From a virus (lineage: Duplodnaviria > Caudoviricetes): a DNA stretch of 64,000 nt. A model generated the notes under the pieces. The model saw nothing but the letters and a program-made list of their open reading frames with translations. It did not search any database and was not told where the DNA came from. The stretch covers positions 1,454 through 65,453 of IMG/VR virus record IMGVR_UViG_2851419669_000001; one strand, 5' to 3'. Shown one piece after another: positions 1 to 64,000 of this stretch (positions are counted from its first letter, which is position 1; every line of letters starts with the position of its first letter). The position numbers and the translations under genes are program-made.

Positions 1-130
1 ATAATTAATTCATAGGACCCTTACTTGTGACACGATCCCAAAACCCTTTTTTATGAGCGCTTAACAGTGCTGTTGTGATCACAACAGCCAAAACGCAAAA
101 TTGGGGTTTTAATTTGATACCAATTAGCAA

Positions 131-180
131 AAGAGAAGCGTCATAATGCTGATATACCAGCATTATGACGCTTCTCTTTT
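131..180. terminator. Long perfect hairpin, host terminator originally downstream of tRNA-Glu
   Basis: AAGAGAAGCGTCATAATGCTG...CAGCATTATGACGCTTCTCTT inverted repeat with A/T tracts, just outside the left att. Confidence 0.75.
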
Positions 181-191
181 TATCTACCGAC

Positions 192-212
192 GTCGACTTA
201 TCACCCGCACGG
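192..212. repeat. Prophage att core, left copy (GTCGACTTATCACCCGCACGG)
   Basis: Identical to 42077..42097. Confidence 0.93.
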
Positions 213-382
213 TAGTTATACCATTAAGGGTAGCACGCTATAAATGCCATTTATAAGCCATTTCTGAAAAAGAGAGATTTTTAATTTACAAATCGTGGAA
301 GAGCACAAATTAATTTAATATTGGCCCTTTTTTGATGTTTTGCTTTTTCCACTATTATATACCAACTTATTATCTTAAACAT

Positions 383-424
383 AAAAAAGTCCCACACCAG
401 CCAATTAAGGTTAGTGTGGGATTT
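383..424 (-). terminator. Intrinsic terminator after abi gene
   Basis: TCCCACAC...GTGTGGGA hairpin followed by a T-tract on the minus strand. Confidence 0.65.
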
Positions 425-491
425 GTTGTCATTTTTTCCAAAGTTGTTAATCACAGCAATGCAATTAAAGTGTGGCTAGTATCGACTTTAC

Positions 492-1502
492 CTAGTCAGA
501 TTTAACTTGGATCTTTTCTCTCCACTGTATTTCTGGAAATCCCATTAAATCTAACACTTTTCCTATCCCAATTGACTTTAACTTATAATTGCTTTTTTCT
601 ATAAGACTATTGATACTATACGTCATTGCTTTAAACTGCTTACGTGTCAAAACCAAAGCAAGTAACGATATGAGTGCAAATAAATCTACTGGCTTTTCTA
701 AGTCATCGAACATTGGGTTATTCATATAGTACTTGCTGAACAACGACTTCGGAATCTTTGTCCTTAAGCTGTAATTGTAAAAACGTTCATCATGTGCACA
801 AACATTTCTAAACAGATTTGCAACAATAATTAAGGATTTCAATTCTCCTGTATCAATCTTTTCACTGGATTTCCAATGCAATTTATAATATTCACTGAAG
901 TCTCTCGCAACTTTCTCCTTTAGGTTTTGATCCAATGAGTCATAAAGATATTGTATTTCACCAAAAGTCAACGTATTAACTAGCACCCACAACGGTACAT
1001 GGGTATGTTGCTGAACATAATGAATAATACTAGGCTTACCATACCTTTCATTTCTTCCCCTGTTGAGTTTTAGTGAAAGGTTTTTTAAGTTTTTTAGAAC
1101 GTTGGACAGATCACCAATATCGTTGGAATAATTCACAATATTTAAATAACTGTACGGGTCTGGAAATTTTTGTGCAAACTCATAACTTATAATCGACTTT
1201 AAGCGGGATTCAAATATCAACAAATAATTTAATACTATATTTCTCAAATCTCTGTCAAATCCATATAGTGTATACACATCTGAAAAAGTAGTTTTATGGA
1301 TAAACATCTCAGGCTTAAGAGCCTCACCTGCACCATCTTTTCTTAAAAATGGATCTTTATAGCCATTAATTACACTGTAATAATTATTATTAAGTAAAAC
1401 CTGTCTTGCATAATCTGTGTTATCAATTTTCATACCACGATTCTTCAACATCTTTAATTGAGCATCTAAACTGGTAAAAGGTTTATCTGTACTGTATGTC
1501 AT
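492..1502 (-). CDS. Abi family (Abi_2/AbiD/AbiF-like) HEPN ribonuclease
   Basis: KPF..L..QL..L..RG N-terminus, NYY...NGYK, PLWV...LTFG and RNVCAH (RxxxxH) motifs; start refined to ATG 1502 behind AGGAG. Confidence 0.85.
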   Translation of the reverse strand: MTYSTDKPFTSLDAQLKMLKNRGMKIDNTDYARQVLLNNNYYSVINGYKDPFLRKDGAGEALKPEMFIHKTTFSDVYTLYGFDRDLRNIVLNYLLIFESRLKSIISYEFAQKFPDPYSYLNIVNYSNDIGDLSNVLKNLKNLSLKLNRGRNERYGKPSIIHYVQQHTHVPLWVLVNTLTFGEIQYLYDSLDQNLKEKVARDFSEYYKLHWKSSEKIDTGELKSLIIVANLFRNVCAHDERFYNYSLRTKIPKSLFSKYYMNNPMFDDLEKPVDLFALISLLALVLTRKQFKAMTYSINSLIEKSNYKLKSIGIGKVLDLMGFPEIQWREKIQVKSD

Positions 1503-1515
1503 ATGGTCTACTCCT

Positions 1516-1558
1516 AAAAAAAAATCCACCCCGCGGACGGAATGGACAAGGTCTTATG
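1516..1558 (-). ncRNA. Putative abi leader/antitoxin RNA
   Basis: Between TTGACA-17-TATCAT promoter and RBS; 9-bp GC hairpin (1525..1546) followed by U9. Confidence 0.55.
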
Positions 1559-1564
1559 TGTGTA

Positions 1565-1593
1565 ATGATATAGATTGACGACATTTTTGTCAA
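1565..1593 (-). promoter_or_regulatory. Sigma-A promoter of abi unit
   Basis: TTGACA (1593..1588), 17 nt, TATCAT (1570..1565). Confidence 0.75.
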
Positions 1594-2336
1594 GAATTTG
1601 ATTATCACTTAAATGTAGAAAGACGAATATTTTCCTATATTTAGTAATTGAATGATCAAATGGTTTGCAAAATCGCCATATGTTGTGTTTATTTTTTTAT
1701 GTATTAAAGTTGCACGATTTCTCATGTATTCCTATGATAATACGGAACCTAGTAATAATCTGGTTTCCTCTTTCGCTGAGATACTTTCTCTTATGTATTA
1801 GCCATCTACCTTTACAGCAGGCGGCTTTTTACGCAAAAAATTCCCCACGCCGAAGCGCAGGGGAATTAATCAAGTTATAACTATCATCTAGAAACTACAC
1901 TAGAGACAATTAGTATTATACTTATTACTTGCTATTCTGTAAAGTATTGTAGTTATCTAATTAGCTATATTGACAGCTAATAATGCTAAATCTAAACTCT
2001 CACTAACAAAATATACAGGCAAGCAACACAAAAAAATCTTCCACTCATCAAGCAGAAGATTATCCTCATCACTTCCGGCACCACTAACCGACAATCTTGG
2101 GGGGATTTGAAAGCTGTGATACTAATAACAGGACAAGGGACATAATAACACTTGTCGGTTTATATCACAATACCGAAAGTAATCTATAGAAAAATATTAA
2201 TAAGTCCTTGTTATATTAATCAGGTTTAATGTATAATAACTGTGTTCTTTATTATCTTAGGAGAAACAGAACACCCATTTTATTTATTTAAACATTGGGC
2301 CAGTCTTGACTGGCTCTTTTTTATATATTTTGTTAA

Positions 2337-2369
2337 CAAAAAATCCCCCACGCCGAAGCATGGGGGACT
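2337..2369 (-). terminator. Terminator of lysis/late operon
   Basis: TCCCCCA..CCGAAGCA..TGGGGGA hairpin plus T-tract right after holin; related copy at 1835..1867. Confidence 0.7.
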
Positions 2370-2386
2370 AGAACAGTTCACGATTA

Positions 2387-2770
2387 TTATACTACTTTTT
2401 CTCCTGATTGTGAGGCGGATTCTGACGTCGTTTCAGTGTCAGATGATGCAGAACTATTCACTGCAGCGACTGTGGACGTTGGTGTTTGCGCTTCGTCAGC
2501 AACTTTATTAGCCGTCGCTTCAACTTGGCTTTCCTCGTCACTTTTAACTGTTGGTACTGTCACTGTTTGAACGTCAGTAATAACGCCCAGCATACCGAGG
2601 ATCGTTAATACGGTATTCAATACTGCGATAATTGCTGACCAGTCACCAGTAAACTTAATGCCAAACATGGCAAAGATTTGTTGAACCAAAACGATCAGTA
2701 ACGAAATAATTCCAGCGATCAATTTACCATTCAAGCTTCCATCGACATTCTTAAAACTAATTTTTTTCAT
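2387..2770 (-). CDS. Phage holin
   Basis: Two hydrophobic helices plus low-complexity C-tail, in lysis cassette. Confidence 0.75.
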   Translation of the reverse strand: MKKISFKNVDGSLNGKLIAGIISLLIVLVQQIFAMFGIKFTGDWSAIIAVLNTVLTILGMLGVITDVQTVTVPTVKSDEESQVEATANKVADEAQTPTSTVAAVNSSASSDTETTSESASQSGEKVV

Positions 2771-2779
2771 AGTATCCTC

Positions 2780-3046
2780 CTATAAAAACTTCTCAGCAAC
2801 ATATACCAGCAACGTGACAAGCACGCCACTAACCAGGACACCGATAACCCAATTCTGTATTTGAGTAACCCGTCCTATCTCATGTTCGACCTCAATTGAT
2901 TTGGCCAGTGCCTTGTCCGCTTTATCGCCAATATCGTCAACTTGATTCAGCTTTTCTTCGATGTTCTCAACTTTCGTTTTGGTGGCGGCCACGTCCTTTT
3001 GAATATCCATTAATAACTTAGTTGTATCGTCGTATTGTGCCATCAT
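2780..3046 (-). CDS. XhlA-like lysis protein (coiled coil plus C-terminal TM)
   Basis: Architecture and position between lysin and holin. Confidence 0.7.
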   Translation of the reverse strand: MMAQYDDTTKLLMDIQKDVAATKTKVENIEEKLNQVDDIGDKADKALAKSIEVEHEIGRVTQIQNWVIGVLVSGVLVTLLVYVAEKFL

Positions 3047-4197
3047 CTCACCACCAATTGCTGGCCGGGATAGATAGTGGTGTAAATTGACTTTCCATTC
3101 TGGCTAGCTAATGTAGTCATGCTCAGACCGTTGCGTTGTGCGATTGTCCACCAGCTGTCGCCAGACTTAACTGTGTAATACGTATGAGTTGCACCGCTCT
3201 TTACATATTCCAGCGTATTGCTTGCCGGGCCGGTTGCTAGATAGCCATAACCATTAAAACGTGGTTGGCGTACCCAGCGATACCCACCCTGAATAATGGC
3301 TCGGTCAGTTTTGACTGTTGTTCCAGCTGGCAAAATAGTGAGCGCGTTTGATGACGTTGATGCGCCTGTGTGCAGCTTGACCGCCGTCTTGAGCGTGTAA
3401 GTCTTCGATTCTTTGACCCACTTGGCCGAGGTGGCTGGCTTGTAAATGTTTTTATTGGCTTTTCGGTTGTTGGCCTTAACTGCACCTTTATTAGTTGGCT
3501 TGACCGTTGATTTCTGACCAGCAGTGTAATAGTTACTGTTTAATTGGCTAACATCGAAGCCGCCATAGCTAATACGGAACTTAGCCGTTGATGACCACTG
3601 CCATGCGTGGTTAGTTGAATACCAGTTCTTACCGCTAACCACATACGGATAAGCGGCAATCCAGCCAGTTTTATTCTTAATAGTCATCTTGTTGTTAGCC
3701 CATGATCCTGACGTATAAATGTCGGCCCGATAACCAAATTTCTGAATCTCTTTCATGAACGCGGAATTATTACGGTCGTTTGTCGCTTGGGACTGGTTAT
3801 TGGCTTCCTGTGATTCTACGTCAGTCGCTAGTACCGCTCCAACTGGTAGTCCTGCTGCCTTAGCCGTTTTACCGGCAAAGTCAGCTTCGGCAATTGCTTG
3901 TGCCTTGGTGGCATAGCGTGCAAAGTGGTAACCATTGATATACATTCCCGCTGCTTGGACATTTGCAATGTTGCTGGCAGCATCCGGATCCTTGTAAGTA
4001 CCGCCTTCACTAATTTTTACCGTAACAGCTTTGACGCCAAACTCATTACGCATTGACGTGTATTCGGCTGTAGACATATAGCCATTATTATTCGACACAT
4101 CGACCATATCCATGCGGGCAGCGTTAGCATTTAGCCCTAAAAAAAGAGTTGCCATGGTGGCAGCTCCAGTCAGTAATAGTTTATTTTTGAGTTTCAA
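3043..4197 (-). CDS. Endolysin, GH25 muramidase with signal peptide, SH3b-like and LysM domains
   Basis: Signal peptide ending ANA; DVSNNNG and DVE GH25 motifs; C-terminal YTVKSGDS..IA LysM. Confidence 0.92.
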   Translation of the reverse strand: MKLKNKLLLTGAATMATLFLGLNANAARMDMVDVSNNNGYMSTAEYTSMRNEFGVKAVTVKISEGGTYKDPDAASNIANVQAAGMYINGYHFARYATKAQAIAEADFAGKTAKAAGLPVGAVLATDVESQEANNQSQATNDRNNSAFMKEIQKFGYRADIYTSGSWANNKMTIKNKTGWIAAYPYVVSGKNWYSTNHAWQWSSTAKFRISYGGFDVSQLNSNYYTAGQKSTVKPTNKGAVKANNRKANKNIYKPATSAKWVKESKTYTLKTAVKLHTGASTSSNALTILPAGTTVKTDRAIIQGGYRWVRQPRFNGYGYLATGPASNTLEYVKSGATHTYYTVKSGDSWWTIAQRNGLSMTTLASQNGKSIYTTIYPGQQLVVR

Positions 4198-4208
4198 TTG
4201 TCTACCTC

Positions 4209-4451
4209 CTATTGCACGCTGCTATTATCTACGGTAGCTGATGCCTGCGCAGCTTTATCTGCAGTAGCTTCTGCTTGTGCAGCTTTGTAGGCTGTAATTG
4301 CATCGGATACTTGAGCAACCTGAGTTTGGGTAATCAGTGATTTTACTAGATAATTACCAGCATATACAGTTGCTAAATCCGATGGAATCAATCCATTGTT
4401 AACACTGTCAATTAACCCTTCTGTTAGAAATTTGCTTAAATCAAAACTCAT
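4209..4451 (-). CDS. Small tail-module protein, paralogue of 5638..5919
   Basis: First ~59 aa nearly identical to 5638..5919. Confidence 0.75.
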   Translation of the reverse strand: MSFDLSKFLTEGLIDSVNNGLIPSDLATVYAGNYLVKSLITQTQVAQVSDAITAYKAAQAEATADKAAQASATVDNSSVQ

Positions 4452-5449
4452 GATAAATGGCCTCCTAATGATAAAATAGCTGCTTGTAATTTTGCGTAAT
4501 CTGATTGTGTCAAAATTTCTGATGGATTAGGGCACCAGTCAGTTGCGTGAGAACCGAGTTCTAGTTTCATATTGGAAAATGTAATATTGGTTGTCAAAGG
4601 CACATTGTCAAGGCGGAGATGCACGCCTAGTGGCGAAAACAAATCCAACTTGATGGTTGCCACATAATGTTTCTTTTTGGTGTCAACGGTATCATTAATG
4701 TAGCTCATCCAAGATCCACCATCCGTACCATTACTTAGGATAGTGAATTTCGCAGTAGCCGTAGAGACAGCATCAAAGCTTAGAGTCACTGTGGTTCCTG
4801 CTTCTAGTCTTTTGCTTAGTCCATACAGTTGTTGGCCTTGGTTAGATTTATTAATACCTGCAATACTGAATGAGTCATGGGTTTTCAATAGCAAGTTGGT
4901 ACCCACAGCACTGTCATTAACCTGCGTTTGGAGCTCAACAAAAGCTGGTGCTTTGGTTAAACCATCATTATCAACAGTACCCGTATCACCCTTTTCACCT
5001 TTGTCACCCTTAGCGATTGTACTTGCAGCCTTTTTCATTGCTTCCTTAAATTCATCAAAAGCAATGGTTGTAATTACTTCCCCAGTGGTGCTTTCGATGT
5101 TATTGGTAATAGTAAAACCGGTTGATCCATCACTAGGATAGATTGACGTCCCGGTACTATCAACCACCCACACTTCAATAGCACAGTTACCAGCTGGTAA
5201 ACTCTTCATTAAATCAGCGTCAAAGGTAACGGTAATTTTACCAGTCGTTGGTTCTATTAACTTAGTTGGGGCAATTTGAGTCGATTTAAGATAGCCACTA
5301 GCATTTCCTAATTTAACGGTAATTGAAGTGGCATGAGTTAAATCCACTGCCGTATTATCATTGCCACAAACTAACGTAAAACTAGTGGTGGTATCACCAA
5401 TTTTGACTGTCTGTGATGAAGTATCAGTAAAATTAAGCGTTTTTTCCAT
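4448..5449 (-). CDS. Putative tail fibre/adsorption protein (BppU-like N-term, short collagen repeat, CBM-like domain)
   Basis: KGDKGEKGDTG repeat; GTNLL...KLELGSHATDWCPNPSE motif typical of LAB phage fibres. Confidence 0.7.
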   Translation of the reverse strand: MEKTLNFTDTSSQTVKIGDTTTSFTLVCGNDNTAVDLTHATSITVKLGNASGYLKSTQIAPTKLIEPTTGKITVTFDADLMKSLPAGNCAIEVWVVDSTGTSIYPSDGSTGFTITNNIESTTGEVITTIAFDEFKEAMKKAASTIAKGDKGEKGDTGTVDNDGLTKAPAFVELQTQVNDSAVGTNLLLKTHDSFSIAGINKSNQGQQLYGLSKRLEAGTTVTLSFDAVSTATAKFTILSNGTDGGSWMSYINDTVDTKKKHYVATIKLDLFSPLGVHLRLDNVPLTTNITFSNMKLELGSHATDWCPNPSEILTQSDYAKLQAAILSLGGHLS

Positions 5450-5496
5450 TTTTAAATTTCTCCTTTTATTCCAGCTTGTTATTAAGCTGGTATTAA

Positions 5497-5625
5497 TTAC
5501 GCAGCAACGGAACTAACTAATTGATTATACTGATCAGCTGTAATCATTGCCGCTGATTTAAATGTTGCTAAATCATCTTTAGTGTATAATCCAATTTCAA
5601 AATAATACTTGATAAATTCAAACAT
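5497..5625 (-). CDS. XkdX-family small protein (42 aa, not in ORF track)
   Basis: MFEFIKYYFEIGLYTKDDLATFKSAAMITADQYNQLV with GGGGG RBS. Confidence 0.75.
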   Translation of the reverse strand: MFEFIKYYFEIGLYTKDDLATFKSAAMITADQYNQLVSSVAA

Positions 5626-5637
5626 AATTTGTTCCCC

Positions 5638-5919
5638 CTATTTGGTTTCTGCTGCTGTTGATGTTGGTGCTTCTGATGGTGTTGGCGTTGCTATTGATGT
5701 TGGTGTTGCTGTTGATGTTGGTGCTGGTGCTTCTGATGCTACCTGTGCAGCTTTGTAGGCTGTAATTGCATCGGATACCTGAGTAACCTGAGTTTGGGTA
5801 ATCAATGATTTTACTAGATAATTGCCAGCATATACAGTTGCTAAGTCCGATGGAATCAATCCATTGTTAATACTATTAATTAACCCTTCTGTTAAAAATT
5901 CGCTTAAATCAAAACTCAT
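5638..5919 (-). CDS. Small tail-module protein with Pro/Thr-rich tail
   Basis: GGAGG RBS; paralogue of 4209..4451. Confidence 0.75.
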   Translation of the reverse strand: MSFDLSEFLTEGLINSINNGLIPSDLATVYAGNYLVKSLITQTQVTQVSDAITAYKAAQVASEAPAPTSTATPTSIATPTPSEAPTSTAAETK

Positions 5920-5932
5920 AATAAAGAACCTC

Positions 5933-6394
5933 CTAGTGTACGTTGTTATTATCTACGGCAGACGTTACTGGTGCTTCTGATGTTACTGGTGCTTCTGATG
6001 CTGCTGGTGCTTCTGATGTTACTGGTGTTACCTCAGTCACTGGTGCTGCTGGTGTTACTGTTTCCTTTGTATCCGCTAATTGTAATAGCACTTGTGCATT
6101 AAACTCAGCTTGCTTTTTCTGCATCGTTGCCATTTGCAATGCTAATTGTGCTTGGAACCGTTGTTCATCGCTTGGTTGATTTTCGACCACTGGTTGAACC
6201 GAGGGCGCGTAGTTTGGATCTTTGGTTAAGACATTATCTATCAGCTTGAAGGCTTGCGGTTGCGTGCTTGTCAAGAACTCATCCGGGATTTCACCCTCAT
6301 AAGTCGTCGCCCCTGTTAGCCCACCGACGGTAGCATAACTTGTCACGTGTCCAGTCGCATCCAGCATTAATTGTAAGCTAATTCGATTATCCAT
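5933..6394 (-). CDS. DUF2977-like tail-associated protein with SEAP(V/A) repeats
   Basis: G.VTSYATVGG motif; 18-bp tandem repeats near 5964..6060. Confidence 0.65.
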   Translation of the reverse strand: MDNRISLQLMLDATGHVTSYATVGGLTGATTYEGEIPDEFLTSTQPQAFKLIDNVLTKDPNYAPSVQPVVENQPSDEQRFQAQLALQMATMQKKQAEFNAQVLLQLADTKETVTPAAPVTEVTPVTSEAPAASEAPVTSEAPVTSAVDNNNVH

Positions 6395-7131
6395 TATTTT
6401 AATCCCTCGACTTTCGTTAAGACGACGTCACTAAGATTATCGGCTTTGCTACTACCATTGTTAATTAATGCCTTGGATAACTTCATCGCATTTTGATCAT
6501 CCATTCGATCTAAAGTTAGCTCCGCGGCCCGAATGGCTCCACCATCACCGCTAAGTCCAACCTGTGTCAACCAAAATGTGGATTTATTAGTTGATCGTTC
6601 GACATAATCATTTCCTAGTGGGGTCGTCAACTTAAAGCGCAAACGATCAAAATTATTGACATCAGCAGCTAATTTCAAGGTATCACCAACTTTAGCGCCA
6701 CCGCTCCATAAATCCATCGCAGTATTAGTTTCAGCTTTGCGCCACTCACCTTGGAACTTTTCCATCGTGGTCAAACCGCCAATAAATAGCAAAATACCGT
6801 TATTAATATCTTTAAAACTGGCTACAATATAGCCATTGAGATAGCTAATATCCATTAAAGGCCGATTAGTCGTCTTTGAATAATAATAATACAGGCCGCT
6901 TTGATTAATCTCATAAATATTATCATTGGGTACTGAATTGATTTTTCCAAAATTAATGTTTGATAGTGGCACTCCCTTAATAGAAATACCATCCACAAAG
7001 TTTTTAATGCCGGCAATGTTATTTTGTGTACTGGTGGTGTTCACTAATTTGTCAGCATCCACAATAGCATTCGTTTCAGTCATTGGATGAATCACAGTTC
7101 CAGTAGCATCTTGTAATTCTTTAATAGACAT
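6394..7131 (-). CDS. Putative receptor-binding/baseplate protein
   Basis: Follows BppU; HP.T...A N-terminus, SGLYYY knob-like segment, LWSG..VGDT C-domain. Confidence 0.6.
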   Translation of the reverse strand: MSIKELQDATGTVIHPMTETNAIVDADKLVNTTSTQNNIAGIKNFVDGISIKGVPLSNINFGKINSVPNDNIYEINQSGLYYYYSKTTNRPLMDISYLNGYIVASFKDINNGILLFIGGLTTMEKFQGEWRKAETNTAMDLWSGGAKVGDTLKLAADVNNFDRLRFKLTTPLGNDYVERSTNKSTFWLTQVGLSGDGGAIRAAELTLDRMDDQNAMKLSKALINNGSSKADNLSDVVLTKVEGLK

Positions 7132-7136
7132 CTTTA

Positions 7137-7751
7137 CTAGCCCTCCTTAATAAAAACCGCATTTTTTAGCTTAGTGCTAAGTTCGGTCTTTGACACGACA
7201 TCACTAGTTGCCAGCTGGATCTTGATGTTATCTAACCGGTCACTAATATTTTGTAGTTGAGTTTTGCTTAAATCGGCTTGTTGGCCTAAATCGGTTAAAA
7301 AGGTTTGTTGTTTGTCTTTTAACTCCGAAATTAATTGTTCATACTCGCTCAAATAGCTTTCAGAATTAATGCCAAACTCAACTAAGTTAGGTGAGACATC
7401 TAGTGCAACATCAATTGTCGTATCTACCTTATCGCCTAGCATTACTTTAAAGAAAGCTTGCTGGAATTGTCCCCGTGCTGTGAAAGTTTGCGGTGGAAAA
7501 ACGTATCTAAAGATACCCCCTTGCGGGTCTAACACAATGCCACCACTAGTATCAATGACCCGTGTACCATCAGCTTTGATCCCTTCAAAATTGACATTTT
7601 TACCAGTTAAATCATAGGGGGAATTATTTGAGTTCAATTGCACCGTGACGGCTTTCAAGCCACCATCGCCGACACGAGCATAAATGGCTTGTTGCGCTGA
7701 TTGTAAATTTGGTTGTTTTGTAATATCGTATACCAATTCTTGATTAGCCAT
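7137..7751 (-). CDS. BppU-family upper baseplate protein
   Basis: ARVGDGGL..V.V, PYDLTG, FEG.KADG motifs. Confidence 0.8.
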   Translation of the reverse strand: MANQELVYDITKQPNLQSAQQAIYARVGDGGLKAVTVQLNSNNSPYDLTGKNVNFEGIKADGTRVIDTSGGIVLDPQGGIFRYVFPPQTFTARGQFQQAFFKVMLGDKVDTTIDVALDVSPNLVEFGINSESYLSEYEQLISELKDKQQTFLTDLGQQADLSKTQLQNISDRLDNIKIQLATSDVVSKTELSTKLKNAVFIKEG

Positions 7752-7765
7752 TGTTATCTCCTTTC

Positions 7766-8758
7766 TTAATCATCGTAATAATACGAATAGTCTTTAGCAA
7801 TTTCCTGCACGATATATTGATGAGCCTCTGGGGTAGGATGTAAGCCATCGTGCATCATCGTTTTCTTAAAAGCAGGATTATCAGGCTCAAAAATACTCGT
7901 GGGTTTCATTAGGTCAACGTAAGGAACATCTTGTTGATTAAGATATTTCTTTTGAGCTTCCATATAGTCGATCAGCGTTAATCCTAAGGCATTTTTCGAC
8001 TGCTCTGTCCGGTAATTGCTTTTCACGTCGACGCACTGACGGGTACAATTGACCACAATTAACTTAGCATTCGGATTATTATTTCTAACCCGTTTAATCG
8101 TTTCCTGCAAACCACCTAGATACGTTTTGATGTCCGTGTCACCCGCATAACCTAAACTAATATCATGCACCCAATCATCATCGGTGCCCTGAATAATCAC
8201 CACATCACATTGCTTTAATCGGCTGGCTTGATTAACAATTGCGTTATTATCATAATCACTCATTTTAGCGCCACCAACACTAAGGTTTTCCACATAGATA
8301 TTATATTGATGAGCTAAAATATCCGGGAAGCCCCCAGCAGTTGCCGCTACGCTGTCGCCAATGACCCCAATCTTGTTGGCTTTAGTCAATGATGATTGCT
8401 TTACAAAGTCATACAAAACTTGCCCGCGTGCAGTCTCATATAGGTTAGATAACGGATTACTAGCCTCACTATTTGGTTCTTGAATGGACGGTGCAACCAC
8501 ACTAGTTGTGTCGCCTAAAACGATGGCACGGATCTCACGCGTGTACTTTTCATCTAACTGGTTGACCTGATTTTTCGTGTCTTGATTGAACTTTTTAGCG
8601 GTACTTTGTACGCCGGCAATCGCTTCAGCAGTTTGTGCCATGGCCTCGCGGACATCAATTCCATACTGCTTTTCGCGAATCGCCTTCGGGAGTTTCTCCA
8701 AATCTAGTTTTTCCGTAATGTGAGAACGATCACGATAATATTTATCTTGGTTGTTCAA
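7766..8758 (-). CDS. Tail-associated SGNH/GDSL hydrolase
   Basis: GDSV, GTDD and DGLHP blocks. Confidence 0.85.
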   Translation of the reverse strand: MNNQDKYYRDRSHITEKLDLEKLPKAIREKQYGIDVREAMAQTAEAIAGVQSTAKKFNQDTKNQVNQLDEKYTREIRAIVLGDTTSVVAPSIQEPNSEASNPLSNLYETARGQVLYDFVKQSSLTKANKIGVIGDSVAATAGGFPDILAHQYNIYVENLSVGGAKMSDYDNNAIVNQASRLKQCDVVIIQGTDDDWVHDISLGYAGDTDIKTYLGGLQETIKRVRNNNPNAKLIVVNCTRQCVDVKSNYRTEQSKNALGLTLIDYMEAQKKYLNQQDVPYVDLMKPTSIFEPDNPAFKKTMMHDGLHPTPEAHQYIVQEIAKDYSYYYDD

Positions 8759-8762
8759 AATC

Positions 8763-10625
8763 TCACCTCCTAGTTAAATATTGGTTCTTAAACCGTTCTG
8801 ATGGCTCTTGGTTCATATCTACTTTAGTAGTAATACCAGCCAAGGTGCCTTTGTCAGTATATTGCCATAAATCATAAGGATATAGCGGCTTAGTACCATA
8901 ACTTGGAATCCAAATACTCCCAGCTTTTGTAATATCAAGATTTAGTTGTTGATACAAATTGTTCGCAATATATAGCACAATTTGGCTATTCGGAATGCCT
9001 AAATCATTCAACTGGCTAACGTATGCGTTAACGGTACCGCGCATATTGTTATTCTCGATGGTTTCAATATCAAGGGCATAGAACCGCGGTTGTTGTTGCC
9101 CTTTTACTACGCTTTGGACACGTTGATAAAAAGCACGTGCTTCGGCTTGACTATCAGCTTCATTAACCCCTCTAAAGAACGCATATACGGCATAATTAAT
9201 CTTATTAGCCAAGACGCCCTGAAGGTTTTTAACGTATTCGAAATCAATATGATTTTCACCGTCTTGGATCCTAACAATCCCTAATGCTAAGCCAGCATTG
9301 CTGACTTGCGACCAATTAATGTCGCTTTGAAACTCTGATACATCAACAATCGCACCATCATAATAGCTTGATGGATTGCTTGGTTGATTTCCCGGCTGAT
9401 CTGGATGAGATTCATTCGGAGAATCTGGTACGTTATTTTGCGTATTAAATGACGTAATATATTCACTAAAATTCTTAAGCTGATTGATGATCCTGCTTTG
9501 ATTAATTTGTTGACTAGTCAGGTTTTTATTCTGATTTCCAATCTTAATCGTGACGGTTTGCGGGTTAACTAGATCAACTTCTTTTTCACTAACACTAATT
9601 GTTTCATCAATATCCATAAACTTATCAATAATCCGATAGCTATTACCGACTGCAAACGATTGAAACTGCTTGTCAATCAAAGCTAGATTAACAATATCAA
9701 CGCTCCAAGCAATCTCGGCCGATACCTGTTTTTCGAGATATTGTTCACCCTTTGTTTTGAGGATTCCAGCATCGTGCACATCGTCCCAAACATTAACATT
9801 TTCGATAATGCCAAATTTATCAATTAGTTTTGGATCATCTAAATAACGGCTGCCATTATTAACGCTAGAAATATCAATCTTAGGAATCGGCTTATTATTA
9901 TCTCGCTTGTCGTCTTTATGCACTTGTTCAGCTCCTAAGGGAATTAAGCGAGTAATAAGATTGTTGACGTTTAGATCGCGCGTAAAGCTCTTTAAGTTTA
10001 CGCCTAACTCGATTGTTTGCTTGGTATCCGTTCCCAGACGATTGACATAATCCAAAATTAACTGACCATTAGGATTGCGTCCAATACGTAAAAAACCTCC
10101 AAGCCGATTAACTAAATTGTCCGTAATATTGTCTAACGTGTCTTTAGTTTCGTCTAAATAGCGGTAAACATTATCGGTGCTGTTAGTTACATCGACGGTT
10201 CCTAAGGTTATTTTTTTGAAATCATCGACTTGTCGATTATGTTCGTCGATTATGATTTTTAAAAAGTCTTTGACACTGGTGTTGTGAATCTCACGGTAAA
10301 CTTGGGCGCTGTCATGTAGATAAGCTAGTTCACTTTCAAAACTCAATGTTTGTGTATGCGTGGTTGAATACACTTTGCTAACTTTGATGAAGCGACCTCG
10401 GAAAATGGTTTCATTTGTCTGAAGGTCTTCAATTCTGATAAACCAGCGATAAGGCAAGATTCGATTGAACAACGTATTTTCTAGGCTAATAGCTAACGTT
10501 CCAGTGTCTATCCCACCAGACACTAAGCTTAGACTACCTGATACGATCCGATTGCCATACACATCCGGTTCGTTAATAGCTTCTTCATTGCCCAAATAGG
10601 TTTCGCGAACTAATATTTTATACAT
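8763..10625 (-). CDS. Tail-associated lysin (Tal) with C-terminal GH25 domain
   Basis: Follows Dit; NLITRLIPLGA tail motif; C-terminal DVSEFQ, LDIE, WQYT, VDMN. Confidence 0.85.
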   Translation of the reverse strand: MYKILVRETYLGNEEAINEPDVYGNRIVSGSLSLVSGGIDTGTLAISLENTLFNRILPYRWFIRIEDLQTNETIFRGRFIKVSKVYSTTHTQTLSFESELAYLHDSAQVYREIHNTSVKDFLKIIIDEHNRQVDDFKKITLGTVDVTNSTDNVYRYLDETKDTLDNITDNLVNRLGGFLRIGRNPNGQLILDYVNRLGTDTKQTIELGVNLKSFTRDLNVNNLITRLIPLGAEQVHKDDKRDNNKPIPKIDISSVNNGSRYLDDPKLIDKFGIIENVNVWDDVHDAGILKTKGEQYLEKQVSAEIAWSVDIVNLALIDKQFQSFAVGNSYRIIDKFMDIDETISVSEKEVDLVNPQTVTIKIGNQNKNLTSQQINQSRIINQLKNFSEYITSFNTQNNVPDSPNESHPDQPGNQPSNPSSYYDGAIVDVSEFQSDINWSQVSNAGLALGIVRIQDGENHIDFEYVKNLQGVLANKINYAVYAFFRGVNEADSQAEARAFYQRVQSVVKGQQQPRFYALDIETIENNNMRGTVNAYVSQLNDLGIPNSQIVLYIANNLYQQLNLDITKAGSIWIPSYGTKPLYPYDLWQYTDKGTLAGITTKVDMNQEPSERFKNQYLTRR

Positions 10626-11356
10626 TACAGCATCACTTCGCTTTCCCATCGAAACTCAATATCACCGTTACCACTAACTGTAAGATTATTGATTCCAGGT
10701 TTTAATCTGAAGTTGGGGTTATCTTGATAATTTTTGGTGTATTTGTATTTACCATTAATCGTCATATCATTCTGACAGATAACTTTAAGCTTTGATTTCA
10801 AATCGCTATCATTGTACAAGCTAATTTTCTTGGTGCCATTGACTGAATATTTGGTAAATTGCGCATACCCTGCTTCCAGACTAAAATCGTCCCAAATATC
10901 GTCAAACTGTCCTTTGCGTAGCGCATATGGTGAGACGTTGAATTGTACCGTTATTTCTAGCACATTGTTAACATGATCATCATTTACTGTGACACTACTA
11001 GCCTTACCAAACCAATAAAACGGGAGATCATGACTATCATAAATCGGTTGACGCATTGGTATTAGCAGCAGCCTTTTACACTTTTGTTCTAGTAATTTAC
11101 GATCATGATAATTAACATTTAGTGCTTTAAATTGATATTCAATCGTACGGTTATCAAAGATGCGTCGTCCAAGTATATCTGAAAAATCAATTGTCCCATC
11201 CATATAACCTATACTCTCGGTGACTTCTTTAGTTGGTGGGTTATTGGCAGTCCGACCAGCTAAGTATAGATTTAATTGGCGACTATCAAAATTAGCAAAT
11301 TGTACATACTCTTCAGGTTGTGGTTGTTGATATCCAAAATAAATATCATTATCCAT
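10625..11356 (-). CDS. Distal tail protein (Dit)
   Basis: Directly after TMP; C-terminal LKPGINNLTVSG motif. Confidence 0.8.
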   Translation of the reverse strand: MDNDIYFGYQQPQPEEYVQFANFDSRQLNLYLAGRTANNPPTKEVTESIGYMDGTIDFSDILGRRIFDNRTIEYQFKALNVNYHDRKLLEQKCKRLLLIPMRQPIYDSHDLPFYWFGKASSVTVNDDHVNNVLEITVQFNVSPYALRKGQFDDIWDDFSLEAGYAQFTKYSVNGTKKISLYNDSDLKSKLKVICQNDMTINGKYKYTKNYQDNPNFRLKPGINNLTVSGNGDIEFRWESEVML

Positions 11357-14300
11357 TACCACCGATACCTCCGTTCATCTTCCATGCGTTCACCTAATTG
11401 TTCGTTAGTTATATCAATCAACTTGCCATTAGCATTTAGATATACTGGGCGATTTTGTTCCAGTGCGCCTAAAATACGACTAAGCATACTTGTTAACGAA
11501 CCAGCTTCAGTATTCTGCTGATCATCAGTTATAACTTTTAATAATTCTCGTAACAATGAATTAGTTTCACTGCTGTCTCGGTGATCAATATTAGTATTAA
11601 CATCAGCAATTGGCTGAGCACGCATAGTTGTGTCCATCGCCTTAGCTAATAGTGGATAAGCCGTGACATCATAAGGATTAATTACAAACTCATGGTGTTG
11701 GCTATTATCGCCAACGATTGCAGTTTGCTCGTCAAAGACTTCGCCACCATGAGCAAATCTACGACTACCTTGTGGACCACTATGCAGCCAATCAACCTTT
11801 GGAACACCCAAAATAGAAGTATGCCCAATACTGTTTCGCCAATCGGAGTTATTAAAGAAAGCTAATAACTCATCGAGCGGATTCATCCGGTTGGTATATC
11901 CTGGCATCGCAAAAGCAGCAAATGTTCCTGGCGTATATTGCAAGATACCACCGGCTTCATTACCCCCACTATTCACATCATGAACAGTTTGAATAACAGA
12001 TTTACCGCCAGATTCACTCATGATAGTTGCTTGTAAAAGCTCACTGAACCCTGACGGAAGACTATCAATGTGCATCATCTTTGCGGCTTTATCAATTAAA
12101 CCTGGATTGTAGTGTCCAGCCTTACCGTCAGATACTTCCAATGTTTTTTTGGTGCTATTCAGCATTTCCTTGAACTTGTTCACTGCTATGCTTGATAGCT
12201 TGCTAATGGTTCCACTAGCTAATTCACCAAAACTAGCTGCCCCTTTAAATAGGCCATCAGTAGCTTTATGAAGTAGCTTTGAAATATTTCCAAGTGGATC
12301 TTTGAGGAACTTCTCAACAGCCTCGGTCTTGTCACCAATCCATGAGCCAATGTCAGATAGCTTACCCTTAGTCCAATTAATCGCATTGCCAACAATACCG
12401 CCGTTTGCATAATGATCGACACCGGCAGACGCCATAATAGCAGCTGTTTCATCGCCATTGTATACTCGTGTACCAGCCGGCAAAGGTAGCACTGCATTAC
12501 GTTGATGCGTCATTTTGAGTTCGCCAGAAGGTAGTTGTAACAATTCCTTCCAGTTTTTACCGGCACCATCGTTAACCATCGATAGACGAGTATGCACGAC
12601 ACCACCTTGAGCAAATTTAACTGGCTCTAAATGGCGAACATTGGTTTTATGACCAGTGAAGAATTTCCAAACTGAATCGATTGCATCAACGCCAGCATTA
12701 ATAACGCCCAAAACGCCGTTAATACCGTCTTGTGCGGATTTCTTGATGCCTTTCCAGACGTCACCGAAAAAGTCGCTTAACCCTTGCCACATTGAATGCC
12801 AAACACTGCTAATTGAGTCTAAAACATCACTAATATGTGATGATAGCCAATTGGTAGCTGTCTTAGCTATTTTACAAATTGCGTCCCAGATATTGCTGAA
12901 AAAGTTGCTGATATGATTCCAAATAGAATGCCAGATTTCTTTAATCAAATCTAGCGCATCTTTAATCGCATTCCAGATTGCTTCAATGATTGGCAATAAC
13001 AATCTTTTCATGCCTCGCCATACAGCACCGAAGAAGCTACTAATTGCGTTCCAGACTATGTGCCATATTGAACGAATTCCTTTTAATTCAAGATCAATAA
13101 ATTCTGAAATAGCTTTAAAGATAACTTTAACTACTGAATAGATTCCCTTCCAAACAATATGGAAAAATGTACTTATAGCCTTCCAAACAGCTTTCCATAC
13201 TTTAATTACCGGAGTAAAAACAGTTTTCAGGAAGCCTACCAACTTTGACCACAAGCTTTTTACAGTGTTGATGGTAGCTTTAATTAGGTTGGTGAACGGC
13301 TTGATAAAAGGCTTTAGAATCATTGCAGCTAGTCCAACAGGAAGCAAAAACGCATACAACAGCACTTTGCCGAATCCCTTTAGAATATTTCCAATCGTTT
13401 TTAATACCTGCCTAAAACCTTTAGACACCGTTTTTATGATATTGCTAATTTCTTTGCCAATAGCTTTTTCCCAGCCAAGTTTCCCTGTGAAAAACTTTTT
13501 AACGGTATTTAAAGCCTTTTGAGCACCTTTAATCAGGCCAGAAAACCACTTTCCAGCGCCTTTGAATGTGTTAGAAATATATTTTCCTATCTTGCCAAAT
13601 ATACTGGTAACAGATTTCCAAATGCCATTAACAAAGTCCCTAAACTTTTTGTTGTGTTTGTATAGTTCATATAATCCAACACCAATTGCAATAATGATTG
13701 CCGGAATTAACAGCCATGGTGAAAATGCCAAACTAACCATTCTTCCTGCTATAGTCGTTAAGTGCAATACATCATTCATGTTCTTAAGGGCCATAACAGT
13801 TGTTAAAATCTTTTTTGCAATGAAAAATGTCGTTAGTGTTGCAGCAAAGGCTTTAATAGCACCTTTATTTTTTGCTAAAGCTTTTAACCCTGAAGCTAAA
13901 CTTCCTACTGATCTTGATGCAGTTTTACTTTTATTTGATGCTTTACCAAGTGGATTAGCTAAAAATCCGAGCACTGAAACCACATCACTAATAACTGCGC
14001 CCACAACTTTAAAAGCAATAGTTAGACTGCTCTTAACAATGCTGCCAAATGCTTTAATATTATCAGCATTTTTGGCAAGCCAAGCTGAAAGCTTGTCGAC
14101 TGACTTACCAGCGTTTTTAACCATCTGATCTAGGGTGTTTGTGAAGCCCTTGCTAGTGAAATTGCCGCCAGCAAAAGCTTTAGTAACCGTAGCGAACCCT
14201 TTGCTTACCTTGTTACCTAAATTTTTAAATAAATTCTCGGTATGAGTTTCAGAAACCCATTTAGAAATGGTACTAAAGATTGGATTTTTCGCTTTTAGTA

Positions 14301-15510
14301 GCGGTTGTTCAATGTCACCTAGAAGCTTTGGCATTTGTGCTTTAATCGTCCGTTGCATACCAGTCATGGTCTTTAGTATATTTTCGGCCCCTTTGCTATA
14401 CTTATGATTACCTAATTCAGTAAAAACGCTCTCAAGGTCTTTACCGGTGATTTTTCCTTGACTAGCCATGTGACGCATTCCTGCAACGGTTGTATGTTCA
14501 TGCTTGGCTAGTGCTTCATCAATCATTGGGAAATAAGCGCCTATTTGATTTAATTCGCCAGCAGACACCTTACCAGTAGCTAATCCATGAACCATGTCCT
14601 GAGTCACTGACTTCATTTGATCACCAGTCAGCCCGATAGCATCACCCATATTCAGCATGGCTTTTGACAACTCATCGGCTTCAGGCTTACTGGAGTGTAA
14701 ATGGTAGAATCCTTGTTCTAGCTCGTTAACTAGATCACTAGCTTGCCCAGTTTTCTTGCTTAAATCATTGATTGTACTGACCATACCTTTAGCTTGATCA
14801 GCTGACCCAGTTAAAGTTGTCCATGTTTGCAGCATAACCTGCTGTTCTTTGTCAAAATCATAACCGGCTTTAATTGCTTCAACAATGCCGTCTTTAACTT
14901 TGTCATAAGCGCTGTACAGTGCATTACCAACAAATGTACCTTGGATAATGTCACGTAAGCGATGGCCGTTCTCACGTGTTTTCTTGGCGCTTTCGTTAAA
15001 TTTTTGGAATCCCTTACTGAAGCCATCTTTTATTCTTAGCAGCAATGAATGTTTCTTAGGAGTTTGCTTAATTCGCTCACTGAAATGTTTGAACGTATCG
15101 GTGAACTTATCCTTCACACGCAAAAACACGGAGCGCTCCTTAGGAACGTCCCGTACTTTGCGTGAGAAGATGCCAATATTTTCATCGTTGATTTTAGACT
15201 TTAATGTCGTCACAACATCATGTGGAATCTCTTTAAGACGGTCAATTAGACCGCTGATCTTTTCGCGGATTGAATTGCTTGAATTAGTGACTTGGTCTTT
15301 ATACTCATTGAAGTTAGCTTTAGCTTCATCCATCGCTTCTTTCTGTTTGGAAGCGTAATTGTGCCACTTTTCGCCACTCTCACTAACTTTAGATCCCATA
15401 TCAGTAGCAGCATGAACTGCTTCGTCCATCGCCTGGCGGGCATTAGCCACACCTTGGCTAATCTGATCCATAAATTTCCACACGAATGTCTTTTCAACAA
15501 CTGCACTCAT
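11356..15510 (-). CDS. Tape measure protein with C-terminal SLT-like transglycosylase
   Basis: 1384 aa, periodic W/F amphipathic repeats, ESGG...GILQY..GTF motif. Confidence 0.93.
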   Translation of the reverse strand: MSAVVEKTFVWKFMDQISQGVANARQAMDEAVHAATDMGSKVSESGEKWHNYASKQKEAMDEAKANFNEYKDQVTNSSNSIREKISGLIDRLKEIPHDVVTTLKSKINDENIGIFSRKVRDVPKERSVFLRVKDKFTDTFKHFSERIKQTPKKHSLLLRIKDGFSKGFQKFNESAKKTRENGHRLRDIIQGTFVGNALYSAYDKVKDGIVEAIKAGYDFDKEQQVMLQTWTTLTGSADQAKGMVSTINDLSKKTGQASDLVNELEQGFYHLHSSKPEADELSKAMLNMGDAIGLTGDQMKSVTQDMVHGLATGKVSAGELNQIGAYFPMIDEALAKHEHTTVAGMRHMASQGKITGKDLESVFTELGNHKYSKGAENILKTMTGMQRTIKAQMPKLLGDIEQPLLKAKNPIFSTISKWVSETHTENLFKNLGNKVSKGFATVTKAFAGGNFTSKGFTNTLDQMVKNAGKSVDKLSAWLAKNADNIKAFGSIVKSSLTIAFKVVGAVISDVVSVLGFLANPLGKASNKSKTASRSVGSLASGLKALAKNKGAIKAFAATLTTFFIAKKILTTVMALKNMNDVLHLTTIAGRMVSLAFSPWLLIPAIIIAIGVGLYELYKHNKKFRDFVNGIWKSVTSIFGKIGKYISNTFKGAGKWFSGLIKGAQKALNTVKKFFTGKLGWEKAIGKEISNIIKTVSKGFRQVLKTIGNILKGFGKVLLYAFLLPVGLAAMILKPFIKPFTNLIKATINTVKSLWSKLVGFLKTVFTPVIKVWKAVWKAISTFFHIVWKGIYSVVKVIFKAISEFIDLELKGIRSIWHIVWNAISSFFGAVWRGMKRLLLPIIEAIWNAIKDALDLIKEIWHSIWNHISNFFSNIWDAICKIAKTATNWLSSHISDVLDSISSVWHSMWQGLSDFFGDVWKGIKKSAQDGINGVLGVINAGVDAIDSVWKFFTGHKTNVRHLEPVKFAQGGVVHTRLSMVNDGAGKNWKELLQLPSGELKMTHQRNAVLPLPAGTRVYNGDETAAIMASAGVDHYANGGIVGNAINWTKGKLSDIGSWIGDKTEAVEKFLKDPLGNISKLLHKATDGLFKGAASFGELASGTISKLSSIAVNKFKEMLNSTKKTLEVSDGKAGHYNPGLIDKAAKMMHIDSLPSGFSELLQATIMSESGGKSVIQTVHDVNSGGNEAGGILQYTPGTFAAFAMPGYTNRMNPLDELLAFFNNSDWRNSIGHTSILGVPKVDWLHSGPQGSRRFAHGGEVFDEQTAIVGDNSQHHEFVINPYDVTAYPLLAKAMDTTMRAQPIADVNTNIDHRDSSETNSLLRELLKVITDDQQNTEAGSLTSMLSRILGALEQNRPVYLNANGKLIDITNEQLGERMEDERRYRW

Positions 15511-15746
15511 TAATCGGCCTCCTCTCTATCAGCTTTTGCTTCCATTAATCTTCGATACATAGCCATTTGAGGCGTATCAGGTTGTCGTTCTTCGACAGTT
15601 CGATAATCAGTTAATTTGCTAATCTCATTTGCAATTTGTTCATCGGACCGTTCTACGACTTCGTTTAATGGTTGACTGAGTTCGATACCATAAGTTGCCT
15701 GTGGCATTAAACGAGCGTGCATTTGCTCGCGCTGCTGATTAAGCAT
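15510..15746 (-). CDS. Tail assembly chaperone C-terminal (T) part, probably expressed by -1 frameshift
   Basis: Frame stays open upstream into the 3' end of 15839..16327. Confidence 0.65.
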   Translation of the reverse strand: MLNQQREQMHARLMPQATYGIELSQPLNEVVERSDEQIANEISKLTDYRTVEERQPDTPQMAMYRRLMEAKADREEAD

Positions 15747-15838
15747 GTTAACTTGATAGCCATGCCAAACAGCTTTAAACTCAGCCGGCGTTAATTGTTC
15801 TAATTGTTCCGGAGTTACTCCTGCGCTTCGGGCGTAAC

Positions 15839-16327
15839 TTATTGCGGTGTACCAGGTTGCAGAACTTTTTTCAGCTTGTCCAGTTGTGCTTGAAGTTGTT
15901 CCATACCCAACTGATCCTGATTGTATTGGTCGCTGCCCTCTGTTTCCGATTCCAGCTTCTTCTGCATGATATCCATGATCTTGTTGTATCCTTTGACAAA
16001 ACTGGTAAGCTTCCGCGCTAAAAAATTATCAGCGTGTAAAGACTGAATAATATCAGAATAAGCGGAGTTAGTCTTATCATCGTCAGCAAAGATAGTGTCT
16101 TCGAGCGCTTCTACTACTTTGTCACGACTAGGTTGTGAACGCTTGAAGTAAGCTAATGCGTAATAATAAGCATTCACAATTTGATCAGGGTCTTCGTCTA
16201 ATAAGCCATCAATAAGGACGTCAAAACCGTCACGACCATCTGAACTGAGTTCCTTCTTTACTTGGTTAGCGAAAGCATAGTTAAGTTTAGGGGTACAAGT
16301 AGTGCCGTCAATCATTAAGTTTTCCAT
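15839..16327 (-). CDS. Tail assembly chaperone (G)
   Basis: Between MTP and TMP; GGAGG RBS. Confidence 0.75.
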   Translation of the reverse strand: MENLMIDGTTCTPKLNYAFANQVKKELSSDGRDGFDVLIDGLLDEDPDQIVNAYYYALAYFKRSQPSRDKVVEALEDTIFADDDKTNSAYSDIIQSLHADNFLARKLTSFVKGYNKIMDIMQKKLESETEGSDQYNQDQLGMEQLQAQLDKLKKVLQPGTPQ

Positions 16328-16344
16328 AATTTAAATTCCCTCCA

Positions 16345-16905
16345 TTAATGCCCAAGTGAGCTAGTGGTGCCGCCAATATCAGTATTGTGAGCGAAATCAA
16401 ACATCTTTAACCCGTCGGCTAATAGTTGTGGGTCAAGTTCAGCCACATCTAATACACCATCTTGCGTATTACCATCGATATTGTAAGTGATATTAGCATG
16501 TAACAAGTTGTTAACTGCTTCGGTTTCTGGCAATCCATTAGGCTTAGCCATACCAAATTCAGCGGGCACAGACTTAACTTTCCCGCTAGTATCTAAAGTT
16601 GCTTCGTTGAAATCCATGCGCCAAATGCCAATCGCCACATCTTTTTCAACTGCTTTTTTAATTCCATCATGAATCTTGTCACCGATCGTCCAATACGAAT
16701 CAACGACAAATGTTTCTGATCGTGAACCTGACGTATGCAAAACGCCCTGTTTTAAATTGACTGCCGAACTAGCACGAGTATTAGTTGTACTAGATGCAGC
16801 TTGTAATCCCAACATTTGAATCAGAACTGATTTATCATCCCACGGGAATTTGACCCCGTATAAAATTTTGTCAGCACTCTTTGTTTGTAGCTTTAATCCA
16901 GCCAT
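16345..16905 (-). CDS. Major tail protein (TP901-1-like)
   Basis: Position, size, AVNLKQG and PAEFG motifs. Confidence 0.8.
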   Translation of the reverse strand: MAGLKLQTKSADKILYGVKFPWDDKSVLIQMLGLQAASSTTNTRASSAVNLKQGVLHTSGSRSETFVVDSYWTIGDKIHDGIKKAVEKDVAIGIWRMDFNEATLDTSGKVKSVPAEFGMAKPNGLPETEAVNNLLHANITYNIDGNTQDGVLDVAELDPQLLADGLKMFDFAHNTDIGGTTSSLGH

Positions 16906-16916
16906 ATAGTGTTTCC

Positions 16917-17303
16917 TCACTTTCCATAGACAAAAATATCAAATAAATAAGCCAACCGAGTTAACGGCCGGCCTTCTAAACTGTTATCAATTAATTTATG
17001 CATTGACGAGCTGTCATACTTAGATGGCCATTCAGTTAGTTCCAATCGTTGCATGGCATTAGCAACTTTACGGCCTAATGCGTATGCTTGACCAACATTA
17101 GCTACATCAGCATAGACATCAACAGCAACGGTAGCTAAGAAATAATCCAAAACTTTAATATCAGTTTGCTCTTGCTCATTCTGCAAGCTGACAACTACCT
17201 GTGGAAACTTAGTTGGTCGTTGCTGGCCGAAATCATATACCGGAACGTTAAATGCTTTCAAACATTTTTTAACGTTCAATAGTAAGTCTTCCTCCGGTGA
17301 CAT
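16917..17303 (-). CDS. Tail terminator protein
   Basis: VPVYD....FPQVVV motif and position. Confidence 0.7.
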   Translation of the reverse strand: MSPEEDLLLNVKKCLKAFNVPVYDFGQQRPTKFPQVVVSLQNEQEQTDIKVLDYFLATVAVDVYADVANVGQAYALGRKVANAMQRLELTEWPSKYDSSSMHKLIDNSLEGRPLTRLAYLFDIFVYGK

Positions 17304-17304
17304 A

Positions 17305-17883
17305 TCAATCACTCCCCAATACTGCCAAACGCATGATGTGTTCAAATTCATTATTAAGCCTCATTGCGACTTTCTCGCCGGTAGGCTTCATAAACGGTTC
17401 TGGTGCCATTCTATAAGTGCCGAATTCTGTATTGTGGTCAGTACCGAATTCCACGTAAACACCATAATAAGTGACACCATCTTGACTGGTGATTGGCTTT
17501 TTATTGTCGCTCCCAGCAATAGCTTCCAATGCTCGTTTTTGATCAGCAACTGTTGCCATTGGCATAATAGATACCGACTTACCATCGTCACTAATCTTGA
17601 TTTCTAGCGATCCTTGCAATGTCCCCGTTGGCTCGTAACCAGACTTACTATGTCCAACTTGAGTGCGCTCTAAGCCTTGTGCAGCCTCTTGCTCACGTGC
17701 ACCAGCATTCTTGATAAATGCTTTGCTAAGCGCAACGGCTCGTCGATATTCCTTATTGGCTTCTTCCATGGCCTCTGGCATACCATTGTGTGCAAGCCCT
17801 CTTGCAGTCTCAAATAATTGGTTAAAATAATCAACGTCAATCGAGAATGTAACGACAGGTATTTTGTCATAGTTATTCGCCAT
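17305..17883 (-). CDS. HK97 gp10-like neck protein
   Basis: TGTLQGS, YVEFGT, M.PEPFMKP motifs. Confidence 0.8.
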   Translation of the reverse strand: MANNYDKIPVVTFSIDVDYFNQLFETARGLAHNGMPEAMEEANKEYRRAVALSKAFIKNAGAREQEAAQGLERTQVGHSKSGYEPTGTLQGSLEIKISDDGKSVSIMPMATVADQKRALEAIAGSDNKKPITSQDGVTYYGVYVEFGTDHNTEFGTYRMAPEPFMKPTGEKVAMRLNNEFEHIMRLAVLGSD

Positions 17884-18196
17884 GCAGTATCACCTCATTA
17901 TGAATGATATAGAACGCCGTTTGCTTATCATGCTGACTAACTTTTTGAATCTCATGCACCGTATCGTTATCACCTTCAACATATTCACCATCAAGGCCAA
18001 TCGCATCGGCCTGATAACGTCCATAAACACGAATAATCGTTGCGTTGTACACCGTGCCATTCGGGGCAAATGTTAAATTGACCTGTTGAATATTAGCTTG
18101 CACTACTTGGCTTCGATAGCTTGCTTGATGATTAAGGCCATCGGGGTCTTTATCAAGAAGCTTAGTCAATAAATAAACCTTATTTGGATAACGCAT
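17873..18196 (-). CDS. Head closure protein
   Basis: Position after connector; MRYPNKV start. Confidence 0.65.
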   Translation of the reverse strand: MRYPNKVYLLTKLLDKDPDGLNHQASYRSQVVQANIQQVNLTFAPNGTVYNATIIRVYGRYQADAIGLDGEYVEGDNDTVHEIQKVSQHDKQTAFYIIHNEVILHGE

Positions 18197-18200
18197 ACCA

Positions 18201-18566
18201 TCACCAGCCAATCGCAGTAGCGCCACGCGTTGTTTTAGCTTGACCATCTACCCAAGCTTGAAGATCTGGATAGTAGGGTGCCAGGTCGTTAACGTTGAAC
18301 TGAAAAGACAGCCCTTCTTCACTGTGAGACTTTTCGCCCTCATTATGAAATTTATTGAACTTAGTTACGGCTAAATTCTCTACAATGTAGTCTAATCCTG
18401 ATGGCAAGCCTGAAATTCTAACTGAACGGCCCAGATATAAAACAATGGCTTGCTCTGCATGATCAATATATAGTGTCAGTCGTTTTTTTTCACTATCGTT
18501 AGGAGTAATACCTAGTAGAGTAATGACGTTTTCTAATGTCTTACCACTGTCCTGTGTGTCACTCAT
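18201..18566 (-). CDS. Head-tail connector (SPP1 gp15-like)
   Basis: L.YIV...AV..FN....EG..S.SEEG.S motif. Confidence 0.85.
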   Translation of the reverse strand: MSDTQDSGKTLENVITLLGITPNDSEKKRLTLYIDHAEQAIVLYLGRSVRISGLPSGLDYIVENLAVTKFNKFHNEGEKSHSEEGLSFQFNVNDLAPYYPDLQAWVDGQAKTTRGATAIGW

Positions 18567-18580
18567 AGAATGCCTCCTGA

Positions 18581-19639
18581 CTAGTGACCGAGGCTTGATA
18601 CCGTTGTGATAGGATCAGCACTAGTTACAAACTGAGCCATTGGAATCAATTTTTGATCGTAGACTTTTGACCAGTTAGTGCCATCAGCTAAGTCATCCAT
18701 CGTAGGATAAGCTTTGCCCGAATGCTTGGAAGTGAAGTTACTTTCGTTCCAAGACAACCCTTGTGGTGCAAAGACAAACCGACGACGGTTAACAAGATAA
18801 TCAACACCATGGTTCTTTAACGGATCACGATTAGTTTCAATCGCATTAGCGACCGGCAATTCAGAATAACCAACGGCACCTCGAGCAAACAAATAACTCG
18901 TGTACTTGGCACCACTTACTGGTAAGCTATCGTCAACCACAATTTGAACGCCTTTAATCTTATCACCAGCATCAGGCGCTTGGATTGATGTTGGCACGTT
19001 GCTATTGCCATTTAAGACGAAGGTTGAATTACTCTTAGCATCAACTAAGTTGGCATCTTGTAATTGACGAAGAACATCAGAATGAACTGCTACAACGGCC
19101 AAATCTTTATAGCGATCGCCTAATAAGAAGCGGGCTTTGTTGAAGTTCTTCAAGCTGAACGTGGTATCAGTCTTATCAGCAGTAGCATCTAGTTGATTGA
19201 CGCCCTTCATGCTAACTGAACTAAATACTCCCGTGAGAGTTTTTAGCAAAAGCTTTTCATAGATATGTGACCAGTAATCGCTGACTTGATCACCAATAGC
19301 ACTTAAAGGATCCGCACCTGATAATTCAGCTGATAAGTCAGTTGCACTCCAAGCTTGATCAAAGCCTAATTTCCGGGCTTGTGCTAAATCAGTAGTAATC
19401 TTGTTGACTAATAAGTCAGTTGTGTCATCGGGCACTTGTGGATCATTGTCAGCTAGTGGCTTGAACAGCGGCATGTTGGCTACTTTGCCAGCGCCTAATA
19501 ATGCTGCAATTTGTTGTACGTTTTGAACGACACCACTCGTAAAGAATGCGTTGTTTTGTGTTGACTTTTCAGCTAAATAAGCCCCCCAGTGTTCAGGGAT
19601 TTTCATGTCGCTTAATTGGGTAATGTTTCCGTTTACCAT
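18581..19639 (-). CDS. Major capsid protein
   Basis: T.LSD..IPE....Y start, AWSATDLSAELSGADP; follows scaffold. Confidence 0.88.
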   Translation of the reverse strand: MVNGNITQLSDMKIPEHWGAYLAEKSTQNNAFFTSGVVQNVQQIAALLGAGKVANMPLFKPLADNDPQVPDDTTDLLVNKITTDLAQARKLGFDQAWSATDLSAELSGADPLSAIGDQVSDYWSHIYEKLLLKTLTGVFSSVSMKGVNQLDATADKTDTTFSLKNFNKARFLLGDRYKDLAVVAVHSDVLRQLQDANLVDAKSNSTFVLNGNSNVPTSIQAPDAGDKIKGVQIVVDDSLPVSGAKYTSYLFARGAVGYSELPVANAIETNRDPLKNHGVDYLVNRRRFVFAPQGLSWNESNFTSKHSGKAYPTMDDLADGTNWSKVYDQKLIPMAQFVTSADPITTVSSLGH

Positions 19640-19655
19640 AATTTATCTCTCCTTA

Positions 19656-20303
19656 TTATTTTCCAACATAAAACGGCTGGCTAATGGGTTGGGCACTAGC
19701 AATTAATTTCTGAGCCTGTTCTTTGTCGGTATTGTAAATTTCAGTTTGTTTTGTTAAATTCCAACCATCTTTGGACCATGGATTATTAGTCCCCGCTTCT
19801 TGTGATGAAGTATTGTTACTCCCAGTAGTTACGGCTTGCTTACCAGCCAATAACTTTTCAGTAGCCGCTTGTACTTGGCTATCAACGTATTTCTGCAATA
19901 ATCCTAGATTATCGCTTGTGGAATCTTCGTCAGCACCCATAACCAGTGGCAACATGTCCGGGCTAATCCCCTTGTCGAGTAACATTGACTTGGTCTTGTA
20001 TTCCTGAATCTGAGTTGCTAATTCTTGATTTTGTTTAGCAATTTCAGCTTCACGTTGTTTACGATCAGCTTCAGCCTTTTGTTCAGCGGTCATTTTAGCT
20101 CGTTCTTCGGCCTGCTTTTGCGCATCAACCAGCTGCTGTTTAAAGTCAGCTTGCTGTTGATCAAGTTTCTTAGACCATTTAGCGTGCTGTTGACCAATCA
20201 ATTCATCAATTTTAGCTTGTTGTTCATCGGTAAATGTTACCTGTTCTTCAGACTGCTTACCACCTTCAGTGTTGGTTTCCTGATTCTTTGATTCTTCACT
20301 CAT
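19656..20303 (-). CDS. Capsid scaffolding protein (DUF4355-like)
   Basis: TFT..Q...IDE, charged coiled coil, NPWSK..WNLT.Q C-terminus. Confidence 0.85.
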   Translation of the reverse strand: MSEESKNQETNTEGGKQSEEQVTFTDEQQAKIDELIGQQHAKWSKKLDQQQADFKQQLVDAQKQAEERAKMTAEQKAEADRKQREAEIAKQNQELATQIQEYKTKSMLLDKGISPDMLPLVMGADEDSTSDNLGLLQKYVDSQVQAATEKLLAGKQAVTTGSNNTSSQEAGTNNPWSKDGWNLTKQTEIYNTDKEQAQKLIASAQPISQPFYVGK

Positions 20304-20409
20304 TAGATAACCTCCATTTAACGTCTGTCGACTTAATTCGTTTAACGCCCGTCGGCTAAAAGTGCATAAAAAATAGACCTTTTAATGCCATATCTAGGGC
20401 AATAAAAAA

Positions 20410-21354
20410 TTAGTCAAGTTCACTTAAGACATCTTTATAATCCATTTGTACTGGAATTACATTGCAATGGCAGCGTGGGTGAAACGGGGGTACGTTCATG
20501 CCGACCACAGCGTCTTTAATTTCAACGATTGTACCATCGTGGCCCTCACAATATCTGCAAACATGAGGATTATCTCTGGTAACAACCTTTAGCTTGGTAA
20601 AGCCTAAATTGCTGTATTGCTTGGCACATTCCCGCGTCTGAGTTGCTTTACTCTCAGTCACTAAAATACGCTCCATATCAGCTTTGGTTGACATGTAGCG
20701 CTTTTGCATTGTTGTTTCCCATAAATTCTCATTTGGATTAGGCTTGCCAGCAACGCCTAATTCTTTTGCAACAATTTTACTAATAGAATTAGGGTTGACA
20801 TGATTTTGCATTTGGAACTTGATAATGTTATCTAAATCAATTGCTAAATTATTGGCATGTTTGAAGATTAAATTCAATGAGGTATTCTCAGGCTCATTTT
20901 GAGCAGCCACTCGATACAATGCACGATGTCTAAGCTGTTTATTGTACCCACCTAACCCACTACCAGTTAGCTTAGTTACCTGTTGAACGATCTCTGCCTG
21001 CTTAGCTTGAACTAACTTGTTAACCTTTAGTCCCATGTTAGCGACGTTAACGCGTGCTTGAGCCTGGGCTACATCTAGATTAGTTTTGTAAGGCAGATTA
21101 TTTAATAACGTGGCTAATACTTGTTCTTCCTCACGAGTAGCACTCTGTTTTAACTCAAGCACTGCATCGGTTAGCTCTTTAATGTCTGCATCATCGGCAT
21201 CATCTTGCCAGGTTACATTTTTGTGTAGAAAGTAGGCTAAATTCTTAACCTGGGCATGATGTGAACGTTCGATAATGCTAATCAGCTGTTGGAATACTGG
21301 ATCCTTAACATCTAAAATCTTTGCTAAAGCATGAGCCAATTTATTAATGTCCAT
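20410..21354 (-). CDS. Minor capsid/head morphogenesis protein (SPP1 gp7-like)
   Basis: C..C...DG and PPFHPRCHC motifs. Confidence 0.88.
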   Translation of the reverse strand: MDINKLAHALAKILDVKDPVFQQLISIIERSHHAQVKNLAYFLHKNVTWQDDADDADIKELTDAVLELKQSATREEEQVLATLLNNLPYKTNLDVAQAQARVNVANMGLKVNKLVQAKQAEIVQQVTKLTGSGLGGYNKQLRHRALYRVAAQNEPENTSLNLIFKHANNLAIDLDNIIKFQMQNHVNPNSISKIVAKELGVAGKPNPNENLWETTMQKRYMSTKADMERILVTESKATQTRECAKQYSNLGFTKLKVVTRDNPHVCRYCEGHDGTIVEIKDAVVGMNVPPFHPRCHCNVIPVQMDYKDVLSELD

Positions 21355-21356
21355 AA

Positions 21357-23009
21357 TCAGCCTTCTTTGTTGTTATTATCGGGTAACGATGCTTTTTCAC
21401 CGGTTGCAAATATGTTGCCCAGTCCACCGTCACCTTGAGCGTAATTATCGTCATCTTCCTTAGCAGTTTGGGTATCCTCTTTAACGCGTTCCGCTTCGGC
21501 ATCAGCATTGATTCCTGTAATTGGTTCAGCCATGTCACGAATGGTTTCGTCACTGAATTTACCAGTACCATTTAGTAACTGGATAAGTTGTGCGGTCGCA
21601 TCATCATTCTTAGGCAAGTTTGGCATGAAGTTAGCTTTAATCATCTTGTTCCATTTGTCAGAACTAATTTGGTTGAGTGTTTGCCAATAGCTAACACAAG
21701 CATTCAAGCGATCATGTAAACCACGTTTAAACAACGTTTCCTGTAGTTTGCGTTCTTGATCACTGCCCCACAGTTTATAAGACATAGCCACGCCAGAAGC
21801 ATTGGAAGCAAAGTTTGGATCGTTGACATTAGGCGTATTAGTGTACTTGTGAATTTCGTTGATTAGGAAATTAGTGTATGTTGACCAGCCAGCAGCGTCA
21901 TACTGCTTAGTTAGATACTTAGCGTCGGGTTGAATAATATGCTTGGCGGTTGAACCAACACCGCCACTTGCTGCGAACGGTTCTAAATACCACATGTGAT
22001 TTTTAGGGTCAACGTTTGGATGAGCTGGTTCAATGATAATCGGCTGACCGTCTTGGCCTATTTTTTTATTACCATTCTCGTCCAGCAAATACTTAGGTTC
22101 TGTCATATTAGAAAACTTACCAGTTAAGACGATATTGGCGTTGTTGAAGTCTTCCTGGAAGTCAGCCATCATCGATACACTTTTGTCCAGTGCATCTAGT
22201 TGGTCTAGTTCAGGCTCCCAATCGCCTAACCGCTCATCATTATTGCGATACTCGGTTAATGGAACAGTATCGAAAAAGTGTGGCAATGTATCATCCAATA
22301 CTGCATTGGCAACGGGTGAATTAGTTTGAGGCAAACCACCCTGACTATGAAAGGTAAAAAGCTGACTATCAGTGTAAACCTCATAATGTTCCACCAATTG
22401 ATTATCTAAGATACCAGTCTGATAATAACGAACACCAACAAGTGGCTTGTGATCGACAGTATCATCATAGATCACAAATGCTTGTGTTGGATCAACTCGA
22501 ACTAGTCCTAAATCAGTCACTCCATTTTTAACGTATACTAAATCATATGCTCGACCAGTGATTGATAAGTCCTTCGCTAGTTGCTGGTTGACATAGTCTG
22601 CGTTCGTATTAACGATAAAAGTATCTAATACATTTTGGAACTTTTGTGCCTGGCTATCATCTACTTCAGTATCATCTTGTAGTTTTAACTGAATTGGATT
22701 ACCTATTAAATAGCCAACTCGAATGCTTGTCATATAACGAGCGAACGCTGCCGCTACTCGATTGTTAGCATGGTAAGGATTATTACTATCTTCTTGCTTT
22801 TTGATTGCGTTATTAGCCTCGTAGTAATCATACAAAGTTTGAAGTCTTGAGACTTGATGATTTTGATGATGGTTAATAAACTGATAGACAATCTTCATTA
22901 ATTCTAACGGCTGTTCTGAAACTGCCGTGTATGTTCCAACTGGCATCGTGTAGTCTCGGTTGGCTTCACGGTCAAAACGTTGTTTTCCATAAATACTATT
23001 AATAATCAT
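21357..23009 (-). CDS. Portal protein, SPP1 type
   Basis: RL..L.DYY, GYLIGNPI, SGVAM.YKL motifs. Confidence 0.92.
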   Translation of the reverse strand: MIINSIYGKQRFDREANRDYTMPVGTYTAVSEQPLELMKIVYQFINHHQNHQVSRLQTLYDYYEANNAIKKQEDSNNPYHANNRVAAAFARYMTSIRVGYLIGNPIQLKLQDDTEVDDSQAQKFQNVLDTFIVNTNADYVNQQLAKDLSITGRAYDLVYVKNGVTDLGLVRVDPTQAFVIYDDTVDHKPLVGVRYYQTGILDNQLVEHYEVYTDSQLFTFHSQGGLPQTNSPVANAVLDDTLPHFFDTVPLTEYRNNDERLGDWEPELDQLDALDKSVSMMADFQEDFNNANIVLTGKFSNMTEPKYLLDENGNKKIGQDGQPIIIEPAHPNVDPKNHMWYLEPFAASGGVGSTAKHIIQPDAKYLTKQYDAAGWSTYTNFLINEIHKYTNTPNVNDPNFASNASGVAMSYKLWGSDQERKLQETLFKRGLHDRLNACVSYWQTLNQISSDKWNKMIKANFMPNLPKNDDATAQLIQLLNGTGKFSDETIRDMAEPITGINADAEAERVKEDTQTAKEDDDNYAQGDGGLGNIFATGEKASLPDNNNKEG

Positions 23010-24297
23010 TCACTCCCATCTGACGACCAATCGCGTATTGTTCATCCCATTTAACACCTAACGATCCATCATAATCCCCCATATATTGGCGAACTGCATA
23101 ACGTAAGGCGTCAATCGCATGGTTGTCTTGGTCTTTAGGCTTGCTTAGCGTGTTACCCATGCGATCACTGTCAAAGACGTAGCTGTTTAATTCACGCCAC
23201 AAATTCTTGCATTTAGGGTGAACGTGAATTTGATATTGCCATAGTTGGTCAATACCAGCCTCAATTGGCGTTTTTGAAACGCTATCAGCATTTAAAATTC
23301 CTAAATCATTTAATTGAGCAGTTCTTTCAGGGCTTGCGCTATCTGCATATATCCTGGCTCGTTCATAGCCGTTAGCTTTTAACCATTTAGCAATATGTGG
23401 TGTTGTTTGATGATAGGTATACATCTCATCGTAGACCCACAACTGCTTATTGCGAACATCAACAGCAACGGCAACGAAAGCGTTAGGATCATTACCGAAG
23501 CCATAGTCCAGGCCAAAGCCAGTCTGCCCACACTCTTGTATCTTATCCATAGCATTAAAGTCAACTTGTTCAACGTTATCTTCAAATACTAGCCCTTCAG
23601 CTACGCCCCAGTCGCCATCAACGACCGTTTTAGCGCGTCTAGGGTTGGTTTGGTATAAACTATAAAGCCGCTGTTTATATTCGTCAGAGACGAACTCATT
23701 GCATCTAACGGTAGTCGTGCGAACAAAGGCATCATCACGTTTCTGGTCAAAAAACTCACGCTTTAGCCAATGGTGCTCATTCCATGGGTTAAACGTGAGC
23801 GTTACTTGATAAAAGACTTGTGGATCATTCCCACGTAACGATTCAATCACCGTTTGTAACTTGCTAAACGATTCAATTTCATAGGCTTCTTCTACCCACA
23901 GCCAGCACAATTCACCAGTAAGGACATTAACTGAAGTTAGTTTCAATGGATCATCAAGGCCACGAAAGATAATTTTCTGGCCAGTTGGCAAGTAAGTGAT
24001 TTCTGGCAATGACTCGTTATACTTAAAGTAACGTGCTAAGTGGAAGTCATTAATAGCCTTCTTGCATTCCACGAAGGTACTAGTCTTGTTGGTATTGGCA
24101 TTACGCCTTACGACCAAGATATTTGACCAATGATACTTAACTAACCGGTAAATTAAATTGTGAGCGGTGGTTACCGACTTCTTCGATCCACGACTGCCTT
24201 TAATCACTCGGTAAAAGTGATGATCACGCCAGAAATCAGTATAGCCAGAACCAATTAATTGTCGTAAACTTAAATTAAATTGTTGGGTGGTTGACAT
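22999..24297 (-). CDS. terL: Terminase large subunit, PBSX family
   Basis: KGSRGSKKS Walker A, WVEEA Walker B, GLDYG, NHAIDALRYA. Confidence 0.95.
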   Translation of the reverse strand: MSTTQQFNLSLRQLIGSGYTDFWRDHHFYRVIKGSRGSKKSVTTAHNLIYRLVKYHWSNILVVRRNANTNKTSTFVECKKAINDFHLARYFKYNESLPEITYLPTGQKIIFRGLDDPLKLTSVNVLTGELCWLWVEEAYEIESFSKLQTVIESLRGNDPQVFYQVTLTFNPWNEHHWLKREFFDQKRDDAFVRTTTVRCNEFVSDEYKQRLYSLYQTNPRRAKTVVDGDWGVAEGLVFEDNVEQVDFNAMDKIQECGQTGFGLDYGFGNDPNAFVAVAVDVRNKQLWVYDEMYTYHQTTPHIAKWLKANGYERARIYADSASPERTAQLNDLGILNADSVSKTPIEAGIDQLWQYQIHVHPKCKNLWRELNSYVFDSDRMGNTLSKPKDQDNHAIDALRYAVRQYMGDYDGSLGVKWDEQYAIGRQMGVNDY

Positions 24298-24326
24298 ATG
24301 ACATCATCTCCAGGGGGGACGTTAAC

Positions 24327-24542
24327 ATGATAATAGCAATAATTATTTTATTTTTAGGCCTACCAATTTTCTTTCATATGGCATGGCGGGGTTTAAATTG
24401 GTTTGTAGATTTCATTTTGATTGCAGCAGTCATCGGTTTAATATACATAGCTTGGTGGTTTATCGTGGCGTTTGTCATACTATTAGCCATCTCATATACA
24501 ATCAAGCATTTTGTTGGCCGTCATCGGGCAAATCGTCAGTAA
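24327..24542 (+). CDS. Small membrane protein, antisense moron between terS and terL
   Basis: GGGGGA RBS; 71 aa, almost wholly hydrophobic; fills the terS-terL gap. Confidence 0.6.
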   Translation: MIIAIIILFLGLPIFFHMAWRGLNWFVDFILIAAVIGLIYIAWWFIVAFVILLAISYTIKHFVGRHRANRQ

Positions 24543-25011
24543 AGTTGATGACAACTTGTTGGTTGTCTTTACTAGATCGTTTGGCCTTAGCCTCCGCAAT
24601 ATCTGCATCAGCTTTGAGCTTGCGAATCTGTTGTTCAACGAGCTTATCGTTGCCCGGATAACGCTTTAGTATTTCCTTAGCAACAGCCGTTTTGTCCTTG
24701 GTAGTTGGTGGACGTTCAATAGATTCAGCACCGTCAGCAGTACCCACCACTACAGTTTCTAGCTCTTCACCACGAAGCACTCTAGTGTAAAATTCCATAA
24801 CCTCTTTGGCGTCTGCAATCTTGCTAGATTCTATCTCAGCCATCTGTTCATCGATGTATTTTTTAATGTCAGGTTTTGTCAGGTTTTCCTGTCCAACTGA
24901 GCGGGCTGAGCGTTTACTATACCCCGCTTTACGAGCCGCATTAGCAGCATTGCCAGACTTGATATACTCGTCGGCAAACCTCTGCTGTTTTGGCGTTAAC
25001 TTTCGTTTCAT
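24502..25011 (-). CDS. terS: Terminase small subunit
   Basis: LTPKQQRFADEYI..GNA..AARKAGYS, ENLTKP. Confidence 0.93.
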   Translation of the reverse strand: MKRKLTPKQQRFADEYIKSGNAANAARKAGYSKRSARSVGQENLTKPDIKKYIDEQMAEIESSKIADAKEVMEFYTRVLRGEELETVVVGTADGAESIERPPTTKDKTAVAKEILKRYPGNDKLVEQQIRKLKADADIAEAKAKRSSKDNQQVVINFTDDLPDDGQQNA

Positions 25012-25051
25012 TACATACCACCACACCTCCGTTAATTGGAATTAGTCATCG

Positions 25052-25321
25052 TTATTCGACTACGACCCAGTCATCAGCTAGCATATCAGTTTGACTAGCT
25101 AACCATGGAACTCGATCCATAGGTGCATCTGGATTGTTCGTGTGCAAACCAGTCGTATCAATATAAATGAAATCGTGCGTCATGACCTCATCAAAACGAT
25201 TGTTTGGTGTGCTTAAAGATTCTCCTTTTTTCAACTTAATGAAGATTCCTTTACCGTTCCAGCCTTTACGTGCAACACAGTTACCCTGTTTTAATTCTTC
25301 AAGTGCTTCTCCAAAATTCAT
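25052..25321 (-). CDS. DUF2829 protein (Tad2-like anti-Thoeris sponge)
   Basis: MNFGEAL..LK.G..VARKGWNGKG...PWLASQTDMLADDW signature. Confidence 0.85.
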   Translation of the reverse strand: MNFGEALEELKQGNCVARKGWNGKGIFIKLKKGESLSTPNNRFDEVMTHDFIYIDTTGLHTNNPDAPMDRVPWLASQTDMLADDWVVVE

Positions 25322-25372
25322 ACTTTTTACCTCCGTTTTTAAACCCGTCGATTTCGATGGGTTTAGAATTAG

Positions 25373-25693
25373 TTACTTTATCTCACTAAAAGCTGAATCA
25401 ATCTTCTTATGCTGCAAAGCAAACCAATCAACAATCTCCTCGTTTCTTGCCCAGTCACTGTTGGAATCTAATCCAGATTCATACAAAAAAGCATGGATAA
25501 GTTCGTGATATAAGACCTTTTGCTTATAATCATGCAGATTTGAAATTGAGTTTGGACAATTTTCAAACTGAGCAATATGAATCTCCTTAGTCGTGCTATC
25601 AGTAATACCGTCTGCATCGGCGTATTCCAGACGTGAATCATTGGAATTGAAAAAAACCTTATATTGAACTCCCATAATACTAACTTTTTTCAT
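25373..25693 (-). CDS. Small HExxH zinc-metalloprotease-like phage protein
   Basis: HELIHAFLYESG...NEEIVDW. Confidence 0.65.
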   Translation of the reverse strand: MKKVSIMGVQYKVFFNSNDSRLEYADADGITDSTTKEIHIAQFENCPNSISNLHDYKQKVLYHELIHAFLYESGLDSNSDWARNEEIVDWFALQHKKIDSAFSEIK

Positions 25694-25738
25694 TGTTCAA
25701 CATCCTTCGTTGTAAAATAGTTGTGGGAGGTGATAGTG

Positions 25739-25864
25739 ATGGCAAAACCAGAACATCGCAATTTTCCAGCCCACCCACACAAGGACGGTTCTAAAACTGT
25801 AACCGTAGCTCCATCCAAAAAGCAACCAGGTTACAAGCGAACCAAACCTCGAAAAGCTAAATAG
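25739..25864 (+). CDS. 41-aa basic peptide (not in ORF track)
   Basis: GGGAGGTG RBS; hairpin terminator 25876..25902 downstream. Confidence 0.55.
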   Translation: MAKPEHRNFPAHPHKDGSKTVTVAPSKKQPGYKRTKPRKAK

Positions 25865-25916
25865 CTGGGAAAGTAAGGGCCTGATTTTATTAGGCCCTTT
25901 TAGATTGATAATTAAG

Positions 25917-26189
25917 CTAATCTAGTAAGTCGTAAGTTTGCTTAAAAATATCAGGCTTGCATGGGTAAAGTTCACCGTGAACTCCTTTAATGATGTAATC
26001 ACCCCGCTCGGCAAGCATATCGCCTTCCAACGTGTGAATGACTAACTTTACATCAGGTGTGCCTTTATTTTCAAAACTGATTACACTTTTTTTAATGGCT
26101 TCACAAGCCCATTCTGGATCTTCTTTTTGGTCATAGTCTCCCGTCCATTTGAAACAATCAATAACTACTGGTTTCTTTTGTGCTTTCAT
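25917..26189 (-). CDS. Conserved phage protein (KKPVV/TLEG/GDYIIKG family)
   Basis: KKPVVI...[31 protein letters not shown]; GGAGG RBS. Confidence 0.75.
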
Positions 26190-26328
26190 GCTGTACCTCC
26201 TTATTTTTATCCAAACTAAAAGCGCCATGCTGTTTAGCACGACGCTTCATCCATTTATCTAAGTGGGCATCCATCTCCGCTTCTTGTGGCGTGACGTAGC
26301 CATATTTTGTGTTAATCATCTTTACCAT
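26158..26328 (-). CDS. Hypothetical phage protein
   Basis: [21 protein letters not shown] with GAGG RBS, co-oriented in operon. Confidence 0.5.
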
Positions 26329-26801
26329 GAGTTGCCTCGTTGCTTGAACAGAATGGATATTGTACCCCAAATAGTTCTAGATTAACTTTTTTCCAATCAT
26401 TCTCAATAGCCTCGTTGCCTTCCATATTCATTGTGGTTCCTCCTAATCGTATGTACTTAAAAAAGCCTGACGTCAGCCAGGCCTATGTATTGTTGCCTCA
26501 TAAGATGGCGATCCTGTTATTCAACAATACAATTTTATATCATACTATATCCAACATCATTTGAGTTGCAATACACACTATTTACTTTACTAAAAAGATC
26601 CCAACTAAATGTCAGGTTCCTGTACACGGTTATTATCAGAAAAACGATTATAGTTTTTGCAACCATGTTTGATTATATTACCACAGCGCACATGTTTCCG
26701 CATGCAATTTGGTGGCCAGTTTAATTGCGCTAATTATGTGATTCATAATACTATCAAATAGATGTATACTTATTTCATCTTTAACGAAAGGAGAGAGAAA
26801 T

Positions 26802-27071
26802 ATGTCATATGAAATAGTTAAAGTTCATACGGACAATAGTTTTGACACCGACGAATCTGATATTAAAAAGGTTCAACTATCAGATGGGAGTGAAGAAACC
26901 GTTGCGCAAGTGGTCAATTTTATTGATCAAAACCTTGAATATTATTTCACTTCACGTGAAGGCAATAAAACCGAAGTTGAAACAGTGCATCCCACTTACC
27001 GTGATCCATATATAAGAACTAAAGCAAACCAAACGACTTATGACAATCTACTCAGTTTGCCTAGATTCTAG
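26802..27071 (+). CDS. DUF3892-like protein (moron)
   Basis: C-terminal YIRTKAN.T..DNLLSLP; AAAGGAG RBS; own TATACT and downstream hairpin. Confidence 0.8.
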   Translation: MSYEIVKVHTDNSFDTDESDIKKVQLSDGSEETVAQVVNFIDQNLEYYFTSREGNKTEVETVHPTYRDPYIRTKANQTTYDNLLSLPRF

Positions 27072-27083
27072 TTTAAAGGACTC

Positions 27084-27230
27084 TCACTTTGAGGTGGGGG
27101 TTTTTGTTTTAACATTGAAATCATAGTGAGCTAATGTCTGACCATCAGCCAAATTTTCATTTGATCTGTTAATTGATACCAAACGACCATGTAAAACCTC
27201 ATTTACTAATTGTTCAATAATTTTAAACAT
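27084..27230 (-). CDS. Hypothetical 48-aa protein
   Basis: AAGGAGG RBS before ATG 27230. Confidence 0.45.
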   Translation of the reverse strand: MFKIIEQLVNEVLHGRLVSINRSNENLADGQTLAHYDFNVKTKTPTSK

Positions 27231-27261
27231 AACCAATTCCTCCTTAATTTCAATTTAACTA

Positions 27262-27322
27262 TATCGCCGGTAGGCCTCGAACCTACATCCCATTGTGGCT
27301 TGCCAATTAGCCCACAGCGATA
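27262..27322 (-). ncRNA. tRNA-like RNA lacking anticodon arm
   Basis: Acceptor TATCGCT/GGCGATA, D-arm, T-arm GTAGG-TTCGAGG-CCTAC; only ~10 nt between D and T arms. Confidence 0.6.
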
Positions 27323-27407
27323 CTCACATTTAACGGCCGACGTTAAATACGAAGACTAATGCCGGCGGCAGAGAGGAGCGCATCACCCCTTATAAATCCA
27401 CCGGCAA

Positions 27408-27480
27408 CGTAGCCTGCTGGACTCGAACCAGCGACAACCTGATTAACAGTCAGGTGCTCTACCAACTGAGCTAAGGCCAC
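27408..27480 (-). tRNA. tRNA-Asn(GTT)
   Basis: Full cloverleaf, anticodon arm CCTGA-CTGTTAA-TCAGG. Confidence 0.93.
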
Positions 27481-27562
27481 AATAATGCTAGGTAATAATT
27501 GCCCGGGGTGGCTTACCTAACATTCGATAATACTAATTTACTCCCCTTTTTGACTTATTTAC

Positions 27563-27611
27563 CGGAATCAACACGGAAACTTGTCGGAATTTACTCGGAA
27601 TTTTGTCGGAG
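27563..27611 (-). promoter_or_regulatory. Putative ArpU binding array/late promoter
   Basis: CGGA at 27563, 27574, 27585, 27596, 27607 (exact 11-bp period) right after the arpU stop. Confidence 0.7.
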
Positions 27612-27616
27612 TAAAT

Positions 27617-28087
27617 TCAGTCCTCGTCGTAGTGAGCAATAATCTCTGGCTCATACTTTTTAACGATCAGGTCTTCCACGCCATCCGGATATATCTCAGC
27701 GAACATTAACTGGGCTTGTTTCAAATACTTATTAAATGTTTTGTCGGAGATATTCAGGCTAATCATGCACTTAGTTTTCGAATACCGTTTAACATAGAGC
27801 AGCATTAATAGCTCTGAATATTTCTCCGTTTCTTCATCAATTGTAACAGCTTCAATGACCTTGACAACTAAATTAGCCATAAAATCATCGTTAGCTTTAC
27901 TAACTTGCTTGTCTTCAATATGGTTGCCATAGCTAGGACTTTTAGGCATTCCGTCCATTGCTGGACTTTGCAGGTTGAAATTAACCCTGCGAGCTCGTAG
28001 TCGCCATTTCCAATAGTCTTTTAGCACCCGTTCCGCATTAGCAATTGTTCGTTCTTCATCAACGTCCTTAAAAATGCTCTCCATCAT
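27617..28087 (-). CDS. ArpU-family late transcriptional activator
   Basis: T..NA..VL..Y, LQSP.MDGMPK, C-terminal HTH ending FAE.Y. Confidence 0.85.
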   Translation of the reverse strand: MMESIFKDVDEERTIANAERVLKDYWKWRLRARRVNFNLQSPAMDGMPKSPSYGNHIEDKQVSKANDDFMANLVVKVIEAVTIDEETEKYSELLMLLYVKRYSKTKCMISLNISDKTFNKYLKQAQLMFAEIYPDGVEDLIVKKYEPEIIAHYDED

Positions 28088-28384
28088 GCCACCCCTTGTT
28101 TTGACTGTGCTATAATTAATTTTGTAGGTATCAATCGTAGCGCGGTCAGCAATGGCAGCGCTTTTTATGTGTTATACTTACAACGGTCATTCGAGTGGTC
28201 CTAATGACTAGCCGCCTTAACAGGCGGCTTTTTGTATGCTATACTTCAGGCACACTTGTTTAGAGCTAACGCTACTAGTAATGATGCGTTACGTTTTGTT
28301 TGCAATTCTTAAATAATGGAACTACTCTGTAGTTGCACGAATGTATCAAGCCCAGCGTCTTACCATTTATTTGGTAAGACGTTT

Positions 28385-28810
28385 TTATTTGTCTTCCTCC
28401 AGTAGTTCCGGGTTCTCGTGCACGTTGCCAATAACTTCAAATTGATTACTCCAATAGTCATGCAGGCATGGTTCAATAAAATGTTCCCTTAATGGTTTCA
28501 AAAACATACCAGGTGTCCCGAACAAGTCTTCTGAAACGATTTCATTAACAGTTGGCTCCATTGTTAATTCACTCATATTGGACCACACATTTACAATATC
28601 GCCAATATAAATATCCCTGCCGTTCACGTCTTTCAGGCCGGTAAACTGCTCCAATTTATAATTGCCTGGATCATCCTCATATTTCATTTCTCCTGAATCA
28701 TTAATATCCCACCAAATATGTGAACCATCCAGGCTCATTACTGCGTTAATTTCATTTATATATTCAGAATCGATCTGATTCCACGCTCTAAACTTAATCA
28801 TCGTCGCCAT
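28385..28810 (-). CDS. YopX family protein
   Basis: IKFRAW, QFTGLKD.NG.DIY.GDIV, EVIGNVHENPELLE. Confidence 0.92.
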   Translation of the reverse strand: MATMIKFRAWNQIDSEYINEINAVMSLDGSHIWWDINDSGEMKYEDDPGNYKLEQFTGLKDVNGRDIYIGDIVNVWSNMSELTMEPTVNEIVSEDLFGTPGMFLKPLREHFIEPCLHDYWSNQFEVIGNVHENPELLEEDK

Positions 28811-29012
28811 CCCCTATCAAATCATCTAGTTCATTAATGGCCTGTTGAACACCAGCAGCCTCACTTTTAAGCTCAAACATCAAACACTGGTTGCGGTCCC
28901 TCGCCAATCTCCTACGCAACTCTTTCATTCCACTATTCATTTGCCGGTGCTTCCGTTTAATCGTTGAACGTTTCTTAGTGTGTTTAGGCATCTTCGTCCT
29001 CCGTGATTTCAT
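28794..29012 (-). CDS. Hypothetical phage protein
   Basis: ORF coupled to neighbours; likely start at MPKHTKKR. Confidence 0.5.
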   Translation of the reverse strand: MKSRRTKMPKHTKKRSTIKRKHRQMNSGMKELRRRLARDRNQCLMFELKSEAAGVQQAINELDDLIGDGDDD

Positions 29013-29364
29013 CTATTTCTACTCTAGGATTTCGTTTATCAACGGCAAATTCGTCCTGGAATCCTGTGATGTGCTTTCGATTGTCGTTGCCTAAAAGCCC
29101 AGCCTTCATAAAGCCGTCCAGCACAAACTTTTTAGCAAACGCGATATTATCCGCATCTTTCCGGTTGTTCTTCGTGTACCACGTAAATTTAAGCTTGCAA
29201 GGCCAGCTGAATTCGACTCCATAATTTCGACTAGCTCGCGCATATACACTACATAAGGCTGTGTACCGCTTCTTTAGTTTAGCTGCGGCGTATCTATTGG
29301 CCCGTTCAGCCTTGATGTACTCATTTAGGCTAGGCAGCTCGCCTTTGATCACGACTTTGCTCAT
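28984..29364 (-). CDS. RusA-family Holliday junction resolvase
   Basis: PSLN, D.DN...K...D, NPRVEI motifs. Confidence 0.8.
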   Translation of the reverse strand: MSKVVIKGELPSLNEYIKAERANRYAAAKLKKRYTALCSVYARASRNYGVEFSWPCKLKFTWYTKNNRKDADNIAFAKKFVLDGFMKAGLLGNDNRKHITGFQDEFAVDKRNPRVEIDEITEDEDA

Positions 29365-29879
29365 ACTTTCGGCACCCGGCTAATGTAATAGCCATTAACG
29401 ACCCCGTTAGACATACTGGCCTGTCTAATCGAAAATTCTGGGGCGCCAATCCTTTTACATAATCGTGCCAGTGTTTGATAGGCGATCACTTCATCAGGAT
29501 TGTTATACTTCTCAGCACGCCAGTAATCGTTAGTCAGTGGCAGGCTGTATTTGTGGACTAAATCCTTTACCCGATTTAATTCCATTGCCGTACTATCAGC
29601 TAGTTCTCTAAGCGTATGTTTGCCATGCTTATGTGCTTGCCGAATGGCTTTAATATCTTCACGTTCTCCCTGCTTCGGATCTTGTTTCATACTGGCTAGG
29701 TAGGCCGCATCACTGCGTACCTTAGTCCCAGGCTTAACCAGTCTAACCGGGAACGGCCATTCACCAGATTTGTAGTTATGTTGCGCGAGCTTAAACATTT
29801 CCGGTTCGGGCCCCATTGCTAGTGGGTGATCGATATCGGGTAGATCAGCGTTAATTACTAGCACCTGTGTTTCAGTCAT
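29361..29879 (-). CDS. Hypothetical phage protein (possible HTH)
   Basis: Translationally coupled ORF; TLRELAD segment. Confidence 0.6.
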   Translation of the reverse strand: MTETQVLVINADLPDIDHPLAMGPEPEMFKLAQHNYKSGEWPFPVRLVKPGTKVRSDAAYLASMKQDPKQGEREDIKAIRQAHKHGKHTLRELADSTAMELNRVKDLVHKYSLPLTNDYWRAEKYNNPDEVIAYQTLARLCKRIGAPEFSIRQASMSNGVVNGYYISRVPKV

Positions 29880-30163
29880 GCGCTCACCTCCGTTTGCAAT
29901 CCTTGTCTAGCTTGCTCTAGATCAATAAAATACTCGGCTGGCTTACCCCAACATTGGGTCAAATCAAAATTTAAGTCATCCCGCTGATATTCAATAATTA
30001 AAACCTCGAGTGCAAATAGCTTGTACTCATGAGCGCACACTTCATCTTGCGCGCTACCGCCAGCCTTTAAATGCCGTTTCATGCGCTGCTTAGTCCAGTG
30101 CAATGCGGCCGGTTCATAGGCATGGTTAGCGGCTAACTTGACTAATTGATTACCCCAATTCAT
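29876..30163 (-). CDS. Hypothetical phage protein
   Basis: Coupled ORF after replication initiator. Confidence 0.6.
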   Translation of the reverse strand: MNWGNQLVKLAANHAYEPAALHWTKQRMKRHLKAGGSAQDEVCAHEYKLFALEVLIIEYQRDDLNFDLTQCWGKPAEYFIDLEQARQGLQTEVSA

Positions 30164-31092
30164 TTAGCTTCCTCCTGACTGTTCATGAACGCTAGGAACG
30201 CCTCGTCGCTCATATCGTCCTGCTGGTCATCGCTTGAGCTTGACTTAGAATCCGCCTGAGAAGCGCCTTTTTGCATCCACTTTGGCGTAACTTCTTTACG
30301 GCGTGGCTTTGAATAGCCACTAGGTTTTCTTTCGCTCTTAATGCGGTCGTCATGATTAGCAGCAGCCTTTTTAGCCTGCTCTAACGTCGTAATATTTCGT
30401 TTCTTCCAGCCCGCAACAATTGCACGAACGTATTTCAAACATGCATTAGATCTAATCTGATGTTCTCCAGCAACCCAAATTGCATAGGCAATCACCTCAG
30501 GCTTGAACTCTTCCAGCCATTCATCAATCTCAGGTCGGGCAATACCATTTGGAAATCCCCACAGGTTGGTCCAGTCGTTAATGACCTGCTCGCGTGTGAC
30601 ACCCGCGTCATCATCATAATTATTTACTTTACTTTTATTTGATTTACTTTTATTTACTTTACTTTGTGGATTAATGTCGACATTAACTACACTTGTATCT
30701 TTATTGATGTCAACATTAATCCAATACTTAGTTGGTTTCTGTGATTTGCGACGTTTAGTAGCATCTTCATAGGTCTCTTGGATACGCTGGCTCGTTAATA
30801 CCTTAGCCGAATTGAACAGTTCCTCGCTAAAGGTTCCATAAGCAATCAAGCGGTTAACGATTTGATTAGCTAATTCAGGTGATACGCCTTCAATTCGATT
30901 AGCTAACTGCATCTGTTTCAATTTATTCCACTGCAAGTAGTATCCATTTTGGTACACCGCAGACAGCAGATAAATCATAAACAGAACACCTTTCGGTCCA
31001 AACTCGCCCATAATGGCTTCTGTCTTGTCGTTTACAGCAAAATCAACGTCTAATGGGAAGTAATCCAATCCCTCTTTTACTGGACGGGCCAT
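30160..31092 (-). CDS. Replication initiator (DUF4373/Lin1244-like N-term plus DnaD domain)
   Basis: MARPVKEGLDYFPLDV, LTS.RIQ..Y, Y...I...W....I.T. Confidence 0.85.
   Translation of the reverse strand: MARPVKEGLDYFPLDVDFAVNDKTEAIMGEFGPKGVLFMIYLLSAVYQNGYYLQWNKLKQMQLANRIEGVSPELANQIVNRLIAYGTFSEELFNSAKVLTSQRIQETYEDATKRRKSQKPTKYWINVDINKDTSVVNVDINPQSKVNKSKSNKSKVNNYDDDAGVTREQVINDWTNLWGFPNGIARPEIDEWLEEFKPEVIAYAIWVAGEHQIRSNACLKYVRAIVAGWKKRNITTLEQAKKAAANHDDRIKSERKPSGYSKPRRKEVTPKWMQKGASQADSKSSSSDDQQDDMSDEAFLAFMNSQEEAK
30621..30720. repeat. Putative prophage ori inside initiator gene
   Basis: TTTAC/TTTAT tandem repeats and two ATGTC(G/A)ACATTAA palindromic repeats. Confidence 0.55.
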
Positions 31093-31175
31093 CTCGCACC
31101 TCCTATCCATTATTAATGGGCCTTTCACCCATTTGGTGGATTCAGTCACTGCTGCATTCAAGCCAATTCGAATGT

Positions 31176-32141
31176 TTATTTCTTATCAAATGCCGCTAGC
31201 AACCCTTGTAGCTGGCTCTTAGCATCCTCTGCTTGTGCTATTGTTAGGTTCTTCCAATCATCGTCAGTCCCTTTCCAATCAGGGACAATTTGTTGAATAA
31301 CCTCATTAGTCACTGATAATGGTGTGCCATTCTTGGTTTGAGTGGCCAGTTCACCAGCAAGGTTAGCAATCTCACTCGTCTGTTTTGAACTAGCAATGAT
31401 GTTAGTAGGATCCAAATCTTCATGTGCTTTATCGTCAGTTTCAGGCTGTTGCTTGCCAGCTAGTAGTAATTTAGCAGCAGTCTTAAATTCAGGTTTCTGT
31501 GCATTCTCAGCTAGCCATTCAATATAGCCACGATTCTCATTCATGACATCTCCCATGCTCTTGCCTTTGTTTTTGCCAAAATTAAGTTTCAAATTAAAGG
31601 CTTCATCATAAGTCATGGTTTCGTTATTCTCACGTTGGTTAAAGTTCTGCATATCTTCGACATCTTGTGTGAAGACATTTGATAAACTAGCGATAGTCAG
31701 TGTGGCATCAACCTGGGCCCGCTTTTTCGCCATTTTCAATACCGTGTTTTTCATTGAAAATCCATCACGAGAAACGTACTTGCTCTCTTTTGTGTTTGCC
31801 GACCCTAATCCCTCAGTTAACTGCATACCGCTCTTGTACAGCACGCACTTGACGGTGTAGTCGAAATAACCATCCTTGTAGTTTTCAACCTTATCAATGA
31901 CGTTATATTCACTGGTTACACCCATCAACATTTGAATTTTCTCAGCTCCGGGCTTCAATAATGTCGGCTTCTGTGTGCCAGGGACAACCCCAAAGTCTTG
32001 ACCATTCTTTAGCTGTTTTTGAACCATAGTTTGGAAATTAGAGATAGCCTGTAGTTCGCTAGCCATCTTGTTTTGATCAGTACCCATGATTAGGGATAGA
32101 CTATTCGTTTGATTTTCTGCTTTCGCGATTGCTTCACTCAT
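31176..32141 (-). CDS. Putative single-strand annealing recombinase
   Basis: DFGVVPGT.KPTLLKPGAEKI and NTVLKMAKKRA.VDA motifs; FGK.KG domain; next to Gam-like gene. Confidence 0.6.
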   Translation of the reverse strand: MSEAIAKAENQTNSLSLIMGTDQNKMASELQAISNFQTMVQKQLKNGQDFGVVPGTQKPTLLKPGAEKIQMLMGVTSEYNVIDKVENYKDGYFDYTVKCVLYKSGMQLTEGLGSANTKESKYVSRDGFSMKNTVLKMAKKRAQVDATLTIASLSNVFTQDVEDMQNFNQRENNETMTYDEAFNLKLNFGKNKGKSMGDVMNENRGYIEWLAENAQKPEFKTAAKLLLAGKQQPETDDKAHEDLDPTNIIASSKQTSEIANLAGELATQTKNGTPLSVTNEVIQQIVPDWKGTDDDWKNLTIAQAEDAKSQLQGLLAAFDKK

Positions 32142-32152
32142 ATCGGTTCCTC

Positions 32153-32683
32153 CTAGTATTTAAACGTGACCTTCTCAGTTGCCGGTTTTTCAGTAATACC
32201 AGCGATAATCTCGCCATCTTCCATGACAAACTTGTCACCAACCATGCGACCAGCTTTTTTTAAATCGACTTTATCAATAGATTCCTTGACCTTGATATAT
32301 TGGCTCATGCCCTGATTATGAAGTGAGTTTAAAACCATCTTTTCGTCATACGCTAACCCAGCCGGGTTCTTACGAGTTGATACACGGCCATTAGGGGTAT
32401 CGATTTTGAACTTCTTGTCAACTAACCGTTGATCACGTAAATAGTCAGTCAATAGTCCTTCGAAATACTCGCGGTTGGCTTGGTTCTTATCAAGCTCCCG
32501 GTCGCGCCATGCAATTGCCTGGTCAATATTGTTCTTCGCAACTTGGCCAATTTCATCATCATGCGCTTGGATAGCCTTGAGCTTCTTTAATGCCCAGTCG
32601 GCTTTCTCTAATGAGTCAATTTTGAATCCTTCGTTTTCACGCTCTGTCACCGTTCTAAGTTCTTCTTTTAACATTGCATCCAT
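32153..32683 (-). CDS. Mu Gam-like host-nuclease inhibitor
   Basis: FKI.S...ADWALKK, TPNG.V..RK motifs. Confidence 0.75.
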   Translation of the reverse strand: MDAMLKEELRTVTERENEGFKIDSLEKADWALKKLKAIQAHDDEIGQVAKNNIDQAIAWRDRELDKNQANREYFEGLLTDYLRDQRLVDKKFKIDTPNGRVSTRKNPAGLAYDEKMVLNSLHNQGMSQYIKVKESIDKVDLKKAGRMVGDKFVMEDGEIIAGITEKPATEKVTFKY

Positions 32684-32700
32684 GATTGAAATCCTCCTAT

Positions 32701-32814
32701 TTAATATCCAGCAATGACGCCACTTTCAATCAGCTCTTCCTCAGTAGGCACATCATCACGCCAGCCTTCCGCAGCTTCTTCTTGGTCAATTAACCAGCTA
32801 TCGTAGCCGTTCAT
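32701..32814 (-). CDS. Hypothetical 37-aa acidic protein
   Basis: GGAGG RBS; MNGYDSWLIDQEE. Confidence 0.45.
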   Translation of the reverse strand: MNGYDSWLIDQEEAAEGWRDDVPTEEELIESGVIAGY

Positions 32815-32996
32815 TTTGCCCACCTCCGTATTAACGTGACTAACCATTGTTTTAGCGACTGTTTCGGAGTACAATAAAAATCGAAAAAGAAAATTTTACT
32901 GTGATTTTTAATTTTAGCTGCACGGGTACTACCAATACTCGAGCAGCTTTTTTCGTACTCAAATTTAGGCTTTGGCGATCCTTTGCGTACTTCCAA
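32811..32996 (-). CDS. Hypothetical protein
   Basis: GGAGG RBS, coupled to next ORF; overlaps a hairpin. Confidence 0.4.
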   Translation of the reverse strand: MEVRKGSPKPKFEYEKSCSSIGSTRAAKIKNHSKIFFFDFYCTPKQSLKQWLVTLIRRWAK

Positions 32997-33186
32997 TTCG
33001 TTCGACCTCCTTGTTTCGAAGAGAAGTTAATCTTGCTGCATCCTCTAATAATGTAGCTGATGACTTCTCTTTTTTTGATAAGTCAATCTGTTGTAGCGAT
33101 TTGATAATTGAATCAAGTTCTTTTCGTACCTCGCTCTCACTCATTCTCATAGCCTCCTTAAATTCCAAACCAACTAGCAACTTCAT
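32965..33186 (-). CDS. Hypothetical protein
   Basis: ORF with GGAGG before internal ATG. Confidence 0.5.
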   Translation of the reverse strand: MKLLVGLEFKEAMRMSESEVRKELDSIIKSLQQIDLSKKEKSSATLLEDAARLTSLRNKEVERIGSTQRIAKA

Positions 33187-33253
33187 GACGCTTGAACCAT
33201 AATGCAGTTAGCACGCAGCCTACTATTGCTCCTTCAATCATTGCTATTTCCTC

Positions 33254-33766
33254 CTAGCCATTTTCTTGATTGACTTTATCGATTACTTCCTGCAATTTAT
33301 CCATTGGAATACCGGCATACTCAGCTTTCTTAGCCAAATCAGTTATCTCGGCGCTAATTTCTTCTGCATATTCACGTGCGTAGCGTTCAATAACTAATTG
33401 CTGTGCTGGTGTTCGGTCTCTCGGCTTGACTGCAATAGCTTCTTCGAACTCCGTCTCAAGCTTCTCTCGCTGACTTTGCTCCTCTCTCTGCTTCATCAGA
33501 GCTGAAAACATATCGCCTTGTAACCGATGATCATTTTGGAATGAAAGCACTCCAAAATTCTCTCGCGCACCAGAATATTTAAGCCAAAAATCGTTAATTT
33601 TGTTTGCTAACGACTTCCGAATTTGTGGATCAGTGTTCCTTGACCCGTTTTTCAATCGTGACAACTGCCCGGGAGAAATATGCGTCCCGTCGGCAACTTG
33701 CTGCTGTGTTGATTCTTTATGCCTGTCCAACGCTAATGACAATTGCTCTGCAAACTTGTTCTTCAT
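33254..33766 (-). CDS. XRE-type HTH protein
   Basis: TQQQVADGTHISPGQLSRLKNG. Confidence 0.8.
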   Translation of the reverse strand: MKNKFAEQLSLALDRHKESTQQQVADGTHISPGQLSRLKNGSRNTDPQIRKSLANKINDFWLKYSGARENFGVLSFQNDHRLQGDMFSALMKQREEQSQREKLETEFEEAIAVKPRDRTPAQQLVIERYAREYAEEISAEITDLAKKAEYAGIPMDKLQEVIDKVNQENG

Positions 33767-33832
33767 ACCTACACCTCTGTATTTTGGAAAGGGCTTTATA
33801 TGGCCTTTCCGTGTAATTCACTTATAATTTAG

Positions 33833-34138
33833 TTAGTCAGGATGGCTTAATAGATAATCCATCATCTCAGCTGCTGGAATCTGCCAGCCGTTATGGGTAT
33901 TCACATAATCAATGAAGCCACCCTGTTCAACATCCAAATCATGGCGATGCTTGGTTAAATATCGTGAGGCTCGTTCGGTTGATTTAGTTCCGTATTTATA
34001 CTTGGCCAGATCTTTAAGCTTCCAAGTACGAATACCACGTTGTGCTTGCTTCCAGGCTTGGAACCTCTCGTATTCTTCTTCGCTAATGAATTGGAAGCCC
34101 TTTGGAGCCTCATGGCGAATCAATATCGTATCTGACAT
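33833..34138 (-). CDS. DUF771-like/excisionase-like protein
   Basis: I..EEYE, W.LKDL, W.IPA..M..YL pattern. Confidence 0.55.
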   Translation of the reverse strand: MSDTILIRHEAPKGFQFISEEEYERFQAWKQAQRGIRTWKLKDLAKYKYGTKSTERASRYLTKHRHDLDVEQGGFIDYVNTHNGWQIPAAEMMDYLLSHPD

Positions 34139-34149
34139 GTTCGCACCTC

Positions 34150-34320
34150 CTAATATGAAACTGACATAAGTTGGCTAGCTTGCTCGTTATACTCGGCCGT
34201 TACTGCTCGAAATTCAGCATCTAGTGCTTTATCGCTTAGTGCCTCAAACATTACTCTTGGTGTTTCTGGCTTAACCTTTGCAAGTGCATTGATTAATGTA
34301 GTCCGTGATAGATGTGTCAT
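34150..34320 (-). CDS. Hypothetical 56-aa protein (not in ORF track)
   Basis: GGAGG RBS; fills gap in early operon. Confidence 0.55.
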   Translation of the reverse strand: MTHLSRTTLINALAKVKPETPRVMFEALSDKALDAEFRAVTAEYNEQASQLMSVSY

Positions 34321-34344
34321 TTTGCTGCCTCCGTTCTTTGAAAA

Positions 34345-34641
34345 TTAAATATTTGCTTTTAGTAACTCAAATATTCGACGCGCTTCATCAATGTTGCTCT
34401 CGTTAATTTGATATACGTTAGACACACCTAAATGGAATCTAATGATCGTTTTAACTGCGTCTGACAATGAATAAGCTTTTGGATTCTTACCGTACTTCTC
34501 GTTGACAAATTTCGAAATATCATTTTTAAGCTCCATCCAAGCAGTATTTCTTGCTTTGACTGGTGCTAGGCTTTTGGCGGCAATAGCTGCGTTTACCTCT
34601 GATTGGACCATTTCGTGCAATTGTTCTTGTGTGACTTCCAT
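34345..34641 (-). CDS. Hypothetical phage protein
   Basis: Coupled to upstream HTH gene. Confidence 0.6.
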   Translation of the reverse strand: MEVTQEQLHEMVQSEVNAAIAAKSLAPVKARNTAWMELKNDISKFVNEKYGKNPKAYSLSDAVKTIIRFHLGVSNVYQINESNIDEARRIFELLKANI

Positions 34642-34847
34642 TACTTGGCCACCTCCTTTGGTTCTAATAAGTCATCCACAGTTACACCCATTGCTTTTGC
34701 AAGTAAATTTAGTGTTACAGCATCAGGATGCTTTGTTCGGTTCTCAAGAGTATTTACAGTACTCTGTGATACGCCCGCAGCATCAGCTAGCTTTGCTTGT
34801 GTCCAGCCAAGCTTGGAACGAATTTTTTTAATTTCTGAGCCAATCAT
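34641..34847 (-). CDS. XRE HTH regulator (Cro-like, second switch)
   Basis: WTQAKLADAAGVSQSTVNTLEN. Confidence 0.88.
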   Translation of the reverse strand: MIGSEIKKIRSKLGWTQAKLADAAGVSQSTVNTLENRTKHPDAVTLNLLAKAMGVTVDDLLEPKEVAK

Positions 34848-34867
34848 GTTTTCATCTCCTTAGAGTT

Positions 34868-34976
34868 AACGCATTTGCGTAACTATGTTTTTATTATAAC
34901 GCCATTGCGTAAATTGTCAACGCAACAGCGTAACTTTTTTAAATGAATTTGTTTTACGATTAACGCAAACACGTTT
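34868..34976. promoter_or_regulatory. Operator set AACGC-N4-GCGTAA
   Basis: Copies at 34868, 34898, 34919 and a degenerate one at 34962, between divergent HTH genes. Confidence 0.7.
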
Positions 34977-34988
34977 GGAGGATCTTTT

Positions 34989-35219
34989 ATGACTGAATCA
35001 GAATTAATAATTCAACGCTTGTATGATCTTATGCGCGAGCGTAATTTAACCGTTAATCGTTTGGCCACGTTAGCAGGAGTTACTCAATCAACAGTGAGTT
35101 CTTTCATTTACCGGCAGAGTGTTCCAAAAGTAGATCTATTGCATTCACTTTGTTCTGCTCTCGGCATCAGCGTCCATGACTTCTTCGACTTTCCGCCTTA
35201 CAACGAGGTGGAAAAATAA
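34989..35219 (+). CDS. XRE HTH regulator (repressor-like, second switch)
   Basis: LTVNRLATLAGVTQSTVS...DFFD. Confidence 0.88.
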   Translation: MTESELIIQRLYDLMRERNLTVNRLATLAGVTQSTVSSFIYRQSVPKVDLLHSLCSALGISVHDFFDFPPYNEVEK

Positions 35220-35617
35220 TGCAGTTAAAACAAGATTGTGTACGCTATGTCTTACTATCGTTAGAAGAGCAGAAATTTAATATGATAATATTTGGGGCAA
35301 ATGATACGGACATCGCAACTAAATTAGCAGATGATCGGTTTAGCACCGATGATATTCGTTACACTTTGTTTGAACTTTTTTCAGGGGGGTTTATAACTGC
35401 TGAAATAACAAATTTTAAAAATGATTACCTCTTACGAGTGACATCCATTACTTGGTCTGGCCATGAATTGCTTGATGACATCAGAGATACTGAAGTGTGG
35501 CGCAAAACTAAAGATGTAACATCTTCCTTTAGCTCTATTTCCGTAAGCATCCTGAAGAATGTCGCAACAGCTGTTATCACAGGGATAATCAAGCAAAAAA
35601 CAGGTTTGCCACTTTAA
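35219..35617 (+). CDS. DUF2513-like protein
   Basis: DCVR.VLL..E, ITWSGHELLDDIRD..VW.KTK. Confidence 0.8.
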   Translation: MQLKQDCVRYVLLSLEEQKFNMIIFGANDTDIATKLADDRFSTDDIRYTLFELFSGGFITAEITNFKNDYLLRVTSITWSGHELLDDIRDTEVWRKTKDVTSSFSSISVSILKNVATAVITGIIKQKTGLPL

Positions 35618-35796
35618 ACTTCAAACTCCTGTCCGTTTATTAATATGAATAGTGGATTTTTACCAATTCGTTCATCTCCATCACGAATTAGTTGTTCAGC
35701 ATTTTGTGATAAGAGACAACCACTTGTAGCACCAACGATTACTCGTATTCCAAATGGATTTTTGAAGTAAACTGGGTATGAAATTTCTTGTTTCAT
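35614..35796 (-). CDS. Hypothetical protein
   Basis: Coupled to cro. Confidence 0.5.
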   Translation of the reverse strand: MKQEISYPVYFKNPFGIRVIVGATSGCLLSQNAEQLIRDGDERIGKNPLFILINGQEFEV

Positions 35797-36059
35797 TTTG
35801 CCGCCTCCTTTGTCAATTTGTATGCTTTTGCCGATATGATACGTTTAGTATCTTTATCTGGTAAAAAAATATCAGGAAATAAAATTTCTGGTTTAACCTC
35901 AAAAAGGTATGAGAATTTGGCAATTAATTTACTACTAGGGTTGCGTGATCCATTTTCTATACTTCTAACAGTTATTTCCGCAATATCAAGTAATTTTGCA
36001 ACACTATTTTGAGACCAACCATTCCTTTTTCTTTCTGTAATAAGTCGCTCACGCTTCAT
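35793..36059 (-). CDS. Cro-like XRE regulator
   Basis: WSQNSVAKLLDIAEITVRSIENGSRNPS; divergent from repressor. Confidence 0.85.
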   Translation of the reverse strand: MKRERLITERKRNGWSQNSVAKLLDIAEITVRSIENGSRNPSSKLIAKFSYLFEVKPEILFPDIFLPDKDTKRIISAKAYKLTKEAAK

Positions 36060-36077
36060 TTTTGCACCTCCAATCCC

Positions 36078-36204
36078 GATACACATCGTATCAACAACTA
36101 TTATAATAAACGATACTTTAAGTATCGTCAAGTGTTTTTAGAAACTTTTTGTATCATAGGTTGAAACCGATACGTGGTGTATCTATACTGATACATGTAA
36201 TATC
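36078..36204. promoter_or_regulatory. Operator set GATAC-N5-GTATC
   Basis: Perfect at 36078, 36112, 36169; one mismatch at 36141 and 36190. Confidence 0.75.
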
Positions 36205-36225
36205 CATTAAGAAAGGAGTGATACT

Positions 36226-36624
36226 ATGGCATCTTCAGGAATTGGGAACCGTTTAAAAGAATTACGAAATATGAAAGACAAGACACAAGATGAGGTTGCA
36301 AAATCACTTGGTATCAGTAGAGCTCGATATTCACATTTGGAAAATGAACGTAACGAACCCGACAATGAATTACTAAGGCTTCTTGCTAGCTATTATGAAG
36401 TATCCACTGACTATCTTCTTGGAAATAGCGAAAAAAATCGTAAATCTCCAGACTGGGCTACCGAAGCCGATCGTATTGATTTAGATAAGCTTCTCCAGTC
36501 AAATACGCCTATGGGATATGGTGGAATGAGTATGGCACCCGAGGATAAGGAAAAAGTCCGTAATGTTATTGAGGGAATTTACTGGGACCGCTTGAAAAAA
36601 TTACGTGAAGAAGGAAAAAAGTAG
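36226..36624 (+). CDS. CI/ImmR-like prophage repressor
   Basis: XRE HTH, ENERNEP, VSTDYLLG; followed by ImmA. Confidence 0.9.
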   Translation: MASSGIGNRLKELRNMKDKTQDEVAKSLGISRARYSHLENERNEPDNELLRLLASYYEVSTDYLLGNSEKNRKSPDWATEADRIDLDKLLQSNTPMGYGGMSMAPEDKEKVRNVIEGIYWDRLKKLREEGKK

Positions 36625-36632
36625 GTGTTTGC

Positions 36633-37064
36633 ATGCGATACGACACGTATCTTAAGGTAGAACAACTTGCGAAATCCTTTGGAACGTATGATCCATTTAC
36701 GATTGCAGATAGATTAGGATTCGAAGTTCACTTTGAGGACATTGGAGCAAATATGGGGGTCTGTACTCCAATATTGGGAATCACAGATATAATAATTAGC
36801 GATAGCCTTCGTGATTCACCGGCCGGACTTCCAGTTATGGCCCATGAATTATGCCACAGCATTGAGGACACGGCCTGTGTGTCTTGGTACACACTTGGTG
36901 ACTATCAGAAAAACAGTGCTGAGTATAAGGCCAATGCTTTTGCATGCCAAGAATTGGCGAAGCTATACGAAGAACAATACGATGAATTACCTGATAGCTT
37001 CAATGCGCTTAAAAATGCGTACGGATTACCAGACGAGTTTATGGAGTTTTTTTCGTTTTCATAA
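36633..37064 (+). CDS. ImmA/IrrE-family metallopeptidase
   Basis: DPF.IA, AHELCH, E.KAN.FA. Confidence 0.9.
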   Translation: MRYDTYLKVEQLAKSFGTYDPFTIADRLGFEVHFEDIGANMGVCTPILGITDIIISDSLRDSPAGLPVMAHELCHSIEDTACVSWYTLGDYQKNSAEYKANAFACQELAKLYEEQYDELPDSFNALKNAYGLPDEFMEFFSFS

Positions 37065-37164
37065 TGTGAGTTAGAATTTAATAATCATGGGGATTTCTAT
37101 TTGGTGAAATATTAATTTGAAGGAATTATTTTGGAAAATTTATATAACTTGAGGAGTATATATT

Positions 37165-37800
37165 ATGGGTGAAAAGATTTTGGGATTAGTATTAACTATT
37201 GTTTTTGGATATATTACATATCGATTGTATAAAAACAGGAACATTAGGAAACGTTTGCGCGTAGGACTAATTATTTTTACAAGTATTCTCACAGTAGCAT
37301 CGTTATTTGGACCTTATACCAGTAACGATTCAACAAAAAATGTTGATAAAAGTGGGCGTAAAACTAAGACTAGTTCAGCTACTAAGACTACGAACAATGA
37401 AAATGAAAAATCTAGTAATGTGGTAGTAAAGCGTAATGCTAGAAGTAAGTCGAATGATGAACTTCAAAATAAAAATAAAGAAGAACTGATTTCAAATCTA
37501 AAAAAGGCAAATGATGATGTAAAAGTTGCTTTTAAGGATAATAATATTATTGTTACTATTGATAATGTCTATGTTGTTCCACCAGTAACAACTGCCGGAG
37601 ATACTGCATATTTGAGTGGAATTTTTAAAAGCATTAAAACTGTTCAGAATAAATGTAATACAAAATACCCAATAGTTTTTAAAGACTCCGATGGTGTAAT
37701 TGGATATGCAACATACATTGGTGACGGTTGGTATAAAGACCTAACTAATCATGACGGAAATAAGAAAGCTTATAATTTTAAAGATGAAATAGATAAGTAA
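37165..37800 (+). CDS. Membrane-anchored protein, superinfection-exclusion candidate
   Basis: Two N-terminal TM helices, S/T/K linker; location between repressor and integrase. Confidence 0.55.
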   Translation: MGEKILGLVLTIVFGYITYRLYKNRNIRKRLRVGLIIFTSILTVASLFGPYTSNDSTKNVDKSGRKTKTSSATKTTNNENEKSSNVVVKRNARSKSNDELQNKNKEELISNLKKANDDVKVAFKDNNIIVTIDNVYVVPPVTTAGDTAYLSGIFKSIKTVQNKCNTKYPIVFKDSDGVIGYATYIGDGWYKDLTNHDGNKKAYNFKDEIDK

Positions 37801-37865
37801 GCATTAACGGCAATAATATACTTTTAACTAAATATAATAAAAATAGTCCCCTAACCGGGCTTCAC

Positions 37866-37951
37866 GCGAGCGTAGTTCAACGGTAGAACGGTGCTCCTTT
37901 GAATTGCTAACTAGATACTAACAGATGTAGGTTCGACTCCTGCCGCTCGCA
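37866..37951 (+). ncRNA. tRNA-like RNA with aberrant anticodon region
   Basis: Acceptor GCGAGCG/CGCTCGC, D-arm and T-arm intact; ~36 nt centre without a canonical anticodon stem. Confidence 0.6.
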
Positions 37952-38006
37952 TTGACCAGTCAAGATGTCATGAAAAGCTAGAATATATTTTCAGGAGGAT
38001 ATTTAA

Positions 38007-38384
38007 TTGATTCAAGAATTCAAAGAATTTATCTCACGTGGTAATGTAATGGATTTAGCAGTCGGCGTTATTATTGGGGCTGCATTTACTGCTATCGTTA
38101 AATCATTGGTTAATAATTTAATAAATCCACTAATAGGTGTTTTTTTAGGGCAAATTGATTTCTCTAGCCTTGTTTTAAAAGTTGGCAATGCTACTTTTAA
38201 ATACGGTTCCTTTATTAATTCTGTCATTAATTTTTTGATTATTGCATTTGTGGTATTTTTACTAGTCAAAATGATTAATAAAATTATGCCTAAGAAGGAG
38301 GATGTCGAAGCCGATCCTATTCCAACAGCCGAGGAAAAATATCTTTCAGAAATTGTATCATTATTAAAGCAACAGAAAAAATAA
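38007..38384 (+). CDS. mscL: Large-conductance mechanosensitive channel
   Basis: [41 protein letters not shown]. Confidence 0.95.
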
Positions 38385-38401
38385 TTGTAGTAAGAAATCA
38401 G

Positions 38402-38770
38402 GTGTCATTTATGGAAAAATCAGAAGATTTATCTACTAATGATTGGAAACAAGCACAGTCTGCCGTCTTCAAAGAGTACGAAGATTTTATTAAAAGAGTT
38501 CAAGAAAATGGTGTAGACTATGCTATTCAGCATGCAAGACGTTTAATAAATTACCAAAAATTAGTTACCGAATGGCAACATAAAATAAATATTTTAATGG
38601 ACGATCTATCTAATAACCCCGTCGCTTTAAGTGTTTTTAAAGATTTAGAAGAAGGAAACGAAAGTCATGTTTTGAGTAGAGCTTACGAGATTATGAAAAT
38701 GTGGCCAGAGTTTAACCCAGAACCATTAACCATTTGGCTAGAGCTCATCGAAGACTCAGATGATGAATAA
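38402..38770 (+). CDS. Hypothetical protein
   Basis: ORF in lysogenic accessory operon. Confidence 0.65.
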   Translation: MSFMEKSEDLSTNDWKQAQSAVFKEYEDFIKRVQENGVDYAIQHARRLINYQKLVTEWQHKINILMDDLSNNPVALSVFKDLEEGNESHVLSRAYEIMKMWPEFNPEPLTIWLELIEDSDDE

Positions 38771-38800
38771 TAAAACTAAATGTCAAAGGAAGAATTTCAA

Positions 38801-39082
38801 ATGAAGATTATCAACGTCGCATTGCATGTTAAACCAGAACTCAAAAAAGAATATGAAGATTTCATTCATGAACTTGTTATTAATTCAGCACAAGAAGCTG
38901 GTAATGAATTCTATGGACATTTCAAAAAGTTAGACGGTGATAATGATTACGAAATTATCGAACACTGGAAAGATCAAGAAGCCGTGGATTTCCATAATGA
39001 CACCCCTCATTTCCAGAAATTTCTAGCACACGTCAGTGACTATCTAACTTCAGAACCAGAAATTACCAGAATGGATTATTAG
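38801..39082 (+). CDS. ABM/putative quinol monooxygenase family protein
   Basis: S..E.GN..Y, E.W.D.EA...H..TPHF. Confidence 0.85.
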   Translation: MKIINVALHVKPELKKEYEDFIHELVINSAQEAGNEFYGHFKKLDGDNDYEIIEHWKDQEAVDFHNDTPHFQKFLAHVSDYLTSEPEITRMDY

Positions 39083-39136
39083 TTTTCTCGCTTTACAATT
39101 AAGTAAAAATAAATAGCACTTAATTGCAAAGCTTCT

Positions 39137-39210
39137 GGACCTTTAGCTCAGTTGGTTAGAGCAGACGGCTCATAACCGTCCGGTCGTTGGTTCGAGTCCA
39201 ACAAGGTCCA
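39137..39210 (+). tRNA. tRNA with CAT anticodon, probably tRNA-Ile2
   Basis: Cloverleaf; GGACCTT acceptor and GACGG-CTCATAA-CCGTC arm as in Bacilli Ile2 tRNA. Confidence 0.9.
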
Positions 39211-39214
39211 TGAT

Positions 39215-39285
39215 GCGAGTGTAGTTTAGTGGTAAAACGACAGCCTTCCAAGCTGTAGTCGCGGGTTCGATTCCCGTCACTCGCT
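39215..39285 (+). tRNA. tRNA-Gly(TCC)
   Basis: Cloverleaf, ACAGC-CTTCCAA-GCTGT. Confidence 0.93.
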
Positions 39286-39351
39286 TTGTAAAAAAATTTA
39301 TTTTAACAAAAATCAAATTAATATTGTATATACTAATGCGGGGATTAAAGT

Positions 39352-40446
39352 ATGAATAATAAAGGTACTTTTGAAATTTTAACAATTCCAGATGACACAA
39401 GTTACTGGTTAGTTCGTGCTGATGGTGGAAAATATCTAGATGACTACATTGAAAATTCTTTCATTTCGATTGCACATAATCAGGTAACTATCGAGTCAAT
39501 CCACTCCGATGATAGCCCCAAAGATGGTCTAAAAAACCCAGATATCCATCAAATGTACATTGATTCTTATCCTCATCAAACCAAACATTGGCAGACGATT
39601 GCCTCGTCTCAATGTTTTGAATTTATTAATAACATGAAAATTGGAGATGTTGTTCTTACGCCTGGTAAAAGTTCTGATTATTTTGCAATAGGTGTTATTA
39701 CAGGAGATCCATTCGATGCTGATAAATCAAAATTAAGAACAAAAAAAGAAAACTCCGGACCCAATGGAATTCAATATAAAGTCGATCAAAATCTAAAACG
39801 GCGAAACGTTACATGGATGAAAACAATACACAGATCATCACTCCCCGGCGAACTTTATTGGATTTTGTCTGCACATCAAGCAATTTTTAACATTTCAAGT
39901 TACGCGGAATACATTGATCCTTTAATATTTCCTCTTTTTCAAAAACATAAAAAAATTCATTTAACCGTCTACACCACATTAGAAGACGATTTAACTCTTG
40001 CAAATTGGCAAGGTATTGTCGAAATGGCAAAAGACGAACAGTCTAATTATTTACACCAAGTAGAACTACAAGCAGACGTTCATTGTCCGGGCACCTTAGG
40101 ATTTATAACTGGTCAGGAAAACATACAAGCAATTATAAACATCATTCACACAGTAGCTAGTCTTGGAGGGAATCAAGTAATTACTTTTGGTGGAATTGTT
40201 ACTTTAATCTCTTTAGTAATTGGGAAAGAGGGGAAGAAAAAAGGCATTCTGAATTGGTGGGATGATTACCGAATCTCGCACATACAAAAGAAGGCCGAAC
40301 TTAAACGTCTCAAACAAGAAACAAAAAATGTTCCTGATGAAGTGAAGAATATCAAACCTCAGATCAAGGATGTTGGAACCGTAATTTCACACGAAAACCT
40401 AAGATCGAAGGAAAAGCCAGAGAATGATCAGGAACCAGAGAAATAA
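39352..40446 (+). CDS. EVE/PUA-like domain protein with C-terminal hydrophobic helices, defence candidate
   Basis: YWLVRA..G, F...MKIGDVVL.P...FAIG.I, R.V.W motifs; hydrophobic segment near aa 260-290. Confidence 0.6.
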   Translation: MNNKGTFEILTIPDDTSYWLVRADGGKYLDDYIENSFISIAHNQVTIESIHSDDSPKDGLKNPDIHQMYIDSYPHQTKHWQTIASSQCFEFINNMKIGDVVLTPGKSSDYFAIGVITGDPFDADKSKLRTKKENSGPNGIQYKVDQNLKRRNVTWMKTIHRSSLPGELYWILSAHQAIFNISSYAEYIDPLIFPLFQKHKKIHLTVYTTLEDDLTLANWQGIVEMAKDEQSNYLHQVELQADVHCPGTLGFITGQENIQAIINIIHTVASLGGNQVITFGGIVTLISLVIGKEGKKKGILNWWDDYRISHIQKKAELKRLKQETKNVPDEVKNIKPQIKDVGTVISHENLRSKEKPENDQEPEK

Positions 40447-40588
40447 ATATTGGAATAACAAGAATGGAAAATATCCAAATGGCAAAGGGAATATAACTAT
40501 GAATTAGCGGCCACAGTATTAATGCAATGAATGTCGACTCCATTGACGTTAACATAAGATATGCTACTACCTTCTTCATAACCTTCAC
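40364..40588 (-). CDS. Small membrane protein
   Basis: AAAGGAAG RBS, hydrophobic; overlaps the convergent gene's 3' end. Confidence 0.45.
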   Translation of the reverse strand: MKVMKKVVAYLMLTSMESTFIALILWPLIHSYIPFAIWIFSILVIPIFISLVPDHSLAFPSILGFRVKLRFQHP

Positions 40589-40735
40589 TTCCTTTCTTCC
40601 ACTTACATATGATTACACATATCATATATAAAATAAACAGCACTTTACTACTTTAGTGCTTTTATTTTAGTACATAAAAGAACATACGTTTGGAAATGTC
40701 AGCCTATTGTTATTTCCAGTTGGGAGGAATAAAAC

Positions 40736-41857
40736 ATGTCAGTAACCAAACTGAATAATGGTAAATGGCAAGCCCGTGTCTCTTATAAAGATGATGACGG
40801 TAACTATAAGTCAGTTACTCATTTAGAAAAGCGCAAAACTGACGCTGTTGAGTGGGAAACTAAAACTAAGAATGCTCTGTTGGAAGGTGCTGACTTATCA
40901 CGTAGCACCGAGAGTCTAAAACACTACTTTCTTGATTGGATCAGAATTTACAAAACTGACGGCGTATCGCGTCATACCCACGAGCTATATATGGGCAACT
41001 GGCGCCACGTCTCTGCCTATTTTAAGGATAAACCTATGAGCTCAATTAAACGCCCAGATTACCAGAAGTTCCTGAATGAATTTGGCCGCAGTCATGGAAT
41101 TGCCACATCTCACAAGCTTCATCAACAAGTACACACCGCAATCAAGGACGCTGTAGCCGATGGTATTCTAAAACGTGACTTTGCTTACAAGGCACACGTC
41201 ACTGGACGCCCTCCTAAGCCTGTAGAGGAAAAGTATTTAACGTTGTCCGATTATAAGAAGCTGCGTAGATATCTCATTAAAACGGCTGATTATGACCACA
41301 TGACTATGCTGATGATGCTGTTTCAATTAGAAACTGGGACCAGGTTCGAGGAAGCTGCTGGTCTGACGTGGGATAATTTGGATTTGAATAATGGAATAGT
41401 TCACATTAAACAGCAATGGGATGCACGTAGACAGACTTTTCGTCCAACTAAAGGAAATGGACAGGCCGATGGAGATATAACCATAGGACCCGCCTACTGT
41501 CGTTTTATGAGGAGTTATCGCAGTGCGCAGAAAGATTATTTAGAACTACACGAAATGAAAAACCCTAAGAACCTCGTATTTTGGTCCAAACTAGGAAAAA
41601 TAGTGGGCAATGGGAATGCAAACGAAGAGCTAGGACGTATTTGTAATCGCCTAAAGATCAATAAAGTTACAACACACGCCATGAGACACACACACGCTTC
41701 GATTCTTATCTTAAATCATGAGTCCCTTCCCTATGTTCAACATCGCCTTCGACATCAGAAACTAGAAACGACCGTTAACACCTACGTCCATCTTATTGAA
41801 GAAGAAAACGGCGTGTCAGATAAGAAGGCTACCGAGCTAATGGACGAAGGATTTTAA
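40736..41857 (+). CDS. int: Prophage tyrosine integrase
   Basis: TG.R..E, HAMRHTHAS, RL.H.....T...Y; next to att. Confidence 0.95.
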   Translation: MSVTKLNNGKWQARVSYKDDDGNYKSVTHLEKRKTDAVEWETKTKNALLEGADLSRSTESLKHYFLDWIRIYKTDGVSRHTHELYMGNWRHVSAYFKDKPMSSIKRPDYQKFLNEFGRSHGIATSHKLHQQVHTAIKDAVADGILKRDFAYKAHVTGRPPKPVEEKYLTLSDYKKLRRYLIKTADYDHMTMLMMLFQLETGTRFEEAAGLTWDNLDLNNGIVHIKQQWDARRQTFRPTKGNGQADGDITIGPAYCRFMRSYRSAQKDYLELHEMKNPKNLVFWSKLGKIVGNGNANEELGRICNRLKINKVTTHAMRHTHASILILNHESLPYVQHRLRHQKLETTVNTYVHLIEEENGVSDKKATELMDEGF

Positions 41858-42076
41858 AAATGATAATTTTATGATTGCTGTAGTCCTTGTGCCGCAAGGG
41901 ATTACAAAATCATTTGTTAATTTTTCTTCCAAAAACTGCTATATTTTGGCTACTTTTTTCGTTTTTGGAAGAATCGTGGAAGAACATATCGAGTTTGAGT
42001 GGTTTTCGAGTGTAAAACAAAAGCACCAAAACGCCTTTATATCAGCGTTTTGGTGCTTTGTCGTTTCTCTATATTT

Positions 42077-42097
42077 GTCGACTTATCACCCGCACGG
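42077..42097. repeat. Prophage att core, right copy
   Basis: Identical to 192..212; overlaps tRNA-Glu 3' end. Confidence 0.93.
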
Positions 42098-42157
42098 GGA
42101 TCGAACCCGTAACTCCGCCTTGAGAGGGCGACGTCTTAACCAATTTGACCAGCGGGC
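42086..42157 (-). tRNA. tRNA-Glu(CTC)
   Basis: Cloverleaf, TCGCC-CTCTCAA-GGCGG. Confidence 0.93.
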
Positions 42158-42207
42158 ACAAATTCATTTATTATCTTACCGAATGATAAGCGGCTTGTCA
42201 AATATAA

Positions 42208-42429
42208 TTAAGATTTTTGCCACCTAAAAATCGTCACAACAACTAAACCAACAAATAAGAGCAAACAGTAGGCCACACTACACCAAAAAACGAAAGTCAA
42301 TAATTGCGGTAACAAAAAGCTGCGCATAACTGCTAATCCGATGGCCGTGACCGCCCATACGATCAATTGTTGTCGCAGATGATCGAATAAATGATCTAAT
42401 TCTGACTTCGACATACACTCACCTTCCAT
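42208..42429 (-). CDS. Small host membrane protein
   Basis: Two TM helices; lies between the two tRNAs, outside both elements. Confidence 0.65.
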   Translation of the reverse strand: MEGECMSKSELDHLFDHLRQQLIVWAVTAIGLAVMRSFLLPQLLTFVFWCSVAYCLLLFVGLVVVTIFRWQKS

Positions 42430-42548
42430 TCAACTAGTTTAGCCACCAACTGATACGATATTCAAGCAAAAATGCAAAAAATAGACACAAAGTTTCAGCA
42501 AAGTCTTGACAGTATTTGCTGGAAAAGTTACTATTAAATAGTTGTTAT

Positions 42549-42621
42549 TGGGTATTCGCCAAATTGGTAAGGCAGCGGACTCTGAATCCGTAATTTACTG
42601 GTTCGAGCCCAGTATACCCAA
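42549..42621 (+). tRNA. tRNA-Gln(CTG)
   Basis: Cloverleaf, GCGGA-CTCTGAA-TCCGT. Confidence 0.92.
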
Positions 42622-42622
42622 T
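42608..42622. repeat. Satellite att core, left (CCCAGTATACCCAAT)
   Basis: Identical to 56998..57012; 3' end of tRNA-Gln. Confidence 0.9.
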
Positions 42623-42720
42623 ATTCGTTATCAGCTGTTATCATTGGTTGTCAAAAACACCGTGATTACAGCTTTTTTATTACTCTAGTTTGTCATTGGT
42701 TGTCATCTCTTTTCACTAAA

Positions 42721-42742
42721 AGTCAGCCAAAAGGACAGCCAA
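42721..42742. repeat. Probable integrase arm site AGTCAGCCAAAAGGACAGCCAA
   Basis: Identical copy at 56904..56925; both lie within ~100 bp of the att cores. Confidence 0.7.
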
Positions 42743-42834
42743 AAATATAACAAAAAAAGCCACTGTTTCCAGTGACTTAATACTTGCGCGGGGCAGTGAC
42801 TGTTAGCCAACTTTGGTTAACAGTTTTTTTATTG

Positions 42835-43140
42835 TTAAGCCATTAGTCTAACGCTTATTATCAAGGCAATGACTGCGATAGTAATGTGTATCACAAAAAT
42901 AACCTTTCTTATAGTTTTAGGTTCATGATAAGCAGACGGCCAATGCACAAAATCAAGCACTGACAAAACCATAAAATTAAACGTTAATAATTTTATTCCA
43001 AAAACAGGTACCGGCGTAGATAAACATAAAACTATGGGGCCATCTTGAAATATGCTAAAAACTATCAAATAAGCCGGAACAATTAACAATATAATATTTA
43101 AAGTAACTTCAAACAACCATTTTTTTATAAAAGAACTCAT
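42835..43140 (-). CDS. Satellite accessory membrane protein
   Basis: About three TM helices, AT-rich, terminal cargo position. Confidence 0.6.
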   Translation of the reverse strand: MSSFIKKWLFEVTLNIILLIVPAYLIVFSIFQDGPIVLCLSTPVPVFGIKLLTFNFMVLSVLDFVHWPSAYHEPKTIRKVIFVIHITIAVIALIISVRLMA

Positions 43141-43222
43141 TTACAAGGACACTCCAGCAAATATTTAACTGCACATTATTAATTATACACTAAAATTGTT
43201 GAAGTTTGGCTATAGTAGGCAT

Positions 43223-43603
43223 TCAAACCGTTAGATCACTGTAAAATTTTGCAAAAGCGTGTAATGCTTCATTCTTCATATAATTAAACTTGCTGACACT
43301 AACCGATAATTGGCCACAAGCTTCACTGCGGCTGAAACGTTTCTTAATAATGTAATCATGTAAGATGAACTGATATTGTGGATCATCAATTGCATTTAGG
43401 GCGTCTTCGACTTCTTTTAACTGGTAAGACAAATCAACGTGGTTTATCAGGCGGCTTTCAGCACCGTTTCGGCTGCTATGGCTTGATACTCCATCGAACG
43501 AGGGACTAGAAACTTGATTAAAAGCCGTCAATTCACGTTTTAGTTTGGCATATTGCTTTAATAAATTACAAATCTTCTTAACATCTTGGCGCATTAGAAT
43601 CAC
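43223..43603 (-). CDS. ArpU/RinA-like transcriptional regulator
   Basis: LLKQY, SSPSFDG, C-terminal HTH ending AL..FA..Y. Confidence 0.75.
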   Translation of the reverse strand: MILMRQDVKKICNLLKQYAKLKRELTAFNQVSSPSFDGVSSHSSRNGAESRLINHVDLSYQLKEVEDALNAIDDPQYQFILHDYIIKKRFSRSEACGQLSVSVSKFNYMKNEALHAFAKFYSDLTV

Positions 43604-43744
43604 ACTTTCTGATCCCAGATATATGTATTAAAAAAACGGGGCTATTGCACCCCGTCTTGACTAATATCAACACTTATATTATAGCACTTAAAACAAATAT
43701 TTTCACCTATAATTGTTTAAAATGAATCATATTCACTTTAAAAC

Positions 43745-44014
43745 TTATCCGGTTACTAAACCGCGCAATTGTTGAATCATGCTAACAACTTGATACGGTG
43801 TCTTTGTCATATCGGTTACCCGGTTTTGATACCAGAATTGTGTCAGCAAGGACACGGCAAAATCGTACTGTTTGTAGCCAGTCAAATCTCCATTTTTGCT
43901 AACAGCTGTCTGTACGTAGTCCTTGGCGGCGTCTAAATAGCTTTGGATCATTGGGTCATCTTCGGTTACGTCAATTCTTAGGCTTAGTTTAATATCATCA
44001 ACGGTTACAGCCAT
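43745..44014 (-). CDS. Head-tail connector (HK97 gp6-like)
   Basis: K..LRID..EDD..I..Y..AA, WY.NR, I.QLR. Confidence 0.9.
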   Translation of the reverse strand: MAVTVDDIKLSLRIDVTEDDPMIQSYLDAAKDYVQTAVSKNGDLTGYKQYDFAVSLLTQFWYQNRVTDMTKTPYQVVSMIQQLRGLVTG

Positions 44015-44129
44015 GTAATCACTTCCTTTGTGGGGGTAACGATTCGTTCCCCCCCTTAGTTTTAATTTATGTATAGGGGTGTCCATTTTAGACACCCCCT
44101 TGTATAACCGTGCCCAAAAGTGGGTACGA

Positions 44130-45695
44130 TTATTTACCAGGCGTGGTTTTTAACGCCACGTTGATTGCAGCGGTCTTATCAATCACTTTATAATCGTTCC
44201 GCACAATGACGGAAAGACCTTGGCTAAACTGGTCAAACTTGTCCCATTGGGCGGTTACTTGGTTACGCCGGAAAACCGCCACCGCTTGTGATAAGTCCCC
44301 CACAATCATTGGGGAAGTCCCGTCGACGTTGTTGGCCAGTAACTTGTCACTAATCATGACGACTGGCGCCCCTAACAAGGTGAAGCCACTGGGTGCCGTT
44401 GGGTTCGGTTGTAACAGGTAACGTCCCTCGGAATCTTTCAAGGTATCAAGGTAGTTGAACCCGGACTGGTTCACTAACCACATTTTGCTCAAAGCGGGAT
44501 CTAACGTCACATTGAAAATCTTTTTAAGATCATCAATATTGGTAGCCGTTGCTTTGGTGAAACTGGTTCCCGTTAACAAACTCATAATCTGCGTGTTGTC
44601 CGTGTTATCAACCAATTGTTGTAATTGGTTTTTAACTTCGCTGACAATATCAACTTCGGCGTCTTCCACCACTTCATTAGATAAGGCAATCTTACCCGCC
44701 CGGGTCTTCACATCAAATGGCACTTCCGTAAACATGTTCGCGTTAACGTCGGCAATTTCCGCTAGTTCTTCCTTAGTAGCCAATACCGCAGATTGTCGGC
44801 TAGTAGCAATTGGATAAGTCCCGGAACCACTAGAAACTTGCTTGACTGTCGCATATTGGGCAAGATTGTAATTGGATTGCTTTAATTGGAAAACGGGGGT
44901 AATCAGTTCCTTAGGAATAACCGCGCTGACCCCGTCAGTCTTTAAACCGTCCCGTGTTTCCCCGTGTGTCCGTACATATTGTTCAAATGCCGGAACACCG
45001 GTTTTGCTTTCATTGCCATTAGGATCAATAATTGTTTGTTTTGTCATGTTGTCAGGCTCCTTTGCTTGATTGATAAATTTTTCGTAACTACGACTTTCAA
45101 TTTGAATCACTTGCTGAACACTCGACTGCCCATAACTTGGAATGGCCGTAGTCGTTAATTCGTATAAGTCTTTGATATGATTAACCGTCCGGGTCACTTG
45201 ACCACTCGCAGTATCTTGCGTCCAAGTATCATCGCCATTGTCTAAATCAAAGGTAAACGAGCACCCACCGATTACCCCATTTTTAATATTGTTATACGTA
45301 TCCATCGCATAACTAACGCTAGGGTCTAGCTCCGCCGTAAACTTTAAACCCGTATCATCAACGCTCGTGGTGAGGGTCCCGTTGTCGGCCCGGGCTAACG
45401 GTTGCGCCCAATTATGACTATTCAATAGGACTAATTTTGATAAGTCCAAGCCATCAAGGGCGGCGGGATCAATCATTTCAACAAATTCAGTGCCATCATT
45501 CGTACTCATTTTCAATGAGGGACTATTGAACACTACGGCATAACCAGAAATAACCGGCTTGCCATCAACTTGTTGGGCTTGCGTGGCTGGTTCACCAGGA
45601 TTAGACTGATCCTGATTTTCGGGTTTGGTTGGAACGGCGTCACGTTTTTCGGCTTTCAGTTCGGCCGCTAAGGTAAATCGTTGCTTATTCTTCAC
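44130..45695 (-). CDS. Fused prohead protease-major capsid protein (HK97 fold)
   Basis: N-term ISGYAVVFN, F.E.I...A, CSFTF, YELT..AIPSY; C-term LKDSEGRYLLQP, TLLGAPV, GDL. Confidence 0.9.
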   Translation of the reverse strand: MKNKQRFTLAAELKAEKRDAVPTKPENQDQSNPGEPATQAQQVDGKPVISGYAVVFNSPSLKMSTNDGTEFVEMIDPAALDGLDLSKLVLLNSHNWAQPLARADNGTLTTSVDDTGLKFTAELDPSVSYAMDTYNNIKNGVIGGCSFTFDLDNGDDTWTQDTASGQVTRTVNHIKDLYELTTTAIPSYGQSSVQQVIQIESRSYEKFINQAKEPDNMTKQTIIDPNGNESKTGVPAFEQYVRTHGETRDGLKTDGVSAVIPKELITPVFQLKQSNYNLAQYATVKQVSSGSGTYPIATSRQSAVLATKEELAEIADVNANMFTEVPFDVKTRAGKIALSNEVVEDAEVDIVSEVKNQLQQLVDNTDNTQIMSLLTGTSFTKATATNIDDLKKIFNVTLDPALSKMWLVNQSGFNYLDTLKDSEGRYLLQPNPTAPSGFTLLGAPVVMISDKLLANNVDGTSPMIVGDLSQAVAVFRRNQVTAQWDKFDQFSQGLSVIVRNDYKVIDKTAAINVALKTTPGK

Positions 45696-46791
45696 TCGTA
45701 TTCACTCCATTCTTTTGTAAGTTTAAGAAAATATTGCCATCGTCAGTTGGTGGCAAGCCAATCTTGGCCCGAGCTTCGTTACGGCTCATAACGCCACCAG
45801 TGAAACCAGCCACCGCTTGGGCTTGTTGCGTTTGCGGATCAAGGCTCAATAGCTTGTCCGTATTAAACGTAAAGTCATGACCAAACTTGAACGACAGCTC
45901 GCTGGTAAAGCTATCAAAGTAATGTTGCAACGTCCCTTGTAGATACTGCACGCCACTTTGTTCTTGGTTAGAATGATCGTTTTCAACCCCTAAGCGCTCC
46001 GGTGGTAAGCCAAAAGCCTTAGCAATTTGTCGGGTCGTCCAGTCATTAGAATTGACCAGCTTTAATACATCGGTATTTAAGGATAAGTTGCTAATGTCCA
46101 TCGTATCGTCAGTCACAATCGTGTTTACCGCATTGTCACCCGTATTGGCTTCATCAAACTGTTTACGAATATTGTCCTTAGCTTCCGGCCCTAAATCAGA
46201 TTGATGGACTTTAATAATCGTGGTGCCGTGCACACCAGCAGTAAAAAAGCCGGTTAGCAATTTATTGCCGGCCGACTGAATCTGGCGTTCATCTTTGAGG
46301 GCATATAGGGGACTAATTCCCGATACACCGTCTTTGGTGAAATATTTAAAATGTAAAATGTTGTTAGGCGCGATCTGACGACTGTTACCGCCAGTTGGGG
46401 TATAGGTGTAGGTCAACGCCCCACTGACGTCATCTTGTTCAACTGTCAATTGGTTATTGGCAATCAATTTCAACGTATGATTAGGCAAAATCTCGGCAAA
46501 ACTATTGCCATTGAGTAACAGGTTAGCCGCTAACGCATATTTAAAATGGTACCCGTCCATCTGACTATTGGGGGTCTGATTAATCATCGTGTTAAAGATT
46601 GCTGTATCACACATAATTGGATTGCTGGCAATATCGCTCGCAATAATATTAATCGCCGCGTAAATGTCACTATTACGCAACACCGCCGCACTCACAAACG
46701 TATACGGGTCGTTGCTTGATAAACTAACCAAGGCGTCAGCCACCGGATCATGCGTGCCGCTGGTGGTATTGCTTTTAACAAAAAAACTCAT
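45685..46791 (-). CDS. Portal protein, HK97 type
   Basis: LLLNGNSF, ILHFK....DG..GISPL, IAKAFGLPP, NEAR...GLPP. Confidence 0.92.
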   Translation of the reverse strand: MSFFVKSNTTSGTHDPVADALVSLSSNDPYTFVSAAVLRNSDIYAAINIIASDIASNPIMCDTAIFNTMINQTPNSQMDGYHFKYALAANLLLNGNSFAEILPNHTLKLIANNQLTVEQDDVSGALTYTYTPTGGNSRQIAPNNILHFKYFTKDGVSGISPLYALKDERQIQSAGNKLLTGFFTAGVHGTTIIKVHQSDLGPEAKDNIRKQFDEANTGDNAVNTIVTDDTMDISNLSLNTDVLKLVNSNDWTTRQIAKAFGLPPERLGVENDHSNQEQSGVQYLQGTLQHYFDSFTSELSFKFGHDFTFNTDKLLSLDPQTQQAQAVAGFTGGVMSRNEARAKIGLPPTDDGNIFLNLQKNGVNTSEE

Positions 46792-47007
46792 TTAATCACC
46801 TCTTTGCTTTTCATAATTAATTAGCAAGGCCAGCAGAATCATGGCTATACCAGCCAATATTAACCCCGCTTGCCAGCTGAACCAGCAACCAAAACCAATC
46901 ACTAAGCAGATTAAGCCAAGCACCAACAAGATTGTTTGTACATAATTAGAACAGATCTGCCGCAGTCGCTGTTTTGTAGTAATCTTCTGCATGCTGTTGA
47001 TCCTCAC
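46792..47007 (-). CDS. Small membrane protein between terL and portal
   Basis: Two TM helices; start uncertain. Confidence 0.6.
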   Translation of the reverse strand: MRINSMQKITTKQRLRQICSNYVQTILLVLGLICLVIGFGCWFSWQAGLILAGIAMILLALLINYEKQRGD

Positions 47008-48649
47008 TTTCTTGGTAATAGTCCATACCAGCTACAAATGCGTTAATCAACGCCGCAATCGGGTCAATCCGGTTACTATTACGGGCTTTATCCAGTTGCC
47101 AACCATTGTTTATCACTTTCAAGATGGCGTTATTGACCGCATAAGCGAGAATCTTATTGCCGTTATGTTTAATCTTGTCATCGTAAAGCTGATCACGGAA
47201 ATTACGAGTTGGAATATTCAAAGTCTTGGTGCCTTGTCGCACTTCAAACAGTGGGTAGCTTAATTTCTCGAATTTTGTAATTAACGTTTGCGCGTTATAC
47301 GGGTCATAAGCGATTGCTTTCACTTTCCAGTTGTATTTCCCGACCAGTTTTTGTACAAAATCAAATAGATTGTCATAATCAATAATGCCACTATCTAATC
47401 GGGTGATACTACACTCACCCGCCCGTTCCATTGACCTGTAATCAATGCCATCACGTTTAATCTTAGAATCAAGGCCGTATTTAGTCCCCACAAATGAATG
47501 ACTGTCACAATAAAACTGACCGTTACCAATTGGAACGAGCCAACTAACCGCGGTTAAGTCATTACTTTTTGATAAATCAATGCCAATATAGGCGTCACGA
47601 TTATGTAAGTCGGGCACCTTTGCCAATTTACCAGCGGCCCAATCGTCTGCTGAAATATAACTGTCCTCGCTGGCTTGCAACCACATGTTGAAGTTCTTAA
47701 CCAGTATTGGAATGAGATTATTTTGTTTAATGGCAAGGTCAACGTCAGCCTGAATCTTTTCCGTCATGCGTTGTTTAACGTGTGGTTCACTGAACAACGG
47801 GTTGGCCTTAATCCAATTGGCTTGATCGTAAACTTCTTCGCGGTCGTCCAGTTCCCATATTGCCACAAAATAACGGTCAGCTTCGGTTTTCCCCTTTAAA
47901 ACGTCCGTCAGCATGTCATATTCGGCGTGCATTGGGACGTTAAGGTTAAGACCCGAGGTGGAAATAACCGCCAGCAGGGAGTTATCTTCTTGTGCTTGAC
48001 CAGACTTTAAAACGTTGTACACTTTGCGGTCTTTAGCTTCGTGCCATTCATCTAAAATAACGGTCGTCCCGGCATAACCATCAAGCGTACTGGTATCACT
48101 GGCAAGGGCCAAGGCTTGCGAATCAGTTTCTAAGTCAGTAATGGCTTGCTTCTGTACCTTAATTCGTTGCCGCATGTACTTCGATTGCTTGCGGACTTGC
48201 CGTAACCCACTTGAAAGCATGTCATAGCCCAATTTAGCTTGTTTAAGTGCGTTGCTGACGAATAATACTTGTCGGTTGCGGGCGGGCTGACGTTCTCTTA
48301 AAAGGCCATTAGCGGCCATGCCAGAAGCCAGATAGGTTTTACCATTCTTACGGGCCATACTAATAAACGCCCGATCATAGCGGCGGTTACCAGTAGTTTT
48401 TTCGCGCCAGCCATACAGTTCGCTAATAATCCATTTTTGAAATGGTTGCATGGTGAGTTGGCTACCGTCAGTCTTAGGCATTAATTCGATAAATTTGACC
48501 GCCTGTGCCGCTTTGTCTTCGTCGTAGTAGAACGGGAAGCTGTCGTCCTTAGAACGGCTTAAATCGCGTTTAAATCGCTCACACGCCCATTTGATTTTTT
48601 GACCAGCCAACACTTGACCCGATAACACTTGGTCAACATATTCAATCAT
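46946..48649 (-). CDS. terL: Terminase large subunit (cos/HK97 type)
   Basis: ARKNGKT, ILDEWH, GIDLSKSNDLTA, RIDPIAALINA. Confidence 0.95.
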   Translation of the reverse strand: MIEYVDQVLSGQVLAGQKIKWACERFKRDLSRSKDDSFPFYYDEDKAAQAVKFIELMPKTDGSQLTMQPFQKWIISELYGWREKTTGNRRYDRAFISMARKNGKTYLASGMAANGLLRERQPARNRQVLFVSNALKQAKLGYDMLSSGLRQVRKQSKYMRQRIKVQKQAITDLETDSQALALASDTSTLDGYAGTTVILDEWHEAKDRKVYNVLKSGQAQEDNSLLAVISTSGLNLNVPMHAEYDMLTDVLKGKTEADRYFVAIWELDDREEVYDQANWIKANPLFSEPHVKQRMTEKIQADVDLAIKQNNLIPILVKNFNMWLQASEDSYISADDWAAGKLAKVPDLHNRDAYIGIDLSKSNDLTAVSWLVPIGNGQFYCDSHSFVGTKYGLDSKIKRDGIDYRSMERAGECSITRLDSGIIDYDNLFDFVQKLVGKYNWKVKAIAYDPYNAQTLITKFEKLSYPLFEVRQGTKTLNIPTRNFRDQLYDDKIKHNGNKILAYAVNNAILKVINNGWQLDKARNSNRIDPIAALINAFVAGMDYYQESEDQQHAEDYYKTATAADLF

Positions 48650-49119
48650 GATAACATCGCCTCAAAAGTATCTTCGGGTGTTTCATCTTTTTGCTTGTTT
48701 AATTCCATGCGAGCCCGGCTCGATAGCGACATGCCTAAATCATTGGCTAAGGCTTTTAAATCTTTCATCGCTTGTGACTGCAAGGCCACGTAAGGGTTCG
48801 GCTTACGTACACCAGTCTCTTGATTAGTTTGTACCAGCCCGTTCTTACGAATATCATTCTCGCAAGTCTGTACTGTTGCATAAGCGCGGCAATAACTGGC
48901 TAACATGGCCCGATCAAGTTCACTAATTGGGGTATTGGCCTTTAAATAAGGCGCTACCCGTTGCCATTCAGTCAAGGCCCGATCATGTAACCAATCTGGT
49001 GGGGTTAAATCAAGCACCGGATAATCAAATAACGCTTTTTCAGCGTCCTTACGTTGATCACGCTCATCATTGGTTAAATGTTTCTTCATACTAGCTAAGG
49101 CTTTTACTTTTTGGCTCAT
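48646..49119 (-). CDS. terS: Terminase small subunit, P27 family
   Basis: PP.WL...A..EW.R, L..YC, NP, LGMS.SSR. Confidence 0.9.
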   Translation of the reverse strand: MSQKVKALASMKKHLTNDERDQRKDAEKALFDYPVLDLTPPDWLHDRALTEWQRVAPYLKANTPISELDRAMLASYCRAYATVQTCENDIRKNGLVQTNQETGVRKPNPYVALQSQAMKDLKALANDLGMSLSSRARMELNKQKDETPEDTFEAMLS

Positions 49120-49382
49120 TCGGAGCACTCCTTTCGTTTAAATTTACGTACCAAAAAGCCCCCACGGGTTAGACCCATAGCGGCTGATTGATACATATAT
49201 CCAGAATTCTTTTATTATACCTATATTATCGCACATATCTCTAAAAAGTGCAATTAATAACATGTATATATTTACACGTTACCCCCTGACTGGCTATTTG
49301 TTTAAATTTCGCATTATTTAAATTTCGCATTATTAGTAGGGATATTTCACAATCCAGCAAAATCAGCAAAAAATCAAAGCTC

Positions 49383-49447
49383 AAAAGGGACTTTTATAAA
49401 CACAAAAGTATGCTGTCCGCTCCCTCCGTGTCGACCATAGCCCCCCA
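49383..49447 (-). other. Putative cos packaging region
   Basis: GGGGGG...GGAGCGG motif between HNH and terS, the usual cos location in HK97-type Firmicute elements. Confidence 0.45.
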
Positions 49448-49492
49448 TATCAACGTTTCTGGGCTGTCATGCTGTTTTGAATTAGTCTCGTA

Positions 49493-49705
49493 GCGCAAAA
49501 TTGAGCCGCCAACTTGGATTGCTCGCTCGGCCGAAAAATCGGCGCAGTCCATTGCCAATTTTGGCAACGTAGACGCAAAATGCGGGTTGGTTAACTTGGT
49601 CGAAAATTTCGACTCAGTAGCTCGGCTGAAAGTTCAACGCAGTATTGCGCAGATCTACTACTCAATATGAATCTTGAATTGTGGGTATAAAATTGCGACT
49701 CACAA
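49493..49705. repeat. Cluster of diverse short palindromes
   Basis: GCCGAAAAATCGGC, TTGCCAATTTTGGCAA, CGCAAAATGCG, GTCGAAAATTTCGAC and others, closely packed. Confidence 0.65.
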
Positions 49706-50118
49706 ATTGTTTTCTCGCTTTCACGTGATATAATTAACTTAACTGTCAGGTTAATTATCATAGATGCAAGTGGTCGCCTTAACGGGCGGCTTTTTGTTTA
49801 CCTATCTAAGCTAAGCTTAGGTAGCACAAGCAACCTGTCACGTCATCTTAGCGGGTCAGCTAGTGCACCAAGTTAGTGCGTTGTGCCAGTTAATGTTCCA
49901 CGTTGTGCCACGTGTGTACCACGTTAGTCCACTTTGAAAACGTTGATATATCAATGGTTGTGCCACGTGTTCCACGTGTTCCACGTTAATATGAACATTT
50001 ACAATTATAGTAGTAATGATAGTAAGCCAGCGTACCAAGTTAGCACGTTAGGGTCGTAACTTGCGACCGCAGACACTAAAAAAGTGCCGCGCCTTTCAGC
50101 ACGACACTCATTGGTCAT

Positions 50119-50514
50119 TTAGTTGAGCGGAGTTTTCCGCTGTTCTCTAACCAATCCCGTTTTTCGGTTGTGGTGTCGGTAGCACAATGGTTGTAGGTTG
50201 CTTTCATCTAAGCGACGTGACCAATCGTCTTTGATCTCAATAACGTGATCGACCACATCGGCTTTGCGGATCACCCCATCTTGGTAACATTGCACGCATA
50301 CCGGATTACTTTCAAGGAACCGCCGTGACAACTTGCGCCATGCTGACGACTTGTAGAACTGCTGGTACTTACTCTCGTCTGAATCGTACATACGTTTGTG
50401 GTAACGCCACTTGTTAGTTGCCTTGCGGTGCTTCTCACAGTATCGTACATCATAAGCAACTAGCGTCCGACAACCCGGGTGCTCACATTGTTTCATCGGT
50501 TTAGCCATGACCAT
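50119..50514 (-). CDS. HNH endonuclease (packaging-associated)
   Basis: FY.S..WR, C..C, VDH...I, NLQPLC..HHN.KT. Confidence 0.92.
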   Translation of the reverse strand: MVMAKPMKQCEHPGCRTLVAYDVRYCEKHRKATNKWRYHKRMYDSDESKYQQFYKSSAWRKLSRRFLESNPVCVQCYQDGVIRKADVVDHVIEIKDDWSRRLDESNLQPLCYRHHNRKTGLVREQRKTPLN

Positions 50515-50848
50515 TTACCTTGGTAAGTGTGACCACGTCATAGGCGTTCAGCTCGCTATCAGAACTAATACCAGCAACGCGATACGTAACCCCATCTAAT
50601 AACGCTAGTAGTGCTGTGGTAATACGTTCATCATGGCGCACCGCAATTAGCTGGTTAGTTGTCGCAGTCGTACCAGTAAGGCTAATCGTGTTGCTGATGG
50701 TCAACGTATATTCACCATACCAGACAGTGAACTGTGGCACGAATTGTTGCTTGGTTGTGCCGTTTATTAAATTTTCAACTGACTTAACGGTGCCAAACTG
50801 TACCCGCTCATTCAGGCGGCTTAGATTATAGTTCTTCATTGTCATCAC
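50501..50848 (-). CDS. Head-tail adaptor/head closure protein
   Basis: RL..RV.FG, F.VW, IAVRH, Y.V..I motifs. Confidence 0.75.
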   Translation of the reverse strand: MMTMKNYNLSRLNERVQFGTVKSVENLINGTTKQQFVPQFTVWYGEYTLTISNTISLTGTTATTNQLIAVRHDERITTALLALLDGVTYRVAGISSDSELNAYDVVTLTKVNGHG

Positions 50849-51137
50849 CTAACACTCCTGATTCGGGGTTATTGAACCAATCTAGTACCGCTTGGCTTTC
50901 CTCTTTGCGTAAGTCTGTTAGTGCCGGATTACCATTTTCTTTATACTGAACAATTGCCACGAAGTCAGGTTCTTCGGCTAAATTGTCTTTTGTATTTCGC
51001 GCAAATTGATAAATATTAAGAACTACCACTTCGCTCCCATTTCGTAAATATAAATGTTCAAGTTGGTCAGGTTCCCGAGTAATGAATAACTCACATTGCC
51101 CCATCTTATTATCATAGTCAATCATTCTAATTTTCAT
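50826..51137 (-). CDS. Hypothetical protein
   Basis: AAAGGA RBS, in operon. Confidence 0.6.
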   Translation of the reverse strand: MKIRMIDYDNKMGQCELFITREPDQLEHLYLRNGSEVVVLNIYQFARNTKDNLAEEPDFVAIVQYKENGNPALTDLRKEESQAVLDWFNNPESGVLGDDNEEL

Positions 51138-51160
51138 TATAGTTAGATCCTTTCTATATA

Positions 51161-51580
51161 TTAATCATCTAATTGTTCCAACATCTTGTACGCATTTTTG
51201 CGTTGTTCTTCATCGCTTAAAGGATTATTCAAAACTTGGCTTGAAACGTTTCGGATAACGTAGGCGTCAGCTAACCAACCTTGACTTGATTTCATAAAGT
51301 GATCGTCACTAAATTGTGCATAAATGGGGTACATGAGTTTTAAGTCTCTTAAAGTTTCTGGCTCATATTCTCCATCTTCATTTGGGGTAAAGCTCCCAAC
51401 CAATCCTTTATCTTTTGCTTTTTGAGTTGGCTCACCATTTTGATCTAAAGCACCTTCTTTAATCAAGGCTCTGTAAATACACGATTTTAATTCATTAACT
51501 CTATTTGAGACAATTGGTCCATATTGTTTAACGTAAATGTCAAAAGCTTGCTCAACTAAACTTGGATAAATTACTTTCAT
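51161..51580 (-). CDS. Hypothetical protein
   Basis: Start MKVIYPSLVEQ behind AGGA. Confidence 0.65.
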   Translation of the reverse strand: MKVIYPSLVEQAFDIYVKQYGPIVSNRVNELKSCIYRALIKEGALDQNGEPTQKAKDKGLVGSFTPNEDGEYEPETLRDLKLMYPIYAQFSDDHFMKSSQGWLADAYVIRNVSSQVLNNPLSDEEQRKNAYKMLEQLDD

Positions 51581-51584
51581 TTTT

Positions 51585-51713
51585 CCTTTTCCTCCTGTAC
51601 TGGAAATGTTTGTTTTAACGTGGTCCACGTGGTCCGGTGGTCCAAACGTTGATATATCAACGCTTTAAAGACCCCCTGACGTGGTCCATATGGTGGTCCA
51701 ACGTGGTCCACTT
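51585..51713. repeat. Putative satellite ori (6x GTGGTCC iterons around CGTTGATATATCAACG); copy 1 of a 129-bp inverted repeat
   Basis: Directly downstream of VirE helicase; reverse complement of 56761..56889. Confidence 0.8.
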
Positions 51714-51726
51714 AGTAAATTTCTGA

Positions 51727-53121
51727 TTAAACTTCGCGCATATACCCATGTAGACGTTGGCCATTCATTCTAATTCGTTGACTTTTCCAACCGTCCATAT
51801 TGTCCATTAACAACTTGATTCGCTTAGCTTCCGAGTTTGTTCGCCCGGTTAAATAACGATCAACTGTTTTATGGAAGACAACTTCCATAATTTCCCGAGT
51901 TGTTGTTTGATTGAGTAGTTTCCGTTCATTACTAACTTGATCTTGTAGCCACTTAGAATGATGGCCGTAGTCACTGACATAGCTTTGTTTTAAGCCGGTA
52001 CTCATGTTTTCCCAATCTGCGGGAACTTCCATTGCTAAAAACTCTTCGATGGCATCTCGCATAGGTTCGACAGCTTCCGCAGCCATCTGATACGCCTTAG
52101 CCTCTTTCATGGTGGCCTGATCCAGATATAGCGGTTCGCCATTCCTAAACCAGTACATGGCTTCCGCCAATACTTGAAGAATGTAATTCTCGTCCGGGTG
52201 CCATACATCTAATTTGGCCTTGTTGACCCCACATTTAATTGGATAAAAGCGCCGTTCACCGGTCGCATCCTTTAAATAGTCAGTTTGGTTAGTTGTGCCA
52301 ATAAATACGCATTTACGTGGGTGCGGTAACGCATAGCGGCCATAACTATTCCGATATGTGTCGGATTGTGCACTAATAAAATTTTTAATTCCCTCAATGT
52401 CCGTTTTCTTCATGGCGGAAAGCTCGGCAACTTCAATAATCCAACTACCTTGCAACTGTTGATAATCGTCTTTCTGCTTACCCATTCCTTTCAACGAATC
52501 ATTGAATTTATCCGGGTATAGATTCTTACCAGCCGTACTCTTGCCAAGTCCTTGGCTTCCCTCTAAGATAGGAACGATTTCAAACTTAACGCCGGGTTCA
52601 TAGGCCCGAGCAACAAGACCAGTTAGCCATTTCTTAGTGATGGTGCGGGTGTAATGATTATCTTCGGCACCTAAGTAATCAATGAAATAACGTTCAGCGC
52701 GTGGTTGGCCGTCCCATTCTACTGCCTCAATACGAGCCTTAACCGGATTGATTGTCTTGCGGCGTGCCTCTGTAACTACTGCGTCGGTAATGTTCTCCTT
52801 GCTGAATAACAAGTTATAATGATCTTCAATATAACTTCTCAATAACGTGTCATCACTATCATTCCAAAAACCTTTTTTGAACGGTGAATTTTCTGCTTGT
52901 GGTGTTTTAACGATTTGTTCCGAGAACTCGTCAAAGACAACTAGCCCTTTCAGCATTTCATCATGTTCCATAATTAAGCGGATATTGTAAAGAGACTGTG
53001 TTTTGATTCCATCGTCCGAATTCTTTTTGAAATCATTCTGCCAATCGGCGGCACGTTGCATTTTGATAACATTATTGGCCGCTTCTCGGGTCTCTGCTGG
53101 TAAATCCATTGCTTTACCCAT
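51727..53121 (-). CDS. VirE/VapE-family replicative helicase
   Basis: GSQGLGKST, WIIEVAEL, FIGTTN..DYLKDATGERRF. Confidence 0.92.
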   Translation of the reverse strand: MGKAMDLPAETREAANNVIKMQRAADWQNDFKKNSDDGIKTQSLYNIRLIMEHDEMLKGLVVFDEFSEQIVKTPQAENSPFKKGFWNDSDDTLLRSYIEDHYNLLFSKENITDAVVTEARRKTINPVKARIEAVEWDGQPRAERYFIDYLGAEDNHYTRTITKKWLTGLVARAYEPGVKFEIVPILEGSQGLGKSTAGKNLYPDKFNDSLKGMGKQKDDYQQLQGSWIIEVAELSAMKKTDIEGIKNFISAQSDTYRNSYGRYALPHPRKCVFIGTTNQTDYLKDATGERRFYPIKCGVNKAKLDVWHPDENYILQVLAEAMYWFRNGEPLYLDQATMKEAKAYQMAAEAVEPMRDAIEEFLAMEVPADWENMSTGLKQSYVSDYGHHSKWLQDQVSNERKLLNQTTTREIMEVVFHKTVDRYLTGRTNSEAKRIKLLMDNMDGWKSQRIRMNGQRLHGYMREV

Positions 53122-53921
53122 TAATGAACCCCCTTACTCTCTCGTTTTAAAATAGATTGAAAAATCACATTAACTTCCTTGCTTGGTAGTGCCGGATCAA
53201 CGAATGAATCATTGATCACTGACATCATGTTATAGACCGTCTTAGGATCAGCACCGACGCCAAACATTCGACCAGCAATTTTAGTTAACCAAGCGTTGCG
53301 ATTGCCTTGGGTTGTCCCGGTTACCATTTCATCTAACAAGCGACCGGTATACTTCTTTTGGCGTGTGGTATAGGCGTGTTCTGACGTCCAGTTCACTTTT
53401 TGGCCCGCCAACTTATCGACTAACCATTGAGGAGCCGGCTTAATATCAGCCAATGTTCGGCTATCTAAAGGTTTATATTGTTTACCATTAATTTCACTTG
53501 GTGCAATCACCGTGAAGTCACTTAACAAGTCAATCCCGGGCCAAACGTCAATTTTACGAACCTTAGCACCCGCGTATTTCAAAAAGTAATGTACGCCGCC
53601 GTTAGCCGTCCGTTCAATGTAGGTATCATTCGGCAACGTCTGTCCTTGCTTAAATAGTTGTGCCAAGCTAGTCCGACCATTTTTAGTTGGCTCGTGCATA
53701 TCAATATCAACAACCAATAAATCCGATAAATCTAGGCGCAAGCCTAAGTTGTAAGTCGGGTGATTTTTGAACCATGCAAAGATGGTGTTCTGGTCACTAG
53801 TTGCGGCTTGGTAGCCGGCCACTCCTTTCGGTGGCTTCTTCATATTCTCAATCAGTGGGTAAACCGCATAGCCTTGCTGCGCCAGCTCAATTGCTTTATC
53901 AAGCGTTGCGAACTCTTTCAT
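53121..53921 (-). CDS. Bifunctional primase/polymerase with PriCT domain
   Basis: G.AVYPL, VVDID.H, TANGGVHY, GNRN..L...AG. Confidence 0.9.
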   Translation of the reverse strand: MKEFATLDKAIELAQQGYAVYPLIENMKKPPKGVAGYQAATSDQNTIFAWFKNHPTYNLGLRLDLSDLLVVDIDMHEPTKNGRTSLAQLFKQGQTLPNDTYIERTANGGVHYFLKYAGAKVRKIDVWPGIDLLSDFTVIAPSEINGKQYKPLDSRTLADIKPAPQWLVDKLAGQKVNWTSEHAYTTRQKKYTGRLLDEMVTGTTQGNRNAWLTKIAGRMFGVGADPKTVYNMMSVINDSFVDPALPSKEVNVIFQSILKRESKGVH

Positions 53922-53934
53922 TGTTCATCACCAC

Positions 53935-54177
53935 CTAATCTTTGGGACAATAATCTTCGGGACAAATGTCATTGCTAACTTCTAACATCACACTAGCAAT
54001 ATTCAATAGATTACTTTCAAGGTTGCTTGATTGCTGGCTCTTAAAGAAATAGTCACACCAATCACTATCATATTTCGTAACAGTCATTGCCATTGATAAA
54101 TTATCAATACTTACTTTCAATGATTCCCACGCCGTTGCTAATTTTTCAGATTGTTCCATTAATTCTTTATTTGTCAT
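53935..54177 (-). CDS. Hypothetical protein
   Basis: ORF with RBS in replication operon. Confidence 0.6.
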   Translation of the reverse strand: MTNKELMEQSEKLATAWESLKVSIDNLSMAMTVTKYDSDWCDYFFKSQQSSNLESNLLNIASVMLEVSNDICPEDYCPKD

Positions 54178-54296
54178 TTTCCATTCTCCTTATTCGTGTT
54201 AAAATAAGGGAAAGCATATTTTTGATTATTTCTTCGACCTACTGCCGTCCAAAGCAAAGTAGGCCTTTTTTGTATGCTTTCCCATTAGACTTGACC

Positions 54297-54404
54297 TCAC
54301 ATTCCAAAATACCGACGCGGATTCTTGACTAACTTAAATGACACGTTGCCGACAAACGACACAATCATAAATTTGATTACCCATAAGATTGCTGTTGCTA
54401 TCAT
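54297..54404 (-). CDS. 35-aa hydrophobic peptide (not in ORF track)
   Basis: AAGGAGGTG RBS; MIATAILWVIKFMIVSFVGNVSFKLVKNPRRYFGM. Confidence 0.5.
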   Translation of the reverse strand: MIATAILWVIKFMIVSFVGNVSFKLVKNPRRYFGM

Positions 54405-54446
54405 GAAATCACCTCCTTAAAATTATTCTGCCCCCGCACGGTACAA

Positions 54447-54635
54447 TTAAATTTTATGTGCTTCCATGAACTTATCAGCGTCTAGTTGGTCAATACGTTT
54501 TGTACCGTTGATTGCAACTACTCGTAAACCCTGACCAATGTATTTGTACAGCGTGTTATATGATTTGATATTCAAGCACTCCATGGCTTGCTTATATGTC
54601 ATATATCTTGGAAAACTATTTTTCATATTCATCAT
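54447..54635 (-). CDS. Excisionase-like HTH protein
   Basis: YMTYKQA...L.I.SY.TLYK, RID..D...F. Confidence 0.75.
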   Translation of the reverse strand: MMNMKNSFPRYMTYKQAMECLNIKSYNTLYKYIGQGLRVVAINGTKRIDQLDADKFMEAHKI

Positions 54636-54819
54636 TTTTTCTCCTTAACCAAATTTCTAACTTACAATATGTTTGCGTAGTAACTTCGGTTTTTCGACTA
54701 TTTAATATGTCTGAAAGTGTCCATCTATTAACACCGCTCGAAATTGACATTTTTTTTACTGTGTCCATTCCCTTTGCTTTGACCAGTGACATGCGAAACG
54801 GTTTTGTGATCTTCATCAT
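54616..54819 (-). CDS. Cro-like HTH regulator
   Basis: SGVNRWTLSDILN; divergent from repressor. Confidence 0.7.
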   Translation of the reverse strand: MMKITKPFRMSLVKAKGMDTVKKMSISSGVNRWTLSDILNSRKTEVTTQTYCKLEIWLRRKNDEYEK

Positions 54820-54837
54820 ATACTACCCTCCTGACTA

Positions 54838-54899
54838 GCAACTTTTTGTTGACAAAATATATTATACGCAACTTTACGTTGCAGTCAACAAAAAGTTGC
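54838..54899. promoter_or_regulatory. Satellite switch operators
   Basis: 16-bp inverted repeat GCAACTTTTTGTTGAC/GTCAACAAAAAGTTGC enclosing GCAAC-N5-GTTGC. Confidence 0.7.
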
Positions 54900-54951
54900 A
54901 CTATGTTACTAAAAACTGTAAAATATTCCTGTATTAGGAAGTGATTAGACA

Positions 54952-55518
54952 ATGAATAAAATAAAAGAACTACGTCAATATATGGGGCTTTCACAAGCAG
55001 AACTTGCTGAAAAATTGAATGTAACTCGGCAATCTATAAGCCTATATGAAAAAGGTCAAAGAGTTCCACGTATTAATGTTTTGAAGAATATGGAAGCCAT
55101 TTTTGGCGTGCCGATAAGTTATATTCAAGGCCAGGCGACGTATTTATCACCTATAGATAAGGCTAATCTTGTTTCACAAAAAATTAAGTTTGGAAAAGAT
55201 GAGCAACTCTCTGTACTAACCCAAGTTCTTGATGATTCAAAAAAAGATGACGTTCAAAAACTAAAGAAACAACTTAACGATCTTGACAAAATTATTGATA
55301 CCCTTTCTGACACTACAATCAAAAGCTTATATACATCAGTTAATTTTTTGCTTGAGCTAGATCAGTCTGATGACTCACTACTACAGCAAGCATATTTTTC
55401 TCTAATTTCAAAATTAGAACTAGCTTTGAATTCAAAAACGGAAATATCAAGAAAATTTGCAGAGCATATATTTAAAGATTTTTTTAATCGTTTGAAAGAA
55501 TTTAGCTATAAAAAATAA
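54952..55518 (+). CDS. Stl-like XRE master repressor
   Basis: LSQAELAEKLNVTRQSISLYEKGQRVP. Confidence 0.88.
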   Translation: MNKIKELRQYMGLSQAELAEKLNVTRQSISLYEKGQRVPRINVLKNMEAIFGVPISYIQGQATYLSPIDKANLVSQKIKFGKDEQLSVLTQVLDDSKKDDVQKLKKQLNDLDKIIDTLSDTTIKSLYTSVNFLLELDQSDDSLLQQAYFSLISKLELALNSKTEISRKFAEHIFKDFFNRLKEFSYKK

Positions 55519-55570
55519 TTTTCCATACATAACACTGCCCCCGCACGGTACGTTATGGAGGAAATTATAA

Positions 55571-56728
55571 ATGGCAACAATCAAGAAGTATCAGGACAAG
55601 GACGGGAATACCCGTTATCAGTTTCAAGTTTATTTAGGTGTTGATCCACTAACGGGAAAAAAGAAAAATACCCGACGCCGTGGATTCAAGACAAAAAAAG
55701 AAGCCCAGATTGTATTATCAAGACTTGAACTTGATATTTACAATCATGGACTACCGACTAAAAACGATAATACAATTTTTAAGGATATTTACCTACTGTG
55801 GTTCACGCAATATAAACAAACGGTTAAGGAAAGCACTTGGGTAACGACTCAACGGCTGTTCCGGCTTCATATTTTACCAATATTTAGTGATTACCGGATT
55901 GCTAAAATATCCATTAAGGATTGTCAAAAAGCCATAAATCAGTGGTTTAATGCTGGCTTAGTAAAGTATCATACTCTAATGAATTACGTTGCCAAGGTGC
56001 TTGATTATGCCATTAATATTGACTTGATCAGTGAGAATCCAGCCAAGCGCGTTATTGTGCCAGTAAATAAAAATGATCGTTCACGCAAAAATTTAGAAAA
56101 TTACTTTGATAAGGCTGAATTACAACACTTCTTTGAGTGCCTGAATGATGATGACAATACACCGCAAGCCAATGTATTCTTTCGTTTAGCGGCCTTTACT
56201 GGTATGAGAAAATCTGAAATGCTTTGCTTAGAATGGTCTGACATTGATTTTAGCAATCACACTATACGGGTTAATAAAACACAATCCCGTGGTGATGGTG
56301 CCCGTCTGCTAGTACAAGCGCCTAAGACAGCGCGTAGCAATCGGACAGTGTATTTAGATCCCACTACGATCAAAATATTGCAACACTGGCAAGTTGACCA
56401 AAAAGAATGGCTACTACGTTTCGGCTTTAACATCAACCAAGGTAACCACTATGTGTTTGCTAATGAAAATAACGAGATGTTTCAACCATCTAAGCCACGT
56501 AAATGGCTTGAGCATACTCTAACTAAATATGACTTGAAGCATGTTACGGTTCACGCATTCCGCCACACTTATGCGACGCTTGCATTTGAAGCCCATGCTT
56601 CCATCAAGTCAGTACAAGACCAGCTAGGGCATTCAAGCTATCGCACAACTTTAGATATTTACACCGCAGTTACTGCCAAACAAAAAAATGAGGCCACCGA
56701 AAAACTGGCTAATTACCTTAATTTTTAA
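55571..56728 (+). CDS. int: Satellite tyrosine integrase
   Basis: TGMRKSE, HAFRHTYAT, LGHS....TLDIYT. Confidence 0.95.
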   Translation: MATIKKYQDKDGNTRYQFQVYLGVDPLTGKKKNTRRRGFKTKKEAQIVLSRLELDIYNHGLPTKNDNTIFKDIYLLWFTQYKQTVKESTWVTTQRLFRLHILPIFSDYRIAKISIKDCQKAINQWFNAGLVKYHTLMNYVAKVLDYAINIDLISENPAKRVIVPVNKNDRSRKNLENYFDKAELQHFFECLNDDDNTPQANVFFRLAAFTGMRKSEMLCLEWSDIDFSNHTIRVNKTQSRGDGARLLVQAPKTARSNRTVYLDPTTIKILQHWQVDQKEWLLRFGFNINQGNHYVFANENNEMFQPSKPRKWLEHTLTKYDLKHVTVHAFRHTYATLAFEAHASIKSVQDQLGHSSYRTTLDIYTAVTAKQKNEATEKLANYLNF

Positions 56729-56760
56729 TATTTAGACTGCTAAATTTGACGCATTTTACC

Positions 56761-56889
56761 AAGTGGACCACGTTGGACCACCATATGGACCACGTCAGGG
56801 GGTCTTTAAAGCGTTGATATATCAACGTTTGGACCACCGGACCACGTGGACCACGTTAAAACAAACATTTCCAGTACAGGAGGAAAAGG
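56761..56889. repeat. Copy 2 of 129-bp inverted ori repeat
   Basis: Exact reverse complement of 51585..51713. Confidence 0.85.
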
Positions 56890-56997
56890 GTTAATTTAAT
56901 GGTAGTCAGCCAAAAGGACAGCCAACTCAATTTCTTAATGGCCTGAACGCCTCATAATAGCTGGTATACAAGCATTTTTGGTGATATGGGGGTCGTT

Positions 56998-57012
56998 CCC
57001 AGTATACCCAAT
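56998..57012. repeat. Satellite att core, right
   Basis: Identical to 42608..42622. Confidence 0.9.
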
Positions 57013-57024
57013 CAGAAGTACGGA

Positions 57025-57068
57025 TAAAGCCACGCAGGTAAGTTCAAATTTACCTGCGTGGCTTTTTA
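57025..57068 (+). terminator. Host terminator originally downstream of tRNA-Gln
   Basis: AAAGCCACGCAGGTAA...TTACCTGCGTGGCTTT hairpin plus T-tract. Confidence 0.8.
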
Positions 57069-57216
57069 TGAATTGTCACACCCTTGCCAGTGCAATTTTA
57101 TCTTTTTTCACTCAAAACGGTTTACGGACTTGATTAGGGGTTTATAATAGATAGTGTAGACTGTCTGTGAAGCCTTGTAAAATTGTCACTATTTTAAATT
57201 CAATCCAAAGGAGATA

Positions 57217-57450
57217 ATGTTGTTGGTATACAAAGATGTTTTTGGTATCGATCACAATGATTGTCACATTGTTCAGACGCGGCACGAGTTTAACCGGATC
57301 TTCATTATCGAAAATGAAGTTGGCTCTCGCTTTACTTGCATCAAAGATGATGCCCCACTCGAAAAGAAGATGTCTGGGCACTGGAAGTATGCAAAAGCTA
57401 GCGACGCCCCTAAGAACTATGCCGTTCCTTATAAGGCCCAGAAAAACTAA
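57217..57450 (+). CDS. Hypothetical host protein
   Basis: GGAG RBS. Confidence 0.6.
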   Translation: MLLVYKDVFGIDHNDCHIVQTRHEFNRIFIIENEVGSRFTCIKDDAPLEKKMSGHWKYAKASDAPKNYAVPYKAQKN

Positions 57451-57474
57451 ACAACCGTTGAAAAGAGGATTACG

Positions 57475-57747
57475 ATGCGGCGCTATCAACCGTTAACCAA
57501 ATCAAATGGCCGGGTCCCCCACTCGCTCAATCATAACACCAACCCCTACTATGGTCAGCATGGTGCTGATTGGGTCAAAGACACGAATGCTTCGCTATTT
57601 AATGCCCAACATGAGCATCTCCAATCAAAGAGCCATGTTGAGCGACGCGTGCGGCACAACGTCCGTCAAGTGCTGTGGGTGGTCGTGGCGATTCTTGCCA
57701 TGTTACTTGGTGGTTTTATCTTGTTCTCATTAGCGATCAATATTTAA
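57475..57747 (+). CDS. Hypothetical protein with C-terminal TM
   Basis: GAGGA RBS; bidirectional terminator at ~57752..57794. Confidence 0.6.
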   Translation: MRRYQPLTKSNGRVPHSLNHNTNPYYGQHGADWVKDTNASLFNAQHEHLQSKSHVERRVRHNVRQVLWVVVAILAMLLGGFILFSLAINI

Positions 57748-57795
57748 CACTAAAAAGAGTCATTCAGCTTATACAAGTTGAATGACTCTTTTTTA

Positions 57796-58281
57796 CTAGC
57801 CTTTAATTTCCTTGGTATCCACTAAAACTTTGCTGACCATCCGAAGCTCATCAGTTAATTCAGAGGTTCGAATCCGGCCAAATTCGTCGAGGAACTTGCC
57901 AAGGCGTTCTTCGTTAACTTTTTCAATGACCCGTGCTAACTTCTCACCTTTGGCGGTTAACGTTAGATAACGGTACCGACGATCATAAGGATCGATGTTC
58001 AACACAATCAAGTCATTGTTGATCAAGTAGGTCAGTTTCCTTGAAATCGCTGAAGAAGAGACGTGGCGGTCAGCGGCTAGCTCTTTCACCGTAATCCGGT
58101 GATCAGTGCTATGGTCAAGATAGTAGAGAATCAAGAACTGTTCGAACGACACGTCCGCATCAGTCACCATCGTTTGAATAATCTCGCGAAGATGGCTTTC
58201 AAGCCATGACATGCCCACTAAGACTTTTTCGAACAATTCCGCATCGTCGTACTTGGCCTTCTTAGTATTAGTCTTCATCAT
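57796..58281 (-). CDS. MarR-family regulator
   Basis: EQF.IL, ELA....VS..AISR, D..DRR....LT.KG. Confidence 0.9.
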   Translation of the reverse strand: MMKTNTKKAKYDDAELFEKVLVGMSWLESHLREIIQTMVTDADVSFEQFLILYYLDHSTDHRITVKELAADRHVSSSAISRKLTYLINNDLIVLNIDPYDRRYRYLTLTAKGEKLARVIEKVNEERLGKFLDEFGRIRTSELTDELRMVSKVLVDTKEIKG

Positions 58282-58335
58282 TATTTAAAACCCCATTCAT
58301 GCGTCACGTTCAAGGCATCATCAACAACCCCGTGA

Positions 58336-60309
58336 TTACGCACGGACTTCTGCAGCTGGCATAACGGTGATTTCAAGATCACGTGTCATTTGTTTCTCAA
58401 TCGCAGTCTGAACATCACGATCCGTTACAACTAAGCTCGACAACTTACTCTTTCCGTTGATAATATCTTGGACGTGTTGATTATCCAAATCATCAGCAGA
58501 GACGATTGGTAAGAGATGGAAATTATCATTCGTTGCTTGTAAGCATTGGTCGAACAATGGGGCGTTAACTCCCATAACCAACACACTGTTTTGTTGTTGT
58601 AAGACTGATGCCAACCACCAGTTCAATAATTGTGCTTCAGAATGGAAGACATTCGTGATGGCTTCTTCCTTGTTCACTAATTGAATTGATAATTCGTGGT
58701 TACTACCATATTGCTTGACCATTGCTAAAGAGTGGTCTGGACGATAGAAGTTTTCTAGTGTCACTTGTGAGTTATTCGTCCGGTCAAGGTACTGAGTGAC
58801 TGACAAGAACCCGGCAGCATCGTACACATCCCGACGAGTTGCTAATGACCCATTGAAGTAAGTCATGTACCAAATGGCACCATTCTTACGGTACTTCAAC
58901 GTCATAATTGGGTTACCGCCGTCATCGGCAATTGACACAATCTGCTTATCAGCATTGCGCTTATATTGCCATGCAGGATTATCAGGTAATTCTGGTTTAG
59001 TCTTCGCAACAGCACCCGGTACCTTTGCCTGAATCGTGTAGTACATGTTGTACAAGCCAGTTCGTTTATCAACTAAGCCAGCTGATTGGTAACTGTTCCA
59101 AATTTCTGGCAAGCTGTCATTATAGTTAACCGTAATAACATTAGCTTTATCCTTAACTTCACTCTTCAATAAGCCCATGATCATTTCCATCGAAGCCTTT
59201 TCATCACCAGACAATGATTGAATCAGATCGGTGCTGAACAAGAAGTACTTCGCAGACTGGTCAAATTCGACGGGCGATACTAAGTGAGTCGTCCCGTAAT
59301 CCGATTTTAACTTGGCATCAATGCTTTCAATCTTTTGTTGGAGCCCCTTAACAATCGTGGCATTTTGATCATAATCATGTTGTAATCGATTGATTTTCTG
59401 ATTAATCAAGTTGAGTGAACGTTCTTGTTCGTCTTGAGCACTCTTCTTACGATCATAAGCAACTAACGCATCTTGAGCGGTATGTAAGTCTTTTTCCGCA
59501 CTCGTAATCGCGTGTTCCTTCCGCGAACGTTCACGGGTTTCAGTCTGTTCACGCTTCTGGAGTTTCACGAGTTCACTGTTGATTGCGTCATTCTTTTGAT
59601 ACAGATCCTGTGCTTGCTTCTCCTGTTGCTTCATCAACACGAATAACTTCTTAAGATCCTGTTCGCCCTGAATTGCTTTACGCATATCAGCTTCATTTTG
59701 CTTCAAATCAGCTAATGATTGTTCAGACTGCGTAATCTTCTTTTCCAACGATTTGATGGTTTGATCGCTCTTAGCAAGAGCTTTCTTAGCATCATCATAA
59801 CGTTTTTGAGCAGCATTGATGGTCTTGACCATTCCCTGCCGTTCGCTATCGTTCGTGTTAACGACTTTGTCCTGTTTAGACAGAGTAACCTTAGCGTCCT
59901 TTAACTGTTGTTCTAAGTTTAACTGTTCGGCAACTAAAGTTTCATACTGTTGCTTTTCGTGCTTACGGTCCTGAACCAATTGGACCTTAAGCTCCCCACG
60001 TAAAGTTTGGTATTGCTTGTTTAAGTCAGCCATTTCGCGTTCAATGGCCACACTGTTTTTGGCTGCTGTTTGGGTAGCACGCCGTTGGTTGACCCGGTTT
60101 TGGCCCTTAACTGGGGCACTAGTTGAAGCAGTCACACTGCTACTAGTTGGCCGGACACCAGCAGATGACCGCACATTGGGGGTCGTACTACTTTGAGTCG
60201 CCTTTGGTTTTGGCTTTTGAGCAGCAACGGTTGAAGTCGCCGTTGCACGCTCAGAATGATTACGGTAATCCTCATTCTTATCTCTGCGCTTTTTATTGAA
60301 CATCTTCAT
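58336..60309 (-). CDS. Coiled-coil protein with C-terminal glycosyltransferase-accessory-like domain
   Basis: Long heptad region; RRDVYD..GFLS and FY..D motifs like Gtf/TagE N-domains. Confidence 0.55.
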   Translation of the reverse strand: MKMFNKKRRDKNEDYRNHSERATATSTVAAQKPKPKATQSSTTPNVRSSAGVRPTSSSVTASTSAPVKGQNRVNQRRATQTAAKNSVAIEREMADLNKQYQTLRGELKVQLVQDRKHEKQQYETLVAEQLNLEQQLKDAKVTLSKQDKVVNTNDSERQGMVKTINAAQKRYDDAKKALAKSDQTIKSLEKKITQSEQSLADLKQNEADMRKAIQGEQDLKKLFVLMKQQEKQAQDLYQKNDAINSELVKLQKREQTETRERSRKEHAITSAEKDLHTAQDALVAYDRKKSAQDEQERSLNLINQKINRLQHDYDQNATIVKGLQQKIESIDAKLKSDYGTTHLVSPVEFDQSAKYFLFSTDLIQSLSGDEKASMEMIMGLLKSEVKDKANVITVNYNDSLPEIWNSYQSAGLVDKRTGLYNMYYTIQAKVPGAVAKTKPELPDNPAWQYKRNADKQIVSIADDGGNPIMTLKYRKNGAIWYMTYFNGSLATRRDVYDAAGFLSVTQYLDRTNNSQVTLENFYRPDHSLAMVKQYGSNHELSIQLVNKEEAITNVFHSEAQLLNWWLASVLQQQNSVLVMGVNAPLFDQCLQATNDNFHLLPIVSADDLDNQHVQDIINGKSKLSSLVVTDRDVQTAIEKQMTRDLEITVMPAAEVRA

Positions 60310-60408
60310 AATGCAACTCCTCCATAAACTTGATTGTTTGCTCAAAGAGTAGAAAGGTCATCGCTGACCTTTCTATCCGTTCAGCAAATAATCAAGCTAT
60401 TCTAATTA

Positions 60409-63400
60409 TTATGCTTCATGCTTCCGACGAGAAACGCCAAAGTATAGTGCTGAACCCATCAATAAGGTTGAAAGACCCAAGACAGCCAAGGCAGTCCCGT
60501 TTTCGTCTTCATCCGTTTGTGGTAACGTCTTTGCGTCTGAAGTCGTCTTAGTCGTAACTACTGGCTTCAATGAGGCTGATGCAGGAACAACCCCACTAGT
60601 CCCATTGTTAGTAGTAGCCGTCGTCGTTGGCGTTACTTCATCATCAGAAACCGTGGTTGCTGGTGCCGTTGAAGTAGTCGTCGTTGATGAACCGTTGTTT
60701 GATGATCCATTACCATTATCAACAGTATCGTCACTTGGCGTCGTAACAGGAGCAGTTGTAGTTGTACCAGTACCGCCACCGTTGACGTTGTCACCAGTGC
60801 CAGGTGCAGTCGTAGGTGCAGTTGTCGTCGTGCCACCACCGTTATTACCATTGTCGCCGGTACCAGGTGCGGTGGTAGGTGCAGTCGTTGAGCCGCCGTT
60901 ATCATTCTTAGCATAAGTTAAGGTGATCGTCGCGTCATCAGCCACCGTACCACTCAAAGCACCATCAGCTGACTTGTAAGTGTAGCCAGCAATTGAAGGT
61001 GTTGCGACCGTGTAAGTGTCCCCAACTTTGTAAGCTGTGGTCGTCGCACTCTTGATCGTATTACCATCTGCGTCAACATAGTTAACTGTGATCGTCTTAG
61101 TCTGTTCAGTTGGAGTAGTGCCACCGTTCTTCGTGTAAACAAGGGTAACTGTGTTACCGTTGTAGGCAATCGTTCCGGCAATGGCATCACCAGTGGCATG
61201 GTCATAAGTGTAACCAGCAATTTCTGGTTGACCAACCGTGTAAGCTTGACCAACGATATATTCAGTTACGCTGGATGCTTTGATGGTGTTCCCATCAGCG
61301 TCAACATAATTGATCGTCAAGTTAGCTTTATTTTCAACTGGTGTCGTTGAATCCTTGGTGTAAGTTAAGGTAATCGTCTTATTACCATCAACCGTACCAC
61401 TCAAAGCACCATCAGCTGACTTGTACGTGTAACCATCGATCGTTGGCGTTTCAACCGTATAAGTTGAGCCGTTATCCAAAGTTTGGGTCGTAGCGGCCTT
61501 GATCGTCTTACCATCAGCATCAACGTAGTTTACTGTAACCGTTGATTGTTCAACTGGGGCCGCATCCTTGGTGTAAGTTAAGGTAAATCGTCTTATTACC
61601 ATCAACCGTACCACTCAAAGCACCATCAGCTGACTTGTACGTGTAACCATCGATTGTTGGTGTATCAACGTTATAAGTTGAGCCGTTATCCAAAGTTTGG
61701 GTCGTAGCGGCCTTGATCGTCTTACCATCAGCATCAACGTAGTTTACCGTAACCGTTGATTGTTCAACTGGGGTGGCATTCTTAGTGTAAGTTAAGGTAA
61801 TGGTCTTATTGCCATCAACCGTACCAGTCAAAGCGGCATCAGCTGACTTGTACGTGTAACCATCGATTGTTGGTGTATCAACGTTATAAGTTGAGCCATT
61901 ATCCAAAGTTTGGGTCGTAGCAGCCTTGATCGTCTTACCAGATTCATCAACGTAGTTTACAGTAACATCGGATTGTTCAACAACTGGTGCATAAACAAAG
62001 GTTACTGTATTAGCACCAGCAACAAGCGTACCAGCAGCAACATTGCCGGATTGAACATCACCGTCACCAATCTTGTAGCCTACGTAGGTATAGCCATCAA
62101 GACTTGGAGCCGTCAATTTGTAAGTACCACCAGCACGGGTAAATGTTTTGTCAGTACCTTGAGTATATTTATTAGGCGTAGCCAACGTTGTCCCATCAGC
62201 AGTCTGATAGTTAGCAACAATACCAGTATTTTCGGCGTAGACCAATACAATTTCATTATTAGTAGCAACCGAATCGACTGTACCAGTTAAGCCATTGTCA
62301 CCAGGTTTAACGTTATCGCTTGCGCCATAAAGGGCATAGCCATCAATTGTTGCTGGATTAATAGTGAAAGTTGTTCCAACTTTGCCACTCTTAATTACGC
62401 CGCCATCAATCTTAGTATACTTAGGGGTACCATCAGCATTAACGCCGGTGATTACAACGTATGCCACCGAAACATCCTGTGCATCTTCAGCTGGTGTGGT
62501 AGTCGTTACATCAGTAGTTGTCTGCGCAGTGTAATCCCATCCATTCTGATACAGGTCTGTATTTCCAGCCGCTTCAATATGAACTTTATCATCAGCATTT
62601 GGAATATCGTTAATTGATAAATAATCACTATTTGAATTAGTATCATTAGTAGCTGTATATTCATAGTTAAACATTAACGTGGTCGCGTTAATAACGTCCT
62701 TAACTGGAACTACGATTGTGCTACCAGTACCAATAGTCACTGGGGTGTTCTGATCGATTTGATATGAAACAGCCTTCCAAGTTCCGTTAGCCGTTTCAGA
62801 ACTACCTGCAGGAGCAATTGAGAATTGGCCGTTTGTTCGACCCGTATTCCAGTCAATTTTTGAGTTCTTGGTAAGCACGACCTGCATGTCGTATTTTTGT
62901 CCCTTGACGGTCTTGGCAACCGTTGTGCCGTCGACTTTCACGTTGTTGGCGTTAATATCATGGCTGGCAGCTAATGACCCATTACCAGTAGCAACTGTTG
63001 AAGTTGCTTCAGAAGTTGAACCACTAGCAGCTTCAGAAGTTGTTAAAGTTGCTTCACTAGTAACCTTTGGCGTTGCACTAGAGGTCGGTGCAGTAACTGT
63101 TGGCGTTTCCTGTTGAACAGTCGCGGTTGTATCAGCACTAGCGGCTCGTGACTGAATCTTAGCAGAAGTTGCAACAGCGGTTTGCGTTGTATCATTTTGA
63201 CTAGCAACAGAACTGGCAGCACTTGTTGTTGAAGTAGCACTCTGTGTTGCAGCAGAAACTGTTGAAGTTGATTGACTAGTCGTAGAAGTTGCTTGGCTAG
63301 TCGAAGATGCAGAACTGGCATCCGAAGTAGCCGCTTGACTAGTTGCTGATGAACTGGCTCCACTAGTAACTTGTTCCGTTTTAGTTTCATTTGCTGGTGT

Positions 63401-63550
63401 TGTATCAGCAGATGCATTGACGTTGGCAAATACTAGGCCGGCAGCTAAAGCTAACGTAGTTGCACCAGCGTAGACCCAGCGTTTACCGTCTTTATACATC
63501 TTTACCCGATAAATTGAATCACCGGTCACTTTTTGATTATCTTTTGACAT
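60409..63550 (-). pseudogene. LPXTG cell-surface MucBP-repeat adhesin with KxYKxGKxW signal, frameshifted at ~61586
   Basis: KMYKDGKRW signal, VTVNYVD..G..I repeats, LPQTD anchor; split into ORFs 61550..63610 and 60409..61614 by one extra base. Confidence 0.8.
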
Positions 63551-64000
63551 ATGGATTCCTCCCCAAGCACTCACGATTTTTTTGGCCTCATGTAAAATGA
63601 TGGGTGACAAATCGCTTGCCAGCCCATCATCTTAGTCACGCGTCTATCGTATTGTGCTTATTACACCATAAATGGTTTTGTTGGCATTTCAGTTTTAAAT
63701 AACGTATTAGCCCTTAATGGCTTTGATTACGTTCAAGATAAAACTGTGTAAGCCACCAAAGATGTCATTTGAAACACTTGATGAATACGATGATGTGTGT
63801 GTTCCTGGTAAAATATGAAAATCATTGAAAAAGCTCATGATCTATTCCCCTTTTAATTGGTTAATTAATTAGCCTTTAATAGCTGCAATTACGTTCAGTA
63901 CGAATTGATAAAAAGTACCCAATGGTTGGTTGCTTACATAACTCGTATGCGTTGCAGTATGTGTACCTGGTAAGAAATGCAAATCAGAAAAGAAACTCAT

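Follow-up and report, generated by a model that had tools for sequence, protein, structure and literature searches.

A stackable array of short promoter-terminator units antisense to the early operon lies upstream of arpU in a lactobacillus prophage and is a candidate brake on the late-gene activator

RESULTS

Four tandem antisense units occupy the gap upstream of arpU. Between the final gene of the early operon and the gene for its arpU-family late activator, a lactobacillus prophage has a 297-nt gap (28088-28384) that holds four tandem units, each consisting of a promoter, a short predicted noncoding RNA, and a hairpin, and all placed on the + strand against the genes on either side. The units are built alike, are conserved in related phages, are confined to one strand, vary in number from phage to phage in a modular manner, and are associated with arpU. 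We think there is an even chance that the array acts as a set of constitutive cis-antisense, convergent transcription units that would brake read-through into arpU.

Genomic context of the array

The window, by which we mean the whole 64,000-nt stretch that was analyzed, derives from an IMG/VR provirus record. Phages of Lactiplantibacillus plantarum, phig1e and H1-Guo among them, match it at the DNA level. Two adjacent phage-like elements are present: the prophage carrying the array (below ~41857), with its integrase (40736-41857) and tRNA genes (37866-42622), and a compact second element (42835-53121) that encodes a protease-capsid fusion, portal, TerL, TerS, HNH, and a VapE-like primase and in which a CCACGT-containing word is repeated at ~49880-49990. 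The genes around the array are all on the - strand and run from replication and recombination genes (Lin1244/DnaB_2, RusA-like) through YopX, the gap, arpU, and tRNA-Asn to TerS and TerL. The YopX-family gene (28385-28810, -; PF09643 YopX, 3.2e-21) is the final gene of the early operon before the array. The gene on the other side of the gap (27617-28087, -) encodes a 156-aa protein that scored 57.1 bits against TIGR01637 phage_arpU (cutoff, 43.1) and matched phrog_248 (transcriptional activator) at 5e-30; a Pfam search of this protein returned no match. Because the protein scores as ArpU, the gap can be said to separate the final early gene from the activator of the late genes.

Several other features of this region were noted. 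A Tad2-like (Thoeris anti-defence 2) gene (25052-25321, -) adjoins terS, and a DUF3892 gene (26802-27071, +) lies between arpU/tRNA and the late genes. The tRNA-Asn gene (27407-27481, -) is just downstream of arpU, and tRNAs were seen again beside arpU in other loci (tRNA-Ile in PLE3). A good promoter-like site is found within arpU (TTGTCA-16-TACAAT with TG, 27840-27867, -), and in the RNA-seq run X24 only the 3' part of arpU was covered at 20-55x (region 27534-27868), with short inserts stopping near 27819. The site within arpU may be a promoter that serves tRNA-Asn.

Anatomy of the four units

Inspection of the sequence alone had previously suggested that four promoter-short RNA-terminator units lie in the gap on the + strand, antisense to the early operon, and all four were recovered at the proposed positions. 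The extended -10 promoter of the first unit, U1 (TGTGCTATAAT, 28106-28116, +), is 19 nt from the arpU start codon and adjoins the complement of the arpU Shine-Dalgarno (SD) sequence. From its presumed start, the predicted RNA is ~43 nt long (28124-28166, +), with a hairpin at 28139-28162 and a T5 run at 28162-28166, and folds at -12.5 kcal/mol (z -1.9). U2 has the extended -10 promoter TGTGTTATACT (28168-28178, +) and a predicted RNA of ~50 nt (28185-28234, +) made up of a 5' hairpin (28185-28209), a terminator (28210-28229) of 8 pairs, 6 of them GC, and a T5 run (28230-28234). The entire unit folds at -20.4 kcal/mol (z -3.7).

U3 begins with the extended -10 promoter TATGCTATACT (28235-28245, +; TTAACA-17-TATACT with TG, 10/12). 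Its predicted RNA (28252-28298, +) contains a hairpin at 28261-28298, with a core at 28267-28272/28286-28291 and a T4 run at 28294-28297. This terminator hairpin is weak (-9.9 kcal/mol, z -0.6). The U4 promoter (28300-28328, +) is of the -35/-10 type, with TTGCAA at 28300-28305, a 17-nt spacer, and TACTCT, a weak -10 box, at 28323-28328. The predicted RNA of ~52 nt (28335-28386, +) ends in a terminator of 12 pairs (28354-28383) and a T5 run (28382-28386) that overlaps the YopX stop codon, and U4 folds at -18.9 kcal/mol (z -5.4). In a scan of 26000-31000, the U2 and U4 hairpins ranked first and second among 12 terminator sites. The expectation that every unit ends in a hairpin terminator was borne out for U1, U2, and U4, which have a hairpin followed by a U-run, and not for U3, with its weak hairpin (z -0.6). 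Read-through from U3 into U4 may occur, especially in two relatives (L014 and L015) in which a 5-nt deletion has removed the U3 T-run; in most relatives, this run is T5. A single RNA spanning U3 and U4, with no U4 promoter, was considered, since TACTCT sits in a small hairpin. It was set aside, and a separate U4 promoter is favored because an alternative third unit found in relatives has a homologous TTGCCA-17-TAGAAT promoter.

The units are dissimilar to one another. What they have in common is limited to junctions of 17-20 nt, in which the terminator of one unit meets the promoter of the next, repeated at 67- and 64-nt spacing. A GTATCAA word noted before the U1 and U4 hairpins was not kept in relatives of U1, which have GGAATCAAT or GGAATTAGT instead. 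The proposal that the units contain no open reading frame held: no ORF of at least 30 aa is present in the gap, save those overlapping the end of YopX.

The pattern TRTGNTATAMT occurs three times in the window when both strands are counted, and the three matches are the -10 boxes of U1, U2, and U3. Shuffled sequence gave a mean of 0.89 matches, with 6 of 100 shuffles reaching three. A stricter rule required TGnTAnnnT with at least 5/6 matches to TATAAT, with a hairpin no weaker than -7 kcal/mol and a T-run at a distance of 30-80 nt downstream. This rule found six matches in the window, three of which are U1-U3 and are contiguous; 20 block-shuffled windows gave 0-6 matches (mean, ~1.6). The predicted promoters lie opposite the transcription unit that they would target. 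Other matches to the strict rule, at 43636-43686 (-) and 54197-54266 (+), are both in the second element. A fifth unit of like build (49722-49796, +; CGTGATATAAT) is found in the 990-nt gap of the second element between HNH (50119-50514, -) and terS (48646-49128, -). It has a predicted RNA of ~55 nt and a terminator near-identical to that of U2 plus T5, and it is likewise antisense to an operon at an early/late boundary.

Unit number is modular in close relatives

A protein search with ArpU identified 43 viral loci, 39 of which encode an ArpU with 90-100% identity and were treated as close prophages. Among these 39, the number of units ranged from one (n = 1) through two (n = 22) and three (n = 6) to four (n = 10). 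U1 and U2 were both present in 38 of the 39, the exception being L039, which has U1 only, and U3 and U4 were both present in 10. Six loci have a different third unit (TTGCCA-17-TAGAAT, RNA of ~58 nt) with its own terminator; in L030 and L033, the promoter and 5' segment of this unit are homologous to those of U4, and its terminator is different. In the 22 loci that end after U2, the T-run directly adjoins the stop codon of a gene on the - strand. The notion of a stackable array is supported by these relatives, in which one to four units are joined at the same terminator-T5/extended -10 junction, and by L. casei-group phages, which are arranged likewise. The sequence-only reading had named an alternative, that each unit might be a promoter/terminator pair left around a lost gene. 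No + strand gene was found between promoter and terminator in any of the 39 close relatives, and this alternative fails.

We aligned the U1-U2 region of 29 sequences, 28 of them distinct. The extended -10 boxes of U1 and U2 were invariant in all 29 and the RNA bodies varied, the U2 promoter (TGTTATACT) was identical in all 29, and the U2 5' hairpin was near-invariant. The U1-U2 block also occurs beside two other arpU alleles, that of phig1e (Rorf147) and that of L135, L139, and L163. Since it is thus found beside three different arpU alleles in L. plantarum-group phages, the block travels independently, as a module that begins at the complement of the arpU SD. An exact 15-nt pattern scan of viral contigs returned 116 stretches, of which 14 were true U1 homologues and the remainder chance matches. 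Among 23 species genomes of the genus, 10 had matches, with U1+U2 in six cases and U1 only in five. No stand-alone U2, U3, or U4, and no unit of any kind outside the arpU slot, was found in these 23 genomes.

An antisense unit recurs upstream of distantly related arpU genes

The proposed link to arpU was upheld by more distant phages, since the arpU-proximal unit recurs, across genera, upstream of arpU genes whose products are only 31-40% identical. In L. nangangensis and L. modestisalitolerans (ArpU 79% and 75% identical), the promoter and hairpin-T5 are kept and the hairpin sequence is different. In L166 and L167, the U1 hairpin has been swapped for another sequence, with a hairpin and T5 retained. 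Lentilactobacillus prophages (ArpU 31-33% identical) carry, at the corresponding position, a nonhomologous unit that is built alike.

Two surveys were carried out with the strict rule. Of 201 Lactobacillaceae species genomes, 73 exceeded the TIGR01637 cutoff, and the best 30 loci of these were tested. An antisense unit was present 0-150 nt upstream of the first matched ArpU residue in 24 of these best 30, and a sense-strand unit in the same gap in none; only three other matches to the rule occurred in their 100,481 bp, both strands included. The independent lineages number fewer than 24, because the loci are the best-scoring ones and include near-duplicates (L193-L196; L180/183/186/191/192). 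Among the six misses, four (L188, L199, L201, and L203) have a unit by eye that fails the strict rule, and L181 has nothing at the unit position. At this position, L190 has the promoter TGTGATATGAT, behind which come an SD and a hydrophilic ORF of 38 codons rather than a short RNA and terminator. The second survey covered 401 Bacilli genomes, of which 110 exceeded the cutoff. Among the best 30 loci of these, an antisense unit was found in seven, with two more seen by eye (L210 and L225); 23 failed the strict rule, and nine other matches occurred in 101,712 bp (both strands). Because, of the 30 loci in each survey, 6 from Lactobacillaceae and 23 from Bacilli fail the rule, and because the Streptococcus phage OlisA2 (S. 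oralis) has no unit ahead of arpU, arpU evidently functions without a unit in many phages.

The predicted RNAs of 28 units from other genomes had a median length of 43 nt (range, 33-56). What is conserved is a strong constitutive-type promoter that faces the early operon and directly adjoins the arpU SD, together with an efficient terminator at a distance of 40-55 nt, whereas the RNA body drifts.

Named phages show the same arrangement. In the L. casei group, PL-1 has one unit ahead of arpU, Lc-Nu two, A2 three, and PLE3 four within ~420 nt, all with the same type of T-run/G-TTATACT junction; the second -10 box of A2 is weak (TATACC). L. reuteri LR1 and phig1e have one unit each ahead of arpU. 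The arpU gaps of seven named phages contained no sense-strand terminator or extended -10 box. The distal units of A2, Lc-Nu, and PLE3 (L239, L240, and L244) are longer (~80-100 nt) and include a long GGAGGCC...GGCCTCC hairpin. Possible tiny ORFs of 16 and 23 codons were seen in the distal units of A2 and PLE3, and the frame is not conserved between them.

A convergent brake on arpU is the proposed explanation

In the explanation that we favor, four small sigma-A units would fire against the early operon, U1-U3 from -35-independent extended -10 promoters and U4 from a -35/-10 promoter, each yielding a predicted noncoding RNA of ~45-55 nt. We infer that these RNAs are produced, and also which way, and by what mechanism, arpU would be affected. 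Because each unit has its own intrinsic terminator, the antisense transcription would never reach the early genes. A promoter and terminator scan of 28088-28384 revealed no promoter-like or terminator-like site on the - strand. Since the gap thus lacks a sense-strand promoter or terminator, transcription most probably enters arpU by reading through from the early genes. One candidate for an arpU sense promoter in the gap (TTGATA, 28133-28128, -) was rejected, having no usable -10 box and not being conserved in relatives. In staphylococcal and enterococcal phages, ltr/arpU is described as lying within, or being coregulated with, a cI-controlled early transcription unit, and for 80alpha, read-through from cro to rinA is given as one reading (PMC3753634).

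Two routes to a brake can be envisaged. In the first, polymerase bound at, or firing from, the convergent promoters would collide with or obstruct polymerase arriving from the early operon, and the complex at the U1 promoter would cover the region in which ribosomes bind arpU. In the second, the short RNAs would pair with the complementary arpU leader and direct double-strand-specific cleavage. A study of S. aureus has reportedly revealed pervasive antisense-driven RNA processing. The U1 RNA itself could not directly mask the ribosome-binding site, because its predicted end is ~25-35 nt upstream of the SD. By either route, the outcome would be a brake or threshold: the master switch for the late genes would stay off in lysogens and, upon induction, come on later. 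U1 would be the conserved core and U2-U4 add-ons whose number may tune the threshold, more units giving a stronger brake or a higher threshold. A role in cis suits the array because the RNA bodies vary while the promoters and terminators are fixed, and because complementarity is automatic in cis. The near-invariant 5' hairpin of U2 exceeds what a pure cis role needs, and this counts against the reading as a brake. Also against it are the weak U3 terminator and U4 -10 box, the distance of the predicted U1 RNA end from the SD, the lack of compensatory double substitutions in the close relatives, and the arpU loci that fail the strict rule.

We also put forward, more tentatively, a general version of this idea: that a modular antisense threshold acts on the late-gene master switch of temperate phages of the Lactobacillaceae and some other Bacilli, in which one constitutive arpU-adjacent unit, the ancestral brake, is accompanied by extra units, gained and lost via a standard junction, that tune the amount of early transcription needed. 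If this were so, the number of units would set lysogen stability and lysis timing. ArpU-type activators time the packaging and lysis genes in many phages of lactic acid bacteria, enterococci, and their relatives, and a conserved, unannotated antisense element before arpU would amount to a missing layer of control over lysogen stability and lysis timing. This is of relevance to starter and probiotic strains that carry prophages and to the design of phage-based tools, and the array would provide a compact natural example of copy-number-tunable convergent transcription. The idea is directly testable, because variants with one to four units have already been sequenced (PL-1, Lc-Nu, A2, PLE3, and the L. 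plantarum group).

Transcript data and searches for targets in trans

Of 24 RNA-seq runs found, four were compared with the locus (two as raw reads and two as contigs); these were not small-RNA libraries. Coverage over the gap was 0-3 reads. Six raw reads of X24, a library that is apparently unstranded (26 versus 24 reads over arpU) and would not capture 45-nt RNAs, cross the U2 terminator into the alternative third unit. The contigs came from strains with other sets of units.

The sequence-only reading had also suggested antitoxin mimics, guides, or decoys, and this suggestion found no support: the units do not repeat each other, there is no toxin-like gene after them, no outstanding target in trans was found in the window or in one host genome, and in 23 genomes of the genus they were confined to the arpU slot. 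Nor do they resemble a ToxI-like type III antitoxin array, given that each unit has its own promoter and terminator and that near-identical repeats are lacking; the next + strand sequence after the array is the antisense of YopX. When duplex energies were calculated over the whole window on both strands, the best z scores beyond the cis sites were -4.2 to -5.7 (~12,800 windows). In the host-genus genome G001, complementarity was limited to 11 short matches with E values of 0.1-5, the best being 16-20 nt long (E, 0.1-0.8). Target prediction for the units, which had been proposed as a check, thus brought up no outstanding trans site in the window or in this one genome. A 19/20 match to the U1 5' segment in G001 has the same sense as a host ORF and is not a target; the U2 hairpin has a 16/16 match, located upstream of a gene for an IS30-type transposase, whose size is that expected by chance (E, 0.8).

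These searches bear on a different role in trans, in which U2-U4, and perhaps U1, would be small-RNA "morons" directed against RNAs or proteins of the host or of rival phages (as regulators, decoys, or anti-defence factors), the slot merely tolerating insertions. We regard this as rather unlikely, and several observations are nonetheless in keeping with it. Each unit comes with a promoter and a terminator of its own, behaves as a block in gain and loss, and is on the strand opposite the phage operon, as morons are. The U2 5' hairpin hardly varies, and the 5' segment shared by U4 and the alternative third unit ahead of different terminators is the pattern expected of a seed region. In addition, a similar unit with a U2-like terminator is found elsewhere in the window (49722-49796). 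The lack of an outstanding complementary site weighs against trans action, as do the variation of the U1 body among close relatives and the absence of the units outside the arpU slot in the 23 genus genomes. A trans role would also leave unexplained the constant slot upstream of arpU, the antisense orientation, and the conservation across genera.

Punctuation and sense-strand alternatives

It is improbable, in our estimation, that the array serves mainly as punctuation or as a recombination linker, with terminators that halt antisense transcripts from the + strand genes at 26340-27071, junctions that provide patches of homology for module exchange, and RNAs that are by-products. A scan of 26000-31000 found no + strand terminator between the DUF3892 gene, which ends at 27071, and U1/U2, as this proposal would have it. 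The U1-U2 block is flanked in relatives by different genes on both sides, with the joints exactly at the T-run, and junction sequences recur at regular spacing (64-67 nt). For punctuation, however, a terminator alone would suffice, and the invariant strong promoter before every terminator is not accounted for. Moreover, the same promoter-terminator pair, of unrelated sequence, is present beside arpU in phages without such + strand genes.

The hairpins can also be considered from the point of view of the sense strand. In the array, T-runs follow the hairpins on the + strand only. Counting paired cells in the alignment, the U1 terminator was paired in 241 of 280 cells as a + strand RNA and in 214 as a - strand RNA; the corresponding values were 166 and 119 of 168 for the U2 5' hairpin, 140 and 94 of 140 for its alternative register, and 211 and 185 of 224 for the U2 terminator. 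One-sided changes in relatives yield G.U pairs on the + strand, and the U1 terminator has an invariant U.G pair that is compatible with the + strand only. In all four predicted helices tested, G.U pairs favor a + strand RNA. RNAalifold analysis of the close relatives found compensatory double substitutions in 0 of 31 pairs. Among the 28 units from other genomes, the hairpin was more stable as an antisense-strand RNA in 25, a bias that is in part built in because the hairpins were chosen on that strand.

It is most improbable, therefore, that the hairpins act on the sense strand by giving structure to the 5' leader of arpU, whether for processing, for stability, or as a site of pausing, with incidental + strand promoters: the hairpins do lie in the would-be arpU leader, and the entire gap folds better than its shuffles on the - strand too (z -3.8), but the one-sided T-runs, the G.U pairs that become A.C mismatches on the - strand, the stability bias in other genomes, and the invariant extended -10 boxes all argue against it.

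Comparison with known systems

An Rfam 15 search of the window matched only tRNAs, and no family reached its gathering threshold in the gap. Similarly, a tRNA search found none in the gap, and across the window the CRISPR and tracrRNA families of Rfam all stayed below their gathering thresholds. In other arpU loci, Rfam 15 matched only tRNAs (20 Lactobacillaceae loci) or nothing (9 Bacilli loci). A permissive search of 27900-28600 gave only subthreshold matches to GcvB (22.9/42), RNAI (18.6/47), and Lacto-phage-1 (14.9/50), the last being within the arpU coding region. All were taken as chance matches.

Antisense control of phage regulators is a known principle, exemplified by lambda paQ, lambda OOP, and P22 sar. 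The lambda paQ transcript is antisense to the late regulator gene Q; paQ lies within the coding region of Q, and CII activates it. OOP RNA is antisense to cII and overlaps its 3' end. Like these, the array belongs to a temperate phage and would direct short antisense transcripts, with their own promoters and terminators, against a stage-committing gene so as to restrain late or lytic functions. Unlike them, its units lie in the untranslated gap upstream of arpU and have constitutive-looking extended -10 promoters; the predicted RNAs are ~45 nt long and number one to four per array, and the hosts are Gram positive. There is no sequence or protein homology between the lambda systems and the array.

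Convergent or antisense control is also known from Gram-positive mobile elements, namely prgQ/prgX (Anti-Q) of the Enterococcus plasmid pCF10 and the countertranscripts of pIP501 and pT181. These systems, too, employ short antisense RNAs of Firmicutes with strong terminators, convergent to the leader of an operon, and act through interference, RNA pairing, or both. Each of them uses one antisense RNA, and attenuation, where it is used, involves an induced terminator in the sense leader, whereas the array has no sense-strand terminator; the tandem arrangement and the link to arpU are not known from the plasmid systems.

As in the ArpU/RinA/LtrC late-activator module of Gram-positive phages, the arpU gene described here is a member of the family at the end of the early region, before terS. 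In its passages on antisense RNA, small RNA, and terminators, the published account places a terminator and the promoter of terS after ltr, mentions short RNAs in the early region that it leaves unresolved, and describes no antisense unit upstream of ltr (PMC3753634). Full-text searches of the openly accessible literature likewise brought up no paper on an antisense RNA upstream of arpU, rinA, or ltrC. What is new is the conserved arpU-proximal mini-gene and its stackable arrays.

Annotation pipelines overlook such units or call them hypothetical proteins. The E. faecalis phage phiFL2A, whose ArpU has been the subject of experiments (PMC3753634), has one longer antisense unit, in which TGATATAAT is followed by ~185 nt and then a terminator. 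The gene gp32 of this phage (L238, 199-452), annotated as encoding a hypothetical protein, lies antisense and directly upstream of arpU, begins after TGATATAAT, and runs to an intrinsic terminator. Rather than a protein gene, gp32 may be a noncoding antisense unit of like kind.

Follow-up and report, generated by a model that had tools for sequence, protein, structure and literature searches.

What is a row of different, operator-like palindromes doing in the non-coding DNA between the HNH endonuclease gene and the small terminase gene (terS) of a phage satellite? Such a row was picked out in the 64,000-nucleotide stretch of viral DNA analysed here (the window) by a preliminary description, which worked from the letters and likened the palindromes to variable segments in the genes of Rha- and ORF6N-type phage regulators.

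By its gene content, the element that hosts the array is a capsid-forming, tail-less phage satellite. It is a 14.2-kb element of lactobacilli (42721-56925), bounded by 22-nt direct repeats that form the longest exact repeat common to 41801-43000 and 56701-57600. An integrase and regulatory module stands at one end, the element has its own replication genes, and the HNH, TerS, TerL, portal, protease-capsid fusion and connector genes found by Pfam scan all lie inside 43745-50848; a head completion protein is also encoded. No tail or lysis genes were found among the ORFs of 42721-56925, and the length agrees with the ~10-15 kb of capsid-forming PICIs, which likewise do without such genes. In its accessible part, the study of capsid-forming PICIs (10.1101/2022.09.08.507074) describes elements like this one in gene content and size; it reports an hnh-terS-terL order for a Lactococcus/Enterococcus group, and both its capsid tree and its TerL tree have a Lactobacillus clade. 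That part makes no mention of palindrome arrays or of Rha/ORF6N sites in the packaging spacer. Gene content and att repeats 14.2 kb apart thus bear out the earlier designation as a satellite. The earlier statement that no Rha or ORF6N gene accompanies the array also stands: none is present in the record of the window, Pfam scans included, nor in any of the five other array-bearing records searched (0 in 5/5), the whole of phage Lb included. The search for relatives of the satellite returned 89 loci; related satellites form contigs of 14-15 kb, and one of them (L007), of 14,527 bp, is recorded under the title plasmid. The features discussed below are collected in Table 1.

Table 1. Features of the satellite and of its HNH-terS spacer, by position in the window.
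Feature	Position	Strand	Remarks
Left att, 22-nt direct repeat AGTCAGCCAAAAGGACAGCCAA	42721-42742	.	left satellite end
Small terminase	48646-49128	-	Pfam Terminase_4, E 1.2e-26
HNH-terS spacer, 990 bp, non-coding	49129-50118	.	ORF check and comparison with relatives
Promoter-like TAGAGA-18-TATAAT, then terminator-like hairpin	49162-49243	-	just before terS; consensus matches only
Most conserved core, GATATGGGGGGCTATGG	49435-49451	-	candidate cos cut site or late-transcript start
Putative copy of Rha-gene operator segment	49486-49512	+	..LVAQNCAAK.. in genes
Imperfect palindrome GCGCAAAATTGAGC	49493-49506		read directly
Perfect palindrome GCCGAAAAATCGGC	49530-49543		read directly
Perfect 16-bp palindrome TTGCCAATTTTGGCAA	49552-49567	.	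read directly
Perfect 11-bp palindrome CGCAAAATGCG	49574-49584	.	arms <4 bp; in 79 loci
Putative copy of ORF6N-gene palindrome, GTCGAAATTTTCGAC with flanks	49598-49615	-	VEIFD / VENFD in genes
Perfect palindrome GTCGAAAATTTCGAC	49599-49613		read directly
Imperfect palindrome GCTGAAAGTTCAAC	49625-49638		decayed; perfect GCTGAACTTTCAGC in 65 relatives
Imperfect palindrome CGCAGTATTGCG	49638-49649		decayed unit
Imperfect 25-bp palindrome, A/T core, TGTGGGTATAAAATTGCGACTCACA	49680-49704	.	
Terminator-like hairpin, weak promoter-like site ahead	49772-49797	+	
Iteron cluster, GTNCCACGT repeats around AACGTTGATATATCAA	49855-50050	.	resembles ori-type iterons 51601-51706
Imperfect palindrome GGTCGTAACTTGCGACC	50052-50068	.	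conserved beside arrays of L009-L012 and phage Lb
HNH endonuclease of packaging module	50119-50514	-	PF01844, E 1.1e-07
VapE helicase	51727-53121		Pfam scan
Prim-Pol	53121-53921		Pfam scan
HTH_3 protein (HTH repressor)	54952-55518		Pfam scan
Integrase	55571-56728		Pfam scan
Right att, 22-nt repeat copy	56904-56925	.	other satellite end

The spacer falls into a stretch with ~90% conservation across nearly all of the 89 relatives (49129-49661) and a variable swap zone (49661-50079). The longest ORFs overlapping the array stretch are of 42-57 aa, and relatives differ here in entire modules and in indels whose lengths are not divisible by three. No Rfam family was found at E<=1 in 48000-51500. A hidden antirepressor gene was sought in the spacers of L022 and L020 and none was found; that of L022 contains an IS element and that of L020 is empty. 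RNA-library contigs from three runs terminate at 49446-49474, a weak hint as to the conserved core. The depth of the sequencing contigs is lower over the array, which proves nothing; the contigs carry no strand, molecule ends or expression level.

As to the row itself, the count of different palindromes given in the preliminary description is partly upheld. Four are perfect (those starting at 49530, 49552, 49574 and 49599), and the remainder are imperfect and partly decayed, so that 3-4 of ~9 units in the window are perfect. Two variants of one 23-mer that had been noted were recovered as 23/24-mers at 49525-49548 and 49620-49643, 79% alike. How far the row exceeds chance depends on how a palindrome is defined. 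By a generic criterion that asks for perfect arms >=5 and a loop <=6, it does not: three are found, a number reached in 181/1000 dinucleotide shuffles, with the covered length reached in 60/1000. When a unit is required to have a core of 4-8 bp made up of A/T alone, with at least 4 complementary bases flanking it, 49480-49720 holds three units (49530, 49552 and 49599) against a shuffle mean of 0.10, and only 1/2000 shuffles reaches three. The earlier expectation that palindrome density would exceed the shuffled background thus holds for A/T-core units and fails for palindromes in general. In coding DNA of the related loci, 310 of 352 windows (700 nt each) had no unit, 41 had one and one had two. 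Over the 89 related loci, 190 palindromes (arm >=6, loop <=3) fall in the bin 400-600 nt before terS, compared with 0-62 in each of the other 200-nt bins. Distant relatives have cleaner arrays, with seven units in L009 and six in L011, numbers that none of 2000 shuffles reaches in either case.

The units vary between relatives in number and order, as had been anticipated. Their number in the spacer spans 0 to 7 over 88 related satellites; 10/88 have no unit at all and in L040 the array is wholly missing, which argues that the array is dispensable. In a stretch whose conservation is otherwise 90-99%, no columns are less conserved than those of the arms, and tandem modules have near-identical flanks with both arms differing symmetrically.

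The proposed link to antirepressor genes turned out to be sound, in that the units can be equated with the palindrome-encoding stretches found in Rha and ORF6N genes. In the window, three units agree with such gene segments, flanks included: 49486-49512 is identical at 25/27 positions to a Rha gene in L211; 49527-49543 on the plus strand, which holds GCCGAAAAATCGGC and is of Rha type with the helix class His-Lys-His, at 16/17 to a Rha gene in L242; and 49598-49615, with TCGAAA(A/T)TTTCGA at VE(I/N)FD, at 17/18 to the ORF6N gene L287. The exact 14-mer GCCGAAAAATCGGC also occurs in the Rha genes L206, L208 and L244, and the ORF6N unit is perfect in 52 loci. No source gene was found for TTGCCAATTTTGGCAA, a 16-mer present in 80 IMG/VR loci, of which 19 are satellites and none has it in a Rha-motif ORF. 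The palindrome GCGCAAAATTGAGC combines half-sites of two types into a hybrid. Peptides read earlier from the palindromes fit as well: 'SAEKSAQ' in the window resembles 'AAEKSAA' of Rha, and 'SKISTQ' reads VEIFD on the reverse strand, to be compared with 'RVEIFDL' of ORF6N.

Matches outside the window are closer. One unit of L009 is identical at 31/32 positions to the coding sequence of a Rha+ORF6C antirepressor in the L. brevis phages LBR48, JNU_P2 and JNU_P4, and one of L010 matches the same type of gene at 30/30. A unit of phage Lb matches the Rha gene L252 at 25/25, one of L011 the Rha gene L233 at 26/27, and the unit U1 of 12+12+4 L. plantarum satellites, which has the same position in these relatives as 49486-49512 in the window, the Rha genes L186, L211 and L215 at 26/27. 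For ORF6N, the gene L156 matches four related satellites at 21/21. It is the operator stretch alone that has been collected, from at least seven Rha specificity classes, rather than random gene pieces, and the array units are orphans that do not sit inside a Rha gene with the matching helix. The enrichment in antirepressor genes is visible only through the relatives and the IMG/VR gene sets. When the window's own array was compared by BLAST with 50,697 phage records, six records were hit, none of them in an antirepressor gene, so the earlier expectation of direct hits failed there; apart from a 56-nt match to phage Lb, matches of the window's spacer and array to phages were at chance level. 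In phage Lb the homologous array is not located at cos but is flanked by a cro-like gene and an antirepressor gene, and its first elements are a ribosome-binding site, an ATG and an AntA fragment of 14 codons; this 14-residue fragment was all that tblastn of four antirepressor proteins recovered from the arrays. In 2/3 Levilactobacillus/Secundilactobacillus genomes with TGCGCAATTTTGCGCA in the satellite, an intact resident Rha-KilAC gene carries the identical palindrome with its flanks. The ORF6N unit gave no such same-genome pairing (the unit is present in 2/4 satellites with a matching ORF6N gene in their genome, against 4/8 with an ORF6N gene that lacks the palindrome). The 16-mer that Rha carries in its own gene occurs only once in phages JNU_P2 and G013.

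What the palindromes mean to the genes that encode them can be approached through the Rha family, for which 118 loci were examined, 106 with motifs, giving 87 distinct genes. A palindrome with an arm >=6 stands just after the DNA-reading helix in 62/87 of these genes, compared with 11/87 and 12/86 control stretches of equal length; arms >=7 were found in 34 of 87, compared with 2 and 4. The helix and the arm go together. The residue two after an invariant His predicts the third base of the arm, Asp going with G in 21/21 rows, His with C in 28/28 and Asn with T in 13/13. Counted by helix dipeptide class, the rule is followed in 5/5 classes with Asp, 5/6 with His and 3/3 with Asn, and none of 200,000 permutations at class level was equally concordant. 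Shared descent could inflate the rule, although it recurs across 14 helix classes. The pairings agree with the usual contacts Asp-C, His-G and Asn-A on the partner strand. In an AF2 model of the Rha N-domain (pLDDT 84.5) the residues of the rule stand where helix 27-40 begins, in a helix-turn-helix that has a beta wing. A Foldseek search of this model against the PDB gave no match at E<=0.001, the best being a winged-helix regulator at E 0.09. Because a residue-to-base rule links the recognition helix to the arm sequence, the winged-helix domain of Rha presumably reads the palindrome in its own gene, and presumably does so as a dimer.

Three further patterns place the signal of the array at the level of DNA. 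Units occur in both orientations relative to the sense of the gene, mismatches have no G.T strand bias (7 vs 9, plus 32 of other types), and in AntA genes a compensatory change is synonymous (TGCTAAAAATTTAGCA vs TGCCAAAAATTTGGCA, both encoding AAKNLA).

The same observations have to be weighed against other readings. One holds that the array is functionless recombination debris: palindromes in Rha, ORF6N and AntA genes would have been hot spots of breakage or template switching, and short pieces from around them, pasted into permissive non-coding zones like the spacer next to the genome ends of the satellite, would now be decaying. Copy numbers from 0 to 7 and the absence of the array from L040 fit this reading, as do the many decayed or hybrid units of the window, the gene flanks that travel with the palindrome, the AntA fragment of 14 codons (with ribosome-binding site and ATG) at the head of the array of phage Lb, and a spacer in which ori-like iterons have also gathered, as has an IS element in the case of L022. 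We nevertheless regard it as unlikely, if worth keeping in mind, because only the operator stretch was taken, from at least seven Rha classes; because tandem modules combine near-identical flanks with symmetric arm differences; because perfect palindromes survive in many lineages, in 52 loci for the ORF6N unit; and because arms far more variable than flanks are not predicted by plain neutral decay. Exchange is also invoked, with a purpose, in the second idea of the preliminary description, by which the array would be a store of donor cassettes that change Rha/ORF6N specificity in phages by gene conversion. Hybrid units do join half-sites that belong to different Rha classes, and the 8-nt flanks on either side are shared, a pattern suggestive of exchange inside the A/T core. 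Yet a new arm without the matching helix residue would break a rule that holds in 62/62 rows, the shared flanks are only ~8-10 nt long, and no dedicated recombination machinery adjoins the array, so that we give this reading very little credence.

Two further readings turn on where the array lies and on what could be transcribed from it. Antisense RNAs classically control antirepressor genes (P22 sar and P1 c4 act on ant), and the units might likewise be RNA hairpins, sense or antisense copies of parts of a helper's antirepressor mRNA in a transcript of the satellite, that pair with this mRNA or compete for it; their complementarity to Rha genes reaches 30 nt, and RNA-library contigs span the array in 4/4 runs. 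Those contigs, however, are strandless and possibly DNA carry-over, and with units in both orientations, mismatches without a G.U-type strand bias, 0 Rfam matches and a residue-to-base rule that indicates a protein as the reader, an RNA function seems to us improbable. The position between HNH and terS, which is the cos place of HNH-type cos phages, would in turn suit accessory sites of the cos region for the satellite's own TerS or HNH. The small terminase of HK97 needs a comparable signal, an A-tract flanked by C:G pairs at 15-29 bp from the cut (10.1101/2023.07.17.549218), and the window's TerS is a Terminase_4 protein; phmmer of this TerS against PDB sequences gave no terminase match that would support kinship to HK97 TerS. 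Moreover, L040 and nine more relatives retain the conserved core in spite of having no array, phage Lb has its array between the cro-like and antirepressor genes, the units copy Rha/ORF6N gene segments, and the arms vary among units in spite of there being a single TerS. A role at cos is accordingly a most improbable one for the units.

The reading that we prefer, with a probability of roughly one half, is that the array offers docking sites to the regulators of other phages and is made up of cassettes copied from Rha and ORF6N genes. The cassettes, of ~25-35 bp, hold operator-like palindromes with a 4-bp variable arm, an A/T core of 6-7 bp and the complementary arm, and genes for phage regulators of the Rha and ORF6N families carry such palindromes within their coding sequences. 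Since the satellite encodes no Rha or ORF6N protein, the docking sites would be meant for phage-made regulators, and the readers would come from helpers or co-resident prophages. Binding might then be a sensor, signalling that a phage has entered lytic growth and acting on the adjoining packaging operon, or the array might be a decoy that titrates the phage regulator. Recombination with phage genes would renew the cassettes and leave hybrid and decayed units behind, as are most of those in the window. Several observations count against this reading: few units of the window are perfect, and the best-matched one, 49486-49512, is a hybrid of half-sites that a homodimer should bind poorly; some relatives do without any unit; the window's own array hits no antirepressor gene in the 50,697 phage records; the unit at 49552 has no traced source; and the ORF6N unit lacks a same-genome pairing. 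Going one step further, we propose, tentatively and with less conviction, that satellites of distant bacterial phyla, and some phages, Lactobacillus phage Lb among them, maintain a 'listening post' of many specificities, with operators copied out of the Rha/ORF6N genes of many possible helpers, any of which, on entering lytic growth, would deliver a protein that binds beside the packaging operon.

Parts of this scheme have known counterparts. Roi of coliphage HK022, a member of the Rha family, reportedly binds within its own gene, at a site adjacent to one for IHF, in work by Clerget and Boccard of 1996. As in our genes, a Rha-family protein there has its cognate palindrome in its own coding sequence, and the helix-to-arm rule fits direct reading; here, in contrast, the hosts are Firmicutes, the palindrome has no IHF site, copies lie outside any Rha gene in a Rha-less element, and ORF6N-type sites are mixed in. 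The promoters of satellite P4 respond to proteins of its helper P2, through Cox boxes at PLL and Ogr/Delta sites at the late promoters. P4 thus resembles what we propose, in that a satellite holds sites for helper regulators and times its own programme by them, but its sites serve the proteins of one helper, whereas the array in the window has many specificities, each from inside a regulator gene. Sites within coding sequences, like the Rha/ORF6N palindromes, are also known from the lambda ori, which lies inside gene O, and from the third operators of lactococcal phages, which lie inside early genes; these involve other protein families and no multi-specificity arrays in trans. Among Creative Commons papers in PMC and in bioRxiv, none on such arrays was found.

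How a satellite recognises many helpers is an open question, to which the known answers are protein-protein contacts with antirepressors. If our reading is true, the mechanism would be of another kind and readable, a DNA array in which the cognate sites for an entire family of regulators are brought together, and the helpers sensed by each unit would be predictable from sequence through the Asp-G/His-C/Asn-T rule, since one helix residue sets one arm base. The rule would also give the common Rha 'antirepressor' domain a concrete predicted activity, sequence-specific DNA binding in its own gene, and may make it possible to match satellites to their helpers in genome data.

The window's provirus record comprises a full prophage and an adjoining second, small element flanked by 22-nt direct repeats. 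The latter encodes an integrase, an HTH_3 repressor-like protein, Prim-Pol, a VapE helicase, a head completion protein, an HNH endonuclease, TerS (Terminase_4), TerL, a portal, a protease-capsid fusion, a head-tail connector and a PHROG 'transcriptional activator' (PHROG 248, 43223–43603), and no tail or lysis genes were found among the ORFs of 42721–56925. This predicted gene set, with its gene order hnh-terS-terL, is that of a capsid-forming phage-inducible island; both the order and a Lactobacillus clade are named for such islands in 10.1101/2022.09.08.507074. We found 89 related loci: nine in genomes of Lactiplantibacillus, Levilactobacillus and Secundilactobacillus (one of them a record of 14,527 bp with the title plasmid) and 80 in IMG/VR, many on 14–15 kb contigs. 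An iteron cluster at 51580–51706, made up of GTGGTCCACGT repeats around AACGTTGATATATCAACG, directly follows the VapE helicase gene and is probably the satellite's ori; at 56760–56887 a near-identical inverted copy separates the integrase gene from the right att repeat, and a related but diverged cluster lies in the HNH-terS spacer at 49898–50003 (73% over 106 nt). Two sites, CAACTTTTTGTTG (54839–54851) and CAACAAAAAGTTG (54886–54898), lie where the repressor-like gene and the leftward early genes diverge; built like the array units from a 4-bp arm and an A/T core, they are probably the satellite's own operators.

Features of the window: prophage, satellite ends, spacer borders and spacer palindromes
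Feature	Position	Remark
Full prophage	about 3000–42000	has Terminase_2 small terminase
22-nt direct repeat, left copy	42721–42742	one end of small element
22-nt direct repeat, right copy	56904–56925	other end; span 14.2 kb
terS	48646–49128	lower border of spacer
HNH	50119–50514	upper border of spacer
Perfect palindrome	49530–49543	
Perfect palindrome	49552–49567	
Perfect palindrome	49574–49584	
Perfect palindrome	49599–49613	
Imperfect palindromes (5)	49493, 49625, 49638, 49680, 50052	

The array occupies the non-coding, 990-bp HNH-terS spacer, where the preliminary description had seen palindromes packed together. That crowding did not hold for a generic palindrome count, which did not exceed chance (3 palindromes, a number attained in 181 of 1000 shuffles), but it did hold when a unit was defined as an A/T-only core bordered by 4 or more complementary bases: three units, against a shuffle mean of 0.10, is a number reached in 1 of 2000 shuffles and hence above chance. 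Coding windows of related loci average 0.12 units (n = 352). Two of the palindromes are variants of one another, as described (24-mers 79% alike). Elsewhere in the spacer, directly before terS, the minus strand of 49162–49243 has a promoter-like site and, no more than about 30 nt further on, a terminator-like hairpin with a T run, a layout reminiscent of antitermination-controlled late operons. A 16-nt tandem duplication at 49298–49329 (TTGTTTAAATTTCGCA / TTATTTAAATTTCGCA) is single-copy in all other aligned relatives, and RNA-library contigs are likewise 16 nt short there.

Across 89 related loci, palindromes are concentrated 400–600 nt before terS (190 in that bin, 0–62 in other bins). The spacer is modular, with 49129–49661 about 90% conserved in nearly all relatives and 49661–50079 forming a swap zone. 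Loci carry 0 to 7 units each (88 loci; none in 10), and one satellite (L040) keeps the conserved core with the array absent. The array is much cleaner than in the window in four more distant satellites (L009, L010, L011 and L073), whose palindromes are perfect and 14–16 bp long, e.g. AGCTGAATTTTCAGCT, TGCGCAAAATTGCGCA, AGCGGAATTTTCCGCT, GGCTCAATTTTGAGCC, CCCCAATTTTGGGG and AGCCGAATTTTCGGCT. The arm columns are the least conserved within a stretch otherwise 90–99% conserved, and in tandem modules both arms are altered symmetrically between constant flanks. The array is thus dispensable and fast-changing, beside the satellite's packaging genes. The spacer of one relative (L022, 1613–2412) carries an IS-type transposase in two overlapping frames, and so tolerates insertions.

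A BLAST search with the window's own array found nothing meaningful in 50,697 phage records, but the relatives' arrays did lead to phage genes. Together with its flanks, one L009 unit shares 31/32 positions with the Rha+ORF6C 'antirepressor' CDS of L. brevis phages LBR48, JNU_P2 and JNU_P4; an L010 unit matches JNU_P2-type Rha (30/30), a Lactobacillus phage Lb unit the Rha gene of locus L252 (25/25), an L011 unit that of L233 (26/27), and the first unit of 12+12+4 L. plantarum satellites those of L186, L211 and L215 (26/27), all with flanks. The link to antirepressor genes proposed for the window's units was borne out by Rha matches at 49486–49512 (25/27, L211) and 49527–49543 (16/17, L242; 14-mer exact in L206, L208 and L244), and by an ORF6N match at 49598–49615 (17/18, L287); four related satellites have the ORF6N segment at 21/21. 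The 49552 unit was not traced to a source (its 16-mer is in 80 loci; 19 satellites, 0 in Rha-motif ORFs). A scan of IMG/VR for one cassette frame, with flanks constant and arms free, found 19 loci: eight intact Rha genes (arms GCGC or TCC), six non-coding arrays (CCCC, GTCC, GCGC, GCTC, CCTC), four short frames and one unrelated. At least seven Rha classes are therefore represented in the arrays, each by its operator stretch and nothing else. Taken together, the matches show the units to be orphan copies of putative Rha and ORF6N own-gene operators.

Rha genes from IMG/VR (118 loci examined; helix and RDGF motifs in 106; 87 distinct genes) have a palindrome arm of at least 6 directly after the recognition helix in 62/87 cases, against 11/87 and 12/86 in equal-length same-gene controls, and an arm of at least 7 in 34 genes against 2 and 4. 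The peptide at this place is hypervariable (AENSA, PKNG, VRNFA and others) while the DNA stays palindromic. At 'VE(I/N)FD', the ORF6N genes found in L. plantarum-group prophages have GGTCGAAATTTTCGACC or TCGAAAATTTCGA, and AAKNLA is encoded by TGCTAAAAATTTAGCA in one AntA gene and TGCCAAAAATTTGGCA in another, a compensatory change at synonymous positions. One Rha locus (L117) has its internal palindrome CTCCGCAATTTTGCGGAG and, about 630 nt upstream, a copy with the same arms (CCGCAAAATTGCGG; positions 25–38, 658–675), and this second copy might form a loop with it in autoregulation.

An A/T-core palindrome is present in 69 of the 87 Rha genes, and in these the third base of the arm (4 bp) can be predicted from the residue two positions beyond the helix's invariant histidine: Asp goes with G (21/21 rows), His with C (28/28) and Asn with T (13/13). 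Counted by helix dipeptide class, which lessens the effect of shared descent, concordance is 5/5, 5/6 and 3/3, respectively; the single exception fits if its site is taken as 4+6+4, and 0 of 200,000 class-level permutations were equally concordant. On the partner strand, the rule agrees with the expected residue-base contacts Asp-C, His-G and Asn-A. An AlphaFold model of the Rha N-domain (pLDDT 84.5) places the rule residues at the start of helix 27–40, part of a helix-turn-helix followed by a beta wing, and Foldseek gave weak winged-helix matches (best E 0.09). We take these Rha results as strong, if indirect, evidence that the Rha domain would bind the palindrome inside its own gene. For ORF6N a cruder rule emerged from 46 loci: ..QNF helices occur with TCGA arms and ..TNF with TTAC arms, while helices ending ..ENF or ..DNF lack a palindrome.

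Over 250 nt, the L009 array also aligns at 79% with non-coding DNA of phage Lb that has a cro-like gene on one side and an AntA+KilAC antirepressor gene on the other. The first elements of the Lb array are a ribosome-binding site, an ATG and a 32-nt piece that agrees with AntA-type antirepressor genes at 30/32 positions; the piece is matched in 70 other phage records, with antirepressor annotation in 30/38 among the matches listed. Viewed as a whole, 2400–2730 of the Lb sequence (L094, MG020111), from cro-like orf48 to antirepressor orf47, is a mosaic of an antirepressor-type RBS and ATG, a 14-codon AntA fragment and six Rha-type operator cassettes, the last overlapping the ribosome-binding site of orf47. 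AntA-type antirepressor genes of Streptococcus phages (L095 and L096) have a second conserved palindrome, GTAGTTGGAACTAC, encoding SVVGTT, in a stretch with 30/32 nt identity to phage Lb.

A DNA-level signal seems more likely than an RNA-level one, because units face either way with respect to the sense of the genes, G.T mismatches in imperfect units are not strand-biased (7 vs 9, plus 32 other mismatch types) and no Rfam family matches. RNA-library contigs do span the array in 4/4 runs (strandless, and possibly DNA carry-over), but on the former grounds RNA hairpins are a highly improbable explanation. Contigs of three runs end at 49446–49474, on the most conserved core (GATATGGGGGGCTATGG, 49435–49451), which hints only weakly, if at all, at a cos end or a transcript start; that the units are terminase sites would surprise us greatly. 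The reader of the array appears to be a foreign protein, since a Rha or ORF6N gene is absent from the window's record, in line with the earlier claim for the window, and from 5/5 other array-bearing records, among them the complete phage Lb, which has no Rha gene of its own. Among three Levilactobacillus/Secundilactobacillus genomes whose satellite has TGCGCAATTTTGCGCA, two have a resident intact Rha-KilAC gene with the same palindrome and flanks, and in the third the second copy sits in another non-coding array. The ORF6N unit showed no same-genome association: it is in 2/4 satellites from genomes with a matching ORF6N gene and in 4/8 from genomes whose ORF6N has no such palindrome.

We favour, with a probability of about 0.5, the reading that regulators made by other phages may dock on the units, whereby the array would sense, or soak up, helper early proteins. 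Function is favoured by the collection of the operator stretch alone, by the symmetrical arm changes between constant flanks and by the low conservation of the arm columns. Most window units are decayed or hybrid, however, and some relatives lack the array, which speaks against function and for non-functional recombination debris, a reading we find unlikely on balance, though the nearest competitor. The hybrids combine two half-site classes, which is more suggestive of continuing exchange with phage genes than of tuned sites. Storage of donor cassettes, also raised in the preliminary description, has in our estimate a very slim chance of being correct.

The closest published cases are Roi of HK022, which reportedly has a site in its own gene, and satellite P4, which has sites for Cox and Ogr of its helper P2; no description of such arrays was found in Creative Commons PMC papers and bioRxiv. 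What appears new is a Gram-positive, IHF-free version of the own-gene operator array, its location between HNH and terS in capsid-forming satellites, plus its presence in one phage, the mixing in of ORF6N sites among the units, and confirmation of the residue-to-base rule in a set of 87 Rha genes.
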